Below, piece after piece: positions 1 through 64,000 of a stretch of 64,000 bases of DNA. The stretch comes from Alphaproteobacteria bacterium (GTDB taxonomy: Bacteria; Pseudomonadota; Alphaproteobacteria; MPNO01; UBA830): assembly GCA_965243135.1 (NCBI GenBank), contig OZ251539.1, positions 640,001 to 704,000 of the forward strand, written 5' to 3'. The notes beneath the pieces are model-generated. The model did no database searches, was not told the origin of the DNA, and worked only from the letters and a program-made list of their open reading frames with translations. Made by a program: the position numbers and the translations under genes. Each line of letters begins with the position of its first letter. The stretch's first letter is position 1.

Positions 1-288
1 ATCAAACGCCTTGCATCCCATATCCTCGCACAGGTCGAGCGACGTTTGCCCGACGACTGGGACCGTCGCTACGCGTTGCGTCCAGTCCTGCTCGAGACCT
101 TCTGCGAAACGCGGCGCTTCGAAGGAACCTGCTACCGTGCGGCCAACTGGATCAGGGTCGGCAAAACGCAGGGCCGCGGCAAGCTCGATGTAAAAAACGA
201 GTATGCGCTGCCGGTCAAGGATATCTGGTTGAAGCCCCTGCGGCGGGACTGGAAGAAGATCCTCAATCGCGGACCATCACCCGGGTAG
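1..288 (+). CDS. DUF4338 domain protein, C-terminal part (IS-associated; truncated by window edge)
   Basis: Frame is open from base 1 and reads LASHILAQVERRLPDDW..RPVLLETFC..FEGTCYRAANWIRVGKTQGRGK, the typical DUF4338 C-terminus. A related motif occurs at 55.7-55.9 kb. Confidence 0.8.
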   Translation: MKRLASHILAQVERRLPDDWDRRYALRPVLLETFCETRRFEGTCYRAANWIRVGKTQGRGKLDVKNEYALPVKDIWLKPLRRDWKKILNRGPSPG

Positions 289-300
289 CGAACGCTTACA
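283..300. repeat. IS terminal repeat GGGTAGCGAACGCTTACA (reverse complement begins TGTAAGCG, IS66-like end)
   Basis: Identical 18-mer at 283-300 and 42630-42647. It follows the DUF4338 gene and abuts the truncated transposase. IS66 ends start with GTAA. Confidence 0.6.
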
Positions 301-302
301 TC

Positions 303-1043
303 AGGCTCTAAGAAAGATGGAATAGGAAGAACGATTGCGAACGTAACGCAGCGACGCGACTGTTGCACGATGTGCGGCGGGAGCGTCCGTTTCTGAAGTT
401 GATAGTGGTAGAGGACGGGCTTGCTTCGAATGGCCCTCATCCATCTCAAGGAATTGAATCTTCGATTCATACTGGTCGGCAGCCGAAAGATCATAAATTT
501 TTGTTTGAATTAGTGGACAGATTACCGTTCGTGAAACATGCCGAGTTTTCCGATGAGGAAGGTGTGCAGAACGAATTCATATATCTCAACAAAACACCTC
601 TCAACGACACGAATTTCGACCTCAAGATCGACTTTGTTGAATACTGGAAGAAGCGTCCCGACGGCAGAAAGCAACGCTTTTCTTGGGTTACTGACCTACC
701 GGTTGAAGACCACAACATGGTGGAGATAATGCGCACTGACGTAAACGAGACCTTCAACAACCTGAAGAACCAAGATTACAACTTCGAACACAACCTCGGT
801 CATGGTTACAAGCGTCTGTCGAATGTCCTGGCTTACTTGATGATGCTGGCTTTCCTGCCAGATTTAACAGAGATATTGCAATCTGTTTTAAAGAGCATGA
901 AGGAAAGCCGTGCGTCCCAACTAATTTTGGGAGAAGTTGAGGGCTATGTTCTTCAACTTTTCACTACTAGGATGGGAAGCGCTTTATTGTGCGATAGCGT
1001 ACAAGAATCCGCTTCTGGAACCTTACGATACTTCTTGACATAA
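303..1043 (+). pseudogene. Degenerate, 5'-truncated DDE transposase of the same family as 42951-44236
   Basis: Motifs DVRRERPFLKLIVVEDGLASNGPH, QRFSWVTDLP and NETFNNLKNQDYNFEHNLGHG match the 43.4-44.2 kb copy. Has frameshifts and small deletions. Matching right TIR TTAGCGGGAATTGCTG at 1417-1432. Confidence 0.85.
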
Positions 1044-1182
1044 TACATTTTCAAAGTGTGTAACGGGTTCCTTAGGGGGAAACATAACCAACGAAAGCTC
1101 GGCCATGAATCCGAACGTTAGATGTCTGTCCTGACGGTCGTACCTCCTGCAGAGAAAGTCCTTTGCATTCGGTACGATCACA

Positions 1183-1416
1183 ACAAACGCTCATGATCGG
1201 CGACTGCTCGCCCCGTAGCATGTAACTGGTGGCTTTGCCGGCGTCGCGCCGCTCGCCGACATAACCGTTCCGCGTTCGGGCGTCACGGCGTGAAGACAGG
1301 GCTATACGGGGTCAGCGCCGCAAGACCTCCGAATGGCAAGCGCCGCCGCGAAAAAATCTTCGATTCGCGGAACGATTTTGCGTGGCCGGCAGCTCGGGGT
1401 TAATTACACAGCAAAG
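1183..1416 (+). repeat. Dispersed ~200-250 bp structured repeat, copy 1
   Basis: Reverse-complement match to 15345-15593 and 15055-15262; direct match to 16447-16620. Internal inverted repeat CGTTCCGCG...CGCGGAACG. Confidence 0.85.
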
Positions 1417-2176
1417 TTAGCGGGAATTGCTGTTGTCGCTGTAGCCCCAAGAGGGTTTGGCAGGGGGAGTATTATTTATATCCCCCATTATATGAGCATA
1501 GGGGAATTGAGCGACAACGGCGACACAGCGACGCCGACATCGACGACAACCTTTCGCGGCTGTAATCGGGGGGCAATGACCATCGAGGCCGTACGGCGAG
1601 CTGAGGCCGCGTAGGCGGCCCACAGCGCGAAGGGCGTCTCGAAGCAGACATCGCAGCTTCGGGACGGCAGCGGCGCATGACTTCGGACTCGCGCTCGGGG
1701 TCCGGCTGGACAGCGCTGGATGCGCTGATTGCCGCGCTCGCATCCGGGTACGTCTGAGCGTTCGTTCGGTGGGGCCGGAAGGCGCCTCGCCGCTCCGGTG
1801 AGCACGACATGCCAGCGCTGGGCCAAGTCTCGGCGCATGGGCGGAGGCATCCGCCGAGCAATAGGCCAATAGGCCATGCCAATACGCCAACCACGGTCCA
1901 TTCGGCGCATTGTCGTGGCCCATTTCTCCGTTCCCAAGCCGCTCAACCGAGGATCCCACCGTGGGCTTGTGCAAGGCAAGCAAGGTGACTACGCTGGTTT
2001 TCGGAAACAGCACGCAGGTTCCCGCTTCGTCGGGTCGCCTGTCGAATACCATAGTCTCATGCGTGGCACAGGGTCGCTCCCTGGGTCCAGGCGAATAGGC
2101 AGGGCACTCGCCACTTGCGTGTTGTTTCCAACGGCCCGGCACCCGCCGCGCCGTGGCAATCCAAGGGAGACAGCGC

Positions 2177-4588
2177 ATGTTTGGACGATACCTCGCGGCT
2201 TTCGTGACTATCCTGTTGCTCGCTGCTTGCGGCGGCGGCGGTGGCGGCGGCAACGTGCCGACTACTTCCGCGACGCCGCAGCAACCAACGTTGACACAGC
2301 CCAATCTCGACACCGAGACGCGGGACAGCTACGTCACGCGACTGCAGAAGGTGCAACCGAATCTGCGGTGGGCGAACCTTGCGAACGTTCACGCCAATGC
2401 AGAGGGGCAGGCCCTGACGGGCAATGGGGTGCGGATCGCGATCCACGACACACCGGTGGACATCTTGGAAGACGAGTTCGAAGGGGCAATTGCCACAAGC
2501 GGGGCGAGGTTTACCTACACATATTACCCAAGGTCGGCCTTGAACCTGAGGATACGGCGCGGCGACAGGTTCGCCGAAACATGGACATCTGGCGAATTGT
2601 GCCGCGAAAGTCAGAACTGCGAAATTGTGGGAGAAGTGGCGACCAGCGACGACGTTGCGAGCAAGGCCCGCGAGGTGATCGAGCGGCGCGGATACCCGGA
2701 CGCCGAACAGTTCTGGGTCATCCGGGTCCGGGACGAGGTCGAATTTGGTGCGTGGCAAGTGATCCCCTCGGTGCACGAACAAGACAGCGGTGGAGAGTAC
2801 TTGCGTAACCACGGAACGCTCGTCGCCTCTGCTGCGGCGGGGGATACCTTCGGAGTAGCTCCGGGGGCGGTCATCGTGCCGTACGCGCTAACCTTGGGGA
2901 TCGACACGAGATATGACGGGGGACTTCGGGAGTTGGTGGGTGACGTGCTGGGTGCCGTCCTCAGTGACAGCGGCACGTTCAGCGAGGCGGAGGTCGCCAC
3001 TTTGGATCAGAGCGCGGCGGCGTCCATCACGGAACTTTACCAAGGGGGCGACATCATCAACGAGTCCTATGGATTGACGAGCTTCAATAATTGGGACTTG
3101 GTGCAGCAATACCGGGACGCTTTCCAATACTACGCACGGCTCGGGAGACATTTGCCGAGGACCGTGCAAGCGTTAGCGCAGAGCGGCAGCAGCGACCCCG
3201 CACACAAGACGCTGGTAGTTACGGCGGCGGGCAATGAGGGCAGGGTTGCGCCGCAAGTCGGGGCGGCCGCATCCATTTACTTCCCGGAGTTGCGGGGATT
3301 GCACATAGCGGCCGCAGCGCTGGGGACGGACGGGAGCATCGCATCGTATTCGAACCGATGCGGAGTGCTGCCGGGGCCAAGCACGGGGCGCTATGCATGG
3401 AACCCGGCCGAGCACGGTCCCCATTACTGCATCGCGGCACCGGGTACGGTGAACGCACGCAATGTCGATGGCAGCATGTCGACATCACAAGGCACGTCGT
3501 TTGCGGCACCCGTCGTGAGTGGAGCGCTGGCGCTGATGACCGAAGCTTTCCGGGGCCAGCTGTCGCCCAAGGAGATCGGTCTGCGGATGCTGAGGACCGC
3601 AAACCGGGAAGGGCCATACGGCGATGCCAGCGTCTATGGAGCGGGCGTTCTGGACATCGGTGCCGCCACCCGCCCCATCGGTGCCACGATGACCGGTCTC
3701 GGTGACAGAGCGCCCAGCGTCGCGACCTATGTCATTACGCCCAGTGCTTGGGGCAATGTGGGTGCTAGGCTTCGGGGCAGCGAGATCGCCTCCTTTGACG
3801 AATGGAACGCCCCGTTCTGGTCGGATCTCGGGGAAAGGTTCGTTGTTAGCGCCGACATGTGGGCGCTTCCCCGGCCGCAAACGAAAGGCGAGGACGGTGA
3901 TGTCCCGCTGCCGCATCTCGCGTGGGTAGGGGAAGAGAACGCGACGCGCAACCCCCACGGGCTGCGATTTACTTGGGGAACAAATGCACACAGGACGGGG
4001 GCACCGATCAATACGTTCGGAATGTCGGCCGCTCCGTTCCAAGCTCCCTATCGTTTCAGCTTCGTCCACGAGAGGAGGACAAACCACGGTGCGCGGCCCA
4101 GCGGAGCGTTCGGCACGAAGGTGCATTCGACGATGCTGTTTGTGTCGAGGGAGCATGCCTTCGCCTTCGGCGAAGGTCCGTTCGCAGCAGAGCTGGCTTG
4201 GACTGTGGCGTCCGGACAAGCCGATTACGAAAAGAGATCGATGCTGAAGACGAGCGGAGCGCTTTACAGCGCTGGCCAAGCGACGATAGTGCATCGGGGC
4301 GAAGGGCATGAAAGCCGACTCGGCATCGCGCAGCCGCTGCGGGCGGAGACGGGCCATGGTGCAGTGACGCGCCCGGTCGGCCGAACTCTCGACGGGGCAT
4401 GGCTATATCAAACGCAGAATTTTCGTCTGGCACCGGACAGGCGGGAAGTGCGGCTAACGCTGCGCCACGACCACGACCTCGGACGTGAGGGCAAACTGAG
4501 CATCGAAGCGGGACACGCTTTCGACGCGGGGCACCGCCGGGGCCGCCAAGCCTCGTTCGTGGGCTTGGGGTATCTGCTTAAATGGTGA
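2177..4588 (+). CDS. S8 (subtilisin-like) serine peptidase, lipoprotein, with C-terminal beta-rich domain
   Basis: Lipobox LAAC followed by a Gly linker. Motifs IAIHDT, HGTLVAS, AAGNE and GTSFAAPVVSG. RBS AAGGGAG before ATG 2177. Ends in aromatic W. Confidence 0.9.
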   Translation: MFGRYLAAFVTILLLAACGGGGGGGNVPTTSATPQQPTLTQPNLDTETRDSYVTRLQKVQPNLRWANLANVHANAEGQALTGNGVRIAIHDTPVDILEDEFEGAIATSGARFTYTYYPRSALNLRIRRGDRFAETWTSGELCRESQNCEIVGEVATSDDVASKAREVIERRGYPDAEQFWVIRVRDEVEFGAWQVIPSVHEQDSGGEYLRNHGTLVASAAAGDTFGVAPGAVIVPYALTLGIDTRYDGGLRELVGDVLGAVLSDSGTFSEAEVATLDQSAAASITELYQGGDIINESYGLTSFNNWDLVQQYRDAFQYYARLGRHLPRTVQALAQSGSSDPAHKTLVVTAAGNEGRVAPQVGAAASIYFPELRGLHIAAAALGTDGSIASYSNRCGVLPGPSTGRYAWNPAEHGPHYCIAAPGTVNARNVDGSMSTSQGTSFAAPVVSGALALMTEAFRGQLSPKEIGLRMLRTANREGPYGDASVYGAGVLDIGAATRPIGATMTGLGDRAPSVATYVITPSAWGNVGARLRGSEIASFDEWNAPFWSDLGERFVVSADMWALPRPQTKGEDGDVPLPHLAWVGEENATRNPHGLRFTWGTNAHRTGAPINTFGMSAAPFQAPYRFSFVHERRTNHGARPSGAFGTKVHSTMLFVSREHAFAFGEGPFAAELAWTVASGQADYEKRSMLKTSGALYSAGQATIVHRGEGHESRLGIAQPLRAETGHGAVTRPVGRTLDGAWLYQTQNFRLAPDRREVRLTLRHDHDLGREGKLSIEAGHAFDAGHRRGRQASFVGLGYLLKW

Positions 4589-4875
4589 GGAAGGCGCGAT
4601 GGGCGCTGCTGGTGCCCGTGATGGCATCGGCATGTGCATTGCATCGTGACGAGTCGCCGCGGCCGGTGGCCGAAACGCCGTTCGGAGAGGTGCCGCTGAT
4701 GGTCGGCGGCCCTCCAGACGCTGACGGTTGCCCCACGTTCACGAAATACTGGCCGCGAGGGGCGGTGGACATGGCGGTCTACTTCCTGCGGTCTGACGGC
4801 GGCTTCACGAAGGATCGTAGCCAGAGCGTGTGCGCGGAAGCAAAGATGGACGCACCAGCACCCGAGCAGCAATAA
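4582..4875 (+). CDS. Small putative lipoprotein
   Basis: Overlaps the S8 stop codon. Basic N-terminus, hydrophobic stretch and ASAC lipobox-like motif. Confidence 0.55.
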   Translation: MVRKARWALLVPVMASACALHRDESPRPVAETPFGEVPLMVGGPPDADGCPTFTKYWPRGAVDMAVYFLRSDGGFTKDRSQSVCAEAKMDAPAPEQQ

Positions 4876-5126
4876 CGTGGGCATGGCGGACGTGTGGCTG
4901 TGCAGGGATATTCAAGGAATGAGCGTCAAAACTCGGGCTTCGCAGCGCGGGAAGCCTGCCCTCGTTCTTCTCGGAGACCGGTGGGCGCACGGCGCATCGC
5001 CGTCGGGCGGGCGTGCGGAAGCCGCTTGACCGGCTTCCGCGGCGCAAGATGCCCGGCGCGCTGCGGACTTGAACCCGACATGGACGGCGGATACCCTGAC
5101 GGCGAGCGAAACTGCCGGACTGCGCG

Positions 5127-7871
5127 ATGCCCCCAAGGATCAAGGACAGGAAGAAGGTTCCCGTCTACTGCTACCAATGCGTGGCGGGGCCGGATTTGAT
5201 GCAGGTCGAGGTCGAGGACGGCATCGCGACCCGAATCGAGTCGAATTACGCCGTCGCCGGCAGCCACCCGGGGGGCGGACGGGTTTGCGTGAAGGCCTAC
5301 GGGCTGATCCAGAAGACCTATAACCCGAACCGGGTCGCGTCCCCGATGAAGCGCACGAATCCAAGGAAGGGGCGCGGGGAGGATCCGGGGTTCGTGCCGA
5401 TCTCGTGGGACGAGGCGCTCGATATCGTCGCGGGCAGGATGCGGGATATCCGCGCCAAGGGGCTGAAGGACGAAAGCGGCTTTCCCAAGCTCGCGGTTTC
5501 GTTCGGGGGCGGCGGCACGCCGACCCAGTACATGGGCACGTTTCCGGCGTTTCTCTCCGCCTGGGGAGCCGTCGATCTCGGCTTCGGCGGCGGCCAGGGC
5601 GTCAAATGCTACCACTCGGAGCATCTGTACGGCGAACTCTGGCACCGGGCCTTCATCGTCTCGCCCGATACCCCCTATTGCAATTACGTCATCAACTGCG
5701 GAAACAACGTGGAGGCGTCCGGGGGGGTCGCAGGCGTGTGGCGGCAGGCCGATGCGCGGGTGCGCGGACTGAAGCGCGTTCAGGTGGAACCCCATCTGTC
5801 GATTACCGGCGCGTTGTCCGCCGAATGGATTCCGATCAAGCCCAAAACCGATGCGGCGTTTCTGTTCGCGCTGATCCACCGCATGATCTGCGAGCGCGAC
5901 TGGCGCGAGACCTGCGACGTCCGGGCGCTCAAGGAGGACACGACCTCGCCCTATCTGGTGGGGCCGAACGGATACTACCTGCGGGATCGAGAGACCCGGA
6001 AACCGTTGATCCGCGATGCGGCCGACGGTGCGGACAAGACTTGGGATTGTCCCGTCGCCGATGCCGTGCTCGACGAGGTTTGCGTCGCTTCGGGCGTCGA
6101 GGAGGGCCCCGACGGCGCGGTATGGGAACACGATCGGGTCGAGGTCCGCCCGGCGTTTCTGCTGTTGCTCGAGCGCATGGCCGGCTTCACGCCGGAATGG
6201 GCGGAAGCGGAATGCGACGTTCCGGCCTCGAAAATCCGGCAGGTCGCGGACGAATACGTGGCGCATGCCTGCATCGGCGAGACGATCGAGATCGAAGGCG
6301 TCGAGATGCCCTTCCGGCCCGTGGCGGTGATGCTCGGCAAGGGCGTGAACAACGGATGGGGCGGATACCAGACCTGTTGGGCGCGAACGCTGCTCGCGGC
6401 CCTGGTCGGGGCGCTGGAAGTGCCCGGCGGCACGCTGGGAACGGCGGTCAAGCTCAACCGCCCGGCCGACAACCGCCTCAAGACGGTGCAGCCGACCCTG
6501 GACGGGGTGATCGATTATCCGTTCAACCCCACGACGGAAGACGCTTGGCTCGCGGACCCGCATATCCGCAACGCCTACAGGACGCTGGTGCCGCTTGCCG
6601 CGAATTCGGCGTGGTCGCCTGCGCTCGGTCCGGCGCATCTGCCGTGGCTGTTCCAGAAGAGCAATCCGGCGCACTGGCCGCAGCAGACCAAGCCGGAGAT
6701 GTGGATCAATTACCGCACCAACCCGGCCATCTCGTCGTGGAACGCGCCCGAGGTCGCGGAGCGGATCGCGGAATTTCCGTTCACGGTCTCATTCGCCTAC
6801 ACGCGGGACGAAACGAATCACATGGCGGACATCGTGCTGCCGGACTGCACGGACCTGGAAAGCCTGCAACTCATCCAGATCGGATCCACGAAATTCACCG
6901 AGCAGTACTGGAAGCATCAGGGCTGGGCGATCCGCCAGCCGGCGGTCGAGCCCCAGGTCGACGCCATGGATTTCACCGACATCGCGACGGCGCTGGCGGA
7001 ACGGGTGGGGATCCTCGAGGACTACAACCGCGCGATCAACCGGGGCGCCGCGGGCGCGCGGCTGCAGACCGACGGGTTCGACTACGGCATCGATCCGGCC
7101 GTGCCGCATGCGCGCGAGGAAATCTGGGAGTCCGTGTGCAAGGCGGCGAGTCACGGCCTGACCGGCGGCGAGGAGGTCCGCGGCCTCGACTGGTTCCGGG
7201 AGAACGGCTTTATGCTGAGGCCGTTCCCGCAGCTTCAATGGTATCTCTACCCCGCTCTGAAGGAAAAGGGATTGCGCTTCGAGATGCCCTATCAGGAGCG
7301 CATCAAGCGGCATGGCGCCCAGCTCGCCAACCGCCTGCACGGGATCGGTATCGACTGGTGGGAGAAGCAGCTGGAGGAATACGAGCCGCTGCCCGGCTAC
7401 AAGCGGTTCCCCGACATCTGGACCGAGTACGTGAGGGAGGCCGGGGGCGACCCCGACGACTATCCGTTCTTCGCGCTCACGGCGCGGTCGATGCAGTATT
7501 CCTGGGGGGCCAACGTGGGCATACCGCTGATCAACGAGGTCGCCGACAACATTGCCGGTCACAGGGGGGTCGTGATCAACCGCGCGCGGGCGAAGGCGCT
7601 CGGGATCGCGGACGGAGACGAGGTGAAAATCGAGTCGGTGACCGGCGCGACGCAGGGCCGGGCGGTGCTGCGCGAAGGCATCCGGCCCGACACCGTCCTG
7701 ATGATCGGGCAGTTCGACCACTGGGCGACGCCGTACGCGAAGGACCTCGGACTTCCGAGTCTGAATTCGGTGACCGCCCTGTCGCTTTCGCTCACCGATG
7801 CGACGGGTTCCAGCGCCGACCTCGCGCGGGTGAGGCTTCGCAAGGCGGCGGACGAAAGGCGGGCCGCGTGA
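5127..7871 (+). CDS. padB: Molybdopterin (Mo-bisPGD) oxidoreductase large subunit, resembling phenylacetyl-CoA:acceptor oxidoreductase PadB
   Basis: N-terminal CYQCVAGPD...CVK Fe-S motif, PMKRTNP..ISWDEAL, ET.HMADIVLP and a C-terminal molydopterin-binding domain. No Tat signal. The Mo enzyme family is secure; PadB specificity is from recalled similarity. Confidence 0.7.
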   Translation: MPPRIKDRKKVPVYCYQCVAGPDLMQVEVEDGIATRIESNYAVAGSHPGGGRVCVKAYGLIQKTYNPNRVASPMKRTNPRKGRGEDPGFVPISWDEALDIVAGRMRDIRAKGLKDESGFPKLAVSFGGGGTPTQYMGTFPAFLSAWGAVDLGFGGGQGVKCYHSEHLYGELWHRAFIVSPDTPYCNYVINCGNNVEASGGVAGVWRQADARVRGLKRVQVEPHLSITGALSAEWIPIKPKTDAAFLFALIHRMICERDWRETCDVRALKEDTTSPYLVGPNGYYLRDRETRKPLIRDAADGADKTWDCPVADAVLDEVCVASGVEEGPDGAVWEHDRVEVRPAFLLLLERMAGFTPEWAEAECDVPASKIRQVADEYVAHACIGETIEIEGVEMPFRPVAVMLGKGVNNGWGGYQTCWARTLLAALVGALEVPGGTLGTAVKLNRPADNRLKTVQPTLDGVIDYPFNPTTEDAWLADPHIRNAYRTLVPLAANSAWSPALGPAHLPWLFQKSNPAHWPQQTKPEMWINYRTNPAISSWNAPEVAERIAEFPFTVSFAYTRDETNHMADIVLPDCTDLESLQLIQIGSTKFTEQYWKHQGWAIRQPAVEPQVDAMDFTDIATALAERVGILEDYNRAINRGAAGARLQTDGFDYGIDPAVPHAREEIWESVCKAASHGLTGGEEVRGLDWFRENGFMLRPFPQLQWYLYPALKEKGLRFEMPYQERIKRHGAQLANRLHGIGIDWWEKQLEEYEPLPGYKRFPDIWTEYVREAGGDPDDYPFFALTARSMQYSWGANVGIPLINEVADNIAGHRGVVINRARAKALGIADGDEVKIESVTGATQGRAVLREGIRPDTVLMIGQFDHWATPYAKDLGLPSLNSVTALSLSLTDATGSSADLARVRLRKAADERRAA

Positions 7872-7920
7872 AGTGCGCCGGTTCCGCCGCGGCGCGCCGT
7901 TTTCCGGGAGCGGAACGCCG

Positions 7921-9525
7921 GTGACGGAAAGCGCCCCCAGATGGGGCATGGTGGTCGACCTCAACCGCTGCGTCGGCTGCCAAACCTGCACCATCGCCTG
8001 CAAGCACGCGAACGACACGCCGCCCGGCGTCCAATGGCGCCGCGTGCTGGACGTGGAGCGCGGAACGTTTCCGGATGTGGAGCGGGTGTTCATGGTGGTC
8101 GGCTGCCAGCATTGCGCCGAGCCGCCCTGCGTCCCCGTTTGCCCGACCGGAGCCACGCGGCAGCGCGCGGACGGCCTGGTGACCATGAGCTATGACGCCT
8201 GCATCGGTTGCGGGTATTGCGCGGTCGCCTGCCCGTATCAGGCGCGCACGATAGGGCATGACCGGGAATGGTATTACGGCGAGACGACGGCGCAGGAAGA
8301 GCATGTCTTCCACGACGAGCGCGTCGGCGTCGCCAGCAAGTGCACGTTCTGCGTCGAGCGGATCGACGAAGCGGCGGAGGAGGGCAAACGGCCCGGGGTC
8401 GATCCGGAGTACACCCCGGCCTGTTCTTCGGCCTGCATCGCGCAGGCGATTCATTTCGGGGATTTCAACGATTCCGGCAGCAACGTCTCGCAGCTTGCGG
8501 CGGAGAACAATTCCTTCCGGATGCACGAGGAACTCGGCACCGAACCGCAGATCAGATACCTCTACGAGGTGCCGAACGCGATGCCGGGCCGCGACCCGGC
8601 GCCGGGCGACCTCGAGGGCGCGGACGATCCCGCCGATCCCCTCGTCGGTCCGAAGCAGACTTTCTGGGATTTCCGGGCGGCGATGAACTTCGTCATGGGG
8701 GGGATGTCGACGGGCCTCGCGGTGCTGGCCGCGCTCGCGCATTTCTTCGCCGGCTTGCCGGAAGCCGCGCTCTTGCATCTCTACGCCGTCGCCGGGGCCG
8801 GGATGGCGGTCGGCCTGTTCTTCGTCTTCATGGAGATCGGCCGCAAATTCCGGTTCCTGCGCGTTCTCATGCGTCCGCAATCCTCATGGATGACGCGCGA
8901 GACCTATGCGGTCGCGATCTTCTATCCGGCCCTTCTCGTCGACCTGATCCGGCCGCACTTGGCGCTTCATCTTCTGGTGGCGCTCGCCGCGCTCCTGTTT
9001 CTGTATTGCCAGGCCCGCATTCTGCACGCCGCGAAGGGGATACCGTCCTGGCGCGCGGACCTGATCCCGACCATGCTCGTCATGACCGGTTTGCTCGAAG
9101 GGGCGGGGCTTCTGGCGGTCGCGGCGGGTCTCGCGCCGGCTGCGATCGCCCTGCCCGCGGTGCCTGTCGCCCTCTGCGGCGTCGTTCTCGTCGCGATCAA
9201 TGCGTTGCTCTGGCGTCGCTATGTCGCCGTTGCCGAAAGCGGCGGCGTCCCGCCCCTGTCGCGCGTCGAACTTCGCCGGATAACGCCGGCGCTGCTCGTC
9301 GTCGGCCATTTGGCGCCGCTGATCCTGTTTGCGCTCTCGCCGTGGTTGGGCGCGTTGTCGGCGGCGACCGCCGGCGCAACCTGCGTTGCGGGCGGGATCC
9401 TGTGGAAATTCACCGTCGTGACCCGAGCCTGCCATCAGCAAGGCTTTTCGCTTCCGAAAATGCCGCAGCGCGGCTCCGGCGAGCGCGCCGCGCCGCCGCG
9501 ATTGGCGGGTATTCGGCCGCCGTAG
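7921..9525 (+). CDS. 4Fe-4S dicluster subunit fused to a DmsC/NrfD-type membrane anchor (PadC-PadD-like fusion)
   Basis: Cys clusters CVGCQTCTIAC, CQHCAEPPCVPVCP, CIGCGYCAVACP and CTFC..C..AC, followed by multiple TM helices with an RPQSSWMTRE motif. Confidence 0.85.
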   Translation: MTESAPRWGMVVDLNRCVGCQTCTIACKHANDTPPGVQWRRVLDVERGTFPDVERVFMVVGCQHCAEPPCVPVCPTGATRQRADGLVTMSYDACIGCGYCAVACPYQARTIGHDREWYYGETTAQEEHVFHDERVGVASKCTFCVERIDEAAEEGKRPGVDPEYTPACSSACIAQAIHFGDFNDSGSNVSQLAAENNSFRMHEELGTEPQIRYLYEVPNAMPGRDPAPGDLEGADDPADPLVGPKQTFWDFRAAMNFVMGGMSTGLAVLAALAHFFAGLPEAALLHLYAVAGAGMAVGLFFVFMEIGRKFRFLRVLMRPQSSWMTRETYAVAIFYPALLVDLIRPHLALHLLVALAALLFLYCQARILHAAKGIPSWRADLIPTMLVMTGLLEGAGLLAVAAGLAPAAIALPAVPVALCGVVLVAINALLWRRYVAVAESGGVPPLSRVELRRITPALLVVGHLAPLILFALSPWLGALSAATAGATCVAGGILWKFTVVTRACHQQGFSLPKMPQRGSGERAAPPRLAGIRPP

Positions 9526-9977
9526 GCGAGTCAGGCGCCGTCAGCCGAACGGTCCCGAAACCGGTCATCGCTTGAGGCGCGGCTCGTAGCGCCCCCCGGG
9601 CTTCCGCAATCGCTGGGTCCTGCACATGGCAAGCCGTCCGTATGGCCTTGGCGAGATTCCAACGAATTTCATAGGGGTTGCGGGCTCATTCGTTGGGACT
9701 TGGATCGGTCCCGGCGCCAAGCCGCGCGAGCAGCATCTCGGTTACGCGAGCAGGTCGAACGCGCCGAGCGCCGTCCAGGCGAGGTAAAGGTCGCCACCCT
9801 CGGGCGGCGCCACGTGCAGATGTCCGCCGACCGCGGCAACATCCGCTGGCCGTCCTACTTCCACAGGACCACCACAGGAGACCGCACCGACGTTGACCCA
9901 CCCTACCATCGACAAGCTCCACCGGCCGCGCTGCGCGAACTCCCGACGTCTTCAAGATGACGGATTGCAGCACGATG

Positions 9978-10011
9978 TGGATATGATAATATCCATAATA
10001 GCGAATTATGG
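9978..10011. promoter_or_regulatory. Operator-like palindromes upstream of the hipBA-like operon
   Basis: TGGATAT-N4-ATATCCA (9978-9995) and CCATAAT-N5-ATTATGG (9993-10011) in an AT-rich patch just before the HTH gene. Confidence 0.5.
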
Positions 10012-10026
10012 GATTTAAGGGCTATC

Positions 10027-10329
10027 ATGGTATCTTTTGTTTTTCCGTCGGCCGAGGAAATCTCCAGCGGTCTCGCGGCGAAGTTGCGGCAACGGCGTCT
10101 CGACGAGCGCCTTACCCAGGAAGGACTTTCCAGACGTTCGGGCGTCTCTCTGGGAACGCTGAAGAAATTCGAACGCACGGGACGGATCTCGCTGGTCTCT
10201 TTCGTCAGTCTGGTTATCGCGCTGCGGGAAGAAAGAGCGTTCGAGAACTTTCTGCAGGAGCGGAAATTCGAAACTCTCGAACAGGTTCTGGCGACGCCAA
10301 AGAAACCCAAACGGGGGCACATAACGTGA
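10027..10329 (+). CDS. XRE-family HTH antitoxin (HipB-like)
   Basis: LTQEGLSRRSGVSLGTLKKFERTG HTH; GTGA overlap with the hipA-like gene. Confidence 0.85.
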   Translation: MVSFVFPSAEEISSGLAAKLRQRRLDERLTQEGLSRRSGVSLGTLKKFERTGRISLVSFVSLVIALREERAFENFLQERKFETLEQVLATPKKPKRGHIT

Positions 10330-11548
10330 GGGTCGCGCCGGGAACTCCTCTTCATGTATCGCTGCGTTGGGGACCTCGCGACGAACAACGCGTTGGACGG
10401 CTGGCGTGGCGCGATCGCGTGGCATGGCTACGACGACGCGTTTCTGAGGTCCGGCCTCGAACTGTCGCCCGTGCGTCACAAAGTCGAACCTGGCCTTCAT
10501 ACGCCCTACGACGCAAAAATCTTCGAGGGGTTGCACGGAGTTTTCGATGACAGCCTGCCTGACGGTTGGGGGCGATTGCTGCTTGATCGGCGCGCACGCC
10601 AGATCGGTATCGATCCGGTCGCGCTGTCGCCGCTGGACCGTCTCGCCTGCGTAGGCGAGAGGGGAATGGGCGCGCTGGTTTATGCGCCGGAGATCGATCC
10701 ATGGGACGAAACCGGAGGCGACGTGGATCTCGACCGGCTGGCGGACGGTGCCCGCTGCGTTCTGGAAGGCGCGGTAGAGGACGTGATTTCCGAACTCGGC
10801 CGGGCGGGCGGATCCCCTGGCGGTGCCCGTCCCAAGGCTCTGATCGCCATCGACGAAGAAGGGCGCGCCATCCAGGGAGACGCCCCGGAGGGATACGTTC
10901 CATGGCTGGTGAAGTTCGCGAGTCGCGACGATCCCGAGGACATCGCCCATGTGGAACAAGCGTACGCGCTCATGGCCGAATCGGCGGGCGGCCTCCCATT
11001 GCTGCCGGGCGATGGAGGACAGCTTTACTTCTCGGCCCGCCGTTTCGACCGCGATGGCCCGAGACGACGCCATGTACATTCGGCAAGCGGCCTGCTTTAT
11101 GCCGATTTCCGCCTTCCTTCGCTCGACTACAGTCAGCTGATCGCGCTCGTGCAGGCGGTCACGCGGAATTCTCAAGATCGTCATGCGGCGTTCACGCTGG
11201 CCGTTTTCAACGTCCTCGCTCACAACCGCGACGATCATGCCCGGCAATTCGGCTTTCTCATGGAGCGCGACGGAACGTGGCGTCTCGCGCCGGCCTACGA
11301 TCTGACTTTCGCGCCTGGTCCGGGCGGCGAGCACGCGACTTCCGTTCTCGGCCGCGGAAAGGATATCGGTCGCGCCCATCTGCGGGACTTGGGCATGACG
11401 GCAGGTCTCGCGAAATTGCGACGCGGCGATCGAGCGGGCGGAGCAGGCCGTCGCCGGCTGGGGCGAATTCGCGCGACGCTGCGACGTAGGACGTTCGTCC
11501 CGGGAGCGAATTGCGCAGGCGCTCGCATCCGTCCGTCTCGCCGGTTAG
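10326..11548 (+). pseudogene. hipA: HipA-family kinase toxin, frameshifted near 10425 and 11415
   Basis: Motifs DSLPDGWGR, GSPGGARPKA, RRFDR, HNRDDHARQF and RLAPAYDL. The N-terminus (VRVAPG..RVGRLA) and C-terminus (..AEQAVAGWGEFA..LAG*) lie in other frames. Confidence 0.85.
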
Positions 11549-12522
11549 CGCGCGATCAGCCAGTGCACCGAAAACAGGCCCCCGGAATCGATCCAGACCC
11601 TGCCGTGGTTCCATCCCGCCGAGTCGGCCAGGGACGCGAATTCCCCGACCGTGTACTTGTGCGAGTATTCGGTGAGGATCGATTCGCCGACCGTAAATCC
11701 GTATTCGGCGCCGGCGAGCGAAACCTGTTGCGTCCGGCGGCTGACGAGATGCATTTCGATGCGCCCGGCCGCATCGTTCCAGCGCGCGTCGTGAGCGAAG
11801 CCGTCGATGTCGAAATCCGCGTCGAGCTCGCGGTTGATTCGGACGAGAAGATTGAGGTTGAACGCCGCCGTGACGCCGCGCGCATCGTTGTAGGCGGCGT
11901 GCAGGGTCGCCGAATCCTTGCGCAGATCCGCGCCGATGATCAATCCGGCTCCGGCGCCGAGGTCGGTCGCGACGGCGGCGAGAAAGCTCTTCGCCTCTTC
12001 GACCGTGAAGTTGCCGATGGTCGATCCGGGAAAAAAGCCGAGACGATAGCCGCCGCCCGCGGTCGGCAGTTCGAACGGTCGGGTGTAGTCGGCGCAGACC
12101 GGCACGACCCGGACATGCGGATAATCGGCCGCCAAAACCCGGGCGGCGGCGACCAGTTGTCCGCAACTGATGTCGACCGGAATGAAGGCCGAGGGCGCGC
12201 GCAGCGCGTCGAGCAGCAATCGGACCTTTTTCGATGCGCCTGCGCCGAATTCGACCAGCGTCGCTCCGGCGCCCGCCGGTTCCGTCATCTCGGCCGCATG
12301 CCGTTCCAGCAGCGCGACTTCGGTGCGCGTCGGATAATACTCCGGAAGTTCGGTGATCTCCTCGAACAGGCGGGAGCCCGCGTCGTCGTAGAAATACTTC
12401 GACGGCAGGGTCTTTTGCGGCATCGACAACCCGGCCTGCACGTCGGCGAGAAAATTCTCTTCTTCGTGCGGATATTCGACGAAACCGGCGAGAGGCGCCG
12501 GGGGAAGGTCGTCGGGAGGCAC
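11545..12522 (-). CDS. egtD: L-histidine N-alpha-methyltransferase (ergothioneine biosynthesis)
   Basis: Motifs KTLPSKYFYDDAGSRLFEEITELPEYYPTRTE, EFGAG, FPGSTIGNF and TEYSHKY. Start codon uncertain. Confidence 0.93.
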   Translation of the reverse strand: MPPDDLPPAPLAGFVEYPHEEENFLADVQAGLSMPQKTLPSKYFYDDAGSRLFEEITELPEYYPTRTEVALLERHAAEMTEPAGAGATLVEFGAGASKKVRLLLDALRAPSAFIPVDISCGQLVAAARVLAADYPHVRVVPVCADYTRPFELPTAGGGYRLGFFPGSTIGNFTVEEAKSFLAAVATDLGAGAGLIIGADLRKDSATLHAAYNDARGVTAAFNLNLLVRINRELDADFDIDGFAHDARWNDAAGRIEMHLVSRRTQQVSLAGAEYGFTVGESILTEYSHKYTVGEFASLADSAGWNHGRVWIDSGGLFSVHWLIAR

Positions 12523-12530
12523 GGGAAAGG

Positions 12531-13844
12531 TTATCGGGCGTCGCTCGCGATGCGCAGGCCGGCGAACGTCCAGCGCATGTGAGGATAGAAGAAGTTGCGG
12601 TAGGTCGGACGGACGTGGCCCTCGGGCGTCGCCAGGCAGCCGCCGCGAAGGACCATCTGGTTCACCATGAACTTGCCGTTGTATTCGCCGACCGCTCCGG
12701 CCGCCGGCCGAAACCCGGGATAGGGGCAATAGGGCGACGCGGTCCATTCCCAGACGTCGCCGAACATCTGACGCGGCCGTTCGGCATCGGCCAGGGCGGG
12801 GCGGGGTCGCAGAAATCCGGTTCCCGACAGGTTGCCCTCGATCGGTTGTTCCGCCGCGAAAACCTCCCATTCCGCCTCGGTCGGAAGGCGGTGTCCGGAC
12901 CAGCGCGCGAACGCGTCGGCCTCGTAATAGCTGACATGGCAGACCGGGGCCTGGTCGTTGACCTCGATCAATCCTTCGAGCGTCATCTGATGCCAGACGC
13001 CGTCGACCTGTCGCCAGTATCCGGGCGCGCGCCACCCGGCGTCTCGGGCGTGACCGATCCCGTCCATCATCCAGAATTCCGGCCGAGCGTAGCCGTCGTC
13101 GGCCATGAATTCCTTCCATTCGGCGTTCGTCACCAGGCGGGAGGCCAGCCGAAAGGGCTCCAGATGGACCGCGTGGCGAGGCCCTTCGTTGTCGAACGCG
13201 AACCCGCCGCCGCGATGCCCGATCGCCGCGTTGCCTCCGGGGTGCTCGAACCATGTCAATTCGGGGGCCGACAGAGCCGGCGCAGGGCGATAGGGCCTGT
13301 ACGCCGGGTGCAGCGCGTTTTTGGAGAAGGCGTGCAGGATATCCATCAGAAGCAGCTCCTGATGCTGCTGCTCGTGATGCAGGCCGAGCACGGTCAGGGG
13401 CGCGATCCGTCGCCATGTCGCGTCGTCGGCCTTGCGGGCGAGGGCCGCGAACGCGCCGTCGACATGTTCGCGATAGGCCGTCACCCTGGAGTTTTCGGGC
13501 CGGGTCAGAAGGCCCCGCTCGGGCCGGAACTGGCGTTCGCCGACCGCCTCGTAGTACGAGTTGAAGAGATAGCCGAAGGCCGGGTCGAAGAGATCGTAAC
13601 CGGGCAGGCACGGCGCAACCACGAAGGTCTCGAAGAACCAGGTCGCATGGGCGCGATGCCACTTGGTCGGACTGGCGTCCGGCATCGACTGGACGACCTG
13701 ATCCTCTTCCGACAACGGGCTCGCCAGCCGTTCGGTCTCGGCGCGAACTCCGAGAAAATGGCTGACGAGCAGGTCGCGGTCGTCCGAGTAGCGCGCGAGC
13801 GATACCGGCTTGAGCGCCGTCGGTCGAGATCTGCGAGAATTCAA
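12531..13844 (-). CDS. egtB: Ergothioneine sulfoxide synthase
   Basis: Motifs QSMPDASPTKWHRAH, LFNSYYE, GLHHEQQHQELL and GEYNGKFM. TTG start with GGAAAGGA RBS inferred. Confidence 0.95.
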   Translation of the reverse strand: MNSRRSRPTALKPVSLARYSDDRDLLVSHFLGVRAETERLASPLSEEDQVVQSMPDASPTKWHRAHATWFFETFVVAPCLPGYDLFDPAFGYLFNSYYEAVGERQFRPERGLLTRPENSRVTAYREHVDGAFAALARKADDATWRRIAPLTVLGLHHEQQHQELLLMDILHAFSKNALHPAYRPYRPAPALSAPELTWFEHPGGNAAIGHRGGGFAFDNEGPRHAVHLEPFRLASRLVTNAEWKEFMADDGYARPEFWMMDGIGHARDAGWRAPGYWRQVDGVWHQMTLEGLIEVNDQAPVCHVSYYEADAFARWSGHRLPTEAEWEVFAAEQPIEGNLSGTGFLRPRPALADAERPRQMFGDVWEWTASPYCPYPGFRPAAGAVGEYNGKFMVNQMVLRGGCLATPEGHVRPTYRNFFYPHMRWTFAGLRIASDAR

Positions 13845-14335
13845 GGGCGGTTCGTCCTTTCCCAAGCTCTTGGTCCCGACATGGCGCACGCGTTCGTTGC
13901 CTGGTCGGACGACGACGCGCATCCCGCTTTTCCGTTCCGTGCCGGGCGCTCGTTGCCGACCGGTTCGTTGCGGCTACAACGGCAGTGTAGCCCCGCATGG
14001 CTGTCGCTACAAACCGGAAGCGGCCAGACGCCGCAAGGCGAGACCGTGAACGGAGCGACTGGGCGGGCGGTGCCAGGCGGCAGCGCAACGGTGCGGCAAC
14101 TGCGGATGGAGGCATCGGTCGTACGCCCCTTCAAGTTCGAAGGTGCCGCTCCGCCCCAACTCCAGCGGCTATTCCCGGCCGGCACGGTTCTTCATCCACC
14201 GCAACGCCTTCTGGCGTATTCCGTCGAACGCCTCGTCGACGTCGCTGGCGGAGATCTCCATCGTCGTCTGGCTGACGGGATCGAACCGCGATCCTTGTAA
14301 TTTCGGAAGCATTTGGCGCCGAATTGGGTAGCGAG

Positions 14336-14530
14336 CAGCAATTACCGCTAAGGCTCTAATCCTTGGAAAATATGGGGTTTCAGAAAAATTTTTCGTAGAT
14401 TTTTCTGGGTATTTCGGTGCAATTTGCCTTCGAATGAGGGATTTTCTTATGTCGTGGCGGCTTGTCCATTGGTAATTTCGCCTTCTCGGCGTACCTTTTG
14501 GACATGCGCCCGCCTTAGCGGGAATTGCTG
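14336..14530. mobile_element. 195-bp MITE derived from the IS family at 42798-44411
   Basis: TIRs CAGCAATTACCGCTAAGG / CCTTAGCGGGAATTGCTG. Left ~110 bp resembles 42798-42910. Flanked by 9-bp near-identical direct repeats GGTAGCGAG / GGCAGCGAG. Confidence 0.85.
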
Positions 14531-14744
14531 GGCAGCGAGAGGCCGTCTGGCTGTCGGATCGTCGCTGGTCTTCTTTGCGTATACGCTGCCGGACTCTGCA
14601 TCCGGTGGTCACCACGCCGGGCGTCCATGCATCGTTCGGTCAAGCTGCGGGTGGGTAAGAGGAGTTTCGACCGGGCGCCTCTCGCCTGCGAACGCTGGTT
14701 CAACGGAAGCCTTCAGGCGTTAAGGGGCGGCGGCGCGACCGATA

Positions 14745-15052
14745 TCGAGACCGTATTCGGCTCAGGCAGCTTTTCCATGATCGACGAATATTGCCGCGAG
14801 GCATTCGGCCATGGGCGTGTCGCCCGTCCGCCGTTGCGGTTGAAGCGGCTTCTCGATGGGAAGAGCAGCCGCGCCTGTATGGACGCCTCCGTTGATGCAA
14901 GAGTTTGTCGAGACCGTATTCGGCTCAGGCAGCTTTTCCATGATCGACGAATATTGCCGCGAGGCATTCGGCCATGGGCGTGTCGCCGTCCGCCGTTGCG
15001 GTTGAAGCGGCTTCTCGATGGGAAGAGCAGCCGCGCCTGTATGGACGCCTCC
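14745..15052 (+). repeat. Tandem direct duplication of ~145 bp (14745-14890 and 14908-15052)
   Basis: Copies appear identical except for one C indel (CGCCCGTCC vs CGCCGTCC); 17-bp spacer. Confidence 0.9.
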
Positions 15053-15054
15053 CG

Positions 15055-15262
15055 CGCAACTAAATCGAACCGTTCCGCGAATCGAAAATTTTTTCGTGGC
15101 GGCGCTCGCCGTTCGAGAATTCGGGAGCGTGACGCTGAGGGCAACCCGTCTGTCTTCGCGCCGCGCCGCCCGAACACGGAACGGTTACGTCGGCGCACGG
15201 CCGGGAGAACCATCCCCGAAGTTACATGCTACGGGTGAGTAGACGCCGATCAAGAGAGTTTG
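15055..15262 (-). repeat. Dispersed structured repeat, copy 2 (diverged)
   Basis: CCGTTCCGCGAATCGAA..TTCGGGAGCGTGACGCTGAGGGC..GTTACATGCTACGGG shared with copy 3. Confidence 0.8.
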
Positions 15263-15344
15263 ATACATTACCTGCCGTTATCGTGGCGATGGAGACCGAA
15301 AGATGAGACAGCGTCCTTTGACCGGTTGGTTGGCCGGCACACTT

Positions 15345-15593
15345 CTTTGCTGTGTAACTACCCCGAGCCGCAGGCCATAACAACCCGTTCCGCGAATCGA
15401 AGATTTTTCGCGGCGGTGCTTGCCGTTCGAGCATTCGGGAGCGTGACGCTGAGGGCTGCCCCGTATAGCCCTGTCTTCACGCCGCGACGCCCGAACGCGG
15501 AACGGTTATGTCGGTGCATGATAGCGGCGCGACGCCGGCAAAACCACCAGTTACATGCTACGGGGTGAGCAGGCGCCGATCATGAGCGTTTGT
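15345..15593 (-). repeat. Dispersed structured repeat, copy 3
   Basis: Near-continuous reverse-complement match to 1183-1416. Confidence 0.85.
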
Positions 15594-16298
15594 CTAGGGG
15601 CGAGCTCGGGCGTACTTGCAGCAGACTTCGACTATACATGGATCGAAGTCCAAGTGGATGGATCGAAGACGAAAAACACGAGCACGGGCGCCGTCGAAGA
15701 TGCCGACGGCACGTCTTTCGGGCTCAGGGGCTCCTTGGCGATTTCCGACTCATGGTATCTCACGGGAGGTTACCTGAAGGAAAGAAAGGGCTTCGGCAAC
15801 GACGTGGCCGGCACGAAACTCGATCTCGACACCGATCAGACGTTCCTCGATTTCGGAGCCGGATATCACTGGAAGCTGGCTGACCGAACCGACCTGTACG
15901 CCGAGGCGTCCGTTCTGGATTCCAAGGTTCGGCACGACCTGCCGGTAGTATCGGTGCGGCCGTCGCCCCGGGGAGGGCCGCCGGTTCCGGTGGTTTCGAA
16001 GAGAGTGGGGACGTTGGACGGAAGAGGCCCTGCCCTCGCCTTAGGAGTGCGTCATTGGGCCGACGATGAATTGGAACTGGAGGCTCGGATAGGGGCCGTT
16101 CGTTTCGTCCATAAAAACAGCCGCACCGTCCGTGAGACGCAAAAGGGAATTTCCGCCGCGGCAAGGTATCATCTCTCGGGCGCACTGGCGGTCGGCAGCT
16201 TTCTTTCCTTCTTCCGCAGCAACGATCCCAATTTCGACAACATCTGGAAATTCGGCCTCTCGCTCCGCTTCCATCCGTCTCGATTACAGGGATCCTGA
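15582..16298 (+). CDS. Outer-membrane beta-barrel protein, probably with its 5' end clipped by repeat copy 3
   Basis: ..GVLA/ADFDYTWIE signal-cleavage-like site; alternating beta-strand pattern (FGLRGSLAI, DFGAGYHW, KFGLSLRF). Confidence 0.65.
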   Translation: MSVCLGASSGVLAADFDYTWIEVQVDGSKTKNTSTGAVEDADGTSFGLRGSLAISDSWYLTGGYLKERKGFGNDVAGTKLDLDTDQTFLDFGAGYHWKLADRTDLYAEASVLDSKVRHDLPVVSVRPSPRGGPPVPVVSKRVGTLDGRGPALALGVRHWADDELELEARIGAVRFVHKNSRTVRETQKGISAAARYHLSGALAVGSFLSFFRSNDPNFDNIWKFGLSLRFHPSRLQGS

Positions 16299-16446
16299 GC
16301 CTTCCCGAGCACCCGGTTTCCGGGAATGCGCCCGGTGGCCGCTGCGCCCGGACTCCGTTCCTGCGTCAAACGGCCGCGCCAGGCAACAACCTGACGAAAG
16401 AGCCATCCCGGTCGTGCCGACGCCGGGCTGAGCAGGGAGACGCATG

Positions 16447-16620
16447 CCGCTCGCCGACATAACCGTTCCGCGGGCGGGCGTCGCGTCGCGAAGACAGGGC
16501 TGGGCGGCCCTCGGCGTCACGCTCCCGAACTCTCGGACGACGAGCGCCGCCGTGAAAAAAATCCTCGATTCGCGGAACGGTTTCGCGCGGCCGGCGGCTC
16601 GGGGTTAGTTGCACAACGAA
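16447..16620 (+). repeat. Dispersed structured repeat, copy 4 (partial)
   Basis: CCGCTCGCCGACATAACCGTTCCGCG..CGATTCGCGGAACGG..CTCGGGGTTA matches copy 1. Confidence 0.85.
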
Positions 16621-16632
16621 GGAGGCGGGAAC

Positions 16633-17715
16633 ATGCTTGGAAATCTCTCGAACGGCAGCGGGACGCGGCGCTTTTTTTGGACGGCGGCAGCGTTGGCCGC
16701 GTTCGTCGCGATCCTGCCGCGATCAGCGAATGCGCAAACGGAGAGCGGCGGCGACCCGTGCCTCGCCGAGGGGAAGCTGCCTTACGACTATACCGGGTCC
16801 GGCGAGCGCGACGTTCTTTACGCGGCAGGCGGCTATCGCGACGGGAACGCCGGGATCTGCGCCCACGACCTTGCGATCGCCGACGAGCGGGAGAAGAAGC
16901 TGAAGCTTGCCCGCGAGGCGGGCCGGCGGGCGCGGACGGAAGGAACCCTCGGGTTCGTCCTGGCGGCGGCGCCTGAGGGACGGCGAGGGCCGGAAGCGGG
17001 TTCGGCGTTCCGGGACTGTCCGCAATGTCCCGAGATGGTCGTTGTACCTGCGGGGAGTTTCATGATGGGTTCTCCCCCGTCGGAGAAATACAGGAGCAGC
17101 GACGAGGGTCCGCGGCGCCGGGTGACGTTCGGGCATGCGTTCGCGGCGGGGAAGTACGAAGTTACGTTCGCGGAGTGGGACGCTTGCGCGTCGGACGGGG
17201 GATGCGGCGGTCGCCGTCCGGGGGACCAGGACTGGGGCCGCGGCAAGCGGCCCGTGATTTTTGTAAGTTGGGAAGACGCGAAGTCGTATGCGCGTTGGCT
17301 GTCGAGAAAGACGGGGAAGGCGTACCGTTTGCTGTCCGAAGCGGAATGGGAGTACGCGGCGCGCGCGGGGACGACAGGTCCGTATCACACGGGAGGGACG
17401 ATTGCGACGGATCAGGCGAACTACGACATCGGCCAAACGGTGCCTGTCGGGAGTTTCGGGGGGAGCGATTTCGGGTTGCACGACATGCACGGGAACGTGT
17501 GGGAGTGGGTCGAGGATTGCTGGAACGGGAGTTACGCGGGCGCTCCGTCGGACGGGAGCGCGTGGGAGAGCGGGAATTGCGGTCGCCGGATCCTGCGCGG
17601 CGGATCCTGGGGCGGCGATCCGGGGTACCTCCGCTCCGCAAACCGCTACGGGATCGTCACCGGGTACCGGAGCAACGTTGCCGGCTTCCGCGTCGCCCGG
17701 ACGCTCGCCCCTTGA
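16633..17715 (+). CDS. Secreted FGE-sulfatase (SUMF1 / C-type-lectin fold) domain protein
   Basis: Signal peptide; motifs FRDCPQCPEMVVVPAGSFMMGS, YRLLSEAEWEYAARAG, GLHDMHGNVWEWVEDC and RGGSW..GFRVAR. Confidence 0.92.
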   Translation: MLGNLSNGSGTRRFFWTAAALAAFVAILPRSANAQTESGGDPCLAEGKLPYDYTGSGERDVLYAAGGYRDGNAGICAHDLAIADEREKKLKLAREAGRRARTEGTLGFVLAAAPEGRRGPEAGSAFRDCPQCPEMVVVPAGSFMMGSPPSEKYRSSDEGPRRRVTFGHAFAAGKYEVTFAEWDACASDGGCGGRRPGDQDWGRGKRPVIFVSWEDAKSYARWLSRKTGKAYRLLSEAEWEYAARAGTTGPYHTGGTIATDQANYDIGQTVPVGSFGGSDFGLHDMHGNVWEWVEDCWNGSYAGAPSDGSAWESGNCGRRILRGGSWGGDPGYLRSANRYGIVTGYRSNVAGFRVARTLAP

Positions 17716-17879
17716 ATCCTTGCCTCCGGCAGGGTCCAGGGGGCGAAGCCCCGTTAACTTGTTTGGCGAACTGGGTTGGGTATCGCCGAATCCCCCGCGC
17801 CGTCAGCCAAACTGATTTTCGAAGGGTTCGGGCGTTGCGACTTCGTTCGGCAAATTTGGCGGCGTCGCCGCGGGCATCG

Positions 17880-18120
17880 CGCCGGGAGCGCCGTTCTTCC
17901 GCGCCCCGGGGCATTGCATACCTTCGATTCCCGGTCGGCGAAGAAAGTCTTTCCGTGCCCGAGGACATGGGAGTTCGTCTCCAACTTCGCGCATAGCCGC
18001 AACGGTCTCGACCCGGCGGCCGAGCGCGCCCTGTTCCGGGGCGCCGTCGGCGAGAACGCGGCGGTCGAGTTCTGCGCCTTCCTCAAGGCTTGGCGCGAAC
18101 CGCCCCGCACCGTCGACCCC
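17880..18120 (+). pseudogene. Fragment of a MoxR-like AAA ATPase C-terminus
   Basis: LHTFDS..FPCPRTWEFVS..GAVGENAAVEFCAFLK resembles the PSPRSWE region of such ATPases; no Walker A is present. Confidence 0.45.
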
Positions 18121-18137
18121 GGCCATGGACATCGGCT

Positions 18138-18857
18138 CTACCCGTTGCCGCCGACTCGAATGGCAGCGAGAAACTCCGCTTCGAAGCGCGCCGCCTCCGT
18201 CAACCTTGCGGAGACTCTCGGCCACGCTGCCGTTATCTCGCTGTTCCTGCGTCGATAGTCGTTCTGGCGTTTTTTGAACCGTCGGCCTTTGGGCAAGGCC
18301 GCGAGCTGATTTTCCGGGTTGGGGCGGCACTCCCAATCGTTCCGCCGAACCACGTCGTTTTCCGGCCATAATGCGGCAAGCACCCAAGCTTCGATGCTCT
18401 TCGAAGGCGTGCACAAGACAATCCGCGGTGGACATGCAGGTTCGCCAAGCCAGTTGAGAACCACCGCTCGCAAGGCGTTGGCGGTTCGAGCCGGCGGCGG
18501 GCAGGGTCGTTCGCAAGGCAAGTCATCGCGCGGCGCATCTCAAATGCTGCCGCTGGCGTACGTCTTGCCCGCCACGTCCGCGTCTACGTGCACGATCAAC
18601 GCGTCATGGCACGACAGCGCCGAAGAACCGGACACCGAGCCGCCGCCCTCGCGAGCCGATTGGCGGCTCCAACGATAGACTCCGACCCATCCCTTGCCCG
18701 TTTCGGTGCGCCGCGCAGAGCGGAAAGCGACGGATCCCTCCGGCTGCAACGTCTGATACACGAAATCCGCATCGCTCGGCAGCAGAGCTCCCAGGATCGC
18801 TTGAAACACGTCGGTCGGTCCTTCGACGGCGGCCGCGATACGCAGCGGCTCAGACAT
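18138..18857 (-). pseudogene. TOPRIM-like (DUF4276-like) partner of the ABC-ATPase, frameshifted near 18530
   Basis: AVEGPTD and VHVDADV in ORF 18540-18872; VLCTPSKSIEAWVLAAL..NPE in ORF 18138-18521; overlaps the ATPase stop. Confidence 0.65.
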
Positions 18858-20040
18858 CGGGAACGCCTCCAAGGTGTCCCATCACCCACAGTCGAGACAA
18901 GGACCAACCTTGCTTCGCTTTCTTCCGCAGACGGTCATCGACGACCACGCGGCGAATCGAAGTGCGGCCCGAGTTGGTCCTGGAAACGGTAAACAGTCGC
19001 ACGCGCTCGTCTTGCAACGGCAGGCCGTCCAGAACCAAGGGATTGTGCGTGGTCAGCAGGATCTGGCGAGGCTCGTCCGATTCCAGATACCATCGGCACA
19101 GAGACTCCGTCAGGGATCGGGCCAGCCTGGGATTCAACCCATGATCCGCGTTGTCCACGGCGCAAAGAGCGGGACTTGCTTCGTGTCCGGAAACCACCGC
19201 GAGAAACAGGGCGTACAAGGCGCCTTCGGAAGCGTCATAGCCGGTCAGAACGTTTCGGTCTTCGCGCATGAACCGATCGCGAAACCGGATTGCGCCTGCC
19301 GAAGCGGCGGCGCTCGGGGAGAGCGACAGGCGACCGGAGGAGGTCCAGCCGAAACTCTCCGCCCAATCGAGAAGTTCCAGCGTTTCCAGGCAGATTCGCT
19401 CACTGCGATCATCCCGTTTGCTTTGCCCGAGAAGATCCCGAATTGCTTGCGGAAGGTTTCCCCCGGATAGACCCACCGGTTGCCTTGGTTGCGTTTCCGG
19501 CGCAACGCCGCGCAAGACGGCGGTCGTCGGTGAAAATATGACGTAGCCTTGCAGCAATCTCAAAAGATCAAGCGCGGCGCCCGCGGAGACTTCCACTGCC
19601 TTCAGCGCAGCCAACCCTCGTTCGGGATTGATCTTGCTTCTTCGGGCGGGCGAGCGTCCGACCAGGCTGCCGTCATCCCCTTCCCATGCCTCCGTCTTGA
19701 ATCTCCAGGCGGGTTTCGGATCTTTCAAGGGGTTGTGCAGCGAGACTTCGTATCCGGCTTGCGCGCTACGCGCGTCGAAATACAGATGGGGAGGAATCTT
19801 CGTTCCGGATTTGGCTGGAAAGGCGGACTTGTACAATGCGGGAAGACCGGGACGGACGCCCCGAGCCAGCAATGCTTGGTCGTCAACCTTGCCGTCTGCC
19901 GCCGCGGAGAGAACCCCTAGGGCTTCCAGCAAATTGCTCTTTCCGCTTCCGTTGGCGCCGATGAAAACATTGACCAGTCCAAGGTCGACCGTGACGTCGT
20001 CCAGGGACTTGAAGGTTCTGACGGACAGGTTATCAAGCAT
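18850..20040 (-). CDS. AAA_21/AbiEii-type ABC-family ATPase
   Basis: FKSL, Walker A GANGSGKSN, ASEG signature, Walker B AVDNADHGLNP, H-loop TTHNP. Confidence 0.88.
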   Translation of the reverse strand: MLDNLSVRTFKSLDDVTVDLGLVNVFIGANGSGKSNLLEALGVLSAAADGKVDDQALLARGVRPGLPALYKSAFPAKSGTKIPPHLYFDARSAQAGYEVSLHNPLKDPKPAWRFKTEAWEGDDGSLVGRSPARRSKINPERGLAALKAVEVSAGAALDLLRLLQGYVIFSPTTAVLRGVAPETQPRQPVGLSGGNLPQAIRDLLGQSKRDDRSERICLETLELLDWAESFGWTSSGRLSLSPSAAASAGAIRFRDRFMREDRNVLTGYDASEGALYALFLAVVSGHEASPALCAVDNADHGLNPRLARSLTESLCRWYLESDEPRQILLTTHNPLVLDGLPLQDERVRLFTVSRTNSGRTSIRRVVVDDRLRKKAKQGWSLSRLWVMGHLGGVPDV

Positions 20041-20110
20041 TCGGAGACAGACCCTCCTTCAACCGCTCCGTCTCGCAATCCGTCCGAACCAGGTCAGGGC
20101 GCAAGGCGGC

Positions 20111-20570
20111 TCAACGCACCGCCGTTCGGCCGCGTCTCAGGACAGGAACTGGCGCCCGAAGGGCTTCAGCGACCGCCGCGGCGCCGGGAAGCGCGTCGAA
20201 GGAGATCCGGCGAGATGACGACCAGGTTCGCGCCTTGCGCGCACCGTTGCGCGGCGACGTCTCGTTTCCTCCGCGAGAAATCGTATTCCGGGCGCTTGGC
20301 GTTCTCAGCCCCGCCATCACTTCCTGTCTTCATATGGCCTTCTCTCGCGCCGCGCGGCCGACCGCGCACTGATCGACCGCGTCCCTAGCGGCCGTTCCGC
20401 GCGACTCTACCACAGGCGCTCGTCGGCGGGACGCCATGCCCAACCCGAGAAGCGCTCTTCGCCACGGGGCCGCCGACAACGGCGCCAGCGGGTCGTCGAA
20501 CACGGTCCTTCTCGAACGAGACGCCGAACGTTTCCCCGTCCATGCGAGGGGTTCTCCCTCGCGCTTCCCC
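20111..20570 (-). pseudogene. Decayed BrnT/BrnA-like toxin-antitoxin pair
   Basis: Toxin fragments GVSFE.., TVFDDPLA, LGLGM. Antitoxin fragments RPEYDFS, GANLVVISPD and PGAAAVAEALR are split across frames. Confidence 0.55.
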
Positions 20571-21775
20571 GCCGAGGGATCCGTTCCTGGCATCGTCCCG
20601 CTCGACTCGCGGGCATTGGCGTTTGGGGGCCATGGCGTCAGAGGGCGGCCGGGTTCCGCCGCCCGGCGTCGGACTTGGCGATGAAGCGGACGCAGGGGTA
20701 GCCGGGGGCCTCCACGTCCTCCCGCGCCTTCTCGACGACCTTCCGAGAGCGTGCGATATCGCCCGACCGCCCCGCCGTCGTAGATGGTCTTCACGTCCGG
20801 CATCGGGTCGTCATAGCGGTCGAAGCCGTGGTTGACGCCGACGATGTCGCCGAGACGGGCCTGAAGGCGGCCTCTGCGACCTCGGACTTGCTGCCCGCTC
20901 ATTTCGGATCTTCCGTCGATGGTCGTCGTAACGCACGGGCGGCGAAACCGCGCTTGGCGCTGGCCGCCCCGCCTGCTCGAACCGGCTGACGGCGAGTTCC
21001 GTCGAAGCGGTGCCGGGCCTTCCGCAAAGATCCGTTGCCTTGGCGGGAGCGACGCAAACGCTTCTCTCCGGATGACCAAGTTCAGTCACTGTAAGCGCTC
21101 GGTTGTGGGGCGACGTTGTTGAGAAGCCGCCTTCAGTCCGGTCACAGGGGCTTCGGCAGTTGACCGGGAGAGCGCGCTTGTGCCGCACTTGCCGTGACAA
21201 CGCCGACCTGGCGTCGATCTCGGCGGCCGCGCCACGAACCTGCGACAAACGCGAAGCGCTCCGCCCGGCGTTCGCGGGCCGGGCGCGTCTCCGGGTTCCG
21301 CGCCGCGCTGCAGGGCGGGAGAGCCGGTTGTTCTCGTCGTCGCGGCGGTCCTTCTCGACGGCCGCGTCGCACGGCGGCCGCAGGGCAATTGTGGGAATTC
21401 CCCGGCGGCGGAGAGACGCCGGGCCCGGGAGCTCCGGGAGGAACTCGACGTCGACGAAAGCTGCTTTTCGCCGTTCACCTTCGCGTCTCACCGACGATTT
21501 TCACCTGCCGCTTTACGTCTGCCGGAAATGGAGAGGCCGCGTGAACGGAAGGGCAGCAGGTCGCGTCGGTGAAGCCGGCGCGCCTCGACGCCTGCCCCCC
21601 GCCGACCGCCCGCTGGTCGCCATGCTGCGCGATAACGCGGCTCTTCCGGAGTTGCGGCCGTCACTTTTCCCCGCCGTACCGCCGCGGATACTGTCGGCTG
21701 CCTGTCGCGCGACGCAGACAGGCCTGCCGCCGCCGACTTCTTGACGGCTCCGGCGCGGCGGCCTACCCTTTTCAA

Positions 21776-23299
21776 ATGACGAAACGCATGCTTCCGATCG
21801 GCTTTTCCTCCCTCCGGGAGATCCGGGGGATGGACTGCTACTACGTCGACAAGACGGACCATGTGCGCCGCCTCGTCGAGAGGGGCAAGTACTATTTCCT
21901 GTCGCGTCCGCGGCGGTTCGGCAAGACCCTCCTGGTGGACACGCTGCAGGAGTTGTTCGAGGGAAACGAGGAGTTGTTCCGGGGCCTCGCCGTGCACGGC
22001 GGGTGGGACTGGTCGGCGCGCCACCCGGTCGTGCGGCTCAGCTTCGGCAGGGGCAATTTTGTCGTCCAGGACGGGGTTCGGATAACCGTGGAACGGCAAC
22101 TGGCGGCGGCGGAGAGGCGCGCCGGCCTCGAACCGGATCCCGTCGAGGCGTCGAACCGTTTCGGGGAATTGATCGAGGCCCTGCACGAGCGCACCGGGCG
22201 GCGGACGGTCGTTCTGGTGGACGAATACGACAAGCCGATCCTCGACGCGCTCGGAGACCGGAAGCTGGCGCGGGCCAACCGCGACTTTCTGCGCAGCCTG
22301 TACGGGGCGATCAAGGACTGCGACAGGCATCTCCGTTTCGTTTTCCTGACGGGGGTGAGCAAGTTCTCGAAGTCGGGCTTGTTCTCTGGCCTGAACAATC
22401 TGCGCGACATCACGCTGGCGCCGGAGTTCTCGGACATCTGCGGTTACACGGACGACGAGCTGGACGCGGTCTTCGCCCCGGAACTCGATGGCCTGGACCG
22501 GGACGAGGTCCGCCGCTGGTACAACGGCTACAACTGGTGCGGGCCGGAGAAGCTCTACAACCCGTTCGGCGTCCTGCTGCTGCTCGCCGAGCGCAGGTTC
22601 GGCAACTACTGGTTCGAGAGCGGCACGCCGACCTTCCTGATCGAGACGCTGACGCGCCGCAACCTGCCCACTCCCCGCCTGGACGGCATGATCGGCAGCA
22701 AGGCCTTGCTCTCGGCCTTCGACGTGGACAGGATCTCGGTCGAGGCCCTTCTGTTCCAGGCTGGCTACCTTACCATCGCCGGCGAGGAGGACGGGCGCTA
22801 CCGGCTGGGCTACCCGAACCTCGAGGTGCGCCAAAGCCTGGGCGAGGCCCTGCTGGAAGAACTGCTCCCGGACGAGGCCCGCGAGGAGGCGGAGAACCTG
22901 CGGCTGGGCGAATTGCTGGAAGCGAACGACTTCGAGCGCCTCGGGACCCTGTTCCGCGGCGTCTTCGCCGCCATCCCGCACCAGTGGTACATGAACAGCC
23001 CGGTGTACGAGGCCCACTACGCGAGCGTCATCCACAGCTGCTTCCTGATGGAGGGCCTCGAGCCGATTGCCGAGGACAGCGGCAGCCGGGGGCGCGCCGA
23101 CATGGCGATCCGCGTCGGCGGGCGCGTTTACCTGTTCGAGTTCAAGGTGGTGGAGCGCGGACGGGAGGGGACCGCGCTCGCGCAGTTGCGGGAGAAGGGC
23201 TACGCGGACAAGTACCGCCACCTCGGGCGTTCGGTCCACCTGATCGGGGTGGAGTTCAGCCGCGAAGAGCGCAACGTCGTCGGATGCGAAACCGCCTGA
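21776..23299 (+). CDS. AAA-ATPase-like protein with C-terminal PD-(D/E)XK nuclease
   Basis: Motifs YYVDKT, FLSRPRRFGKT, LVDEYDKP, FLTGVSKF and GRADM..YLFEFK. Confidence 0.92.
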   Translation: MTKRMLPIGFSSLREIRGMDCYYVDKTDHVRRLVERGKYYFLSRPRRFGKTLLVDTLQELFEGNEELFRGLAVHGGWDWSARHPVVRLSFGRGNFVVQDGVRITVERQLAAAERRAGLEPDPVEASNRFGELIEALHERTGRRTVVLVDEYDKPILDALGDRKLARANRDFLRSLYGAIKDCDRHLRFVFLTGVSKFSKSGLFSGLNNLRDITLAPEFSDICGYTDDELDAVFAPELDGLDRDEVRRWYNGYNWCGPEKLYNPFGVLLLLAERRFGNYWFESGTPTFLIETLTRRNLPTPRLDGMIGSKALLSAFDVDRISVEALLFQAGYLTIAGEEDGRYRLGYPNLEVRQSLGEALLEELLPDEAREEAENLRLGELLEANDFERLGTLFRGVFAAIPHQWYMNSPVYEAHYASVIHSCFLMEGLEPIAEDSGSRGRADMAIRVGGRVYLFEFKVVERGREGTALAQLREKGYADKYRHLGRSVHLIGVEFSREERNVVGCETA

Positions 23300-23639
23300 A
23301 CGGCTTCCCGTCCGGACGCGGCCGCCTCCGCGAAAGAACGCCGTCCGCGAGGCGGGTCCGGCCTGCGGCGGCAGCCGGTTCCGCCGGTTCGTCGCACGGC
23401 TTGACGGGCCGCCTCGGGGCCGGCGCGCTTCTGATGGCGGCGGGCCGGCCTCGTTTTGCGCGGTTCGCAACCGAGCGAAAGTTCACGGTCCGACGAAAAC
23501 GGAAGAATTCGCAGCCGGAAACCCGGGAGGCGGTCGACGCCGCCCGGGAAACGGCGGAGGGCGCGGATATTCCGTCGACGGCGACCGAATTCCAGCGACC
23601 GGGGCCGGCGCGACGAAACGGGACGGGCCGCTGGACAGG

Positions 23640-24008
23640 GCCGAAGTTCGGCAGGGAAGGCCCGGCGAAGGAGCAGGGCCCGCGGCGTTCGTTTCGAGGG
23701 CCGGAGAGCGGCGCCCCGAAGCCGCGACCGCTCCAGGTTCAAGGCCGACTTCGAACGCGAATGCCGCAAACGCAGCCTCTTTGCCCCACCCGAACTCATG
23801 CGTCGAACGCAACAACGGCGCCTGGCGATGCGAGTTTTACGCAACCCGGAACCTCGACACCGACGACCTCGACGACGCCAACCGGCGGATCGGCACCTTC
23901 GCCGACGAGTTCAACGCCTTCGGACCCCGCCAAGCCGATTGCCTTCGCTCCCTGACGGCAAAGAAGACCCCGCCATCCGTAGCGAACGAGGACGCCGGAT
24001 TGACTTGA
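23640..24008 (+). pseudogene. IS481-like integrase-core transposase remnant
   Basis: FKADFERECRKRSLF and NSCVERNNGAWRCEFY..FADEFNAFGPRQA in shifting frames. Confidence 0.6.
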
Positions 24009-24064
24009 CCGGCCGGCGTCGTCAGTCTGCGGTGAGCGAGCTCCGGACAGGGAGGCGCGGCAGG

Positions 24065-24871
24065 ATGAACGATGGGGTTCCGATCCTCGAAGCGCGCGGC
24101 GTGACGCTGCGATTCGGCGGGGTGACCGCTCTCGAGGACGTCGATTTCGAGATCGCCGGCGGCGCCCTGTTCTCGATCATCGGCCCCAACGGCGCCGGCA
24201 AGACCTCCCTCCTCAACTGCGTCTCTGGACGCTACCGGCCCACCGCCGGCGAAATCCTCTACAAGGGCGATTCGCTCTCCGGCCTGACCGCCAACCACCG
24301 CGCCGGACTCGGCATCGGGCGCACCTTCCAGAATCTGGCGCTGTTCGGCCACATGACGGTGATGGACAACATCATGGTCGGACGCCATCACCTGTTGAAG
24401 AACAACTTCCTCACCGGCGCGCTCTACTGGATCGGCGGCGCCCGCAGGGAGGAAGTCGCCCACCGCCGCGAAGTGGAGGAAGTCATCGATTTCCTCGAGA
24501 TCCAGGAAATCCGCCACGCCGTGGCGGGGACGCTGCCCTACGGCTTGCGCAAGCGCGTGGAACTCGCCCGCGCCGTCGCCCTCAAGCCCGACCTTATCCT
24601 GCTCGACGAGCCGATGGCCGGAATGAACCTCGAGGAGAAAGAGGACATGGCGCGTTACGTCATCGACCTCAACGAGGAATGGGGCATGACGGTGGCGATG
24701 ATCGAGCACGACATGTCGGTGGTGATGGACATCTCGCACCGCGTCATGGTTCTTGATTTCGGAAGAAAGATCGCCGACGGCGCGCCGGCCGAGGTGATGA
24801 ACGACGAAAGCGTCAGGAAGGCCTATCTGGGCGAGGAAGATCCGCCGGAGGAGCGCGGGGAGGCGGCGTGA
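24065..24871 (+). CDS. ABC transporter ATP-binding protein (LivG-like)
   Basis: Motifs GPNGAGKT, LPYG, LLDEPMAG and IEHDM. Confidence 0.93.
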   Translation: MNDGVPILEARGVTLRFGGVTALEDVDFEIAGGALFSIIGPNGAGKTSLLNCVSGRYRPTAGEILYKGDSLSGLTANHRAGLGIGRTFQNLALFGHMTVMDNIMVGRHHLLKNNFLTGALYWIGGARREEVAHRREVEEVIDFLEIQEIRHAVAGTLPYGLRKRVELARAVALKPDLILLDEPMAGMNLEEKEDMARYVIDLNEEWGMTVAMIEHDMSVVMDISHRVMVLDFGRKIADGAPAEVMNDESVRKAYLGEEDPPEERGEAA

Positions 24872-26799
24872 ACGATTGGCTCGACGTCGCGCGCTTCGAT
24901 ACGTTTCCGAAAGCGCTCAAACGCAACGCGGAGGGCTGGCCGGACGAGGCGGCTCTGCGCGAAAAGGACTTCGGGTTGTGGCGCGCGATCTCCTGGGCCG
25001 AATACCATTCCCGCGTCCGCGCTCTCGCGCTCGGCCTGCGCGGCCTCGGCGTGGAGCGCGGCGACTGCGTGGCGCTGATCGGCGACAACCGGCCCGGCTG
25101 GGTGTTCGGCGAGGTGGCGGCGCACGCGCTGCGCGCGACGAGCCTCGGAATCTACCGGGATGCGCTTGAAGACGAGGTCGCCTACCTGGTCGAGCACGCG
25201 GGCGTCCGCGTCGTCATCGCCGAAGACGAGGAGCAGGTCGACAAGCTGCTGTCGCTGGGAGACCGCATTCCAACCGTCGAGCGTATCGTCTTTTCCGATC
25301 CGCGGGGAATGCGCAAGTACGATGACGCGCGGTTGATGGATCTCGCGGCCCTGGCCGCGGCCGGCGAGGAGGCCCACAGGGAGGAGCCCGGCCTCTACGA
25401 CGAACTGGTCGCGGCGGGCGAGGGCGGCGACGTCGCCATTCTCTGCACGACTTCGGGCACCACGTCGCGGCCCAAGCTCGCGATGCTCCAGGGCGGGCCG
25501 TTTCTGGCGCATGCCCGCGCCTATCTCGAAGCCGACTCCAAAGGGCCGGGCGACGAGTACGTATCGGTGTTGCCGTTGCCCTGGATCATGGAGCAGGTCT
25601 ATGCGCTCGCCAAGTCTCTGGTTTGCCGCATGACGATCAATTTCGTCGAGGAGCCGGAGACCGCGATGGCCGACATGCGCGAGATCGGACCGACCTTTCT
25701 GCTGCTGGCGCCGAGGGTGTGGGAGCAGATCGCCGCGGACGTGCGCGCCCGGATGCTGGACGCTTCGCCGCTCAAGCGCCGGATGTACGATCTCGGAACC
25801 CGGCTCGGCATGGCGGCGCTCGACCGTGGCCGCCGGTCGGCGCTGGCCGACCTCATCCTCTACCGTCCCTTGCGCGACAGGCTCGGCTTCAGCCGGCTGC
25901 GTTCGGCCGCGACCGGCGGCGCCGCGCTCGGGCCGGACACCTTCCGCTTTTTTCTGGCGATGGGAGTGCCGTTGCGTCAACTCTACGGCCAGACCGAAAC
26001 CGCCGGCGCCTACACGCTGCATGCCGCCGGCGACGTCGATTTCGACTCGGTGGGCGTTCCCTTCCGGGATTGCGAGGTGCGCGTGCGGGATCCCGATTCG
26101 GAAGGCGTCGGCGAGGTCGTCACGCGCCATCCCAACATGTTCCTCGGCTATTTCCGGGGCGAGGAGGCGACGCGCGAGGCTTTGCGCGACGGCTGGATGC
26201 ATACCGGCGACGCGGGCTATTTCAAGGACGGCGGGCGGCTGGTCGTGATCGACAGGATGGCCGACCTCGCCACGACCGACCGCGGCATCCGTTTCTCGCC
26301 CCAGTTCATCGAGAACAAGCTCAAATTCTCTCCCTACGTCGCCGAGGCCGTGGTCCTCGGCGGCGGACGCGGCTATCTGGCCGCAATGATCTGCATCAGG
26401 TTTTCGATCGTTTCCAGGTGGGCCGAGCGCAACCGCATCGCGTTCACCACCTATACCGACCTGTCGGCGCGGCGCGAGGTCTGCGAGCTGATCCGCGCCG
26501 AAGTCGACTCGGTCAACGCGTCGCTGCCGGAAGGCCAGCGCATTCGCAGATTCCTGCTTCTTTACAAGGAGCTCGACGCCGACGACGGCGAACTTACCCG
26601 CACGAGGAAGGTTCGCCGCGGCGTGGTGTTCGAGAAGTACGGAGACATCGTCGATGCCGTCTACGGCGACCGCGACGCGGTCGACGTCGATACGACGATC
26701 GCCTTTCAGGACGGCACGACGCAGCGAATTCGGACGAATCTGGCCATCGTCGACCTCGACGGGCCGGGCGGGACTCGAACGGAGGCGGGCGCGCCATGA
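24868..26799 (+). CDS. Long-chain acyl-CoA ligase (AMP-binding)
   Basis: Motifs TTSGTTSRPK, YGQTE, GWMHTGD and ELTRTRKVRR. Confidence 0.92.
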   Translation: MNDWLDVARFDTFPKALKRNAEGWPDEAALREKDFGLWRAISWAEYHSRVRALALGLRGLGVERGDCVALIGDNRPGWVFGEVAAHALRATSLGIYRDALEDEVAYLVEHAGVRVVIAEDEEQVDKLLSLGDRIPTVERIVFSDPRGMRKYDDARLMDLAALAAAGEEAHREEPGLYDELVAAGEGGDVAILCTTSGTTSRPKLAMLQGGPFLAHARAYLEADSKGPGDEYVSVLPLPWIMEQVYALAKSLVCRMTINFVEEPETAMADMREIGPTFLLLAPRVWEQIAADVRARMLDASPLKRRMYDLGTRLGMAALDRGRRSALADLILYRPLRDRLGFSRLRSAATGGAALGPDTFRFFLAMGVPLRQLYGQTETAGAYTLHAAGDVDFDSVGVPFRDCEVRVRDPDSEGVGEVVTRHPNMFLGYFRGEEATREALRDGWMHTGDAGYFKDGGRLVVIDRMADLATTDRGIRFSPQFIENKLKFSPYVAEAVVLGGGRGYLAAMICIRFSIVSRWAERNRIAFTTYTDLSARREVCELIRAEVDSVNASLPEGQRIRRFLLLYKELDADDGELTRTRKVRRGVVFEKYGDIVDAVYGDRDAVDVDTTIAFQDGTTQRIRTNLAIVDLDGPGGTRTEAGAP

Positions 26800-27689
26800 A
26801 CACGGAACTGCTTCTCCAGCTGGTCGTCAACGGCGTCGTCATCGGCACGCTCTACGGCGTCGTCGCGATGTGCTTCGTCCTGATCTACAAGGCGTCCCAG
26901 ATCGTCAATTTCGCGCAGGGCGAGTTTCTGCTGGTCGGGGCGTGGGTCTGCTGGTGGATCCTGACCGATTTCGACGTGCCGTTCGTCTGGGGCTTCCTGC
27001 TGACGCTGGCGTTCATGATGGCGTTCGGCGTCCTGCTGCAGGTCGTCGTGCTGCGTCCGATGATCGGCGAGTCGATCATCTCCGTGGTCATGGTGACCAT
27101 CGGGCTGTCGATCTTCTTCCAAGCCTTGATGAAATGGCTGTTCGGGGTGTTCGTCCAGCCTTTCCCCGAGGTCTTCGAGACCAAGGCCGTCGACGTGCTC
27201 GGCCTGCAGGTGCAGACCATCTACCTGATGAGCATGGCGATTTCGCTGGTGATCATGGCGGCGTTCGCATGGTTCTTCAAATTCTCGCGGATCGGACTGG
27301 CCATGCGGGCGACCGCCTTCGACCAGCAGGCGGCGCAGTCGCTCGGGATTTCGATCAAGCAGGTTTTCGCGACCTCCTGGGCCATATCGGCGATGGTCTC
27401 GGCCCTGGCCGGCGTGACCGTCGGCGTCGTCAACGGCGTGTCGTCCGAACTTTCCTTCTTCGGGATCAAGGTGTTCCCGGCGGTGATTCTGGGCGGCCTC
27501 GATTCGGTGTTCGGCGCCGTCGTCGGAGGGCTCGTCGTCGGCGTCCTCGAAAATCTCGCGGAATTCGCCGACAGCCAGTTCCTGAACTGGGGCAATCTGT
27601 TCGTCGTCGCGCCGTTCTACGCGCTGATCGTCATCCTGATGATCAAGCCGCGCGGCTTCTTCGGCACCGAAGAGATCGAGCGGGTCTAG
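26796..27689 (+). CDS. Branched-chain-type ABC permease (LivH-like)
   Basis: Motifs VNFAQGE, GLAMRATA and VILGGLDS; ATGA overlap. Confidence 0.92.
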   Translation: MNTELLLQLVVNGVVIGTLYGVVAMCFVLIYKASQIVNFAQGEFLLVGAWVCWWILTDFDVPFVWGFLLTLAFMMAFGVLLQVVVLRPMIGESIISVVMVTIGLSIFFQALMKWLFGVFVQPFPEVFETKAVDVLGLQVQTIYLMSMAISLVIMAAFAWFFKFSRIGLAMRATAFDQQAAQSLGISIKQVFATSWAISAMVSALAGVTVGVVNGVSSELSFFGIKVFPAVILGGLDSVFGAVVGGLVVGVLENLAEFADSQFLNWGNLFVVAPFYALIVILMIKPRGFFGTEEIERV

Positions 27690-27695
27690 CGCGCC

Positions 27696-28754
27696 ATGCG
27701 CCCGACGGGGGATTTCCGCACCAGCTATCAGGCCGACATGACGATCTTCCCGACGCGCGCCTCCCGGCTCGCCTGTTGGGCCGCGATCGCCGCGCTGTGC
27801 GCCTGTCCCTGGGCGCTGGACGGATACATGCTCAACCTGATGATCCAGATCGCCTATCTGGGCATCGCCGCGCTCGGGCTGAACATCCTCGTGGGCTTCA
27901 CCGGCCAGATTTCGCTGGGGCATTCGGCGTTCTTCGGTTTCGGCGCCTTTTCGTCCGCCTGGGTCAGCAACGAGCTGGGCGTCCCGGTGTTTTTCGCGAT
28001 CCCGATCGCCGGGCTGATGACGACCGCGGTCGGCATGATCTTCGGCATACCCGCCGCGCGCATAAGGGGCCTCTACCTGCTGATGGCGACGCTGGCCTCG
28101 CAGTTCATCCTGCAGGACTTCTTCGCCCGCGCCGAATGGTTCACGGGCGGCGCCGCGGGCGCGCTCGCGGAGCCGTTCTCGATCCTGGGCTTCGCCTTCG
28201 ACGGAGACCGGTCGTTTTTCTACGTCGCGCTGGTCTATCTCGTCGTCATGTACGTCGCGGCGTCGAACCTGATGCGCACGCGGGACGGACGGGCTTTCGT
28301 CGCCGTCCGCGACCACTACCTGTCGGCCGAGATAATGGGGGTCAACCTGACGAAGTACCGGATTCTGTCTTTCGGAATCTCCTCGTTCTACGCCGGCGTC
28401 GGCGGCGCGCTGTTCGCGCATTATCTCGGCTTCGTCTCCGTCGAAGGGTTCGACATCTTCCAGTCCGTGCAGTTTCTCGGGATGATCATCATCGGGGGAC
28501 TCGGCTCGGTGATGGGTTCGTTGATGGGAACCGCGTTCATGGTTCTCCTGCCCGAGGTCATGGAAGGCGCGGCGGGACTGCTCAGGGACACGCCGTGGGG
28601 AAAGCTGCCGGCGTTCAGCACCGGCCTGCCCTACCTGAAGGAAATGGCGATCGGCCTGGCGATCGTGCTGTTCCTGATCTTCGAACCCGACGGGCTGGCC
28701 CATCGCTGGCGGCAGACCAAGGCGTATTTCAAGCTGTACCCGTTTTCCTATTAG
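27696..28754 (+). CDS. Branched-chain-type ABC permease (LivM-like)
   Basis: Motifs GFTGQISLGH, GRAFVAVRD and IIIGGLGS. Confidence 0.92.
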   Translation: MRPTGDFRTSYQADMTIFPTRASRLACWAAIAALCACPWALDGYMLNLMIQIAYLGIAALGLNILVGFTGQISLGHSAFFGFGAFSSAWVSNELGVPVFFAIPIAGLMTTAVGMIFGIPAARIRGLYLLMATLASQFILQDFFARAEWFTGGAAGALAEPFSILGFAFDGDRSFFYVALVYLVVMYVAASNLMRTRDGRAFVAVRDHYLSAEIMGVNLTKYRILSFGISSFYAGVGGALFAHYLGFVSVEGFDIFQSVQFLGMIIIGGLGSVMGSLMGTAFMVLLPEVMEGAAGLLRDTPWGKLPAFSTGLPYLKEMAIGLAIVLFLIFEPDGLAHRWRQTKAYFKLYPFSY

Positions 28755-28827
28755 TTCTACAGTCGGGCCGGAGGCGAAACCTTCCTTTCAATCGAACTGG
28801 ACGAGAAACCAGCGAAGGAGGAGACCA

Positions 28828-30066
28828 ATGCACAAGTTCACGATGGCGCTTGCCGGCGCGGCGTTCGCCGCCGGCGGCGCGGCGGCGCAGCAGACGATTC
28901 CGGTCGGCAATCTCATAGATTTCACCGGGCGAACGGCGGTGGTGGGCAAGGAATACGGCCAAGCCAAGATCGACGCCGTCGAGTACATCAACAAGAACGG
29001 CGGCATCAACGGCAAGAAAATCGACCTTCTGACCGTCGATTATTCCTATGTCGTTCCGCGCGCCATCGCCGCCTACAAGAAGTGGAAGTCGCAGAACGAC
29101 GTCGTGGCGGTTCAGGGCTGGGGAACGGGCGACACGGAAGCCCTGATCAGCTTCGTCGCACGGGACAAGACGCCGTATTTCTCGGCTTCGTATTCGGCGC
29201 ATCTCACCGACCCGATGGGCAAGGGGCCGAAGACCAAGAAGGCCGCGCCGTACAACTATCCGATGGGTCCGTCCTATTCCGACGGCGCCCGCGCGCTGAT
29301 CCAGTGGGCGGCGGCCGATTGGAAGAAGAAGGGCATGACGGGCAGCCCCAAATACGTGCACATGGGCGACAACCACCCGTATCCGAACGCGCCCAAGGAG
29401 GCGGGGGAGGCCTACGCCAAGGAGCTCGGCTTCGAAGTGCTTCCGGCGATCCAGTACTCGCTGGCTCCGGGCGACTTCAAGGCGCAATGCCTGAGCCTGA
29501 AGAATTCGGGGGCGAACTACGCCTTCCTCGCCAACACCTCGGGTTCCAACATCTCGCTCCTCAAGTCGTGCGCCACGGTCGGCGCCGAGACCCAGTTCAT
29601 GAGCAACATCTGGGGCTACGACGAGAACGTCATGAAGGCCGCCGGCGCCGCGGCGAACGGCGTCGTCTGGGTGATGGGCGCCGCCAAGTGGGGCGACGAC
29701 GTGCCTGGGATGAAGCTGGTCAAGGCGATTTCCGCGATGTCCGATCCCGACGGCGAGAAGTACCGCGCCGTCCACTACATCCGCGGCGTCTGCTCGGTCT
29801 ATTTCATGAAGGAGGCGATGGAATGGGCCGACGCCAACGGCGGGATCGACGGCCCGAACATCAAGAAGGGCATGTACGCCAAGAAGAACTGGGTGCCCAA
29901 GGGGCTCGAAGGCGTTTGCCCGCCCGGCACCTGGACGGCCGAGGACCATCGCGGCTTCACCGAGGCGCTGGTCTATCGCGGCGACGTGAAGAGCGGAACG
30001 GAATGGTCGATGGCCAACCTGTTCGCCGCGAACATTCCGCGCAAGCCCGAGTGGCTGGGCTGGTAG
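28828..30066 (+). CDS. ABC transporter substrate-binding protein (type I periplasmic, LivK-like)
   Basis: Signal peptide, INKNGGING motif, GGAG RBS. Confidence 0.9.
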   Translation: MHKFTMALAGAAFAAGGAAAQQTIPVGNLIDFTGRTAVVGKEYGQAKIDAVEYINKNGGINGKKIDLLTVDYSYVVPRAIAAYKKWKSQNDVVAVQGWGTGDTEALISFVARDKTPYFSASYSAHLTDPMGKGPKTKKAAPYNYPMGPSYSDGARALIQWAAADWKKKGMTGSPKYVHMGDNHPYPNAPKEAGEAYAKELGFEVLPAIQYSLAPGDFKAQCLSLKNSGANYAFLANTSGSNISLLKSCATVGAETQFMSNIWGYDENVMKAAGAAANGVVWVMGAAKWGDDVPGMKLVKAISAMSDPDGEKYRAVHYIRGVCSVYFMKEAMEWADANGGIDGPNIKKGMYAKKNWVPKGLEGVCPPGTWTAEDHRGFTEALVYRGDVKSGTEWSMANLFAANIPRKPEWLGW

Positions 30067-30122
30067 GGATCCCGAACGCCGGACGGGGAGGCGGCAGGCC
30101 TCTCCGCCCGGCGGCCTGACGC

Positions 30123-30938
30123 ATGGCCCCGTCCGTCGCCGACCGCGGAGAGCCCATCCTCTCGGTCGAAAACATCGAAGTCGTGTATTCCGACGTCATT
30201 CTCGTCCTGCACGGACTGTCGCTCCAGGTCGCCGAGGGCGAGATCGTCGCGTTGCTCGGCGCCAACGGCGCCGGCAAGTCGACCACGCTGAAATCGATCT
30301 CCGGCCTGCTCAAGTCGGAGGACGGAGAGATCGCGTCGGGCGAAATCACCTTCATGGGCGAGCGCATCAGCGGCCGCGACCCGGACGAGATCGTCCGCCG
30401 CGGGATCTTCCAGGTCATGGAGGGTCGCCGCATCATCGCCGACATGTCGGTGATCGAGAATCTCCGCCTCGGCGCGCATACCCGCCGGGACCGCGGGATC
30501 AAGAGCGACATCGAGATGGTGTTCCATTATTTCCCGCGGCTTCGCGAGCGCACCGGACTCGCGGGCTATCTTTCCGGCGGGGAGCAGCAGATGCTGGCGA
30601 TCGGACGCGCCCTGATGGCGCGCCCGAAACTGGTGCTGATGGACGAGCCCTCGATGGGCTTGTCGCCGATGCTCGTCCGCGAGGTCTTCGGCATCGTCCG
30701 GCAGCTCAACCGCGAGCTCGGCATCACCATCCTGCTGGTCGAACAGAACGCCCGCATGGCGCTGCAGGCGGCTTCCTTCGGCTACGTGATGGAGCAGGGC
30801 AAGATCGTTCTCGACGGCACCTCGGACGCGCTTGCGGACAACGAGGACGTCAAGGAATTCTATCTCGGCCAGGGCGGCGAATCCCGGCGCGTTTTCCGCA
30901 ACATCAAGTCGTACAGGCGCCGCAAGCGGTGGCTGTAG
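30123..30938 (+). CDS. ABC transporter ATP-binding protein (LivF-like)
   Basis: Motifs GANGAGKST, LSGGEQQM, MDEPSMGL and VEQN. Confidence 0.93.
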   Translation: MAPSVADRGEPILSVENIEVVYSDVILVLHGLSLQVAEGEIVALLGANGAGKSTTLKSISGLLKSEDGEIASGEITFMGERISGRDPDEIVRRGIFQVMEGRRIIADMSVIENLRLGAHTRRDRGIKSDIEMVFHYFPRLRERTGLAGYLSGGEQQMLAIGRALMARPKLVLMDEPSMGLSPMLVREVFGIVRQLNRELGITILLVEQNARMALQAASFGYVMEQGKIVLDGTSDALADNEDVKEFYLGQGGESRRVFRNIKSYRRRKRWL

Positions 30939-30953
30939 GCCTCGCGGCAGGCG

Positions 30954-31448
30954 TCATTTTCCGAACAGGCCGCGGTTGCGGTGCCAGTCGGCGATTCCCG
31001 TATCCGGGTAGCGGTCGAAGATCGCGTCGCCTTCGCCGGCGTCGACCGCGACCCATGCCGTCTTGTAGTCGAGCATGAGGTGCGTGCATTCGGGCGGCGC
31101 GGGCAGGGGCGTGTCGATCGCCGACGCGAACGGATAAACCCAGTCCGGGTAGTCGGGCCCGTATATCCAGAGAGCTGATCCGCACTTCGAGCAGAAATGC
31201 CGCCGCGCCGGGCTCAACCCGTCTTCCTCGCGAGCGCCGCGGTCGTTCCGCGCCGAGCGGTAGACGGCGACGCGCTCTTCGCCTGCGACCTTGAGCGTCG
31301 CGGCATTGCCCATGATGTTGATCGCGTAGCCGCCGCCGCCTGCCGTCTTGCGGCAAATGCTGCAGTAGCAACGGTTATAGGGGTAGGGCGTGTCCGACTC
31401 CACGGTGAAGCTGACCGCGCCGCAGTGGCAGGAACCTTCGAGCAGCAT
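30954..31448 (-). CDS. GFA (glutathione-dependent formaldehyde-activating) family protein
   Basis: GSCHCG, CYCSICRK and HFCSKCGS Zn motifs. Confidence 0.88.
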   Translation of the reverse strand: MLLEGSCHCGAVSFTVESDTPYPYNRCYCSICRKTAGGGGYAINIMGNAATLKVAGEERVAVYRSARNDRGAREEDGLSPARRHFCSKCGSALWIYGPDYPDWVYPFASAIDTPLPAPPECTHLMLDYKTAWVAVDAGEGDAIFDRYPDTGIADWHRNRGLFGK

Positions 31449-31855
31449 GACGATCTCCGAACGGGCGTTAGCGATCAGTATTCCCGGCGCGCCCGGCGGG
31501 CGCAACCGCTCTTTCGTAACCGCAGCGGACCGCCCTCTGCGCGGCGGCCTGACGCGAAGCTTCGTCGGTTCGGCATGGCGCGCGGACGCGGCCGGGCCTT
31601 TCAGATTTGATGCGCAATTATTCCGGGCCGCCCGCGCGGGCGTGCCCGCGTCGGCGTGTCTGGAGCGCGTCCGGCGGCTTGCGGCATCCGCGAAGGTCGG
31701 GAAGCGAGCGGCCCGGCGAAACGGGCGCGCATCTCTTCGGCAGCGGTCGACGGCGGCGGCATCCGCCAGAACACCGGGCGTCCTCGGGATCGGCCGGCGC
31801 AGGCGGCGCAACGGCATGAGCGCCGCCCGGATTTTTACGGTCTATTTTCGGCGTC

Positions 31856-32300
31856 TTATGTTGCGGATCCAGTGAAAGGCGGCGAAGACGGGCGCGTCAG
31901 CGGAACGACCAGAGGCCGCCTGCCGCTCGCCCGAGAAGGCTCGGGCAGATCCTCGCCATCCCGGATCGTGGTCGCGATCAGTTCGCGCAGCAGATCCCTG
32001 GCTTCGACGAGCGCCTCGTCCCGACTGGCGCCGTCGGTTGCGCCCCAGCCGAAATCCGGAAACACGACCACATACCGGCCGTCCTCGTCGCGTTCGGTCT
32101 CGGCGGGGTAGCCGTAGGCGTCAGGCGTGCTTTCCATCTTCCGGGGCCGTGACATTCCCAGCGCTCCGTTCCCTGGAAATCGTCCATGTCGATCTCATGG
32201 TTGGCGAGCGTCCGGTCGAGCGGTCACTTGCCAAGCTCCGTCGACTTCGAGGCGCAACGCGCATGATCGGAACTCCATGTTGCGGGCGCAGTATCGGGCA
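31856..32300 (-). pseudogene. Decayed hicA-hicB toxin-antitoxin module
   Basis: HicB N-domain YPAETERDEDGRYVVVFPDF..ATDGASRDEALVEARDLL..LPEPS, truncated before its HTH. Upstream HicA-like ELGK*..ANHEIDMDDF remnant. Confidence 0.7.
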
Positions 32301-33020
32301 GGCGGGCGGGCGGATCAAGGCGGGGGTCCGCACTGCGTCGACGCGGCAGGCCCTCCGCCGGCCAGCCTGCGAGACCGTCGAGAAAACGCCCGTCGGCGCT
32401 CTTGGTTCTCGCCAGACGGCAACGTTGCTTACCGCCGCGCAGACCGGCCGATCCCGGAGGTTCGAGGGCGCCGTTGCCGGTCTTGCGGCTGAGCGATGCG
32501 CCATCGGACGCGGCGCGTCGGTCCCGGCAGTTCCGCCAACGGCGCCGGACGGAAAGCAACTCATGATCGCGAAGCGCATCCGGTTCGCCCGTGACCGTTT
32601 TCCCGTTCGCCGGTTCGGGCGGAGCCCACGGGCGTTTTCGGCAGGCGGGCGACGTTCGCCAACAGCCGGTCGCGCGAACTTCATGGAGGTGCCGCGAGCG
32701 ACCGGGATGCGAAGATTCTTCGGTTCGGCGGCGTTCTCGAGGCCGAGCCCCGCCTCGGCTCGCGCCGCTCGCTGCGAAAGCGGCTTGACCCGTGTCGAAC
32801 GGAGAATCGCTGAAAAATCGGTTCCCGACGGAAGACTATCGGCTCGTACGCGCTGCGACTCTCGCGCAGCCGCTTTCGAGCGGCGACGCGGCGACGCTGC
32901 CCGGATTCTCGAAGCCGGCAGTTGAAGAAATTTGTCGTCGGCGGTATTCAACCCTCTTGCGACGAGGCGCAGGCCGGAAGGACGTTCGGGGCGGGCTCGT
33001 CGGCGGTTCGGGAAGGCATC

Positions 33021-34289
33021 GTGACGTCGTTTCGTTTTATCCACGCGGCCGACATTCATCTCGACAGCCCGTTGAGGGGACTTGCCGGGCAGGAGGGGAG
33101 CGCGGCGGAGAGCATTCGCACCGCGACGCGCCAGGCGTTCGAACGGCTCGTCGACGCGGCCGTCGAAGAGCGGGCGGACTTCCTCGTCATTGCGGGAGAC
33201 CTCTACGACGGCGACTGGCGCGACTACAGGACCGGTCTGTTTTTCGTCGCCCAAATGGGCCGCCTGAACCAGGCCGGCATCCCGGTTTACCTCCTCTACG
33301 GCAATCACGATGCGGAAAGCCAGATCACGAAACGTCTGCAACTGCCGCAAAACGTGCGCGTCTTCAAATCCGGAAAACCCGAATCCATGCGGCTCGACGA
33401 ACTGCAGGTCGTTCTGCACGGGCAGAGCTTCCGGCAGCGGGACGTTACCGACAATCTGGCCCGGAGCTATCCGGATCCGGTCGACGGCGCTTTCAACGTC
33501 GGCGTCCTGCACACGGGGCTCGGCGGCATGGGCGGACACGAGAACTATGCGCCGTGCTCGCTCGACGATCTCGTCAACAAGGGCTACGACTACTGGGCGC
33601 TGGGCCACGTGCATCGGACCGAAGTGCTCCATGAACGGCCGCATGTCGTCTTTCCCGGCAACCTGCAGGGGCGGCATATACGCGAAACCGGCGACAAGGG
33701 CGCTTTTCTCGTCGCCGTCGAGAACGGCGAAGTCGCCGCGCTCGACCCGTTGCGCTGCGACGTCGTGCTGTGGTCGGAATTGTCCGTCGACCTCGGCGGC
33801 GCGACGAGCGTCGGCGACGCGGTGGACGGCGTTCGCGACGCCATCGAGAAAGCCGTCGGGAACGCGGACCGGCTGCTGGCGTGCAGAATTCGTCTCGAGG
33901 GCCGCACGCGGGCGCACGGTCGGCTGTTGGCGGCCGGGGACCAACTCCTCGCCGAGGCGCGCGCGGTCGCCTTGGGTCAGGGCGAAGGGTTGGCCTGGAT
34001 CGAAAAGGTCGTCGTCGCGACCGGTCCGGTCGAGGAACCCGGAGCGTCACCGGAACGCGAGGACGCGGTCGACGACTTGCTGCGGATGCTGCGGGAGGCG
34101 CGTTCCGACGAGAGCCTGTTGCGCGACCTCGACGCGGATATCGGCGAACTGGTGCGGAGGTTGCCTCGCGAAGTCCGGGACGATACCGAAGACGCGATCC
34201 TGAAAGCGGCTGTCGACGGAGACCACGAGGCGCTGATCGGCGGCGTGACGCCTCTTCTCTCGGCGCGCCTGCTTGAAGAGGAGGACTGA
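33021..34289 (+). CDS. yhaO: Mre11/SbcD-like metallophosphoesterase (YhaO-type DNA repair exonuclease)
   Basis: Motifs HAADIHLD, AGDLYD, GNHD, WALGHVH and PGNLQGRH. Confidence 0.85.
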   Translation: MTSFRFIHAADIHLDSPLRGLAGQEGSAAESIRTATRQAFERLVDAAVEERADFLVIAGDLYDGDWRDYRTGLFFVAQMGRLNQAGIPVYLLYGNHDAESQITKRLQLPQNVRVFKSGKPESMRLDELQVVLHGQSFRQRDVTDNLARSYPDPVDGAFNVGVLHTGLGGMGGHENYAPCSLDDLVNKGYDYWALGHVHRTEVLHERPHVVFPGNLQGRHIRETGDKGAFLVAVENGEVAALDPLRCDVVLWSELSVDLGGATSVGDAVDGVRDAIEKAVGNADRLLACRIRLEGRTRAHGRLLAAGDQLLAEARAVALGQGEGLAWIEKVVVATGPVEEPGASPEREDAVDDLLRMLREARSDESLLRDLDADIGELVRRLPREVRDDTEDAILKAAVDGDHEALIGGVTPLLSARLLEEED

Positions 34290-34290
34290 G

Positions 34291-37200
34291 GTGCGGCTGC
34301 GGCGGCTGGATCTTGTGCGCTACGGACGATTCACCGATCGTTCGTTCGAACTGCCCGCAGGCGCGCCGGATCTCCATGTCCTGTTCGGCCCCAACGAAAC
34401 GGGCAAGTCCACGGCGTTGTCCGCGATCGAGGATCTGCTGTTCGGCGTTCCGGTCCATTCGCCTTACAATTTCCTTCACCCGTATTCCAGCATGCGCATC
34501 GGCGGCGTCGTCGAAAACGATCAAGGGTCGCTCGAGGCGATTCGCCGGAAGGGCGCGAAAGACACCTTGCTGGATTCCGGCGACGCGCCGTTTCCCGGGG
34601 GCGAAGCCGCGCTTCGGCCGTTTCTGGCCGGAGCCGACCGGCTTTTCTTCGAGCGAATGTTCAGTCTCGATCACGTTCGGCTGGAAAAAGGCGGCCGCGA
34701 AATCCTGCAGGCGAGGGACGAACTTGGCCAGACGCTCTTCTCCGCCGGAACCGGCGTCGAGGGGCTGCGAGGCCGGCTTGCGCGGCTCTCGGACGAAGCC
34801 GACGGATTGTGGGCGAAGAAGAAAGCCAGACACCGCGAATACTACCAGGCGGACGACAGGCGGAAGGAGGCCGAAAAGAGTCTCCGCGACAACGCGCTCT
34901 CGGCCAACCAATGGCTGGAAGCCAAAAAGGCCAGGGAAGAGGCAGAATCCGCGCATGACCGGATCAACTCGGAATTCGAGAGGATCTCGGCGGAGGGCGC
35001 GCGGCTCGCCCGCGTTCGCAGGGTATATCGCTACGTTCGCCGCAAGGCCGACCTGGAGCGCGAAATCGACGCCATGGGCGAGGTCGCGCTTCTCCCGGAA
35101 AACGCCCGGCAGGCGTTCGAGGAGGCCGGGCGCAGGGAAGCGGAGGCGTCCGCCCGGATCGAAACGCTTTCCGGAACGCTGGTCAGGGCGCGGAAAGAAC
35201 TGGAAGCGCTGTCCTGCGACGACCGGCTGATCCAGCGAGCCGACGAAATCAAGCATCTGGACGAGCAGCGGATTGCGATTCGCCCCGAACGGGTCGACCT
35301 CCCGAAGCGGCGCGCGGAGCTCGCGGCCGTGGAGGACGAGGTGCGCGCGCTGGCCGGCGAACTTGACTGGAACGAGACGGAAGTCGACGGGCTCGTCGCG
35401 CGCATTCCGGCTCGCGGAAAGGTCGCCGCCGCGCGATCCCTGTTCGGTCAGCACGGCGGGCTCGCCTCGGACCTTAGAAGCGGCGCCGCCGCGTTGGAAG
35501 AGGCGGAGGCGCAGCGGAACGGTTTGCAGGAACGCTTCGAAAATGCGTCCGAAACCGCTGATTTCTCCCGGCTGGACGCGGCGATCAGGGCGGTTCGGGC
35601 GCGCGGCGACCTGTCCGGACGGGTCGGCCTCGCGGAACAAGGGCTTCGGGAAGCGCAACGCCGGGTCGACCAGGTTCTCGGTTCTCTGCAGCCTGCCGTT
35701 CCGGACGACCAAGACGTCGTGAAGATGCCGACTCCTCCGCGGGCCGCCGTACAGAAGCATCGCGACAAGGTTCGGGATTGGGAGCGTCGAGTCGGCGAAA
35801 CGGATCGCGACAGGGAAAATCTGGAGCAAGAACAGCAACGCGCTCGCGCTGACCTGCAAAGGGTCAGGAGGGATACGCGCGCCGTCATGGCGGAAGAGCT
35901 TCGGGAAGCGCGACGCGGCAGAGATTCCCTCTGGGAAATCGTAAAGCGGGTGCATGTCGAGGGGATGGCTGTTTCCGAAGGGGACGAAGCGCCGGAGGAT
36001 CCTGCGGCGGAATTCGAGGTGGCCGTGCGCGAAGCCGACGAACTCGCCGACCGAAGGTTCGACAATGCCGAGGCTGCCGCGACGCTGGCGGAAATGTCCC
36101 GAAGCATCGACGAGCGTCAGGGACGTCTGGATCAACTGCGCAAGCGGAGGGAAGCGCTTTCCGGAGAAGGCGAACGGCTGGGTGCCGATTGGCGATCCCT
36201 TTGGGGCGGCGCGGCATTCGAACCGCTCGGCCCCGACGAGATGCTGGAATGGCTGGGCGGGCGCGACGAACTTCTGGAGGCGACCGAACGCCTCGGCGAG
36301 GCGGAGGGCGCGTTGCAACTTGAGCGGGAGAGCGAACGCGCCGCGCGAGAGAGCCTCCTGACGGAGCTGGGGGATCTTGGCGTCGACCGTTCGGAGCTGG
36401 AGAATGAGGCGCTGCCCGTCGTTCTGGAGCGCGCGGACGGCATGCGGACGGAACTTCTGGCCGGAGCGGAGGCAAGGACGCGTCTGGAGGAGGAACTTCG
36501 GGAAGCCGCGTCGGAAGCCGACCGCAAGCGCAGGGAACAGGCTCGCGCGAAACAGGCATGGGAGCAGTGGCGGGAAAATTGGTCGGAAGCGCTGAACGAT
36601 CTCGGCTTTTCCGCTTCGACGAATCCGGATGTCGTGTCGGCGCGGATCGACGTCATAGACCGGATGCGCGAGAAGGCGGCGCAGATCGAGGAACTGCGCG
36701 ATCGCCGCGTCGCCAAGATTGATCGCGACATCGAACAGTTCGAGGCCCTTGTGGAGCGCGTGGTTGGAAACCTGGACCCCGATCTTGCAGGCGGCGACGC
36801 CGAAAACGCGGTTCTCGAGATCGGAAGGCGCCTCGACGAGGCGCGGCGCATAAGCGACCTCCGGGCCGCCAAGAAAGAGGAAATCGAGAAAGTCGAGGAA
36901 AGCGCGCGCGGCCACGAAAGGGATCTTCAGGAAGCGCGCGAGTCCTTCGGCCATCTGCTGGAGTTAGCCGGCGTTTCCGGAAAGGACGAACTCGACGGCG
37001 CCATCGGGAAGTCCGACGAGTTCCGCCGGTTGCGGAACGAACTGAACGAGACGCTGCGGACGCTCAAGCAGGAAGGCGACGGCCTGTCGGCAGGCGACCT
37101 GGAGGTCGAATGCGCGGATGCGGATATCGACCGAATCCCTGCGCAGGAAGAAACCAACGCTGGCGAATTGAAAGCGCTGCAGGATCGGTTGACGACAGTG

Positions 37201-37809
37201 GCTGAACAGAGAGCGCAGGCCAGGGAGGGGTTCGACGCGATCGGCGGAGACGACGCGGCGGCGAGCGCCGAGGCGGCGCGGCAGGAAGCCTTGGCCGAGA
37301 TTCGCGACGTATCCGAACGCTACGTCCGTTTACGGACTTCGGCAACGTTGCTGCGCTGGGCGATCGACCGATACCGGCGCGAAAGGCAAACGCCGCTTCT
37401 CAAGCGCGCCGGGGAGCTCTTCTCGACGATTACCGGCAATTCGTTCAGCGAACTCGGGGTCGCGTACGACGATAAGGATCAGGCGCACTTGACGGGTCTG
37501 CGGCCGGACGGACAGGTCGTCGAAGTGCCCGGCATGAGCAGCGGAACGGCGGATCAGCTCTATCTGGCTCTTCGCATTGCGAGCGTGGAAGACTATCTGA
37601 ATCGGACCGAGCCCTTGCCGTTCGTCGCCGACGATCTGTTCGTAAACTTCGACGACGGCCGGGCGGCGGCCGGCTTCGAAATACTGGGAACGCTGGCGGG
37701 GAAGACTCAAGTGCTGTTCTTCACGCATCACGCGCATCTCGTCGAAATCGCGCGAAAGGCGCTCGGCGACTCGATTTCGGTGGTCGAACTGGATGCCGAA
37801 GGGGAATGA
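34291..37809 (+). CDS. yhaN: YhaN-type SMC/Rad50-like coiled-coil ATPase (AAA_27)
   Basis: YGRF, GPNETGKST, long coiled coil, MSSGTADQLYLALR, DDLFVNFDD and FTHH. Confidence 0.85.
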   Translation: MRLRRLDLVRYGRFTDRSFELPAGAPDLHVLFGPNETGKSTALSAIEDLLFGVPVHSPYNFLHPYSSMRIGGVVENDQGSLEAIRRKGAKDTLLDSGDAPFPGGEAALRPFLAGADRLFFERMFSLDHVRLEKGGREILQARDELGQTLFSAGTGVEGLRGRLARLSDEADGLWAKKKARHREYYQADDRRKEAEKSLRDNALSANQWLEAKKAREEAESAHDRINSEFERISAEGARLARVRRVYRYVRRKADLEREIDAMGEVALLPENARQAFEEAGRREAEASARIETLSGTLVRARKELEALSCDDRLIQRADEIKHLDEQRIAIRPERVDLPKRRAELAAVEDEVRALAGELDWNETEVDGLVARIPARGKVAAARSLFGQHGGLASDLRSGAAALEEAEAQRNGLQERFENASETADFSRLDAAIRAVRARGDLSGRVGLAEQGLREAQRRVDQVLGSLQPAVPDDQDVVKMPTPPRAAVQKHRDKVRDWERRVGETDRDRENLEQEQQRARADLQRVRRDTRAVMAEELREARRGRDSLWEIVKRVHVEGMAVSEGDEAPEDPAAEFEVAVREADELADRRFDNAEAAATLAEMSRSIDERQGRLDQLRKRREALSGEGERLGADWRSLWGGAAFEPLGPDEMLEWLGGRDELLEATERLGEAEGALQLERESERAARESLLTELGDLGVDRSELENEALPVVLERADGMRTELLAGAEARTRLEEELREAASEADRKRREQARAKQAWEQWRENWSEALNDLGFSASTNPDVVSARIDVIDRMREKAAQIEELRDRRVAKIDRDIEQFEALVERVVGNLDPDLAGGDAENAVLEIGRRLDEARRISDLRAAKKEEIEKVEESARGHERDLQEARESFGHLLELAGVSGKDELDGAIGKSDEFRRLRNELNETLRTLKQEGDGLSAGDLEVECADADIDRIPAQEETNAGELKALQDRLTTVAEQRAQAREGFDAIGGDDAAASAEAARQEALAEIRDVSERYVRLRTSATLLRWAIDRYRRERQTPLLKRAGELFSTITGNSFSELGVAYDDKDQAHLTGLRPDGQVVEVPGMSSGTADQLYLALRIASVEDYLNRTEPLPFVADDLFVNFDDGRAAAGFEILGTLAGKTQVLFFTHHAHLVEIARKALGDSISVVELDAEGE

Positions 37810-38070
37810 AGCGCCCGGCCGGGCGGCGTTCGCCGCTCCGCGCCGCCGAGGACGACGCTTCGGAAGAAGCTCCGGCGGCGATCGCGCAGGGAAATGGCCG
37901 CGAAGGCGGAGAAGACCGGTGAGGATTTCGAGCGTCGCGAACCGAACGGCGGCCGACGGGCCACGTCGCGCGGTATGCGGAGAGCGAACGGGGCCGAAGC
38001 TCCGCAGGTTTGCGAGGTTGCGCCCGCCGACGGAGCCCTTGCGCGGCCCGAGCGCGGTCGCTTCGACGCG

Positions 38071-39105
38071 ATGAACGAACGTCTGTCCCTGCGCCGGCCC
38101 GACGACTGGCACCTCCACCTTCGCGACGGCGATATGCTGCGCGCGGTGCTGCCGTTCTCCGCCGCCGTGTTCGGGCGCGCCATAGTCATGCCCAATCTGG
38201 TTCCGCCGGTGACGCGGGCGGCCGATGCGGAGGCCTATCGCCGGCGCATCCGCGACGCGCTTCCGGCCGGGGCTGCGTTCACGCCGCTCATGACGTGCTA
38301 CCTGACGGACAACACGGATCCCGACGACCTCGCCGAAGGCCATGCGGCAGGCGTCTTCACGGCCGCGAAGCTCTACCCGGCGGGCGCGACGACGAATTCG
38401 GACAACGGCGTAACCGACATGGCCGCGATTCGCGACGTTCTCGCCTGCATGGAACGGGTGGGCATGCCGCTTCTGGTGCACGGCGAAGTAACCGATGTCG
38501 ACGTTTTCGATCGGGAAGCGGAGTTCATCGAGCGCGTTCTGAAGCCGTTGCTCGACGCGCATCCCGACCTGCGCGTCGTTCTCGAGCACGCCACGACGTT
38601 GGAGGGCGTCGAGTTCGTCAGGTCCGCCTGGCCGCGCGTCGGCGCCACGATCACGCCGCATCATCTCGTCATCAACCGAAACGCGCTGTTCGCGGGCGGT
38701 TTGCGTCCGCACATGTACTGCCTTCCGGTCGCCAAGCGGGAGCATCATCGTCTCGCCTTGCGGGAGGCCGCGGCATCCGGCCATCCCGCCTTCTTTCTCG
38801 GCACCGATTCGGCGCCCCACCCGGTCGGCGACAAGGAATCGGATTGCGGCTGCGCCGGAATTTTCAATGCGCCTTCCGCCCTTGAGGTATATGCTCAGGC
38901 GTTCGACGAGGAAGGGGCGCTCGGCCGGTTGGAGGCGTTCGCGTCGCTCAACGGGCCTGCATTCTACGGTTTGCCCGGCAACGAAGACACGATCACGCTT
39001 GAACGCGGCGAGCGGCGACCGGGTCCTCCGGTGCGGGTCGGGGACGACGAGGTGAAGCCGTTCGACAGCGGCGGGATTCCGGGTTGGCGAATCGTTTCCT
39101 GCTGA
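38071..39105 (+). CDS. pyrC: Dihydroorotase (class II)
   Basis: Motifs [27 protein letters not shown] and LGTDSAPH. Confidence 0.97.
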
Positions 39106-39173
39106 CGCGAACCGGAGGAGAAGGAGGCGGAACGAGGCGCCGGTTCCGCCGGCGGGCGAACGAGGGGATCGAG

Positions 39174-40664
<1,491 letters not shown>

Positions 40665-40739
40665 ATCTGCCGGAGCGTGATTTTCGGAGATTGGGGGTAG
40701 CGAGGGTTCCAGACGCCGTAGATTTCGCCCGAAGCCGGG

Positions 40740-41262
40740 CTATCGCCTGATGCTTTCAATCATCGCGACATCGATATCAACTCGTTCATCAACGATCACT
40801 TCGCGGCTGGGTGACGAGCGGCCTTTCAGCGGTCCAAGCGTTATGACAACGCCCTCGGGCTTCATGGCCTCGACAGCTGGAATCGTGTCGCTGTCGCCGG
40901 TCAAGAGGACAATAACGCGGTGCTTTACAGCCAAGAGCGTCATGTCCACGCCGAGCATCATGTCGACGCGTTTCTGGATGAAGATCGGCTTTCCGCTCTC
41001 GGTCGTACCTTGGATCTGCAGCTTGCCGAGCCGAACTTGGAAGCGCGGAATATGGCTAATGGCGTCGATGAACCGGCGCTTGGAATCGAAGCGACCCTGT
41101 TCATCTGCGGTCGGTGGACGTAAGGCATGCAATGATAGGCTCGAAGCATCTCGTCTTGGCATGCCGTTACCTGTTCGAGCCTCTCCATATCGATGCGGGC
41201 TCCGTCGTGGTCTTGTTGCAAAACCTTAAGCCTCCGCCAATATAGATCGCACATGTTCCCAT
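40740..41262 (-). pseudogene. NYN-domain (LabA/DUF88, PIN-like) RNase, frameshifted
   Basis: QKRVDMMLGVDM and LLTGDSDTIPAV. N-terminal parts MGTCAIYIGGG and EMLRAY are in two other frames. Confidence 0.8.
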
Positions 41263-42099
41263 TGCCGTTTCCGCATGTCGCAGGGCATTTTGAGACGACG
41301 ACGGGGCCGTACCATTCAGCACGGCCCCGTCTGAATAAAGCTCCTCGCATGCCATTGGGACGCGAGGGGAGTTCACTCCTTGCAGGATATATGCAGGGAA
41401 GGTGCAATGCAAACTACCCCTAGAAAAAATTTTTGGATGATACAACGCTGATTTTACATTATATTTTCACATTTTTCCATTGTGCTGAATTTCCTCCGGC
41501 ATTCGCGAACCGATTCGGTTACCCGCAGCCCATGGCTTCGAACGAACCTTGGAGGTTCGATGGCGGAAGTCCGCCTCGCTCGACCGGACGTCGCTCCCGT
41601 TCGACGGAACCGCAGCCTGGAGTTCAGGCGTTTTGCCGCTTGCGGATCGTCCTGCGCACCGCCCCTGCTGCCGCCCCGAGGACGGAGCCTGGCAATGAAC
41701 GTCACCGCCCCGTTCTCGCCCTGGCGCAAACGTCTCTCCCTTGTCTCTCTTGACGATCGGCGCCGCGGATACTGTCTCCCGTCTCCGGAAAGGACGCTCA
41801 TGAGTGCCTTCGCGATCGCTAACCTCTCCGTCGCTTCCGCCAACGCCGCCGCGGCCGTCGTCGTGGCCGTCGGCGTATGGCCGCGATGGTCCGCGCCAAC
41901 GACGAACGCGGGCAACAACAGTGCGCGACGACGCAGCAGCAGAGCGCAGCCATGCCGCAACAGCGCGAAGCCGAAGAACGCCGCCACGAGGAGAACATGA
42001 CGGCGCTCAAGGCGCTGATCCGCCAGACCGCCACGCCGGAAACCGTCGCCGAACGAACGACGCCGACGGGGCGGGAACGAAGGGTGCCTGACGCCCTTC

Positions 42100-42647
42100 C
42101 CCGTCGGCGAGACCTCGAAGTCGAGCGACTGTCGCGGTCGTGCGGGGTGCAAGTACCGGCGCCGTCGTTCGCGGCCGACCGCGGCGCCGGCGCACCTCCC
42201 GCTTCGGCGATCATGTCGAACGGGGGCCGGCGACAACGCCGCGGCGCGAAACTCGACGACCGACCTTTTCTCCGTTTCTCGCGCAAGGTATGCCGCGGAC
42301 GGCGGCCGGGAACCCGGCAGGCACCGCGGGCGTTGCCGCGTTCGTCGAGTCGCTTCCTCGGCTTCGCCGTGGGCGGCCCGCTCAAGCTCGTTCGCCGAAG
42401 AGGCCGACTTCAGGCGTTTCAGCTCGTTGCGCGCCGCCTCGGCGCGCGCGCTGCGTTTTCCGGAACGTCGCCTGCCAACCTCTACCTCCGCGCGACATTT
42501 CCGCCTCTTGGCGCGCCTCGTCCCGCCGGGCCGTTGCCGGCGGCAAAGCCCCTCGTCCGTCGGTTGCGGCAAAAAACGAGAGGCGAAGGATCCCGTGTCC
42601 GGTCCGTGGACGAAATTTTTTCGTCCCCTGGGTAGCGAACGCTTACA
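42100..42647 (-). mobile_element. Probable IS66-like left-end remnant
   Basis: Minus strand begins TGTAAGCGTTCGCTACCC, identical to the end at 283-300, followed by degenerate coiled-coil-like fragments. Confidence 0.4.
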
Positions 42648-42797
42648 GACTATCAATACGAGATTCGCGAGGAGGCCGATCGTCTTGACGCGCATAGTGC
42701 GGGCGTCCCGGAACCCGAACGCCGCGCAGCGGCCGATTGCCGGCCCCGCTTGCTTCCCGCAGCCGGGCGAGGTCGTTCCGAAGACTGCGGGTAACCT

Positions 42798-44411
42798 CAG
42801 CAATTCCCGCTAAGGCTCAAAACCCTTGGAAAATATGGGGTCGGGAAAAAATTTTTCGTGGACTTTTCGAGGTGATTCGGGGCTATTTGCCTTCAAGCGG
42901 AGCATTTTTCTCTGGAAAGTGGTCCGAAGGCGAGGCGGGATTGTACCAAAATGGCCAGAATGCCAGGCATGCGCAAGACGCTCAGCGCTCCGGGGTTGCT
43001 GAAGGAAGTGCGAGCTTGTTTCGACCGTATCGAAGATCCGATTGCCAGCCGGGGGCTGAACCAGACGGACTGTCTGATGTCGGGTTTGGCGGTGTTCGGT
43101 ATGAAGTATGCGTCGCTTCTCGACGATGCCGCGCACGCCGACGAAGCGGTTCGGCACAACCTCGCGAACTTGCGTCAAGCGTGTGCCGTCGGACTCTGCG
43201 ATGCGAGAACGGCTTGACGAAGTCTGTCCGCGGCAATTGCGGCGTTGTTTCACGAAGATGTTCCAAGTTTTGCAACGAGGCAAGGGGCTGGAACAATACA
43301 CTTGTCTGAACGGGTATTACGCTCTTTCGAGGAACGGGATACTTTTCGTCGGACAAGGTGCACTGTAAAAACTGCTGCGAGAAACATCACCGCGACGGTA
43401 CGATTACCTACTACCACCAGATGTTGGGAGCCGTTCTGGTGCACCCGGAACAGAAGGAGGTTTTTCCGTTTGCACCGGAATCGATCCTGAAGGGAGACGG
43501 CGCAAAAAAGAATGATTGCGAAGCGGCGAAACGGCTTTTGAAAGATGTGCGTCGTGAACACCCGCACCTGAAGTTGATCGTGTTGGAGGATGGGCTGGCC
43601 TCAAATGGACCGCATGTCAATCTTCTCAAGGAGTTAGACATGCGTTTCATACTGGGTGCAAAGCCTGGCGACCACAAGTTCCTGTGGGTCAACAACGCGC
43701 CGTCCGTGGAGCACCGGGAGTTCACGGACGAGGACAACATACGGCACGAATTCCGGTATCTCAACGGAGTGCCTCTGAACGATACGCACTTCGACCTCAA
43801 AGTGAACTTTCACTGGGAGAAGCTTCCAAACGGCAAGAAACAACGTTTCTCCTGGGTCACGGATCTGCCAATTGACGAAGAGAACCTGATGGAGTTGATG
43901 CGCACCGGGCGGGCGCGCTGGAAGATCGAGAACGAAACTTTCAACACCCTGAAGAACCAAGGCTACTGCTTTGAGCACAACTTCGGTCACGGTAACAACA
44001 ATCTGTCGACTGTTTTCGCGTTCCTGATGATGCTAGCGTTCCTGATTGACCAGATTCAACAGCGATGTTGCAAACTGTTCCAACAGGCGCAAACGAAGGC
44101 CAAGCGGCCCATTTACTTCTGGGAAAAAGTGCGGGCATTGTTTCTCGACTACTTCCTGAAGGACTGGGAGACGCTCTACCGAATGATCGCGTTTGGACAC
44201 CGGAAAGCAGTGGGAATTCCCTACGATACCTCCTGACCCAGCACCGTGTCCGAGTGTGCTAAAGCAGGTTTTTCAGGGGAAGCAGGGTAGTCAAGGCTAT
44301 GTCGGCGCCAGGCCGAAGCGGGAAAGGTGCGTCGCGACGGCTGGTCCCTCGGTAACGATGCTATCTCGACGCGCCTTTTGCAAAGGGCGGCCACCTTAGC
44401 GGGAATTTCTG
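42798..44411 (+). mobile_element. Full-length IS (DDE, ISNCY/ISDol1-like) with TIRs and 9-bp target duplication
   Basis: TIRs CAGCAATTCCCGCTAAGG / CCTTAGCGGGAATTTCTG. Exact direct repeat GGGTAACCT at 42789-42797 and 44412-44420. Subfamily assignment is tentative. Confidence 0.9.
42951..44236 (+). pseudogene. Transposase, multiply frameshifted
   Basis: RKTLSAPGLL..DCLMSGLAVF, PSDSAMRERLDEV and HCKNCC..EDGLASNGPH..RARWKIENETFNTLKNQGY lie in three frames. Confidence 0.9.
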
Positions 44412-44523
44412 GGGTAACCTGATCCTGAAACTCCATGCTGGCCGCCGTACCGAATCGGCTTCCCCGGTGCGGAGCGCAGGCGGACGTGGGGAGGTGCGCG
44501 GGGATTTTGGGCGTCCGCCTCGG

Positions 44524-45987
44524 CTAAAGGGCCGACGTCCGCCAGAGATCGATAGCGCGAATGATACTTTCTTCAAGCCAGGGAGAAAAGCGATTCTCCG
44601 CCTGCTGCCTCGGTTCCCTGTAGTTGATCTGGAATACGCTGTCCGTCACAGGCTTGATCGCCCCTATCTCGCGTTCCCCCTCTTCGGTTTCGACTCTCTG
44701 GAACCAGCAAGACGAACATGCGAGCACGCCCTGATATTCCGGTCCAATCCCGTGAAACGATATCAATAATTCGCTTTGGTCGGTATTTCTCATAACCAAC
44801 CTCGCCCAAGAGCGATATGTGTGGGTATTTGCAAAATAACCAAGTTCTTTCGCTGTCTGCACGATTTGAAAGCGATAATAATGGTCATTGCTTTCGCCGT
44901 GTACGGCGCCGCCCGAAAAGAAAGTCGCATTCGTTATCAGTCCCTGCGTTTCCCTCTTCATGGTTTCCGCTATTTCGCTCAGGCGTTGAACCGTAGATTC
45001 GTGAAGCGATTTGGCGAGGTCTCGCGCAGCTTGCCATTCTTTCGCTAAAGATTGCTTCTTTTTCTGTAATTCTTTCCGAACTGCCAGAATTGCGTCCTCG
45101 GCGCGAGCTGATTTGATAACATCTTGGGCAATGCTCAAGGCTCTTATGAATTCGTCCTTTTGCAATCTTGAAAAATACTCGACCAATTGTCCGAGATCGC
45201 CCGCATCCGCAGCCTCGAGAGCTCCAATGTAAATGCTGCGCTCCCGGTCACGAACGACTAGCGGAAACCAACCATGCTTCACGAAAACCAGCGTAGCCAG
45301 CGCTCTTGCCACGCGCCCGTTCCCATCCTGAAAGGGATGAATTTGAGTGAATCTGTGATGCAGCCATGCTGCTTCCACTTCAGGTTGGACGCTGCTCCTT
45401 TCGTGATCGAGATGCATATCGATCAAACGATCCATTTCGCCGGATACGTGAATAGGCGGGCAATACTCATGAACTGCGCCATTATGCCTTTGGGGATTGT
45501 TGGGTTGTTTTTTGTACTCTCCAGAAATCAACGGGACTTGAACGGTTCTTCCCAAATTATCGACGCCTTCCACCGTAGATTGATGATTGGTAAAACGACA
45601 ATGTATTTCCTTTATATAACTTGTCGATAAACTGCGTTCTCCTTTTATGAATTCAAAAATGCCGTCGACAACGGATTCGTGATCGTTGATCATGGAAACG
45701 ACGATTTCAGGGTTTCGTGCCGCATTATGTGGAATGAGTGATGCGTCAATACCGTGTTCGATCAACAGCTGAGTGATGCCTCTATCGAGAACGTATAGGC
45801 GTTCAACCAAACCGGTTTCTATAGCCCACTCGCGCTTCAATTTTTCGTTAAATTTTTGGAACGCGTCCAATCCTTGGAGTCGGTCTCGTTGTTCTTGCCA
45901 TACGCTTGCAAGCGTTCTGAGTTCGGGTTGCGACAGTTTTTCCGGGCTAACGGTATAGTCGTCAATCGGCGTCCATCCATGGTTCAT
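44524..45987 (-). CDS. Fic-family protein with long C-terminal extension
   Basis: Canonical HPFQDGNGRVAR motif and AIETG; visibly lower GC than its neighbours. Confidence 0.92.
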   Translation of the reverse strand: MNHGWTPIDDYTVSPEKLSQPELRTLASVWQEQRDRLQGLDAFQKFNEKLKREWAIETGLVERLYVLDRGITQLLIEHGIDASLIPHNAARNPEIVVSMINDHESVVDGIFEFIKGERSLSTSYIKEIHCRFTNHQSTVEGVDNLGRTVQVPLISGEYKKQPNNPQRHNGAVHEYCPPIHVSGEMDRLIDMHLDHERSSVQPEVEAAWLHHRFTQIHPFQDGNGRVARALATLVFVKHGWFPLVVRDRERSIYIGALEAADAGDLGQLVEYFSRLQKDEFIRALSIAQDVIKSARAEDAILAVRKELQKKKQSLAKEWQAARDLAKSLHESTVQRLSEIAETMKRETQGLITNATFFSGGAVHGESNDHYYRFQIVQTAKELGYFANTHTYRSWARLVMRNTDQSELLISFHGIGPEYQGVLACSSCWFQRVETEEGEREIGAIKPVTDSVFQINYREPRQQAENRFSPWLEESIIRAIDLWRTSAL

Positions 45988-47413
45988 GGAAGGTTCTCCA
46001 GAACAGCCATCGTCCGGTGCAAGTTATCTCTCTTCGAATCTGGAGATGCGTATCGGACGAAGAATTTCGTGCAGAAGACAATATAGATGAGATGCTTGTC
46101 CGGTCAAGGTCGGACGCTCAAGCCTGCGTCACGCTCTTCGCCGCAGGCGAGCGTCGGTGCATTCTTTCGGTCAAGGCGTCCGAGGCCGATCAACTGTGAG
46201 CGCATGGCCATCCGCAAGACGCCGAAGTGGTTCGCGGATCTCCCTGTTTTCGGAATGGTCGCATGCTTCCATGCTGTCCACGGCGGGGAAAGGGCTGAGC
46301 AAATCCGCGCGAAGGCGCGCTGCGCCTTCCGACGGTAGCTGTAAGTGCGCATTGCGAGGTATGGCGCTTCTGAAACGCGGCGTCCGTCCGTCTTTCCCGA
46401 TCGAGGATCGCTTTGCGCCATGCCGTACCCCAACCGCCAGGCGTCGACGTACATCGTGCTTGGCGACCCCGGTTCGTCGAGTAACGCTACCCGTCCTTCG
46501 GAACGGTATGGAAGCCCTGCCGCCTCGCTGTTTCCGCAATCTCCTGCTCGGAAACCACATCGTCGAGGGCGCGTACGCGCAGGGCGGCGCCGACAGCCGC
46601 CCCGCGCCTGCTCTTCAAAATCATCCGCGCTGGCAAGATGCTGGCGGCTCAGACGCTCGTCGGCTTCATCGTGCCCGAACTGCGCTTCGGGCCAGCGGAA
46701 GCGCGCAAGTCGAGGTTCGCGACGCTCTATCGTCAGGTCGTTCCGCAGGTGATGAAGGTGTGTTTTCTTCCGCTCGTCGAGACAGGACAGCATTTCCTTC
46801 GCGAAACGTCAATAGCGCTTTCCGGACTTATGGCCGGAAGGGCTTTCCGCCGTGGCGAACCGAGGTAACGGAGCAAGGATCCGGAGACGGCTCGGAGATC
46901 ATGCAGGACATCGGCATAAAAATCGTTGATGCATGCATAACCATGGCCGACATGCAGTGCGTCAAGTCCCGGTCGAGCACAGCCTCCTATGGTCTCGGAC
47001 CGAGCCGCCGCCAATTCTACAGGAGCCGTTCAGCGAGCAGGTAGCTGGCAGCGGCCGACATCCACGCGCTCGACGTCTTTGACGACGGCCGGCAAGCTGT
47101 CGTTCGCCGTCATGGAGAGCAGGCCGAAGGTTGCCTCCGCTGGGCCCCGCCAAGGGATTCGCAGGACAGGGGATTTTCAGTTCGTTCGACCATCTCGCCA
47201 GCCCGCCGGCCCGTCTCGGCATGGCGTTGCCGCTGCCCGGTTCGTAGCCGCCTCCCGTCGCTCGCCGAGACGGCCTCGTCGGCTCGGCAGCGAGAATTGT
47301 CGACAGCTCGTTTTCTCCGAGGCTGCCGACCGGTCGATGCGTTCGGAACGAATTCGCCGGGCCGTCGGGCATACGGTATGCTGGAGCGTCCCGAGACGGA
47401 AGTGACGCTCTGC

Positions 47414-49600
47414 ATGAATTCTTCGATTCCTGCCGCCGACCGCGAAGTTCTTGCCGGCCCTGTCGAGCGGGTAACCTTTCACAACGAAGAGAACGGGTAC
47501 TGCGTACTGCGCGTCAGGGCGCGAGGGCAGCGCGAGCCGGTCGCCGTCATCGGTTACGCTGCGACCGTTTCCGAGGGCGAATGGATTACCGCTTCCGGCG
47601 ATTGGGAGGAGGATCGCAAATACGGTCGGCAGTTTCGCGCCGGGTTCATAAGGGTGTCCGAACCCACGTCCGCCGACGGGATCGAGAAATATCTCCGTTC
47701 GGGCATGATCCAGGGCATCGGGCCGATCTATGCGAAGAAACTGGTGCGCGCGTTCGGCGACCGCGTGTTCGAGGTGATCGAAGAGACGCCCGAGCGCCTT
47801 CGGGAAGTGGACGGCATCGGCCCCATGCGGGCGGAAAGAATAACGGCCGCCTGGGCCGAGCAGAAGGCGGTCCGCGAAATCATGATTTTTCTGCACGAGC
47901 ACGGGGTCGGGACGGCGCGCGCGGTCCGCATCTTCAAGACCTACGGCTCCGATGCGGTCCAGGTGATGACCGTCAACCCATATCGTCTGGCGCGCGACAT
48001 TCGCGGCATCGGATTCAAGATCGCCGACGCCATCGCCATGCGGCTCGGCATAGAAAAGACTGCCGAGGTGCGAATCCGGGCCGGGATTTCCCATGCGCTC
48101 GCCGAAGCGGTGGAGGAAGGACATTGCGGCTTGCCGAAGGACGAGCTTCTTCCCTTTGCTGCGGAGCTTCTGGACGTTCCGGCGACGCTTGTCCCTTCCG
48201 CCCTCGATCTGGAACTCGGGGATGGACATGTCGTCGCCGACGAGGCCGACGGGACGCCGTGCATTTTCCTGGCGAACCTTTACCGGGCCGAGCGGATTAT
48301 CGCCGGCAAATTGCGTTCGCTTTCCGCCGGCGCGCTTCCGTGGTCGCCGATCGATCCGCATCGAGCGTTGCCGTGGCTCGAACGGCAAACCGGGTTCAGG
48401 CTTGCGGATGGCCAGAAGGAGGCCGTCCGCATGGCGTTGGCGTCGAAGGTCATGGTGGTCACCGGCGGTCCGGGCGTCGGCAAAACGACGATCGTAAATT
48501 CCATTCTTCGCATTCTGTCGATCAGGAAGGTTCGCATCGTCTTGTGCGCTCCGACCGGCCGCGCGGCCAAGCGCATGAGCGAGGTCACCGGCAAGGAAGC
48601 CAAGACCATACATCGGCTTCTCGAAGTCAACCCCAGGTCGGGCGGCTTCAGGCGGAACGCCGATAACCCGCTCGACTGCGAACTCTTGGTGGTCGACGAG
48701 ACCTCGATGGTCGACGTTCCTCTCATGCTGGCGTTGGTGAACGCGGTTCCCGACAGCGCCGCGCTGTTGATGGTCGGCGACATCGACCAACTGCCCTCGG
48801 TCGGTCCGGGACAGGTGCTTGCCGACGTCATCGGTTCCTCGGTTCTCCCGGTCGCGCATCTTGCGGAGGTGTTCCGTCAGGCGGCTCGCAGCCGCATCGT
48901 CGAAAACGCGCACCGCATCAACGAAGGGATCGTTCCCGATCTCGGCAAGCCCGACCGCGAGAGCGACTTCTATTTCGTGCCGGCGGAAAACCCGGACGCC
49001 GCGGCGTCGAGGATCCTCGATCTCGTCCGCAACCGCATACCGCAGCGTTTCGGTTTCGATCCGGTGCGCGACATCCAGGTCCTGTGCCCCATGAACCGCG
49101 GCGGATTGGGGGCCCGCTCGCTCAACGTCGAGCTGCAGGCGGCCCTGAATCCGGCCGGCGACCGCAAGGTGGAGCGTTTCGGATGGACGTTCGCGCCCGG
49201 CGACAAGGTCATGCAGATCGAGAACGACTACGACAGGGACGTCTACAACGGCGATATCGGCTACGTCGTCGATGCCGATCCCGAACTCGGCGAGGTGACG
49301 GCTGAATTCGACGGCCGCAGGGTGGTCTATCGCTTCGGCGATCTCGACATGCTGGTGCCGGCCTACGCGGTCACCATCCACAAGAGTCAGGGTTCGGAAT
49401 ATCCCGCGGTCGTCATTCCGCTCATGACGCAGCATCACGTCATGCTGCAAAGAAACCTGCTCTACACGGGCGTCACCCGAGGCAAGCGGCTGGTGGTCCT
49501 CGCCGGTCAGAGAAGGGCCGTCGCCACCGCGGTGCAGAGCGTGTCCGGGCGCCGCAGGTGGTCGAGGCTCCGGGAATGGATGGGCGGAACGGCATCCTGA
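47414..49600 (+). CDS. recD2: ATP-dependent RecD-like DNA helicase (RecD2/TraA type)
   Basis: HhH motifs (GIGP), NPYRL, GGPGVGKTT, APTGRAAKR, DETSM and YAVTIHKSQGSE. Confidence 0.93.
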   Translation: MNSSIPAADREVLAGPVERVTFHNEENGYCVLRVRARGQREPVAVIGYAATVSEGEWITASGDWEEDRKYGRQFRAGFIRVSEPTSADGIEKYLRSGMIQGIGPIYAKKLVRAFGDRVFEVIEETPERLREVDGIGPMRAERITAAWAEQKAVREIMIFLHEHGVGTARAVRIFKTYGSDAVQVMTVNPYRLARDIRGIGFKIADAIAMRLGIEKTAEVRIRAGISHALAEAVEEGHCGLPKDELLPFAAELLDVPATLVPSALDLELGDGHVVADEADGTPCIFLANLYRAERIIAGKLRSLSAGALPWSPIDPHRALPWLERQTGFRLADGQKEAVRMALASKVMVVTGGPGVGKTTIVNSILRILSIRKVRIVLCAPTGRAAKRMSEVTGKEAKTIHRLLEVNPRSGGFRRNADNPLDCELLVVDETSMVDVPLMLALVNAVPDSAALLMVGDIDQLPSVGPGQVLADVIGSSVLPVAHLAEVFRQAARSRIVENAHRINEGIVPDLGKPDRESDFYFVPAENPDAAASRILDLVRNRIPQRFGFDPVRDIQVLCPMNRGGLGARSLNVELQAALNPAGDRKVERFGWTFAPGDKVMQIENDYDRDVYNGDIGYVVDADPELGEVTAEFDGRRVVYRFGDLDMLVPAYAVTIHKSQGSEYPAVVIPLMTQHHVMLQRNLLYTGVTRGKRLVVLAGQRRAVATAVQSVSGRRRWSRLREWMGGTAS

Positions 49601-49927
49601 ACGGCGACCTCTCCGGCCTGCCTCTTCCTGCCGGTCCCACTCCCTGCCGCCGAGCCTCCACGCCTCCGCCTCGTGTCCTGGCGACGACGTGGATTCCGCA
49701 GGGACGCGCTTCACGCTCCTGGCCCACCGGCAGGACAACCGAGGGAACGGACTGTACGCAAGCGCCAGGAGCCGTGGGAGGTGTCGGCGCGCGCGGCGGC
49801 ACGGAGTTCGGGGATCGCAGGGAGGTTGCCGAGGCTCGCGCCGTTCTTCCTCGCCATGCGCCGGTTTGACGGGCGGCGGCGATGCGCCTATAGTGACCCC
49901 AACGAGAAAATCGTGGAAATCAATGAA

Positions 49928-50731
49928 GTGACCAGTTTCGAACAAGCGTTCGGCGATGCGGAAAACGCGGCCGAAGCGGCCCGAAAGTCCGCGTCCCAGG
50001 TGGTCTCGCAGGCCAAGGCCCTGACGAAAGCCGCGCAAAGCGGCAACATCGCCGCCATCAAACGCGGCCAGGAGAAACTCAAGGAAGCCTTGGCGGAGCT
50101 TGAGCAGGAGGTTTCCAACGCCAGCGCCTGTTGGCCGTTTACGGACGAGGAAGAGAAGCGGAAATTCGACGACGGATATGCCGCCGAGCTCCAGAACGCT
50201 GCCGACGGGATCGGCCTGAAAATCTACGAACGGGACGGACTTCTGATTTCCTATCCATCCATCGTGCGCACGTTGTCGGCGGACTGCGCCGTGAGGGTGG
50301 ACAGGAAGAAGGTTTCCACGATAAGGCCGTCGTATCTTGCCGATTTTCTGCTCAAAAATCAGAACAAATCCAGCGGGTTTCCGCCGGAACGTTTTCTTGA
50401 GACGTTGCATGCCGTTTACAAGGAAGTGGTTTCCGAAGGGGCTTCGGGTCTTGCGCAGGGCAGCGGCGGCCGCGTCGTTCCGCTGGCCAGAATTTACAGG
50501 CTGATAACGGCCCTGCCGGGCGGTTCGCGGGAATACGATCGCGCGGATTTCGCTCGGGATCTGTACAAGCTCGACTCGGAGGGGATCGACCGCACCAAAA
50601 GCGGAGCCGCGGTCTCCTTTCCGTCTTCGACGGGAACCCGCCGGCGTTCGAGCGACCTGTTTTCGTTCGTCGGACCGGACGGCAATAACGTCGAGTACTA
50701 CGGCATCCGCTTCAGTGAGAACGACGCATGA
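49928..50731 (+). CDS. Hypothetical protein, first gene of the DUF2791 cluster
   Basis: Helical/coiled-coil N-terminus and alpha/beta C-terminus (IRPS, VPLARIY, YDRADFARDLY). ATGA-coupled to the next gene. Start uncertain. Confidence 0.75.
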   Translation: MTSFEQAFGDAENAAEAARKSASQVVSQAKALTKAAQSGNIAAIKRGQEKLKEALAELEQEVSNASACWPFTDEEEKRKFDDGYAAELQNAADGIGLKIYERDGLLISYPSIVRTLSADCAVRVDRKKVSTIRPSYLADFLLKNQNKSSGFPPERFLETLHAVYKEVVSEGASGLAQGSGGRVVPLARIYRLITALPGGSREYDRADFARDLYKLDSEGIDRTKSGAAVSFPSSTGTRRRSSDLFSFVGPDGNNVEYYGIRFSENDA

Positions 50732-51687
50732 ACAACGCGATATCCGGCGACGAGTGGCTTGACGTCATTGATGCGGAATATCTTTCCACCTTCGTCAGGG
50801 ACGGCGGATCCGCCGTCAAATTCGCGGTGACGGGAGAGGAACGAAGACCGTCCATATCGGAAAAGATAAAACTCAAATGCGAGGCGTCGAATTACGTTTT
50901 TGCGCAACTGAACGCCGTCGACAGCCGCATGCATATGCCGCAGGACATTTTTTTCGGACTGGCGTCCCGGATCGACTGGCGGCTATTGGCGCGCCGCGTC
51001 GTCTTGCGCCTTCTTTCGGAGACGAAGTATCGCGTCGACGGCATCGATCCCGGCGGGGCCGGCAACGTCGTCGACGCCGTAGCTTACGCCAACGGGCTTG
51101 AATCTCAAACCGTTGTCTTCGAACTTAGGAGGGCCTTGGAGAGGGAGGTATTGAAAAATCCCAATCTGGCGAAGGCGTTTCGCGGGGCCATGCATCATCT
51201 CTGCCTGATCGAGTGCGATAGCGCTGCGCCCGGGGAGTATGCCGGGCAGCCGTTGCTGGATTGGCTCACGGGCGTCAACATCCGCGTCGGCAACGTGCGC
51301 CAGTTCGGGATACATACCGGCATAAATCGAACGACGGCGCGCTATTTCGTGGAGTCGGCCTTTCACTGGGTGCGTCAGGCGGAATATTCCGGAACGGTCA
51401 TTTTTTTGGACAACAGCCGCGTGCTCTTGGCTCGCAACCCGAGAGACGGCCGACGATACTATACCAGGGCGATGACGATGGATCATTACGAATTGCTGCG
51501 CGAGTTTATCGACGACGTGGATCGATTGTCGGGAGCGTTGCTGATCGTTGCGACCGATTACGATTTCGTGGACGAGCAAGCGCCGAGGGGGTGGAGCGTC
51601 TACGACGCGCTTCGGACGAGAGTGATGGACGACGTGCGGGACAGGAACCTGGTCAATCCAGCGGCCGCGCTGGTGAGGCTTTCATAG
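50728..51687 (+). CDS. DUF2791/BrxD-like protein with degenerate P-loop
   Basis: EYLSTFVRDGGSAVKF, ELLREFIDD and YDALRTR resemble the BrxD family. The Walker A position reads VTGEERR and the Walker B position reads IFLDNS. Confidence 0.65.
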   Translation: MNNAISGDEWLDVIDAEYLSTFVRDGGSAVKFAVTGEERRPSISEKIKLKCEASNYVFAQLNAVDSRMHMPQDIFFGLASRIDWRLLARRVVLRLLSETKYRVDGIDPGGAGNVVDAVAYANGLESQTVVFELRRALEREVLKNPNLAKAFRGAMHHLCLIECDSAAPGEYAGQPLLDWLTGVNIRVGNVRQFGIHTGINRTTARYFVESAFHWVRQAEYSGTVIFLDNSRVLLARNPRDGRRYYTRAMTMDHYELLREFIDDVDRLSGALLIVATDYDFVDEQAPRGWSVYDALRTRVMDDVRDRNLVNPAAALVRLS

Positions 51688-51699
51688 GGGGCCGGTCGG

Positions 51700-52962
51700 A
51701 TGCCGAACCAGGAAAACGCGACGCTGGATTCCCGTCGGGCGATCGAAGCTTTGCGCAACGGCGTTCCGAACCGGGAAGCCGTGCGCCAGTTGGGCTGCAA
51801 TCAGCCGCAGGCGATCGCCCGTTTCCGCGAGATGCTGGATCATGCTGTCGAGCGTCGCGAGTCTCCGGACCGGGGCATGGTGATTTCGGGAGATTTCGGT
51901 GCGGGAAAGTCGCACCTTCTGGGTTATCTGGAACACATGGCGCTGTCCCGGAACTTCGTTTGCAGCAGGGTGGCGATCAGCAAGGAAACGCCGTTCTACG
52001 ATCTCGGAAAGGTGTTCGCGTCCGCCGTCGAGAACGGTCGCCTGCCCGACCGGGGCGGACGCTTCGTCGAAGAGTTGGCGGCGGCTTTGAAAAGCGACCC
52101 GGACGCATGCGGGGATTTCCTCAGGTGGGCCGAGGTTGCCGCCGACGACGGACTCTTGAATCAAGTCTTTGCCGCGAGCCTGCGAGTATACGATAGAACT
52201 CAGGATTCCGAATTGAGTCACGATATCGAATCCTTTTGGGCCGGAGACAGAATGCGGACTGCGAGCATACGCGGCGGGCTCAGGCAGATCGGGGAGTCGA
52301 AAAAGTACAAGTTCCGGGCTCCGAAGGTTTCGGAACTCCCGCCTCAGCGGCTTCGGTTCGCGATCGAGCTCGTCAAATACGCAGGTTACAATGGCTGGGT
52401 CATTTTGCTGGACGAAATCGAACTTATGGGTTCGTATTCGATATTGCAGCGCGGACGTTCCTATGCGGAGGTGGCGCGATGGATGGGACTCGCCGAAGGC
52501 GAGGCGTACCCCGGGATGATCGCGGTCGGCGCGGTAACGGCGGATTTCGCGTCCGTCATCATCAGTCCCGACGGGCAGAAGAGGGACCGGGACTACATCC
52601 GTCCGAAGCTGGAAGGCAACCCCAGATTCAACGTGATTTGCGGACGGGCGGAAGCCGGCATGCGAGTGCTGGAGGACGACTGCCTGGCCTTGGAATCGCC
52701 CAGCGAAGCGGACTTGAATCAAACCGTGGAGAAGTTGCGGCTGTTGTACGAAAACGCCTATGGGTGGTCGCCGCCTATGCAGAATGCGACCATCGGAGGC
52801 GCGGGATTCCAGAGACGAATGCGACACAAGGTGCGCGCCGCGATCAACGAATGGGATTTGATCCGGCTGCATCCTGATTACGGACCGGATACGGAGGTCG
52901 ATCCTTATTCTACAGGATACGAGGAAAATTCCGATCTGGAGCGCGAATCCCGGGACGGGTAG
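51700..52962 (+). CDS. DUF2791/BrxD-like P-loop ATPase
   Basis: RRAIEALRNGVP N-terminus, Walker A GDFGAGKSH, ISKETP, Walker B GWVILLDEIE. Confidence 0.8.
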   Translation: MPNQENATLDSRRAIEALRNGVPNREAVRQLGCNQPQAIARFREMLDHAVERRESPDRGMVISGDFGAGKSHLLGYLEHMALSRNFVCSRVAISKETPFYDLGKVFASAVENGRLPDRGGRFVEELAAALKSDPDACGDFLRWAEVAADDGLLNQVFAASLRVYDRTQDSELSHDIESFWAGDRMRTASIRGGLRQIGESKKYKFRAPKVSELPPQRLRFAIELVKYAGYNGWVILLDEIELMGSYSILQRGRSYAEVARWMGLAEGEAYPGMIAVGAVTADFASVIISPDGQKRDRDYIRPKLEGNPRFNVICGRAEAGMRVLEDDCLALESPSEADLNQTVEKLRLLYENAYGWSPPMQNATIGGAGFQRRMRHKVRAAINEWDLIRLHPDYGPDTEVDPYSTGYEENSDLERESRDG

Positions 52963-52985
52963 CTTCCGGCCGGCCGGAACGCAGC

Positions 52986-55013
52986 GTGCCCATACCCTTC
53001 CGCGAGGAAAGCGAGTCCGCCGGCGTCGTGGCGTGGCTGCGGGTCGTCGAAGACGGGCGCGGCGTTCGGGCCGCTCTTTTCGAAACTACGGTCGCCGGGG
53101 AGCCGCTGGGGTATTGTTTCGCCGGGGCGGGAGAAGACCGGCTGGATGACCGCGCCGCGGCCGGCGCAAGATTGGCGAAATCGCTGTTCCGCGCGTCCCC
53201 GAATTCGCCGGTTCTGCTGCTGGGATCGGCGGACGATCCGCTTCCAGGGGCGGACGAGATAGGCGTGCCGTTCGGTCGCGTTCGACCGGCATGGCCGCCG
53301 CCCGCGGTCGCCGCCCCTGCGAACTGCGCCGACGGCCTGTCGTGGTCGACGGAGCCGCCGCGACCGGCATCGGAGGCCGCCGGAGCGCTTCGCGAAATCG
53401 GGAAGCGGGCCGATCCGTTCGAACCGCTCGAGCGGACGGCCAAGGGGCTCGAAGAGGCGTTCGGCGATCCGCAAGTTCGGACCCTGACCGGCCTTCAGGG
53501 CCTGACGACGGTCATTTCGTTGCCGCCGCCCCCTGAAGCCCCGGGAGCGCCGGATACCTTCGGGGAATCGTCTTTCCGATTTCCGCCGGAGAGCGCGGTC
53601 GGCCGCGGCCTGGCGGAACGGTTGTGGAGGATTCTGGCCAAGCCCCGGAGAATCCCGCTCTTGGATACGCGCCTGGAATGGCCGGCGACCCTTATGCCGT
53701 TTCAGCTCGACGGAGTGCGCGCGTTGATCGAGATGGATCGCCTGCTTCTGTCGGACGACATGGGGCTGGGCAAGACCGTGCAAGCCGTGGCGGCGTTACG
53801 GCTTCTCAAGCTGGGCGGACGGATCCGGTCGAGCCTTGTGGTCGCTCCCGCGAGCGTGCTCGATCAGTGGAGGCGGGAGATCGCGAAGTGGGCGCCGGAA
53901 CTGTCGGCGATCATCGTCCGAGGCTCGGCCGAGGATCGAGCTTGGCAATGGAAGGCCGCGACCGATTGTACGCTGACGAGTTACGAAGTCTTGCGTTTCG
54001 ACGCGGGCGATCTGCGCAAGCTCAGGGCAACGCCGTGGGACGTCGTCGTGTTGGACGAGGCGCAGCGGATCAAGAACCGAAACGACACCAGCGAAGCCGT
54101 GAAGAACGTTCCGAGGCGCCGTTCGTGGGCGTTGACGGGCACTCCCATCGAGAATCACGAGGACGACCTGGCTTCCATCATGGAGTTCGTCGACTGCGAC
54201 GGAAAAACGCCGCCCAAGCGTTACTTTCCCGGCGCGGCGCTGCTGACGCGGCATCGGGAAGTGCAGCTCCGGCGAAAGAAGAGCGACGTATTGAAGGAGC
54301 TGCCTCCCAAACTGGAGACCAAATTGGCGATTGCGTTGCATCGGGAGCAGTGGGCCAGTTACGAAAAGGCGGAACGCGAAGGGATCGTATTTCTCAAGTC
54401 GCTCGGAAAAGAAGTCGGCATCGGCCACATGCTCGAACTGATTACCCGCCTGAAGCAGATTTGCAACGCCGATCCCAGAACGGGAGCCTCAAGCAAGCTG
54501 GACAATATACACGACAGACTGCGGGAGTTGACGGCGCAAGGCCACAAGGCTCTGGTTTTTTCTCAATACGTCGGCGACATTTCGGGCGTGGCCGCCGCCG
54601 CCAGGCGCCTGCGCGAGTTCAATCCGCTCGTTCTGACGGGCGACACTCCTCTGGAGGAGCGTTCGTCCCTATTGGATCGATTCAAGACCCGGGACGAGCA
54701 CAAGGCGATCGTCATATCGTTGCGGGCGGGCGGCCTCGGGCTTAATTTGCAGGAGGCCTCCTACGTTTTCCATCTGGATCGCTGGTGGAATCCCGCCGTC
54801 GAACGACAGGCGGAGGACAGGAGCCATCGTCTCGGGCAGAAGGTCAAGGTGAACGTGATCAAGTACTCCTGCGTCGGCACGATCGAGGAACGCATAGACC
54901 GAATTCTGGAGCAAAAGCAGAAGTTGTTCGAGAAGGTCGTCGACGACGTCTCGCTGGACCTGTCTGCGCGACTCAGCCGGGAGGAAATGCTGGAATTGTT
55001 TGGACTGCGTTAG
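52986..55013 (+). CDS. SNF2-family helicase with unassigned ~220-aa N-terminal region
   Basis: Motifs DDMGLGKT, VLDEAQRIKN, LTGTPIEN, SLRAGGLGLNL and WWNPAVERQAEDRSHRLGQ. Confidence 0.92.
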   Translation: MPIPFREESESAGVVAWLRVVEDGRGVRAALFETTVAGEPLGYCFAGAGEDRLDDRAAAGARLAKSLFRASPNSPVLLLGSADDPLPGADEIGVPFGRVRPAWPPPAVAAPANCADGLSWSTEPPRPASEAAGALREIGKRADPFEPLERTAKGLEEAFGDPQVRTLTGLQGLTTVISLPPPPEAPGAPDTFGESSFRFPPESAVGRGLAERLWRILAKPRRIPLLDTRLEWPATLMPFQLDGVRALIEMDRLLLSDDMGLGKTVQAVAALRLLKLGGRIRSSLVVAPASVLDQWRREIAKWAPELSAIIVRGSAEDRAWQWKAATDCTLTSYEVLRFDAGDLRKLRATPWDVVVLDEAQRIKNRNDTSEAVKNVPRRRSWALTGTPIENHEDDLASIMEFVDCDGKTPPKRYFPGAALLTRHREVQLRRKKSDVLKELPPKLETKLAIALHREQWASYEKAEREGIVFLKSLGKEVGIGHMLELITRLKQICNADPRTGASSKLDNIHDRLRELTAQGHKALVFSQYVGDISGVAAAARRLREFNPLVLTGDTPLEERSSLLDRFKTRDEHKAIVISLRAGGLGLNLQEASYVFHLDRWWNPAVERQAEDRSHRLGQKVKVNVIKYSCVGTIEERIDRILEQKQKLFEKVVDDVSLDLSARLSREEMLELFGLR

Positions 55014-55141
55014 CGTGGAAGGCGTCGCCGCCGACTTGGCCCGCAGGCGGGCGGACGCTCCGATGGCGGGTTGCCGCGGCGCGGGGCACCTTTCGTCAAA
55101 TAATAGTTGATTCCGCGAATCGGCGAGGCTACTATCGGCGT

Positions 55142-57257
55142 ATGCAAGTTGGACTTCACCGTTTCCATGCGGACAGCATCGAGTGGCTCCGAACTGCGGT
55201 CGCCGAAGGCGGTCGCACCCGGCGTCAGCTGGCGCAAGAGCTGTGCGAGCGCGAGAACTGGCGCAACGAGAAGGGCGAACTTTGCCTCGCCTCGGCGCGG
55301 CGCGTTCTGCCGAAGCTCGCCGGGAAACTCGGGATCGCGTTGCCGCCGCCGCGGGAGCGCCTGCCGCAGAAGGCGCCGACCCGGGATTTTCCGGATCTGC
55401 CGCTTCGCTGCAGTCTGACGGAGATCGGCGAGGTCGCGCTGGAGCCGGTTTCGGGGAGCGCCGACAGGCAACGGTGGCGTTCGATGATGGAGACCCATCA
55501 TCCGCAGCGCTGGATGCGTCCGCCGGGCGCGCAAAGGTGTTACTGGATCGCGTCGTCCCGCCATGGCCGGCTGGGCGGCATCGGTTTCTGCGCCGCCGGC
55601 TGGCACCAGAAAGCGCGCGACGAGTTCGTCGGCTGGTCGGCGGACGCGCGGGTCGCCAACCTTCAGCGGATGGTCAACAACAACCGATTTCTCCTGTTGC
55701 CGGGGGTGCGCGTGCACGGGCTTGCGTCGCGCGTTCTCGACCTCGCGGCGGCGCAATTGCCCGGCGACTGGGAAGCCGCCTACGGCGTGCGTCCGCTGAT
55801 GGCTTACACTTACGTCTCTCCCGACCATTCGGGCGCCTGCTATCGCGCGGCAGGGTGGGAGCGCTGCGGCAGACCGACTTCGGGGCTGCCGCCGGGCGCC
55901 GAGGCGAGGGGCGTCGGGCGGTCGGTCTGGATGAAGCCGTTGGCCGCCGACTGGAAGGAGCGGCTGCGCCGGAAGCCGGAGCGGACGCTCGGCCTCGCCC
56001 CCGAGGCACCTCCGTCCGACGATTGGGCGGAACGGGAATACGGTCGCGGAACGCACCCGGACGGACGCATTCGCGGTCGCATGGTACGAATGGGGCGCGC
56101 GTGGGAGGAACGTCCCGGCCAGCCGGTACCGGTAATCTTCCCGGACAAGGAAGATCAGGACGCGGCCTACCGGCTGCTGTCGAACCCGAGGGTGAACGTG
56201 GAGCACGTTCTCGAGTCGCACGAGGAATGCATGGTCGAGCGCTGCCGCAGGGAACGCGTGGTTCTGGCGGTTCAGGATACGACGATCCTGAACTGCAACG
56301 GCCTGCAAGCCGCCGCCGGTCTGGCGCCGCTTGGCGGCGGCGGGTCGGGAACCAAAGGCGTCGCCGCCCATTTCGGACTTGCGATCACGACCGCAGGACG
56401 CCCGCTCGGGGTCTTCGAGGCCGCCGTGCGCGACGACAAGGACGAAAGCGTCCGCTGGCTCAAGCACTTCGACAAGGCGCAGGAGATTGCGCGCGCCTGT
56501 CCCGGCACGCGGGTCGTTGCCGTGTGCGACCGGGAAGGAGACATCTGGGAACTGCTGTCGAGGGCGGTCGCGGCGGGCGCCGGCCTGGTGGTGCGCACCT
56601 GCCGCTCGAAGCGGCGGCGCGTGCTGTGCGAGGACGGCGGCAAAAAGGGTCTTTGGGACTACATGGCGGAACGGCCGGTGCTGAGATCGCTGAACCTCGC
56701 CGCCTGCGGCGGCGGGAAAACGCGCAAGAAACGCGAGGCGACGCTCGACATCCGCGCCGCCCGCGTCCGGCTCGCGCCGCCCGGCGACAGGACCGGCGAC
56801 GCGCCTCTCTCCATGCTCGCCGTGTCGGTCGCAGGACCGCAAGATCGGCTGTTGCTCGCCACCGAGGGAAAGACCGAAAACGCGATACGCATTGTCGAAT
56901 GGTACGAACGGCGCTGGACGCTTGAAGAATACTTCAAGACCCTCAAGTCCGGCATGGGCGTCGAAGACCGGCGATTCGACGACGCCGACGACCTTCGAAA
57001 GTGCCTCGCCTTCGACGCGGTCACCGCATGCCGGGTCTTCGACCTCCGGGCGCGGGACAGGCCGGACGCTCCCGCCGCCGAAGTCCGCGGACGAAGATGA
57101 AATCGCGGCGCTTCGCCCCGCCGAACGAGGCATGGTCAAGAGCGGGAAGCCGGCCGAAAACCTCGACGGCCGAACCTTCGTGGTCGGCGCAGGACGGGCT
57201 TTCGTCTCAACGCCGGCCGTTGCCCGGAACCATCCGGCGAGGCCGCGGCTGCCTTGA
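55142..57257 (+). pseudogene. DUF4338 fused to an IS4 (IS50/Tn5-like) transposase, eroded C-terminus
   Basis: NNNRFLLLP..LAS..CYRAAGW (DUF4338), then WAEREYG, AAYRLLSN, VQDTT, VCDREGD and YERRWTLEEYFKTLKSG (YREK). Frameshift near 57090. Confidence 0.85.
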
Positions 57258-57608
57258 GGCCTGCGTTCCGCCAAGCGCCGCGGAACGACGACATGCCCGA
57301 GGATTCGACGATGGGGCGTTGAAAGGCCGGGCATCGCCGCGGCTTTGGCTCGGCATCTGACCGGCCGGCGTTCGAAGACGGAAATTGCGGAGGGCGGGGC
57401 GGCTTCGTTCGTCCGGCGGCGAGCGACGGAGCGTCAACCGAATGGATGATTCCCGGAAAACGGACGACGGATTCTTTCGGGTCCGCGCCGCAGGTTTCGG
57501 ACGACGGAGCGTTGCGGCCGCGGGACCAGGCCGTTGCGGACCGGTCGACGTCTTTACGCTTGGAGATTTCGCGTCCGGTCCGCGCCGTTCGGCGGCGAAC
57601 CGATCGTA

Positions 57609-58520
57609 ATGGGCGGGGATTCTTCGTTGCAGGTCTCGGCGCGCCGCCTCAGATCCGTCTGGACGGGGCTGCCGGCGAATCTCAGAGGCATTCTGTGGCT
57701 GAGCGCCGGCGCGCTGTTCTTCGCCGTCGTCGACGTGTTCGTGAAGACGCTCGGGCGCAAGTTCGACGCGATCGAGATCACGTTCTTTCGCTACGCCACC
57801 GGACTGATCGTTCTCGCCCCGGTGTTTCTGAGAATGACTCGGGCGGATTTCAGGACTCGAAAAATCGGCTTGCACATCATGCGCATGGGATGCGCGTTCG
57901 CGGCGCAACTGATGGTCATCGTTTCGGTCATTTATCTTCCGCTCGCGGACGCGACCGCGTTCATGTTTTCGAAGCCGATCTTCACCACGGTGGTGGCCGT
58001 CATTCTTCTGCGCGAACTCGTCGGTGCCCGGCGCTGGATAGCGACGGTCACGGGATTCGCGGGCGTTCTCGTGATGTTGCGTCCCGGCTCCGGGGGAGTC
58101 GACGTCATCGCGGTCGTCGCGGTGGCGGCGGCGTTGACCTTCGCCGTCGCCAACGTCTTGATCCGCATACTTGCGCGGACCGAGTCGACGAAACGCATCC
58201 TGTTCTACTATCATGTAGGCGGCGTCGCCCTGTTCACTGGACCCGCCGCGTGGGTCTGGAGCGGTCCGGTCGGAATCGAATGGCTTTTGCTCGCCTGCGT
58301 CGGCGGGCTGACGACAGCGGGAATGGTGTGTTTCGTGCGGGCCTTCTCCGTGGGCGAGGCGAACGCTGTCGGGCCAGCCGAAAACATGCGGTTGATCTAC
58401 GCCGCGCTCTTCGGGTTTCTTCTGTTTTCCGAAGTGCCCTCGGCGTGGAGCGTCGCGGGCGTCCTCATCATCGCCGGGAGCACGTTCTACATCGCGCGGG
58501 ACGAAGCGCGGAAGAAGTAG
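57609..58520 (+). CDS. DMT/EamA-family transporter
   Basis: About 10 TM helices; LPLADATA..KPIF..LLRE.VG..RW..GFAGV..LRPG. Confidence 0.9.
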   Translation: MGGDSSLQVSARRLRSVWTGLPANLRGILWLSAGALFFAVVDVFVKTLGRKFDAIEITFFRYATGLIVLAPVFLRMTRADFRTRKIGLHIMRMGCAFAAQLMVIVSVIYLPLADATAFMFSKPIFTTVVAVILLRELVGARRWIATVTGFAGVLVMLRPGSGGVDVIAVVAVAAALTFAVANVLIRILARTESTKRILFYYHVGGVALFTGPAAWVWSGPVGIEWLLLACVGGLTTAGMVCFVRAFSVGEANAVGPAENMRLIYAALFGFLLFSEVPSAWSVAGVLIIAGSTFYIARDEARKK

Positions 58521-58527
58521 GAGCGGT

Positions 58528-59709
58528 TCAACGCGCCGGCGTCAGGCGCAGGATCTTTCCGTTCCGTTCGTCGGTGACCGCATAGACCGCGCCCTCCGGA
58601 CCGACGGCCACGTCGCGGATGCGGCGACCGAGGGATTCCAGAAGGCGTTCTTCGCGCACGACTTTGCGTCCGGCAAGTTCCAGCCGGACCAGCGCCCGCG
58701 AGCGCAATCCGCTGATCAGAAGATTGCCTTTCCACCCGGAGAACAGATCGCCTCGGTAGAACGCCATGCCGCCGGGAGCGATTACCGGCGTCCAGACCGC
58801 GATCGGATCTTCCATCCCCGCCATTCGTTTCTGGCCGCTGCCGACCAGTTCGCCCGAGTATTCGAGTCCGTGGGACACGACCGGCCAGCCGTAGTTTCGT
58901 CCGGGTTCCGGAACGTTGAGCTCGTCTCCGCCGCGCGGACCGTGCTCGATCGTCCACAACTTGCCGGTGACCGGATGAATGGCCGCCCCCTGAATGTTGC
59001 GGTGGCCGTAGGACCAGATTTCCGGCAACGCTCCGGAGCGGTTCGCGAAAGGGTTGTCGGCGGGCACGGAACCGTCGGGCCGGAGGCGAACGACCTTGCC
59101 GAGATGGGACGTGAGGTCTTGGGCGCGCACGCGGTAGGAACGGCGCGCGCGGTCCCCCAGCGTCACGAACATCGCGCCGTCCGGCGCGAACGCGATGCGC
59201 GAGCCGTAATGACGGACTCCCCGAAGTCTTGGCATCTGCCGAAAGACGACTTCGACGTCGGAAAGCGCCGATCCCTCCCTGTCCAGCCTGCCGCGCGCGA
59301 CCGCGGTCGTGTTGGCGCCGTCGGTTCCCGGCTCCGTATAGGAGATGTAGACGAGGCGGTTCTCGCCGAAGTCAGGATGCAGCGTCACGTCCAGCAATCC
59401 GCCCTGACCGGCGTCGCGCACCCGGGGGACGCCGGCTACCGGTTCCGACAGCTTGCCGTCGCCGGTGACGATTCTGAGGCGGCCCGGCTTTTCCGTCACG
59501 ATCATCCGGCCGTCGGGAAGGAAGTCGAGGCCCCACGGCTGGTTCAGTTCGTCCGTCAGCGCGACGACCTCGATTCGGCCTTTTTCCGTGTCCAGGACGC
59601 TGCCGGAGGCGGGCGTCGCCGCCAGCAGCGCCGCAGCGAAGAGCGCCGGAAAGAACGCGTTCCTCGCGCTGTCGCCACGCGGGGCAAAATGCCGGATTAT
59701 GGAAGGCAT
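58528..59709 (-). CDS. PQQ-dependent sugar dehydrogenase (YliI/GSDH family)
   Basis: Motifs PWGLDFLPDG, GQGGLLDV, HYGSR, YGHRNIQG and EHGPRGGDELN. Start uncertain. Confidence 0.9.
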   Translation of the reverse strand: MPSIIRHFAPRGDSARNAFFPALFAAALLAATPASGSVLDTEKGRIEVVALTDELNQPWGLDFLPDGRMIVTEKPGRLRIVTGDGKLSEPVAGVPRVRDAGQGGLLDVTLHPDFGENRLVYISYTEPGTDGANTTAVARGRLDREGSALSDVEVVFRQMPRLRGVRHYGSRIAFAPDGAMFVTLGDRARRSYRVRAQDLTSHLGKVVRLRPDGSVPADNPFANRSGALPEIWSYGHRNIQGAAIHPVTGKLWTIEHGPRGGDELNVPEPGRNYGWPVVSHGLEYSGELVGSGQKRMAGMEDPIAVWTPVIAPGGMAFYRGDLFSGWKGNLLISGLRSRALVRLELAGRKVVREERLLESLGRRIRDVAVGPEGAVYAVTDERNGKILRLTPAR

Positions 59710-59734
59710 CCGAAACCTCTTGCCGGAGATCCTC

Positions 59735-60031
59735 ATGAGCGCCATTGTCTTACATGTCCAACTCGTCATCGTCGAGGGCCGCCGCGATGAATTCCTCGAC
59801 CTTGTGCGGGCGCACAGGAAAAGAGTGCTCGCCCGCGAGCCGGCGTGCCAGCGTTTCGACGTTTCCGTTCCCGACGACGAAGCCGATATGGTCCGCCTCT
59901 ACGAAGTGTACGACGACAGGGCGGCGGTCGACCATCACATGCAGACGGACTACATGCTCGCCTACCGCGAGGAGACGATGCCGCTGATCTCCGAGCGAAC
60001 GCTGACCATGGCGGTCATGGCGAACGAATAG
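59735..60031 (+). CDS. Antibiotic-biosynthesis-monooxygenase (ABM) family protein
   Basis: REPACQRFDV..LYEVYDDRAAVDHH; GGAG RBS. Confidence 0.85.
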   Translation: MSAIVLHVQLVIVEGRRDEFLDLVRAHRKRVLAREPACQRFDVSVPDDEADMVRLYEVYDDRAAVDHHMQTDYMLAYREETMPLISERTLTMAVMANE

Positions 60032-60037
60032 TTCCGG

Positions 60038-61078
60038 TCACAAGACCTCTTTCGCGACGACGCGAAGCGCATCGACTGTCGCGCCGCCCAGCAGCAGGGC
60101 GCTGACTTCCCCGCGCTTCGCCGCTTGTTTCCATGCGGAAAGCCTGTCGGCGATCCGCTCCGGCGGACCGACGAGGGCGACTTCGTCGACCAGCGCGTCC
60201 GGGACGGCCTGAGCCGCCTCTTCCTGACGGCCGTCCAAAAAGGCGCTCTGGACGGCCGCGGCGGCCTCTTCGTATCCCATGCGCCTTACATACGCGTTGT
60301 AGAAGTTCCGGTCGCGGGAGCCCATCCCGCCGACATAGAGAGCCAGATACCGCTTTATCGGCCAGCGGCAGGCGTCGAGATCGTCGCCGACCACGATCTG
60401 CACGAATGGCGCGATCTCGAAATTTTCAAGGCTCTTGCCGTTGCCCGCCGCGGCGAAGCCTTCCTCGAGGGCTCCGGCGAAAAGGTCGAACCGTTCGGGG
60501 CTCATCCAGACGGGAAAGAAACCGTCGGCGATTTCGCCCGCGGTCTTCACTCCGGCGGGAGAGATCGTTCCCGTGAAGATCTTGAGCGAGGGATCGCCGT
60601 GAAGGATGCTCTTGAGCGGCTTTCCCAGACCGGTGCTGTCCTCTCCGTCGTAGGGAATCCGGTAATGGAATCCCTTGTGGGCGAGCGGCTCCTCGCGGGC
60701 GAGAATCTTGCGCACGATCGCGACGTACTCGCGGGTCCGGGTCATCGGCTTTCCGTAGGGTTCTCCGTACCAACCCTCTACGACCTGCGGACCGGAGGGC
60801 CCGAGTCCCAGCATGAAACGTCCGCCCGAAAGGGAATGCAGGGTCATTGCGGTCATCGCCGTCATGGCCGGCGTCCGCGCCGGCATTTGCATGATCGCGG
60901 TGCCGACCTTCAGCGTCGCGGTCTGCGCAAGCACCCATGTCGCCGGGGTTACGGCGTCGGAACCGTAGGCTTCCGAAGTCCAGGCGGAATCGTAGCCCAG
61001 GCGCTCCGCCTCCCGAACCAGATCCATGTCGACCCGGAAGGACTTGCCCGAGTATCCGATGGTCAATCCAAGTTTCAC
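60038..61078 (-). CDS. LLM-class (F420-dependent-type) oxidoreductase
   Basis: Motifs [31 protein letters not shown] and [22 protein letters not shown]. Confidence 0.9.
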
Positions 61079-61107
61079 GTTCCCTGTCCTCGCTCAGGTT
61101 CTTTGCG

Positions 61108-62079
61108 TCAGGCCGCAGGCGTCGTCGTGTCCACGGCGGCGTGGATCTTCCGAATGTAGTGCTCGCCCAAAGTGACGCGTTCCGAAGAGCCCGCGCCGAT
61201 GCCGCCGATAACCGTGTCGTAGTTGGGCTGATGGAAGAATACGAGCGAGATCCGTCCTTGCGGCGCCGTTCCCGGCGGCGGATTTCCCACGCGGTGAAGC
61301 GTGGAAGCCCATCCCGTCCAGCGCGCCATCGCGTCGCCGAGATTGCAGACGAAGGCGTCCAGCGGCGGGCGAACCTCGGTCCAGCCGCCGCGCGGCAGCC
61401 GAACCTGGAGCGTTCCCGGCACGTCGTCGCTGCGAAGCAGGGTGACCGCCCCGTAGTCCGTGTGAGCGCCGGCCCGGAGTTGTCCGGGCGCCGGGCTGGT
61501 TTCCTGCGGCGGATAGTGGATGAAGCGCAGTTGATTGGTCGCCTTGTCGAACTTGTCGACGAAATAGCCTTCGTCGAGATCCAGCGCCAGCGCGAGGCCG
61601 CTCATCACGCGCTGCCCGAGTCGGGACATCGCCTCGAAATAACGGAGCGCGGTATCGCGGAACGTCGGCAATCCATCGGGCCAACGATTGGGTCCGAAGA
61701 AGTACGCCGCGACCTCGCCGCGATAGTAGGGGTGATCCGGCAGGTTTTCCGGCGTCATCACCCACGCCTCCTGAAGGTCGGGAGGAGTGTCCTCGCCGAG
61801 CGTTTTCGCGAGCGCGCGGTCGGCGGGCGGGTAATAGCCCCGGCCGGTTCTGCTCGCGTCGCGAAGGATCAGGCGTTTCCGGTTCGCCGGCAGCGCGAAG
61901 AAGTCCGCCGCCGCTTGCCTCGTCCGCGCGATCAGATCCTCGTCCACGCCGTGTCCGACGACGCTGAAGAAGCCCGTCTCTTCGCAGGCCGCGGCGAGGG
62001 CGCGGGCGACGCTCCGCTTTCCCTCCTCCCCGGTCGCGCGAAGGGGAGATATGTCGATGACGGGAACCTGATCCTTCAT
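61108..62079 (-). CDS. Isopenicillin-N-synthase-family 2OG-Fe(II) oxygenase
   Basis: VPVIDI, GFFSVVGHGV, HTDYG, HRV and RISL (HxD..H, RxS). Confidence 0.9.
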   Translation of the reverse strand: MKDQVPVIDISPLRATGEEGKRSVARALAAACEETGFFSVVGHGVDEDLIARTRQAAADFFALPANRKRLILRDASRTGRGYYPPADRALAKTLGEDTPPDLQEAWVMTPENLPDHPYYRGEVAAYFFGPNRWPDGLPTFRDTALRYFEAMSRLGQRVMSGLALALDLDEGYFVDKFDKATNQLRFIHYPPQETSPAPGQLRAGAHTDYGAVTLLRSDDVPGTLQVRLPRGGWTEVRPPLDAFVCNLGDAMARWTGWASTLHRVGNPPPGTAPQGRISLVFFHQPNYDTVIGGIGAGSSERVTLGEHYIRKIHAAVDTTTPAA

Positions 62080-62272
62080 CGCGTTCCGCCGATTCTCGCT
62101 CCATTGGGCGAATTGCTGCGGGACGATAGCAGCCCTCCGCCGGAACCGCCAGATCCCGCTCCGGACGGCGAAGGCCGGCGCTTCCCGGCCGGCGATTGAA
62201 CGGACTGGCCGGCTCGTGCTTCAATTCGAAGGATCCGGCGCCGCTGCCGGACGCAACATGGAGGTTATCGAA

Positions 62273-63415
62273 ATGTCGATGCCAACCGAACCTGTCGGGT
62301 CGCTGCCTCGTCCGTCGAGGCTTCAGGCTGCCTACGCCGATTACGACGCCGGCAAGATCGCCTTCGAACAGCTCGAAGCCGAGCAGGACGAGGCATGCCG
62401 GGATTCGATACAACGCATGGAGGCCACGGGTTCGCCGATCGTGTGCGACGGCGAACAACGCGCGTCGAGTTTTGCGACCTATCCTCTGACCGACACCCTC
62501 GCCGGAACGGGGCTTGCCGACAATCTCGCGGCGGACGGCCAGTACTTCGCCATTTTCGAGGACGGACATCACAGGCAGCTGCCGCGTCTGACGGGCGGGC
62601 CGTTCCGTTACAAGACCTACGCGGCGCAGTATTTCGAACGGTCGAAGAAGATGGCGACCAAGCCGATGAAGCAGGCGGTCATCGCGCCGTCGATGCTCGC
62701 CTTGCTCTATCCCCTGGACGGGCAGGTGCCGGATTATCCCCGCGAGCGGTTCCTTTCCGACCTCTGCGACGAGTGCGAGAAGGACATCCGCACGTGCTTC
62801 GACGCCGGCGCGGTCCGCGTCTCGATCGACTTTACCGAGGGACGGCTCGCCTGCAAGAACGATCCGAGGAACCCGTGGACGGGCAGGGGGATGCTCGAAG
62901 AATTCATCGAGCTGAACAACCGCGTGATCGATCGCTTCACCGCCGAGGAGCGCAGGAACATCGGCGTTCACACCTGTCCGGGCGGCGACTGCGATTCGAC
63001 CCACAGCGCCGACGTGGACTACGCCGAGCTGCTGCCGAGCATGTTCAGGCTGAACGCCGGCTATTTCCTGATGCAGTTGGCGAGCGAGCGCGACAGGGAG
63101 CACATATACGACCTCTGCGGCAAGCACAGCCGAGAGGACGCGAACGGCGTTCCGCAGGTCTGCTTCGTAGGCGTCATCAATCCGCAGAACCCTCGGGTGG
63201 AGACGCCGGAGCAGGTGCGCGACGCTCTCGTGAGCGCATCGAACTACGTTCCCCGGGAACGCCTCGCGTCGACCGACGATTGCGGGTTTTCGCCGTTCAG
63301 CATCGACGTGAAGCCGAAGCACGGTTCGCCGGACGCGGCTCGCGACATTGCGTTCCGGAAGATTGCCGCCCGGGTTCAGGGCACGGAAATGGCTTCCGAG
63401 CGGCTCGGCCTCTGA
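62273..63415 (+). CDS. Cobalamin-independent methionine synthase II family protein (single barrel)
   Basis: Motifs EPVGSLPRP, DGEQR, HTC, VETPEQV and DDCGF. Confidence 0.88.
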   Translation: MSMPTEPVGSLPRPSRLQAAYADYDAGKIAFEQLEAEQDEACRDSIQRMEATGSPIVCDGEQRASSFATYPLTDTLAGTGLADNLAADGQYFAIFEDGHHRQLPRLTGGPFRYKTYAAQYFERSKKMATKPMKQAVIAPSMLALLYPLDGQVPDYPRERFLSDLCDECEKDIRTCFDAGAVRVSIDFTEGRLACKNDPRNPWTGRGMLEEFIELNNRVIDRFTAEERRNIGVHTCPGGDCDSTHSADVDYAELLPSMFRLNAGYFLMQLASERDREHIYDLCGKHSREDANGVPQVCFVGVINPQNPRVETPEQVRDALVSASNYVPRERLASTDDCGFSPFSIDVKPKHGSPDAARDIAFRKIAARVQGTEMASERLGL

Positions 63416-63711
63416 AGCCCTCGACGGCGCCGCGCGGGCGCGGCGCCGTCCTTCCCGCGGCGAGATGGCGGTTATCCCCAGGAAAATGCGCGATTTGTGA
63501 ATAACCGCGATTTTTTCGTTGCGGCCGGGCAGCGGAGCGTGGCATGTTCGTCCTGTCAGCGCGATGGAACTACGCAGTTGATGGGTGGGTGGCCCGCTGA
63601 ATGCTGGACGAGCCGGTTCCACGGCGTCGGAAGTCCAGGAAACAGCCGGGTCGGGCCAAAGCCGGGGGCGGCTGCGGCCATTTTTTTTGCCCGAACGGGC
63701 GGAGCTTCGGC

Positions 63712-64000
63712 ATGACGGACGCCTTCCTGCGCAATGCATGGTACGTCGCCGCGTGGAGCCACGAGATCGCACGGCCTCTCTCGCGATCGTTGTTGCGGCA
63801 ACCCGTCGTGCTGTGGCGCACCGGCAGCGGTCTCGCCGTCGCCCTGGAAGACCGGTGCTGCCATCGCCACGCGCCATTGTCGGCAGGGACCGTGATCGGC
63901 GACAATATCAGGTGCGGCTATCACGGCCTTTCCTTCGACTCCTCGGGAAACTGCGTCGACGTACCGAGCCAGAACAGGATTCCGCCGGGCGCGCGCGTCC
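63712..64000 (+). CDS. Rieske non-heme iron oxygenase alpha subunit (VanA-like), partial
   Basis: Read directly from sequence: MTDAFLRNAWYVAAWS..EDRCCHRHAPLS..CGYHG. Runs off the window end. Confidence 0.9.
   Translation, partial: MTDAFLRNAWYVAAWSHEIARPLSRSLLRQPVVLWRTGSGLAVALEDRCCHRHAPLSAGTVIGDNIRCGYHGLSFDSSGNCVDVPSQNRIPPGARV

Follow-up and report, generated by a model that had tools for sequence, protein, structure and literature searches.

The stretch of DNA that we analyzed (64,000 nucleotides; here, the window) contains a four-gene cassette that is real, widespread, and conserved in gene order. Its products are a protein with no recognized family (ORF1), two ATPases of the DUF2791 type, the first of them probably inactive (ORF2 and ORF3), and an SNF2-family motor (ORF4). 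With moderate confidence, we consider the cassette most likely to be a self-contained and horizontally mobile unit whose NTP-driven action is directed against invading DNA, whether phage or plasmid. It is best read as an undescribed relative of the DUF2791 ATPase-plus-helicase theme of BrxD-BrxHI and Shango, built from different parts. The case for a defense role is circumstantial and comes from context.

The original prediction of four co-oriented, close-packed genes was reproduced when the frames were re-read. All four are intact, lie on the + strand, and occupy window positions 49928 to 55013. ORF1 and ORF2 share a 4-base ATGA overlap, followed by gaps of 12 bases (ORF2/ORF3) and 23 bases (ORF3/ORF4). 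The features are:

49866..49894, + strand: candidate operon promoter (TTGACG, 17-nucleotide spacer, TATAGT), ending 34 nucleotides before the ORF1 start
49928..50731, + strand: ORF1, 267 amino acids, frame open from 49673; candidate sensor, adaptor, or nuclease
50728..51687, + strand: ORF2, 319 amino acids, DUF2791/BrxC_BrxD match; AAA+ core without a P-loop
51700..52962, + strand: ORF3, 420 amino acids, DUF2791 AAA+ ATPase with intact Walker A and Walker B
52986..55013, + strand: ORF4, 675 amino acids, SNF2-family double-stranded DNA translocase

The GTG start of ORF1 at 49928 agrees with the N-termini of its homologues (M-x-S-F-E-Q-A-F). The candidate promoter matches at 10 of 12 positions and is the sole sigma-70-like site in 49400-55400. 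Because shuffled sequences average 1.0 site, it is backed by its position alone. Directly downstream of the cassette lies an open frame of 771 codons, 54785..57100, with a match to IS4. The match reaches only to position 327 of the 405 in the profile, compatible with a break toward the C-terminus. The 6.1-Mb genome has a single copy of the cassette, and the stretch is present in sequencing runs labeled sponge metagenome.

ORF2 had been predicted to be related to DUF2791, and both its profile match and its modeled structure agree. Against PF10923 (DUF2791/BrxC_BrxD; Pfam gathering cut-off, 22.2 bits), ORF3 scored 61.1 bits and ORF2 scored 35.6 bits, the latter over profile positions 191-332 only. 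The ORF2 model has an ORC/Cdc6-type AAA+ core and superposes on Orc1/Cdc6, ORC subunits, and TnsC, which places it in the ORC/Cdc6 clade of AAA+ folds. Translations and alignments also confirmed that both Walker motifs are intact in ORF3 and that neither is intact in ORF2. ORF3 carries GDFGAGKSH (Walker A) and VILLDEIE (Walker B), with G67, G69, K70, S71, D238, and E239 invariant in 25/25 aligned sequences, and its N-terminus has a helix-turn-helix-like segment. ORF2 lacks GxxxxGK[ST], the loop after its strand 1 is not conserved, and VIFLDNS sits at the Walker B place, with D228-N229 instead of the Walker B D-E. Judged by this motif loss and by the modeled fold, ORF2 is an inactive DUF2791 paralogue. 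The direct similarity of the ORF2 and ORF3 family profiles is weak (hhalign probability of 21%, E = 0.001), and the paralogy is based on Pfam and fold.

The helicase had been called SNF2 type, and ORF4 matched SNF2-rel_dom (PF00176; 153.7 bits, 7e-45) and Helicase_C (6e-19) in Pfam. The motifs DMGLGKT, DEAQ, and QAEDRSHRLGQ place it in the SNF2 family. Its core spans residues ~226-675, with identity of 0.60-0.94 along 68 sequences. The N-terminal region is family specific, a conserved domain of ~100 residues and then variable Pro-rich linkers. Pfam detected no nuclease domain in ORF4.

ORF1 had no match in Pfam (E up to 0.01), PADLOC, NCBIfam, or PHROGs, and 26 distant ORF1 members could not be assigned consistently to any family at E up to 10. 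A search gave 523 homologues, the family comprises 793 clusters at 50% identity, and all of the named homologues that we encountered are MAG or metagenome proteins annotated as "hypothetical protein." An AlphaFold2 model (pLDDT of 83.9) predicts an N-terminal helical hairpin (residues 4-68) followed by an alpha/beta region, in which several Arg, Pro, and aromatic residues are nearly invariant. Matches in fold searches were confined to the hairpin. The pattern E87...D103...D125-x-K127 is conserved at only 92%, 75%, 78%, and 67%, respectively, among 129 sequences.

A survey of the neighborhoods of ORF1 homologues showed that gene order is kept. Of 80 related loci from five phyla (Pseudomonadota, Chloroflexota, Acidobacteriota, Binatota, and Thermodesulfobacteriota), 66 have all four genes intact in the order ORF1-2-3-4. 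Among 20 far more divergent Chloroflexota loci (ORF1 identity of only 35-45%), 12 also have the cassette. There is no fifth conserved gene, with the commonest flanking family present in 13/80 loci. The four proteins show about the same degree of conservation (mean pairwise identity, 0.59-0.64), and their identity matrices correlate at r values of 0.85-0.93, ORF2-ORF3 being the highest. Therefore, the four genes evolve as a unit. The part that varies least is the ORF1-2-3 trio, and the SNF2 gene is absent from some lineages; seven main-clade loci and several divergent loci have the trio without it. Because not every locus has the SNF2 gene, the core is the trio rather than an ATPase-helicase pair, and a helicase-loading step cannot be universal. 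The original proposal that the ATPases and the translocase form a module was right about a conserved, self-contained cassette, but it does not extend to the trio loci that lack the SNF2 gene.

The distribution of the cassette is patchy, as for an accessory element. ORF1 was found in 0 of 40 relatives of the source genome, and in an even sample of 401 Chloroflexota genomes, only 26 had its family. The tree requires 7 phylum changes against a minimum of 4, with some placements crossing phyla. Several loci have decaying copies (stops, a frameshift, an insertion, or loss of ORF4), which is typical of dispensable accessory genes. All of this argues against a cellular DNA-transaction module, in which a RapA-like or repair-associated remodeler would serve the cell rather than immunity, with the ORC-like pair guiding the SNF2 motor to stalled replication or transcription complexes. 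We consider that explanation unlikely as a whole, although it would suit host-associated bacteria, whose habitat is crowded and rich in DNA, and some observations favor it. The cassette is inherited vertically across a Caldilineaceae clade of 14 species (14 rows), where it is more stable than many defense systems. ORF4 matches RapA weakly, and no clear effector (nuclease, toxin, or NADase) is recognizable in the cassette proteins. In the window, the cassette follows a bona fide RecD2 gene (TIGR01448, 866.8 bits; cut-off, 500). However, RecD2 is unlinked elsewhere, with RecD2-like matches, all weak, near only 3 of 80 loci.

For genomic context, we used 26 main-clade loci and three genes per side, and the counts are raw. 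At least one restriction, toxin-antitoxin, transposase, or candidate defense gene was present in 15/26 loci. PADLOC recognized defense genes in 7/26. The defense neighbors seen were a type I methylase, a type IIG enzyme, HNH, and a methyl-directed restriction enzyme, together with PDC-S68, PDC-S01, and a NERD-helicase. Toxin-antitoxin genes were present in 5/26 loci. In 11/26 loci, the neighbors were housekeeping or unassigned genes only, which counts in favor of a cellular module. Two trio-only loci are also relevant: L086 adjoins a complete DrmA/DrmB/DrmC set, which is separate and divergently oriented, and L110 has a YprA/DrmA-like helicase 1.8 kb away.

Transposases were within three genes of the cassette in 5/26 loci, and one is directly downstream of it in the window. 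This would fit mobile-element machinery, with an ORC/Cdc6-like or TnsC-like ATPase pair and a motor acting in replication start or target choice of the element. The lower third-position GC of the cassette than of its flanks in locus L001 points the same way. Even so, we regard this origin as improbable. The transposases belong to different families, the flanks of the 80 loci have no conserved transposase, integrase, or replication gene, and there were no conserved terminal repeats in the IS region of the window, the only region examined for repeats. Furthermore, none were found on IMG/VR viral contigs (searched with ORF1) or PLSDB plasmids (searched with ORF1 and ORF3), and SNF2 enzymes are translocases and are not known as replicative helicases.

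Under the preferred reading of action against invading DNA, ORF3 would be a working ORC/Cdc6-type AAA+ ATPase. ORF2 would be a paralogue past the usual ATP binding and hydrolysis and might form a mixed oligomer with ORF3, by analogy with the dead/live pairing in ORC and clamp loaders. ORF1, with its putative coiled-coil hairpin and basic alpha/beta domain, might select the target or adapt the complex to it, and it may also bear a nuclease-like site. The ATPase pair could then recruit or activate the SNF2 motor via the N-terminal domain of ORF4, and ORF4 would move along the foreign double-stranded DNA, where it might strip off proteins and block replication or pass the DNA to a nuclease. Because the cassette has no methyltransferase, any self/nonself discrimination would not depend on the cassette modifying DNA.

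More tentatively, there might be a new family of bacterial immune systems in which ORF1 and an enzyme/pseudo-enzyme ORC-like pair survey DNA and load an SNF2 motor, with the trio as a portable loader that can also serve other helicases, for instance the YprA/DrmA type located next to trio-only loci. Loading of an SNF2 motor onto invading DNA would then resemble helicase loading by ORC/Cdc6 at origins. As part of this same speculative picture, such systems would be frequent among uncultured bacteria, both host-associated and environmental.

If the cassette is a defense system, it is a widespread and unstudied member of the ATPase-plus-helicase class, alongside BrxD-BrxHI and Shango. It offers a natural contrast for how DUF2791 ATPases act on helicases: an active ATPase is next to an inactive one, some loci have the motor and others lack it, and the motor is SNF2 rather than Ski2-like. 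The cassette is almost confined to uncultured lineages, and so catalogues built from cultured strains miss it. If its role is instead in repair or remodeling, the cassette would provide a rare bacterial example of an ORC-like loader that cooperates with an SNF2 remodeler.

As the original prediction had it, no full catalogued system was matched. Our defense library was PADLOC 2.0 (2023), and no complete system was recognized by it, NCBIfam, or Pfam. None of the three outcomes named beforehand as refuting the original prediction turned up. We found no description of the cassette in the literature searched, no literature on DUF2791 together with SNF2, and only unrelated literature on DUF2791 alone. 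The cassette might nevertheless be catalogued under another name, or be a divergent accessory module of Shango or BREX type 2, but we give this little credence. The age of the library leaves room for it, as do the large candidate lists that accompany PMC12839542 and PMC13069673. ORF3 matches the PADLOC BrxD and SngB models, and ORF4 matches that of BrxHI. The best NCBIfam match of ORF4 is a recent SNF2 model named by locus tags (SCO1167/SCO6262), which appear in the literature in omics lists only. However, the ORF3 matches are weak and partial: 49.9 bits over the N-terminal ~100 residues only for BrxD and 25 bits (E = 2.2e-6) over residues 14-96 only for SngB (PDLC03959). Those of ORF2 in PADLOC are to BrxD or SngB only and are likewise weak and partial. 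Against NCBIfam BrxD (NF033438; cut-off, 350 bits), ORF3 scored 52.5 and ORF2 scored 33.4, so neither is a BrxD equivalog, and all NCBIfam matches of ORF4 are far under their cut-offs. ORF1 has no PADLOC match, and its named homologues are uniformly hypothetical.

BREX type 2 is alike in having a DUF2791 (PF10923) ATPase, BrxD, directly upstream of an SF2 helicase, BrxHI. PMC12839542 describes BrxD as an ORC/Cdc6 AAA+ ATPase that stands alone, is tightly linked to the helicase, and is its proposed loader, and it describes BrxHI as Ski2/Lhr-like. In contrast, the cassette helicase is SNF2 type, scoring 2.7e-30 for BrxHI and 2.5e-76 for ZorD in PADLOC, and the cassette adds ORF1 and the inactive ATPase ORF2. 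The window had been said to lack pglZ, pglX, brxC, and TerB genes. This was upheld in a Pfam scan of 53 window ORFs (11 + 42), which found no PglZ, PglX-type methylase, BrxC, or TerB family; PglW and PglY were absent from these ORFs as well.

Shango consists of a TerB protein, an ATPase, and a DEAD/DEAH helicase and protects against phages, as shown experimentally (10.1101/2022.11.11.516204). It shares with the cassette a small operon ordered accessory protein, DUF2791-like ATPase, helicase. However, ORF1 has no TerB match as SngA would require, SngC is absent among the best 25 of the 44 PADLOC matches of ORF4, and the cassette has the extra inactive ATPase. A second DUF2791 locus in the same genome has a helicase that matches SngC at 1.9e-54.

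The cores nearest to that of ORF4 belong to SNF2 motors of multigene defense systems, namely ZorD of Zorya type I, DpdE of Dpd (1.3e-62), and DrmD of DISARM (6.5e-41). These matches cover the helicase core only, and the N-terminal region of ORF4 is its own. For Zorya type I, ORF4 scored 150 bits against a ZorD cut-off of 1500 (NF041790), and there were no ZorABC or MotA/ExbB-type genes in the cassette. For DISARM, it scored 78.8 and 70.6 bits against DrmD cut-offs of 950 and 610, and there was no DrmABC in the cassette. There were no Dpd genes in the cassette either.

Paired active and inactive Orc/Cdc6 genes are known from other conflict systems in mobile neighborhoods (PMC10853773). The cassette resembles these pairs in having active and inactive ATPase genes in one operon, and its resemblance to TnsC-like matchmakers lies in the superposition of the ORF2 model on TnsC. 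In the pair described there, the inactive copy has lost Walker B but still has Walker A, whereas ORF2 has no Walker A. The partners also differ, since the systems covered use HerA/FtsK, KAP NTPases, restriction-type nucleases, or transposases, whereas the cassette has an SNF2 motor and ORF1.

The original prediction placed four tightly spaced, co-oriented genes in the window, and the reading frames agreed, with an ATGA overlap followed by 12- and 23-base gaps:

49866-49894, sigma-70-like site (TTGACG, 17-nt spacer, TATAGT), just upstream of ORF1
49928-50731 (+), ORF1, open reading frame (267 aa)
50728-51687 (+), ORF2 (319 aa), ATGA overlap with ORF1
51700-52962 (+), ORF3 (420 aa), 12 bases after ORF2
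52986-55013 (+), ORF4 (675 aa), 23 bases after ORF3

Only its position supports the sigma-70-like site, because shuffles yield one such site per 6 kb. GC content around the cassette is ~0.60 to 0.65. The window is GC rich, and therefore long antisense frames also appear, such as 47177..50410 (-); these had no family match in Pfam. Translation gave the Walker motifs claimed for ORF3 (GDFGAGKSH and VILLDEIE) and the motif loss claimed for ORF2, in which the P-loop is absent and VIFLDNS is present. ORF4 contains DMGLGKT, DEAQ, and QAEDRSHRLGQ.

The four-gene cassette is real, strongly conserved, and accessory, as the following analyses confirmed. A pattern scan with one genome per species yielded 231 loci, and we analyzed the best 80 of the 231. 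By tblastn, 66 of these 80 loci carry all four genes intact in the ORF1-2-3-4 order. The exceptions were as follows:

L061, L077: contig ends
L029, L044, L065: stop within the ORF4 match
L012: ORF3 in two pieces
L009: ORF2, ORF3, and the ORF4 start replaced by an insertion
L011, L062, and five Vicinamibacterales loci (n = 7): ORF4 missing

The five Vicinamibacterales loci have flanking genes in common with L073, a locus that bears ORF4, which points to helicase loss. At L009:8939-10638, ORF2, ORF3, and the initial 40% of ORF4 have given way to a DUF6788 gene and a 437-aa ORF without a family, and this insertion looks to have destroyed the cassette. Median estimated intergenic gaps were -1, 18.5, and 44 bases, and mean pairwise identities were 0.59, 0.61, 0.64, and 0.60 for ORF1 to ORF4, respectively. 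The identity matrices of the four proteins were correlated (r of 0.85 to 0.93, with ORF2-ORF3 the top pair), which establishes co-inheritance, not binding. We found no fifth conserved gene. When all flank ORFs, predicted with a crude caller that sometimes misses genes, were clustered, the commonest non-core family was in 13 of the 80 loci. We considered RecD2 as a fifth member but rejected it: the gene scores in full as a housekeeping RecD2, and RecD2-like matches were near only 3 of the 80 loci.

In size, the ORF1 family far exceeds this close clade. There were 523 homologues at an E value of up to 0.001 in a 90%-clustered collection, of about 260 to 280 aa, and the few with names were called "hypothetical protein." At 50% identity, 793 clusters matched at up to 0.001 and 233 at up to 1e-30. 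Among the 150 clusters listed, 128 were 240 to 300 aa, most others were apparent fragments of 140 to 234 aa, and a few reached 390 aa. Every named member was a hypothetical protein, with MAGs, metagenomes, and one sponge holobiont record as the sources. A Protein Atlas sequence search returned unnamed clusters only, which are leads and no more.

More distant ORF1 homologues were found in metagenomes and in Chloroflexota. In three metagenome loci (L084, L085, and L086), the ORF1-ORF2-ORF3 order is kept with an ORF1 32 to 36% identical to that of the window, and in a fourth (L088, same identity range) ORF1-ORF2 is kept as far as the contig end. In L084 and L086 the trio is not followed by an SNF2 gene, and the L085 contig ends right after ORF3. 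The ORF1 family was present in 26 of 401 evenly drawn Chloroflexota genomes, of which we analyzed 20 loci, leaving out one that was already among the 80 loci (G041, which is L011), three with E values like those of the main clade (G123, G302, and G361), and two with too little downstream contig (G210 and G117). By tblastn, ORF1-2-3 occurred in order in 19 of the 20, and the remaining locus (L116) had ORF2-3 only. An SNF2 gene was directly downstream in 12 of 20, its core 50 to 57% identical and the accompanying ORF1 35 to 45% identical. It was absent from four loci with at least 3.5 kb of downstream sequence (L108, L109, L110, and L113), it was reduced to an N-terminal fragment in L118, and downstream sequence was too short to judge in 3 of 20. 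The gene after ORF3 is GroEL in L113, and in L108 it is an unassigned 193-aa ORF followed by an aldo/keto reductase. L110 has a 1,126-aa YprA/DrmA-like helicase 1.8 kb downstream of the trio (L110:6882-10262, +; PDB 9tu7_Y, 1.5e-44; YprA 6znp, 8e-24). Divergent loci thus occur with and without the SNF2 gene, and therefore the four-gene form is old and widespread and the trio is its constant part. The SNF2 gene was lost from, or never joined, the trio in several lineages.

ORF1 itself had no matches in Pfam, PADLOC 2.0, NCBIfam, or PHROGs, and none to the PDB by sequence profile. Twenty-six distant members likewise had no consistent Pfam family. A TerB-like or other known domain was considered for ORF1 and rejected. 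The predicted model (pLDDT 83.9) has these parts:

Residues 4-68, long helical hairpin
Residues 100-124, four-strand meander
Residues 134-218, helices
C-terminal, small sheet

Foldseek searches with this model against the PDB and against viral models returned nothing at an E value of up to 0.001. Both VIA structure searches matched the helical hairpin (1-69) alone, a common arrangement. These searches are informative for the hairpin only, and the lack of a match for residues ~95 to 267 does not amount to a new fold. Across 129 family representatives, the best-conserved residues are G39, P110, R133, P134, Y203, F208, R210, and D211. A PD-(D/E)xK nuclease was also considered, but the E87...D103...D125-x-K127 pattern (92%, 75%, 78%, and 67% conserved in the same representatives) is too poorly conserved to claim one and is a lead only.

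The scores of ORF2 and ORF3 against PF10923 (DUF2791, now BrxC_BrxD) both exceeded the Pfam cut-off, ORF2 with 35.6 bits over profile positions 191-332 only and ORF3 with 61.1 bits. ORF3 reached 52.5 bits against the NCBIfam BrxD equivalog (threshold, 350), and its PADLOC matches to BrxD (49.9 bits) and SngB (25 bits) were both confined to the first ~100 residues. Against PDB sequences, the two family profiles gave marginal P-loop matches only. Direct similarity between these profiles was weak (probability, 21%; E value, 0.001), with only the Walker B strands aligning, and it was set aside. The predicted ORF2 model (pLDDT 84.9, pTM 0.86) aligned best with ORC-type and related ATPases:

Best structural alignments of the ORF2 model (values in column order)
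Orc1/Cdc6 2qby_B: 10.8, 3.1, 162
Orc1/Cdc6 1w5s_A: 10.8, 3.4, 169
ORC subunit 7jgr_G: 10.5
TnsC 7rzy_1: 10.2
BrxC 9zdx_A: 9.9 (last column, 206)

The ORF2 P-loop position (residues 35-40, GEERRP, in the loop after strand 1) is unconserved, and in the alignment the Walker B strand ends at an invariant D228 followed by N229. Mean column identity was 69% in both the ORF2 and ORF3 alignments. Because ORF2 is as conserved as ORF3, it is a maintained pseudo-enzyme and not a decaying gene.

By Pfam, ORF4 is an SNF2 translocase (PF00176, 153.7 bits, plus Helicase_C). Its core is nearest to ZorD, DpdE, and DrmD in PADLOC, and all its NCBIfam equivalog scores are far under the cut-off. The N-terminal ~100 residues are moderately conserved (W17, L31, G38, P40, Y43, L67, L77, and P95 at 95% or more) and are followed by variable linkers and then the SNF2 core from about residue 226.

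The cassette is single copy in its own complete 6.1-Mb genome, and a search of 40 relatives (4 sharing its genus, 20 its family, and 16 its order) found no copy. In a tree of concatenated proteins from the 66 loci and the window, rows clustered largely by phylum, and a 14-row Caldilineaceae clade looks vertically inherited. Seven label changes were needed (minimum, four), and apparent cross-phylum transfers may be inflated by mis-binned MAG contigs. One Binatia row and two Terriglobia rows were among Proteobacteria, and a gammaproteobacterial row was with Vicinamibacterales. At one locus (L001:7941-13229), third-position GC is 0.69 to 0.82 in the cassette genes and 0.80 to 0.93 in their neighbors, which fits recent acquisition there. 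ORF1 had no match in IMG/VR viral contigs or PLSDB plasmids, nor did ORF3 in PLSDB plasmids. In four sponge metagenome-labelled runs from one study, 27 to 50% of the stretch's sampled words were present.

We sampled three genes on each side of 26 main-clade loci (123 proteins), running Pfam on all 123 and PADLOC on 69; the other 54 were mostly clear housekeeping Pfam matches. Defence genes recognized by PADLOC were near 7 of the 26 loci:

L005: type I methylase
L008: type IIG enzyme and reverse transcriptase
L022: HNH
L024: methyl-directed restriction enzyme and PDC-S68
L026: PDC-S01
L043: NERD-helicase
L054: PDC-S01 fragment

An MzaA model match in L001 was discarded as a false positive, the target being a sigma factor. 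Toxin-antitoxin genes were near L013, L030, L036, L050, and L054, and transposases were near L004, L014, L017, L026, and L069. Overall, 15 of 26 loci had at least one defence, toxin-antitoxin, or transposase neighbor, and 11 had only housekeeping or unassigned neighbors. These are raw counts without a background comparison, and as enrichment they are suggestive. Beyond this sample, a trio-only copy has a complete DISARM core divergently upstream (L086:582-6766, -; DrmA, E value of 0; DrmB, 1.3e-156; DrmC, 1.7e-31) and a protein of more than 1,503 aa with a C-terminal AAA_22/AAA_16 ATPase after the trio (L086:10237-14745, +). The window has these defence-type, other conflict-type, or DNA-end neighbors:

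10354-12582, HipA-like kinase
18850-20040 (-), PDC-M31A ATPase, 396 aa, AAA_21/AAA_15 (PADLOC end-to-end match, 3.6e-148)
21569-23299, AAA-ATPase_like and PDDEXK_9 (PD-(D/E)xK)
32922-37809, Metallophos and AAA_27 pair, SbcCD-like, with a weak LmuB match
40740-41162, NYN domain
44524-45987 (-), Fic-domain protein, 487 aa (PADLOC PDC-S04, 1.6e-22; SoFic, 1.5e-20)

GC content is lowest in the part of the window where the Fic gene sits (0.51 over 44 to 46 kb). We regard defence as the best-supported role of the cassette, with about an even chance of being correct; its main rival is a role in cellular DNA remodelling. If the cassette does act in defence, then by analogy an ORC-like pair of one live and one dead ATPase, together with ORF1, might recruit the SNF2 motor to foreign DNA.

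An IS4 transposase directly follows ORF4 in the window. It is part of a single long frame (54785-57100, +) in which a DruA-like domain (PF14236, 2.3e-19) is fused to a transposase of the IS4/Tn5 type; the IS4 match ends at profile position 327 of 405. A 792-aa DruA-like and DDE transposase protein is also near the L004 cassette (L004:2334-4712). Over 272 residues, the DruA-like parts of the two proteins share 34% identity, but their transposase parts differ. Separately, two FGE-sulfatase (sulfatase-modifying factor-like) proteins are close together in the window (12531-13922, -; 16609-17715, +).

As far as we searched, the cassette is undescribed. We found no published description in searches that covered main texts, and no paper that brings DUF2791 together with SNF2. 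DUF2791 alone gave only an unrelated paper, SCO1167 and SCO6262 gave omics lists only, and BrxD and DUF2791 go unmentioned in the main texts of two discovery papers based on modularity. The cassette may already carry a candidate label somewhere, since the comparison covered main texts and the 2023 PADLOC library.

The same genome has a second, different DUF2791 locus (G000:C1:3302790-3310490; L098:6792-14491, +). A coiled-coil protein of 190 aa and an unknown ORF of 301 aa come first, then three PF10923 genes in tandem (481, 436, and 497 aa; E values of 5.6e-22, 7e-25, and 2.7e-14), and last a 737-aa DEAD/Helicase_C helicase (PADLOC BrxHI, 5.6e-69; SngC, 1.9e-54). A regular expression for GxxGxGKT matched the third paralogue only, and no TerB gene or BREX core turned up within about 8 kb. 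With this array and the cassette in one genome, an array of DUF2791 paralogues placed before a helicase is thus a recurring design in which the helicase type is exchangeable.

The closest known idea is the pairing of a DUF2791 ATPase with a helicase. BREX type 2 contains a tight dyad of BrxD, reported to be a stand-alone AAA+ ATPase of the ORC/Cdc6 kind, and BrxHI, a Ski2/Lhr-like helicase that BrxD has been proposed to load (PMC12839542). In Shango, a TerB-like protein accompanies an ATPase and a DEAD/DEAH helicase, and phage protection by this system was shown (10.1101/2022.11.11.516204). Gene pairs of active and inactive Orc/Cdc6 proteins have been reported in other conflict neighborhoods (PMC10853773). 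Unlike BREX, the cassette has no BREX core, and unlike Shango, it has no TerB. It differs from both BrxD-BrxHI and Shango in that its helicase comes from a different SF2 family and in that it adds a pseudo-ATPase and a protein of no known family.
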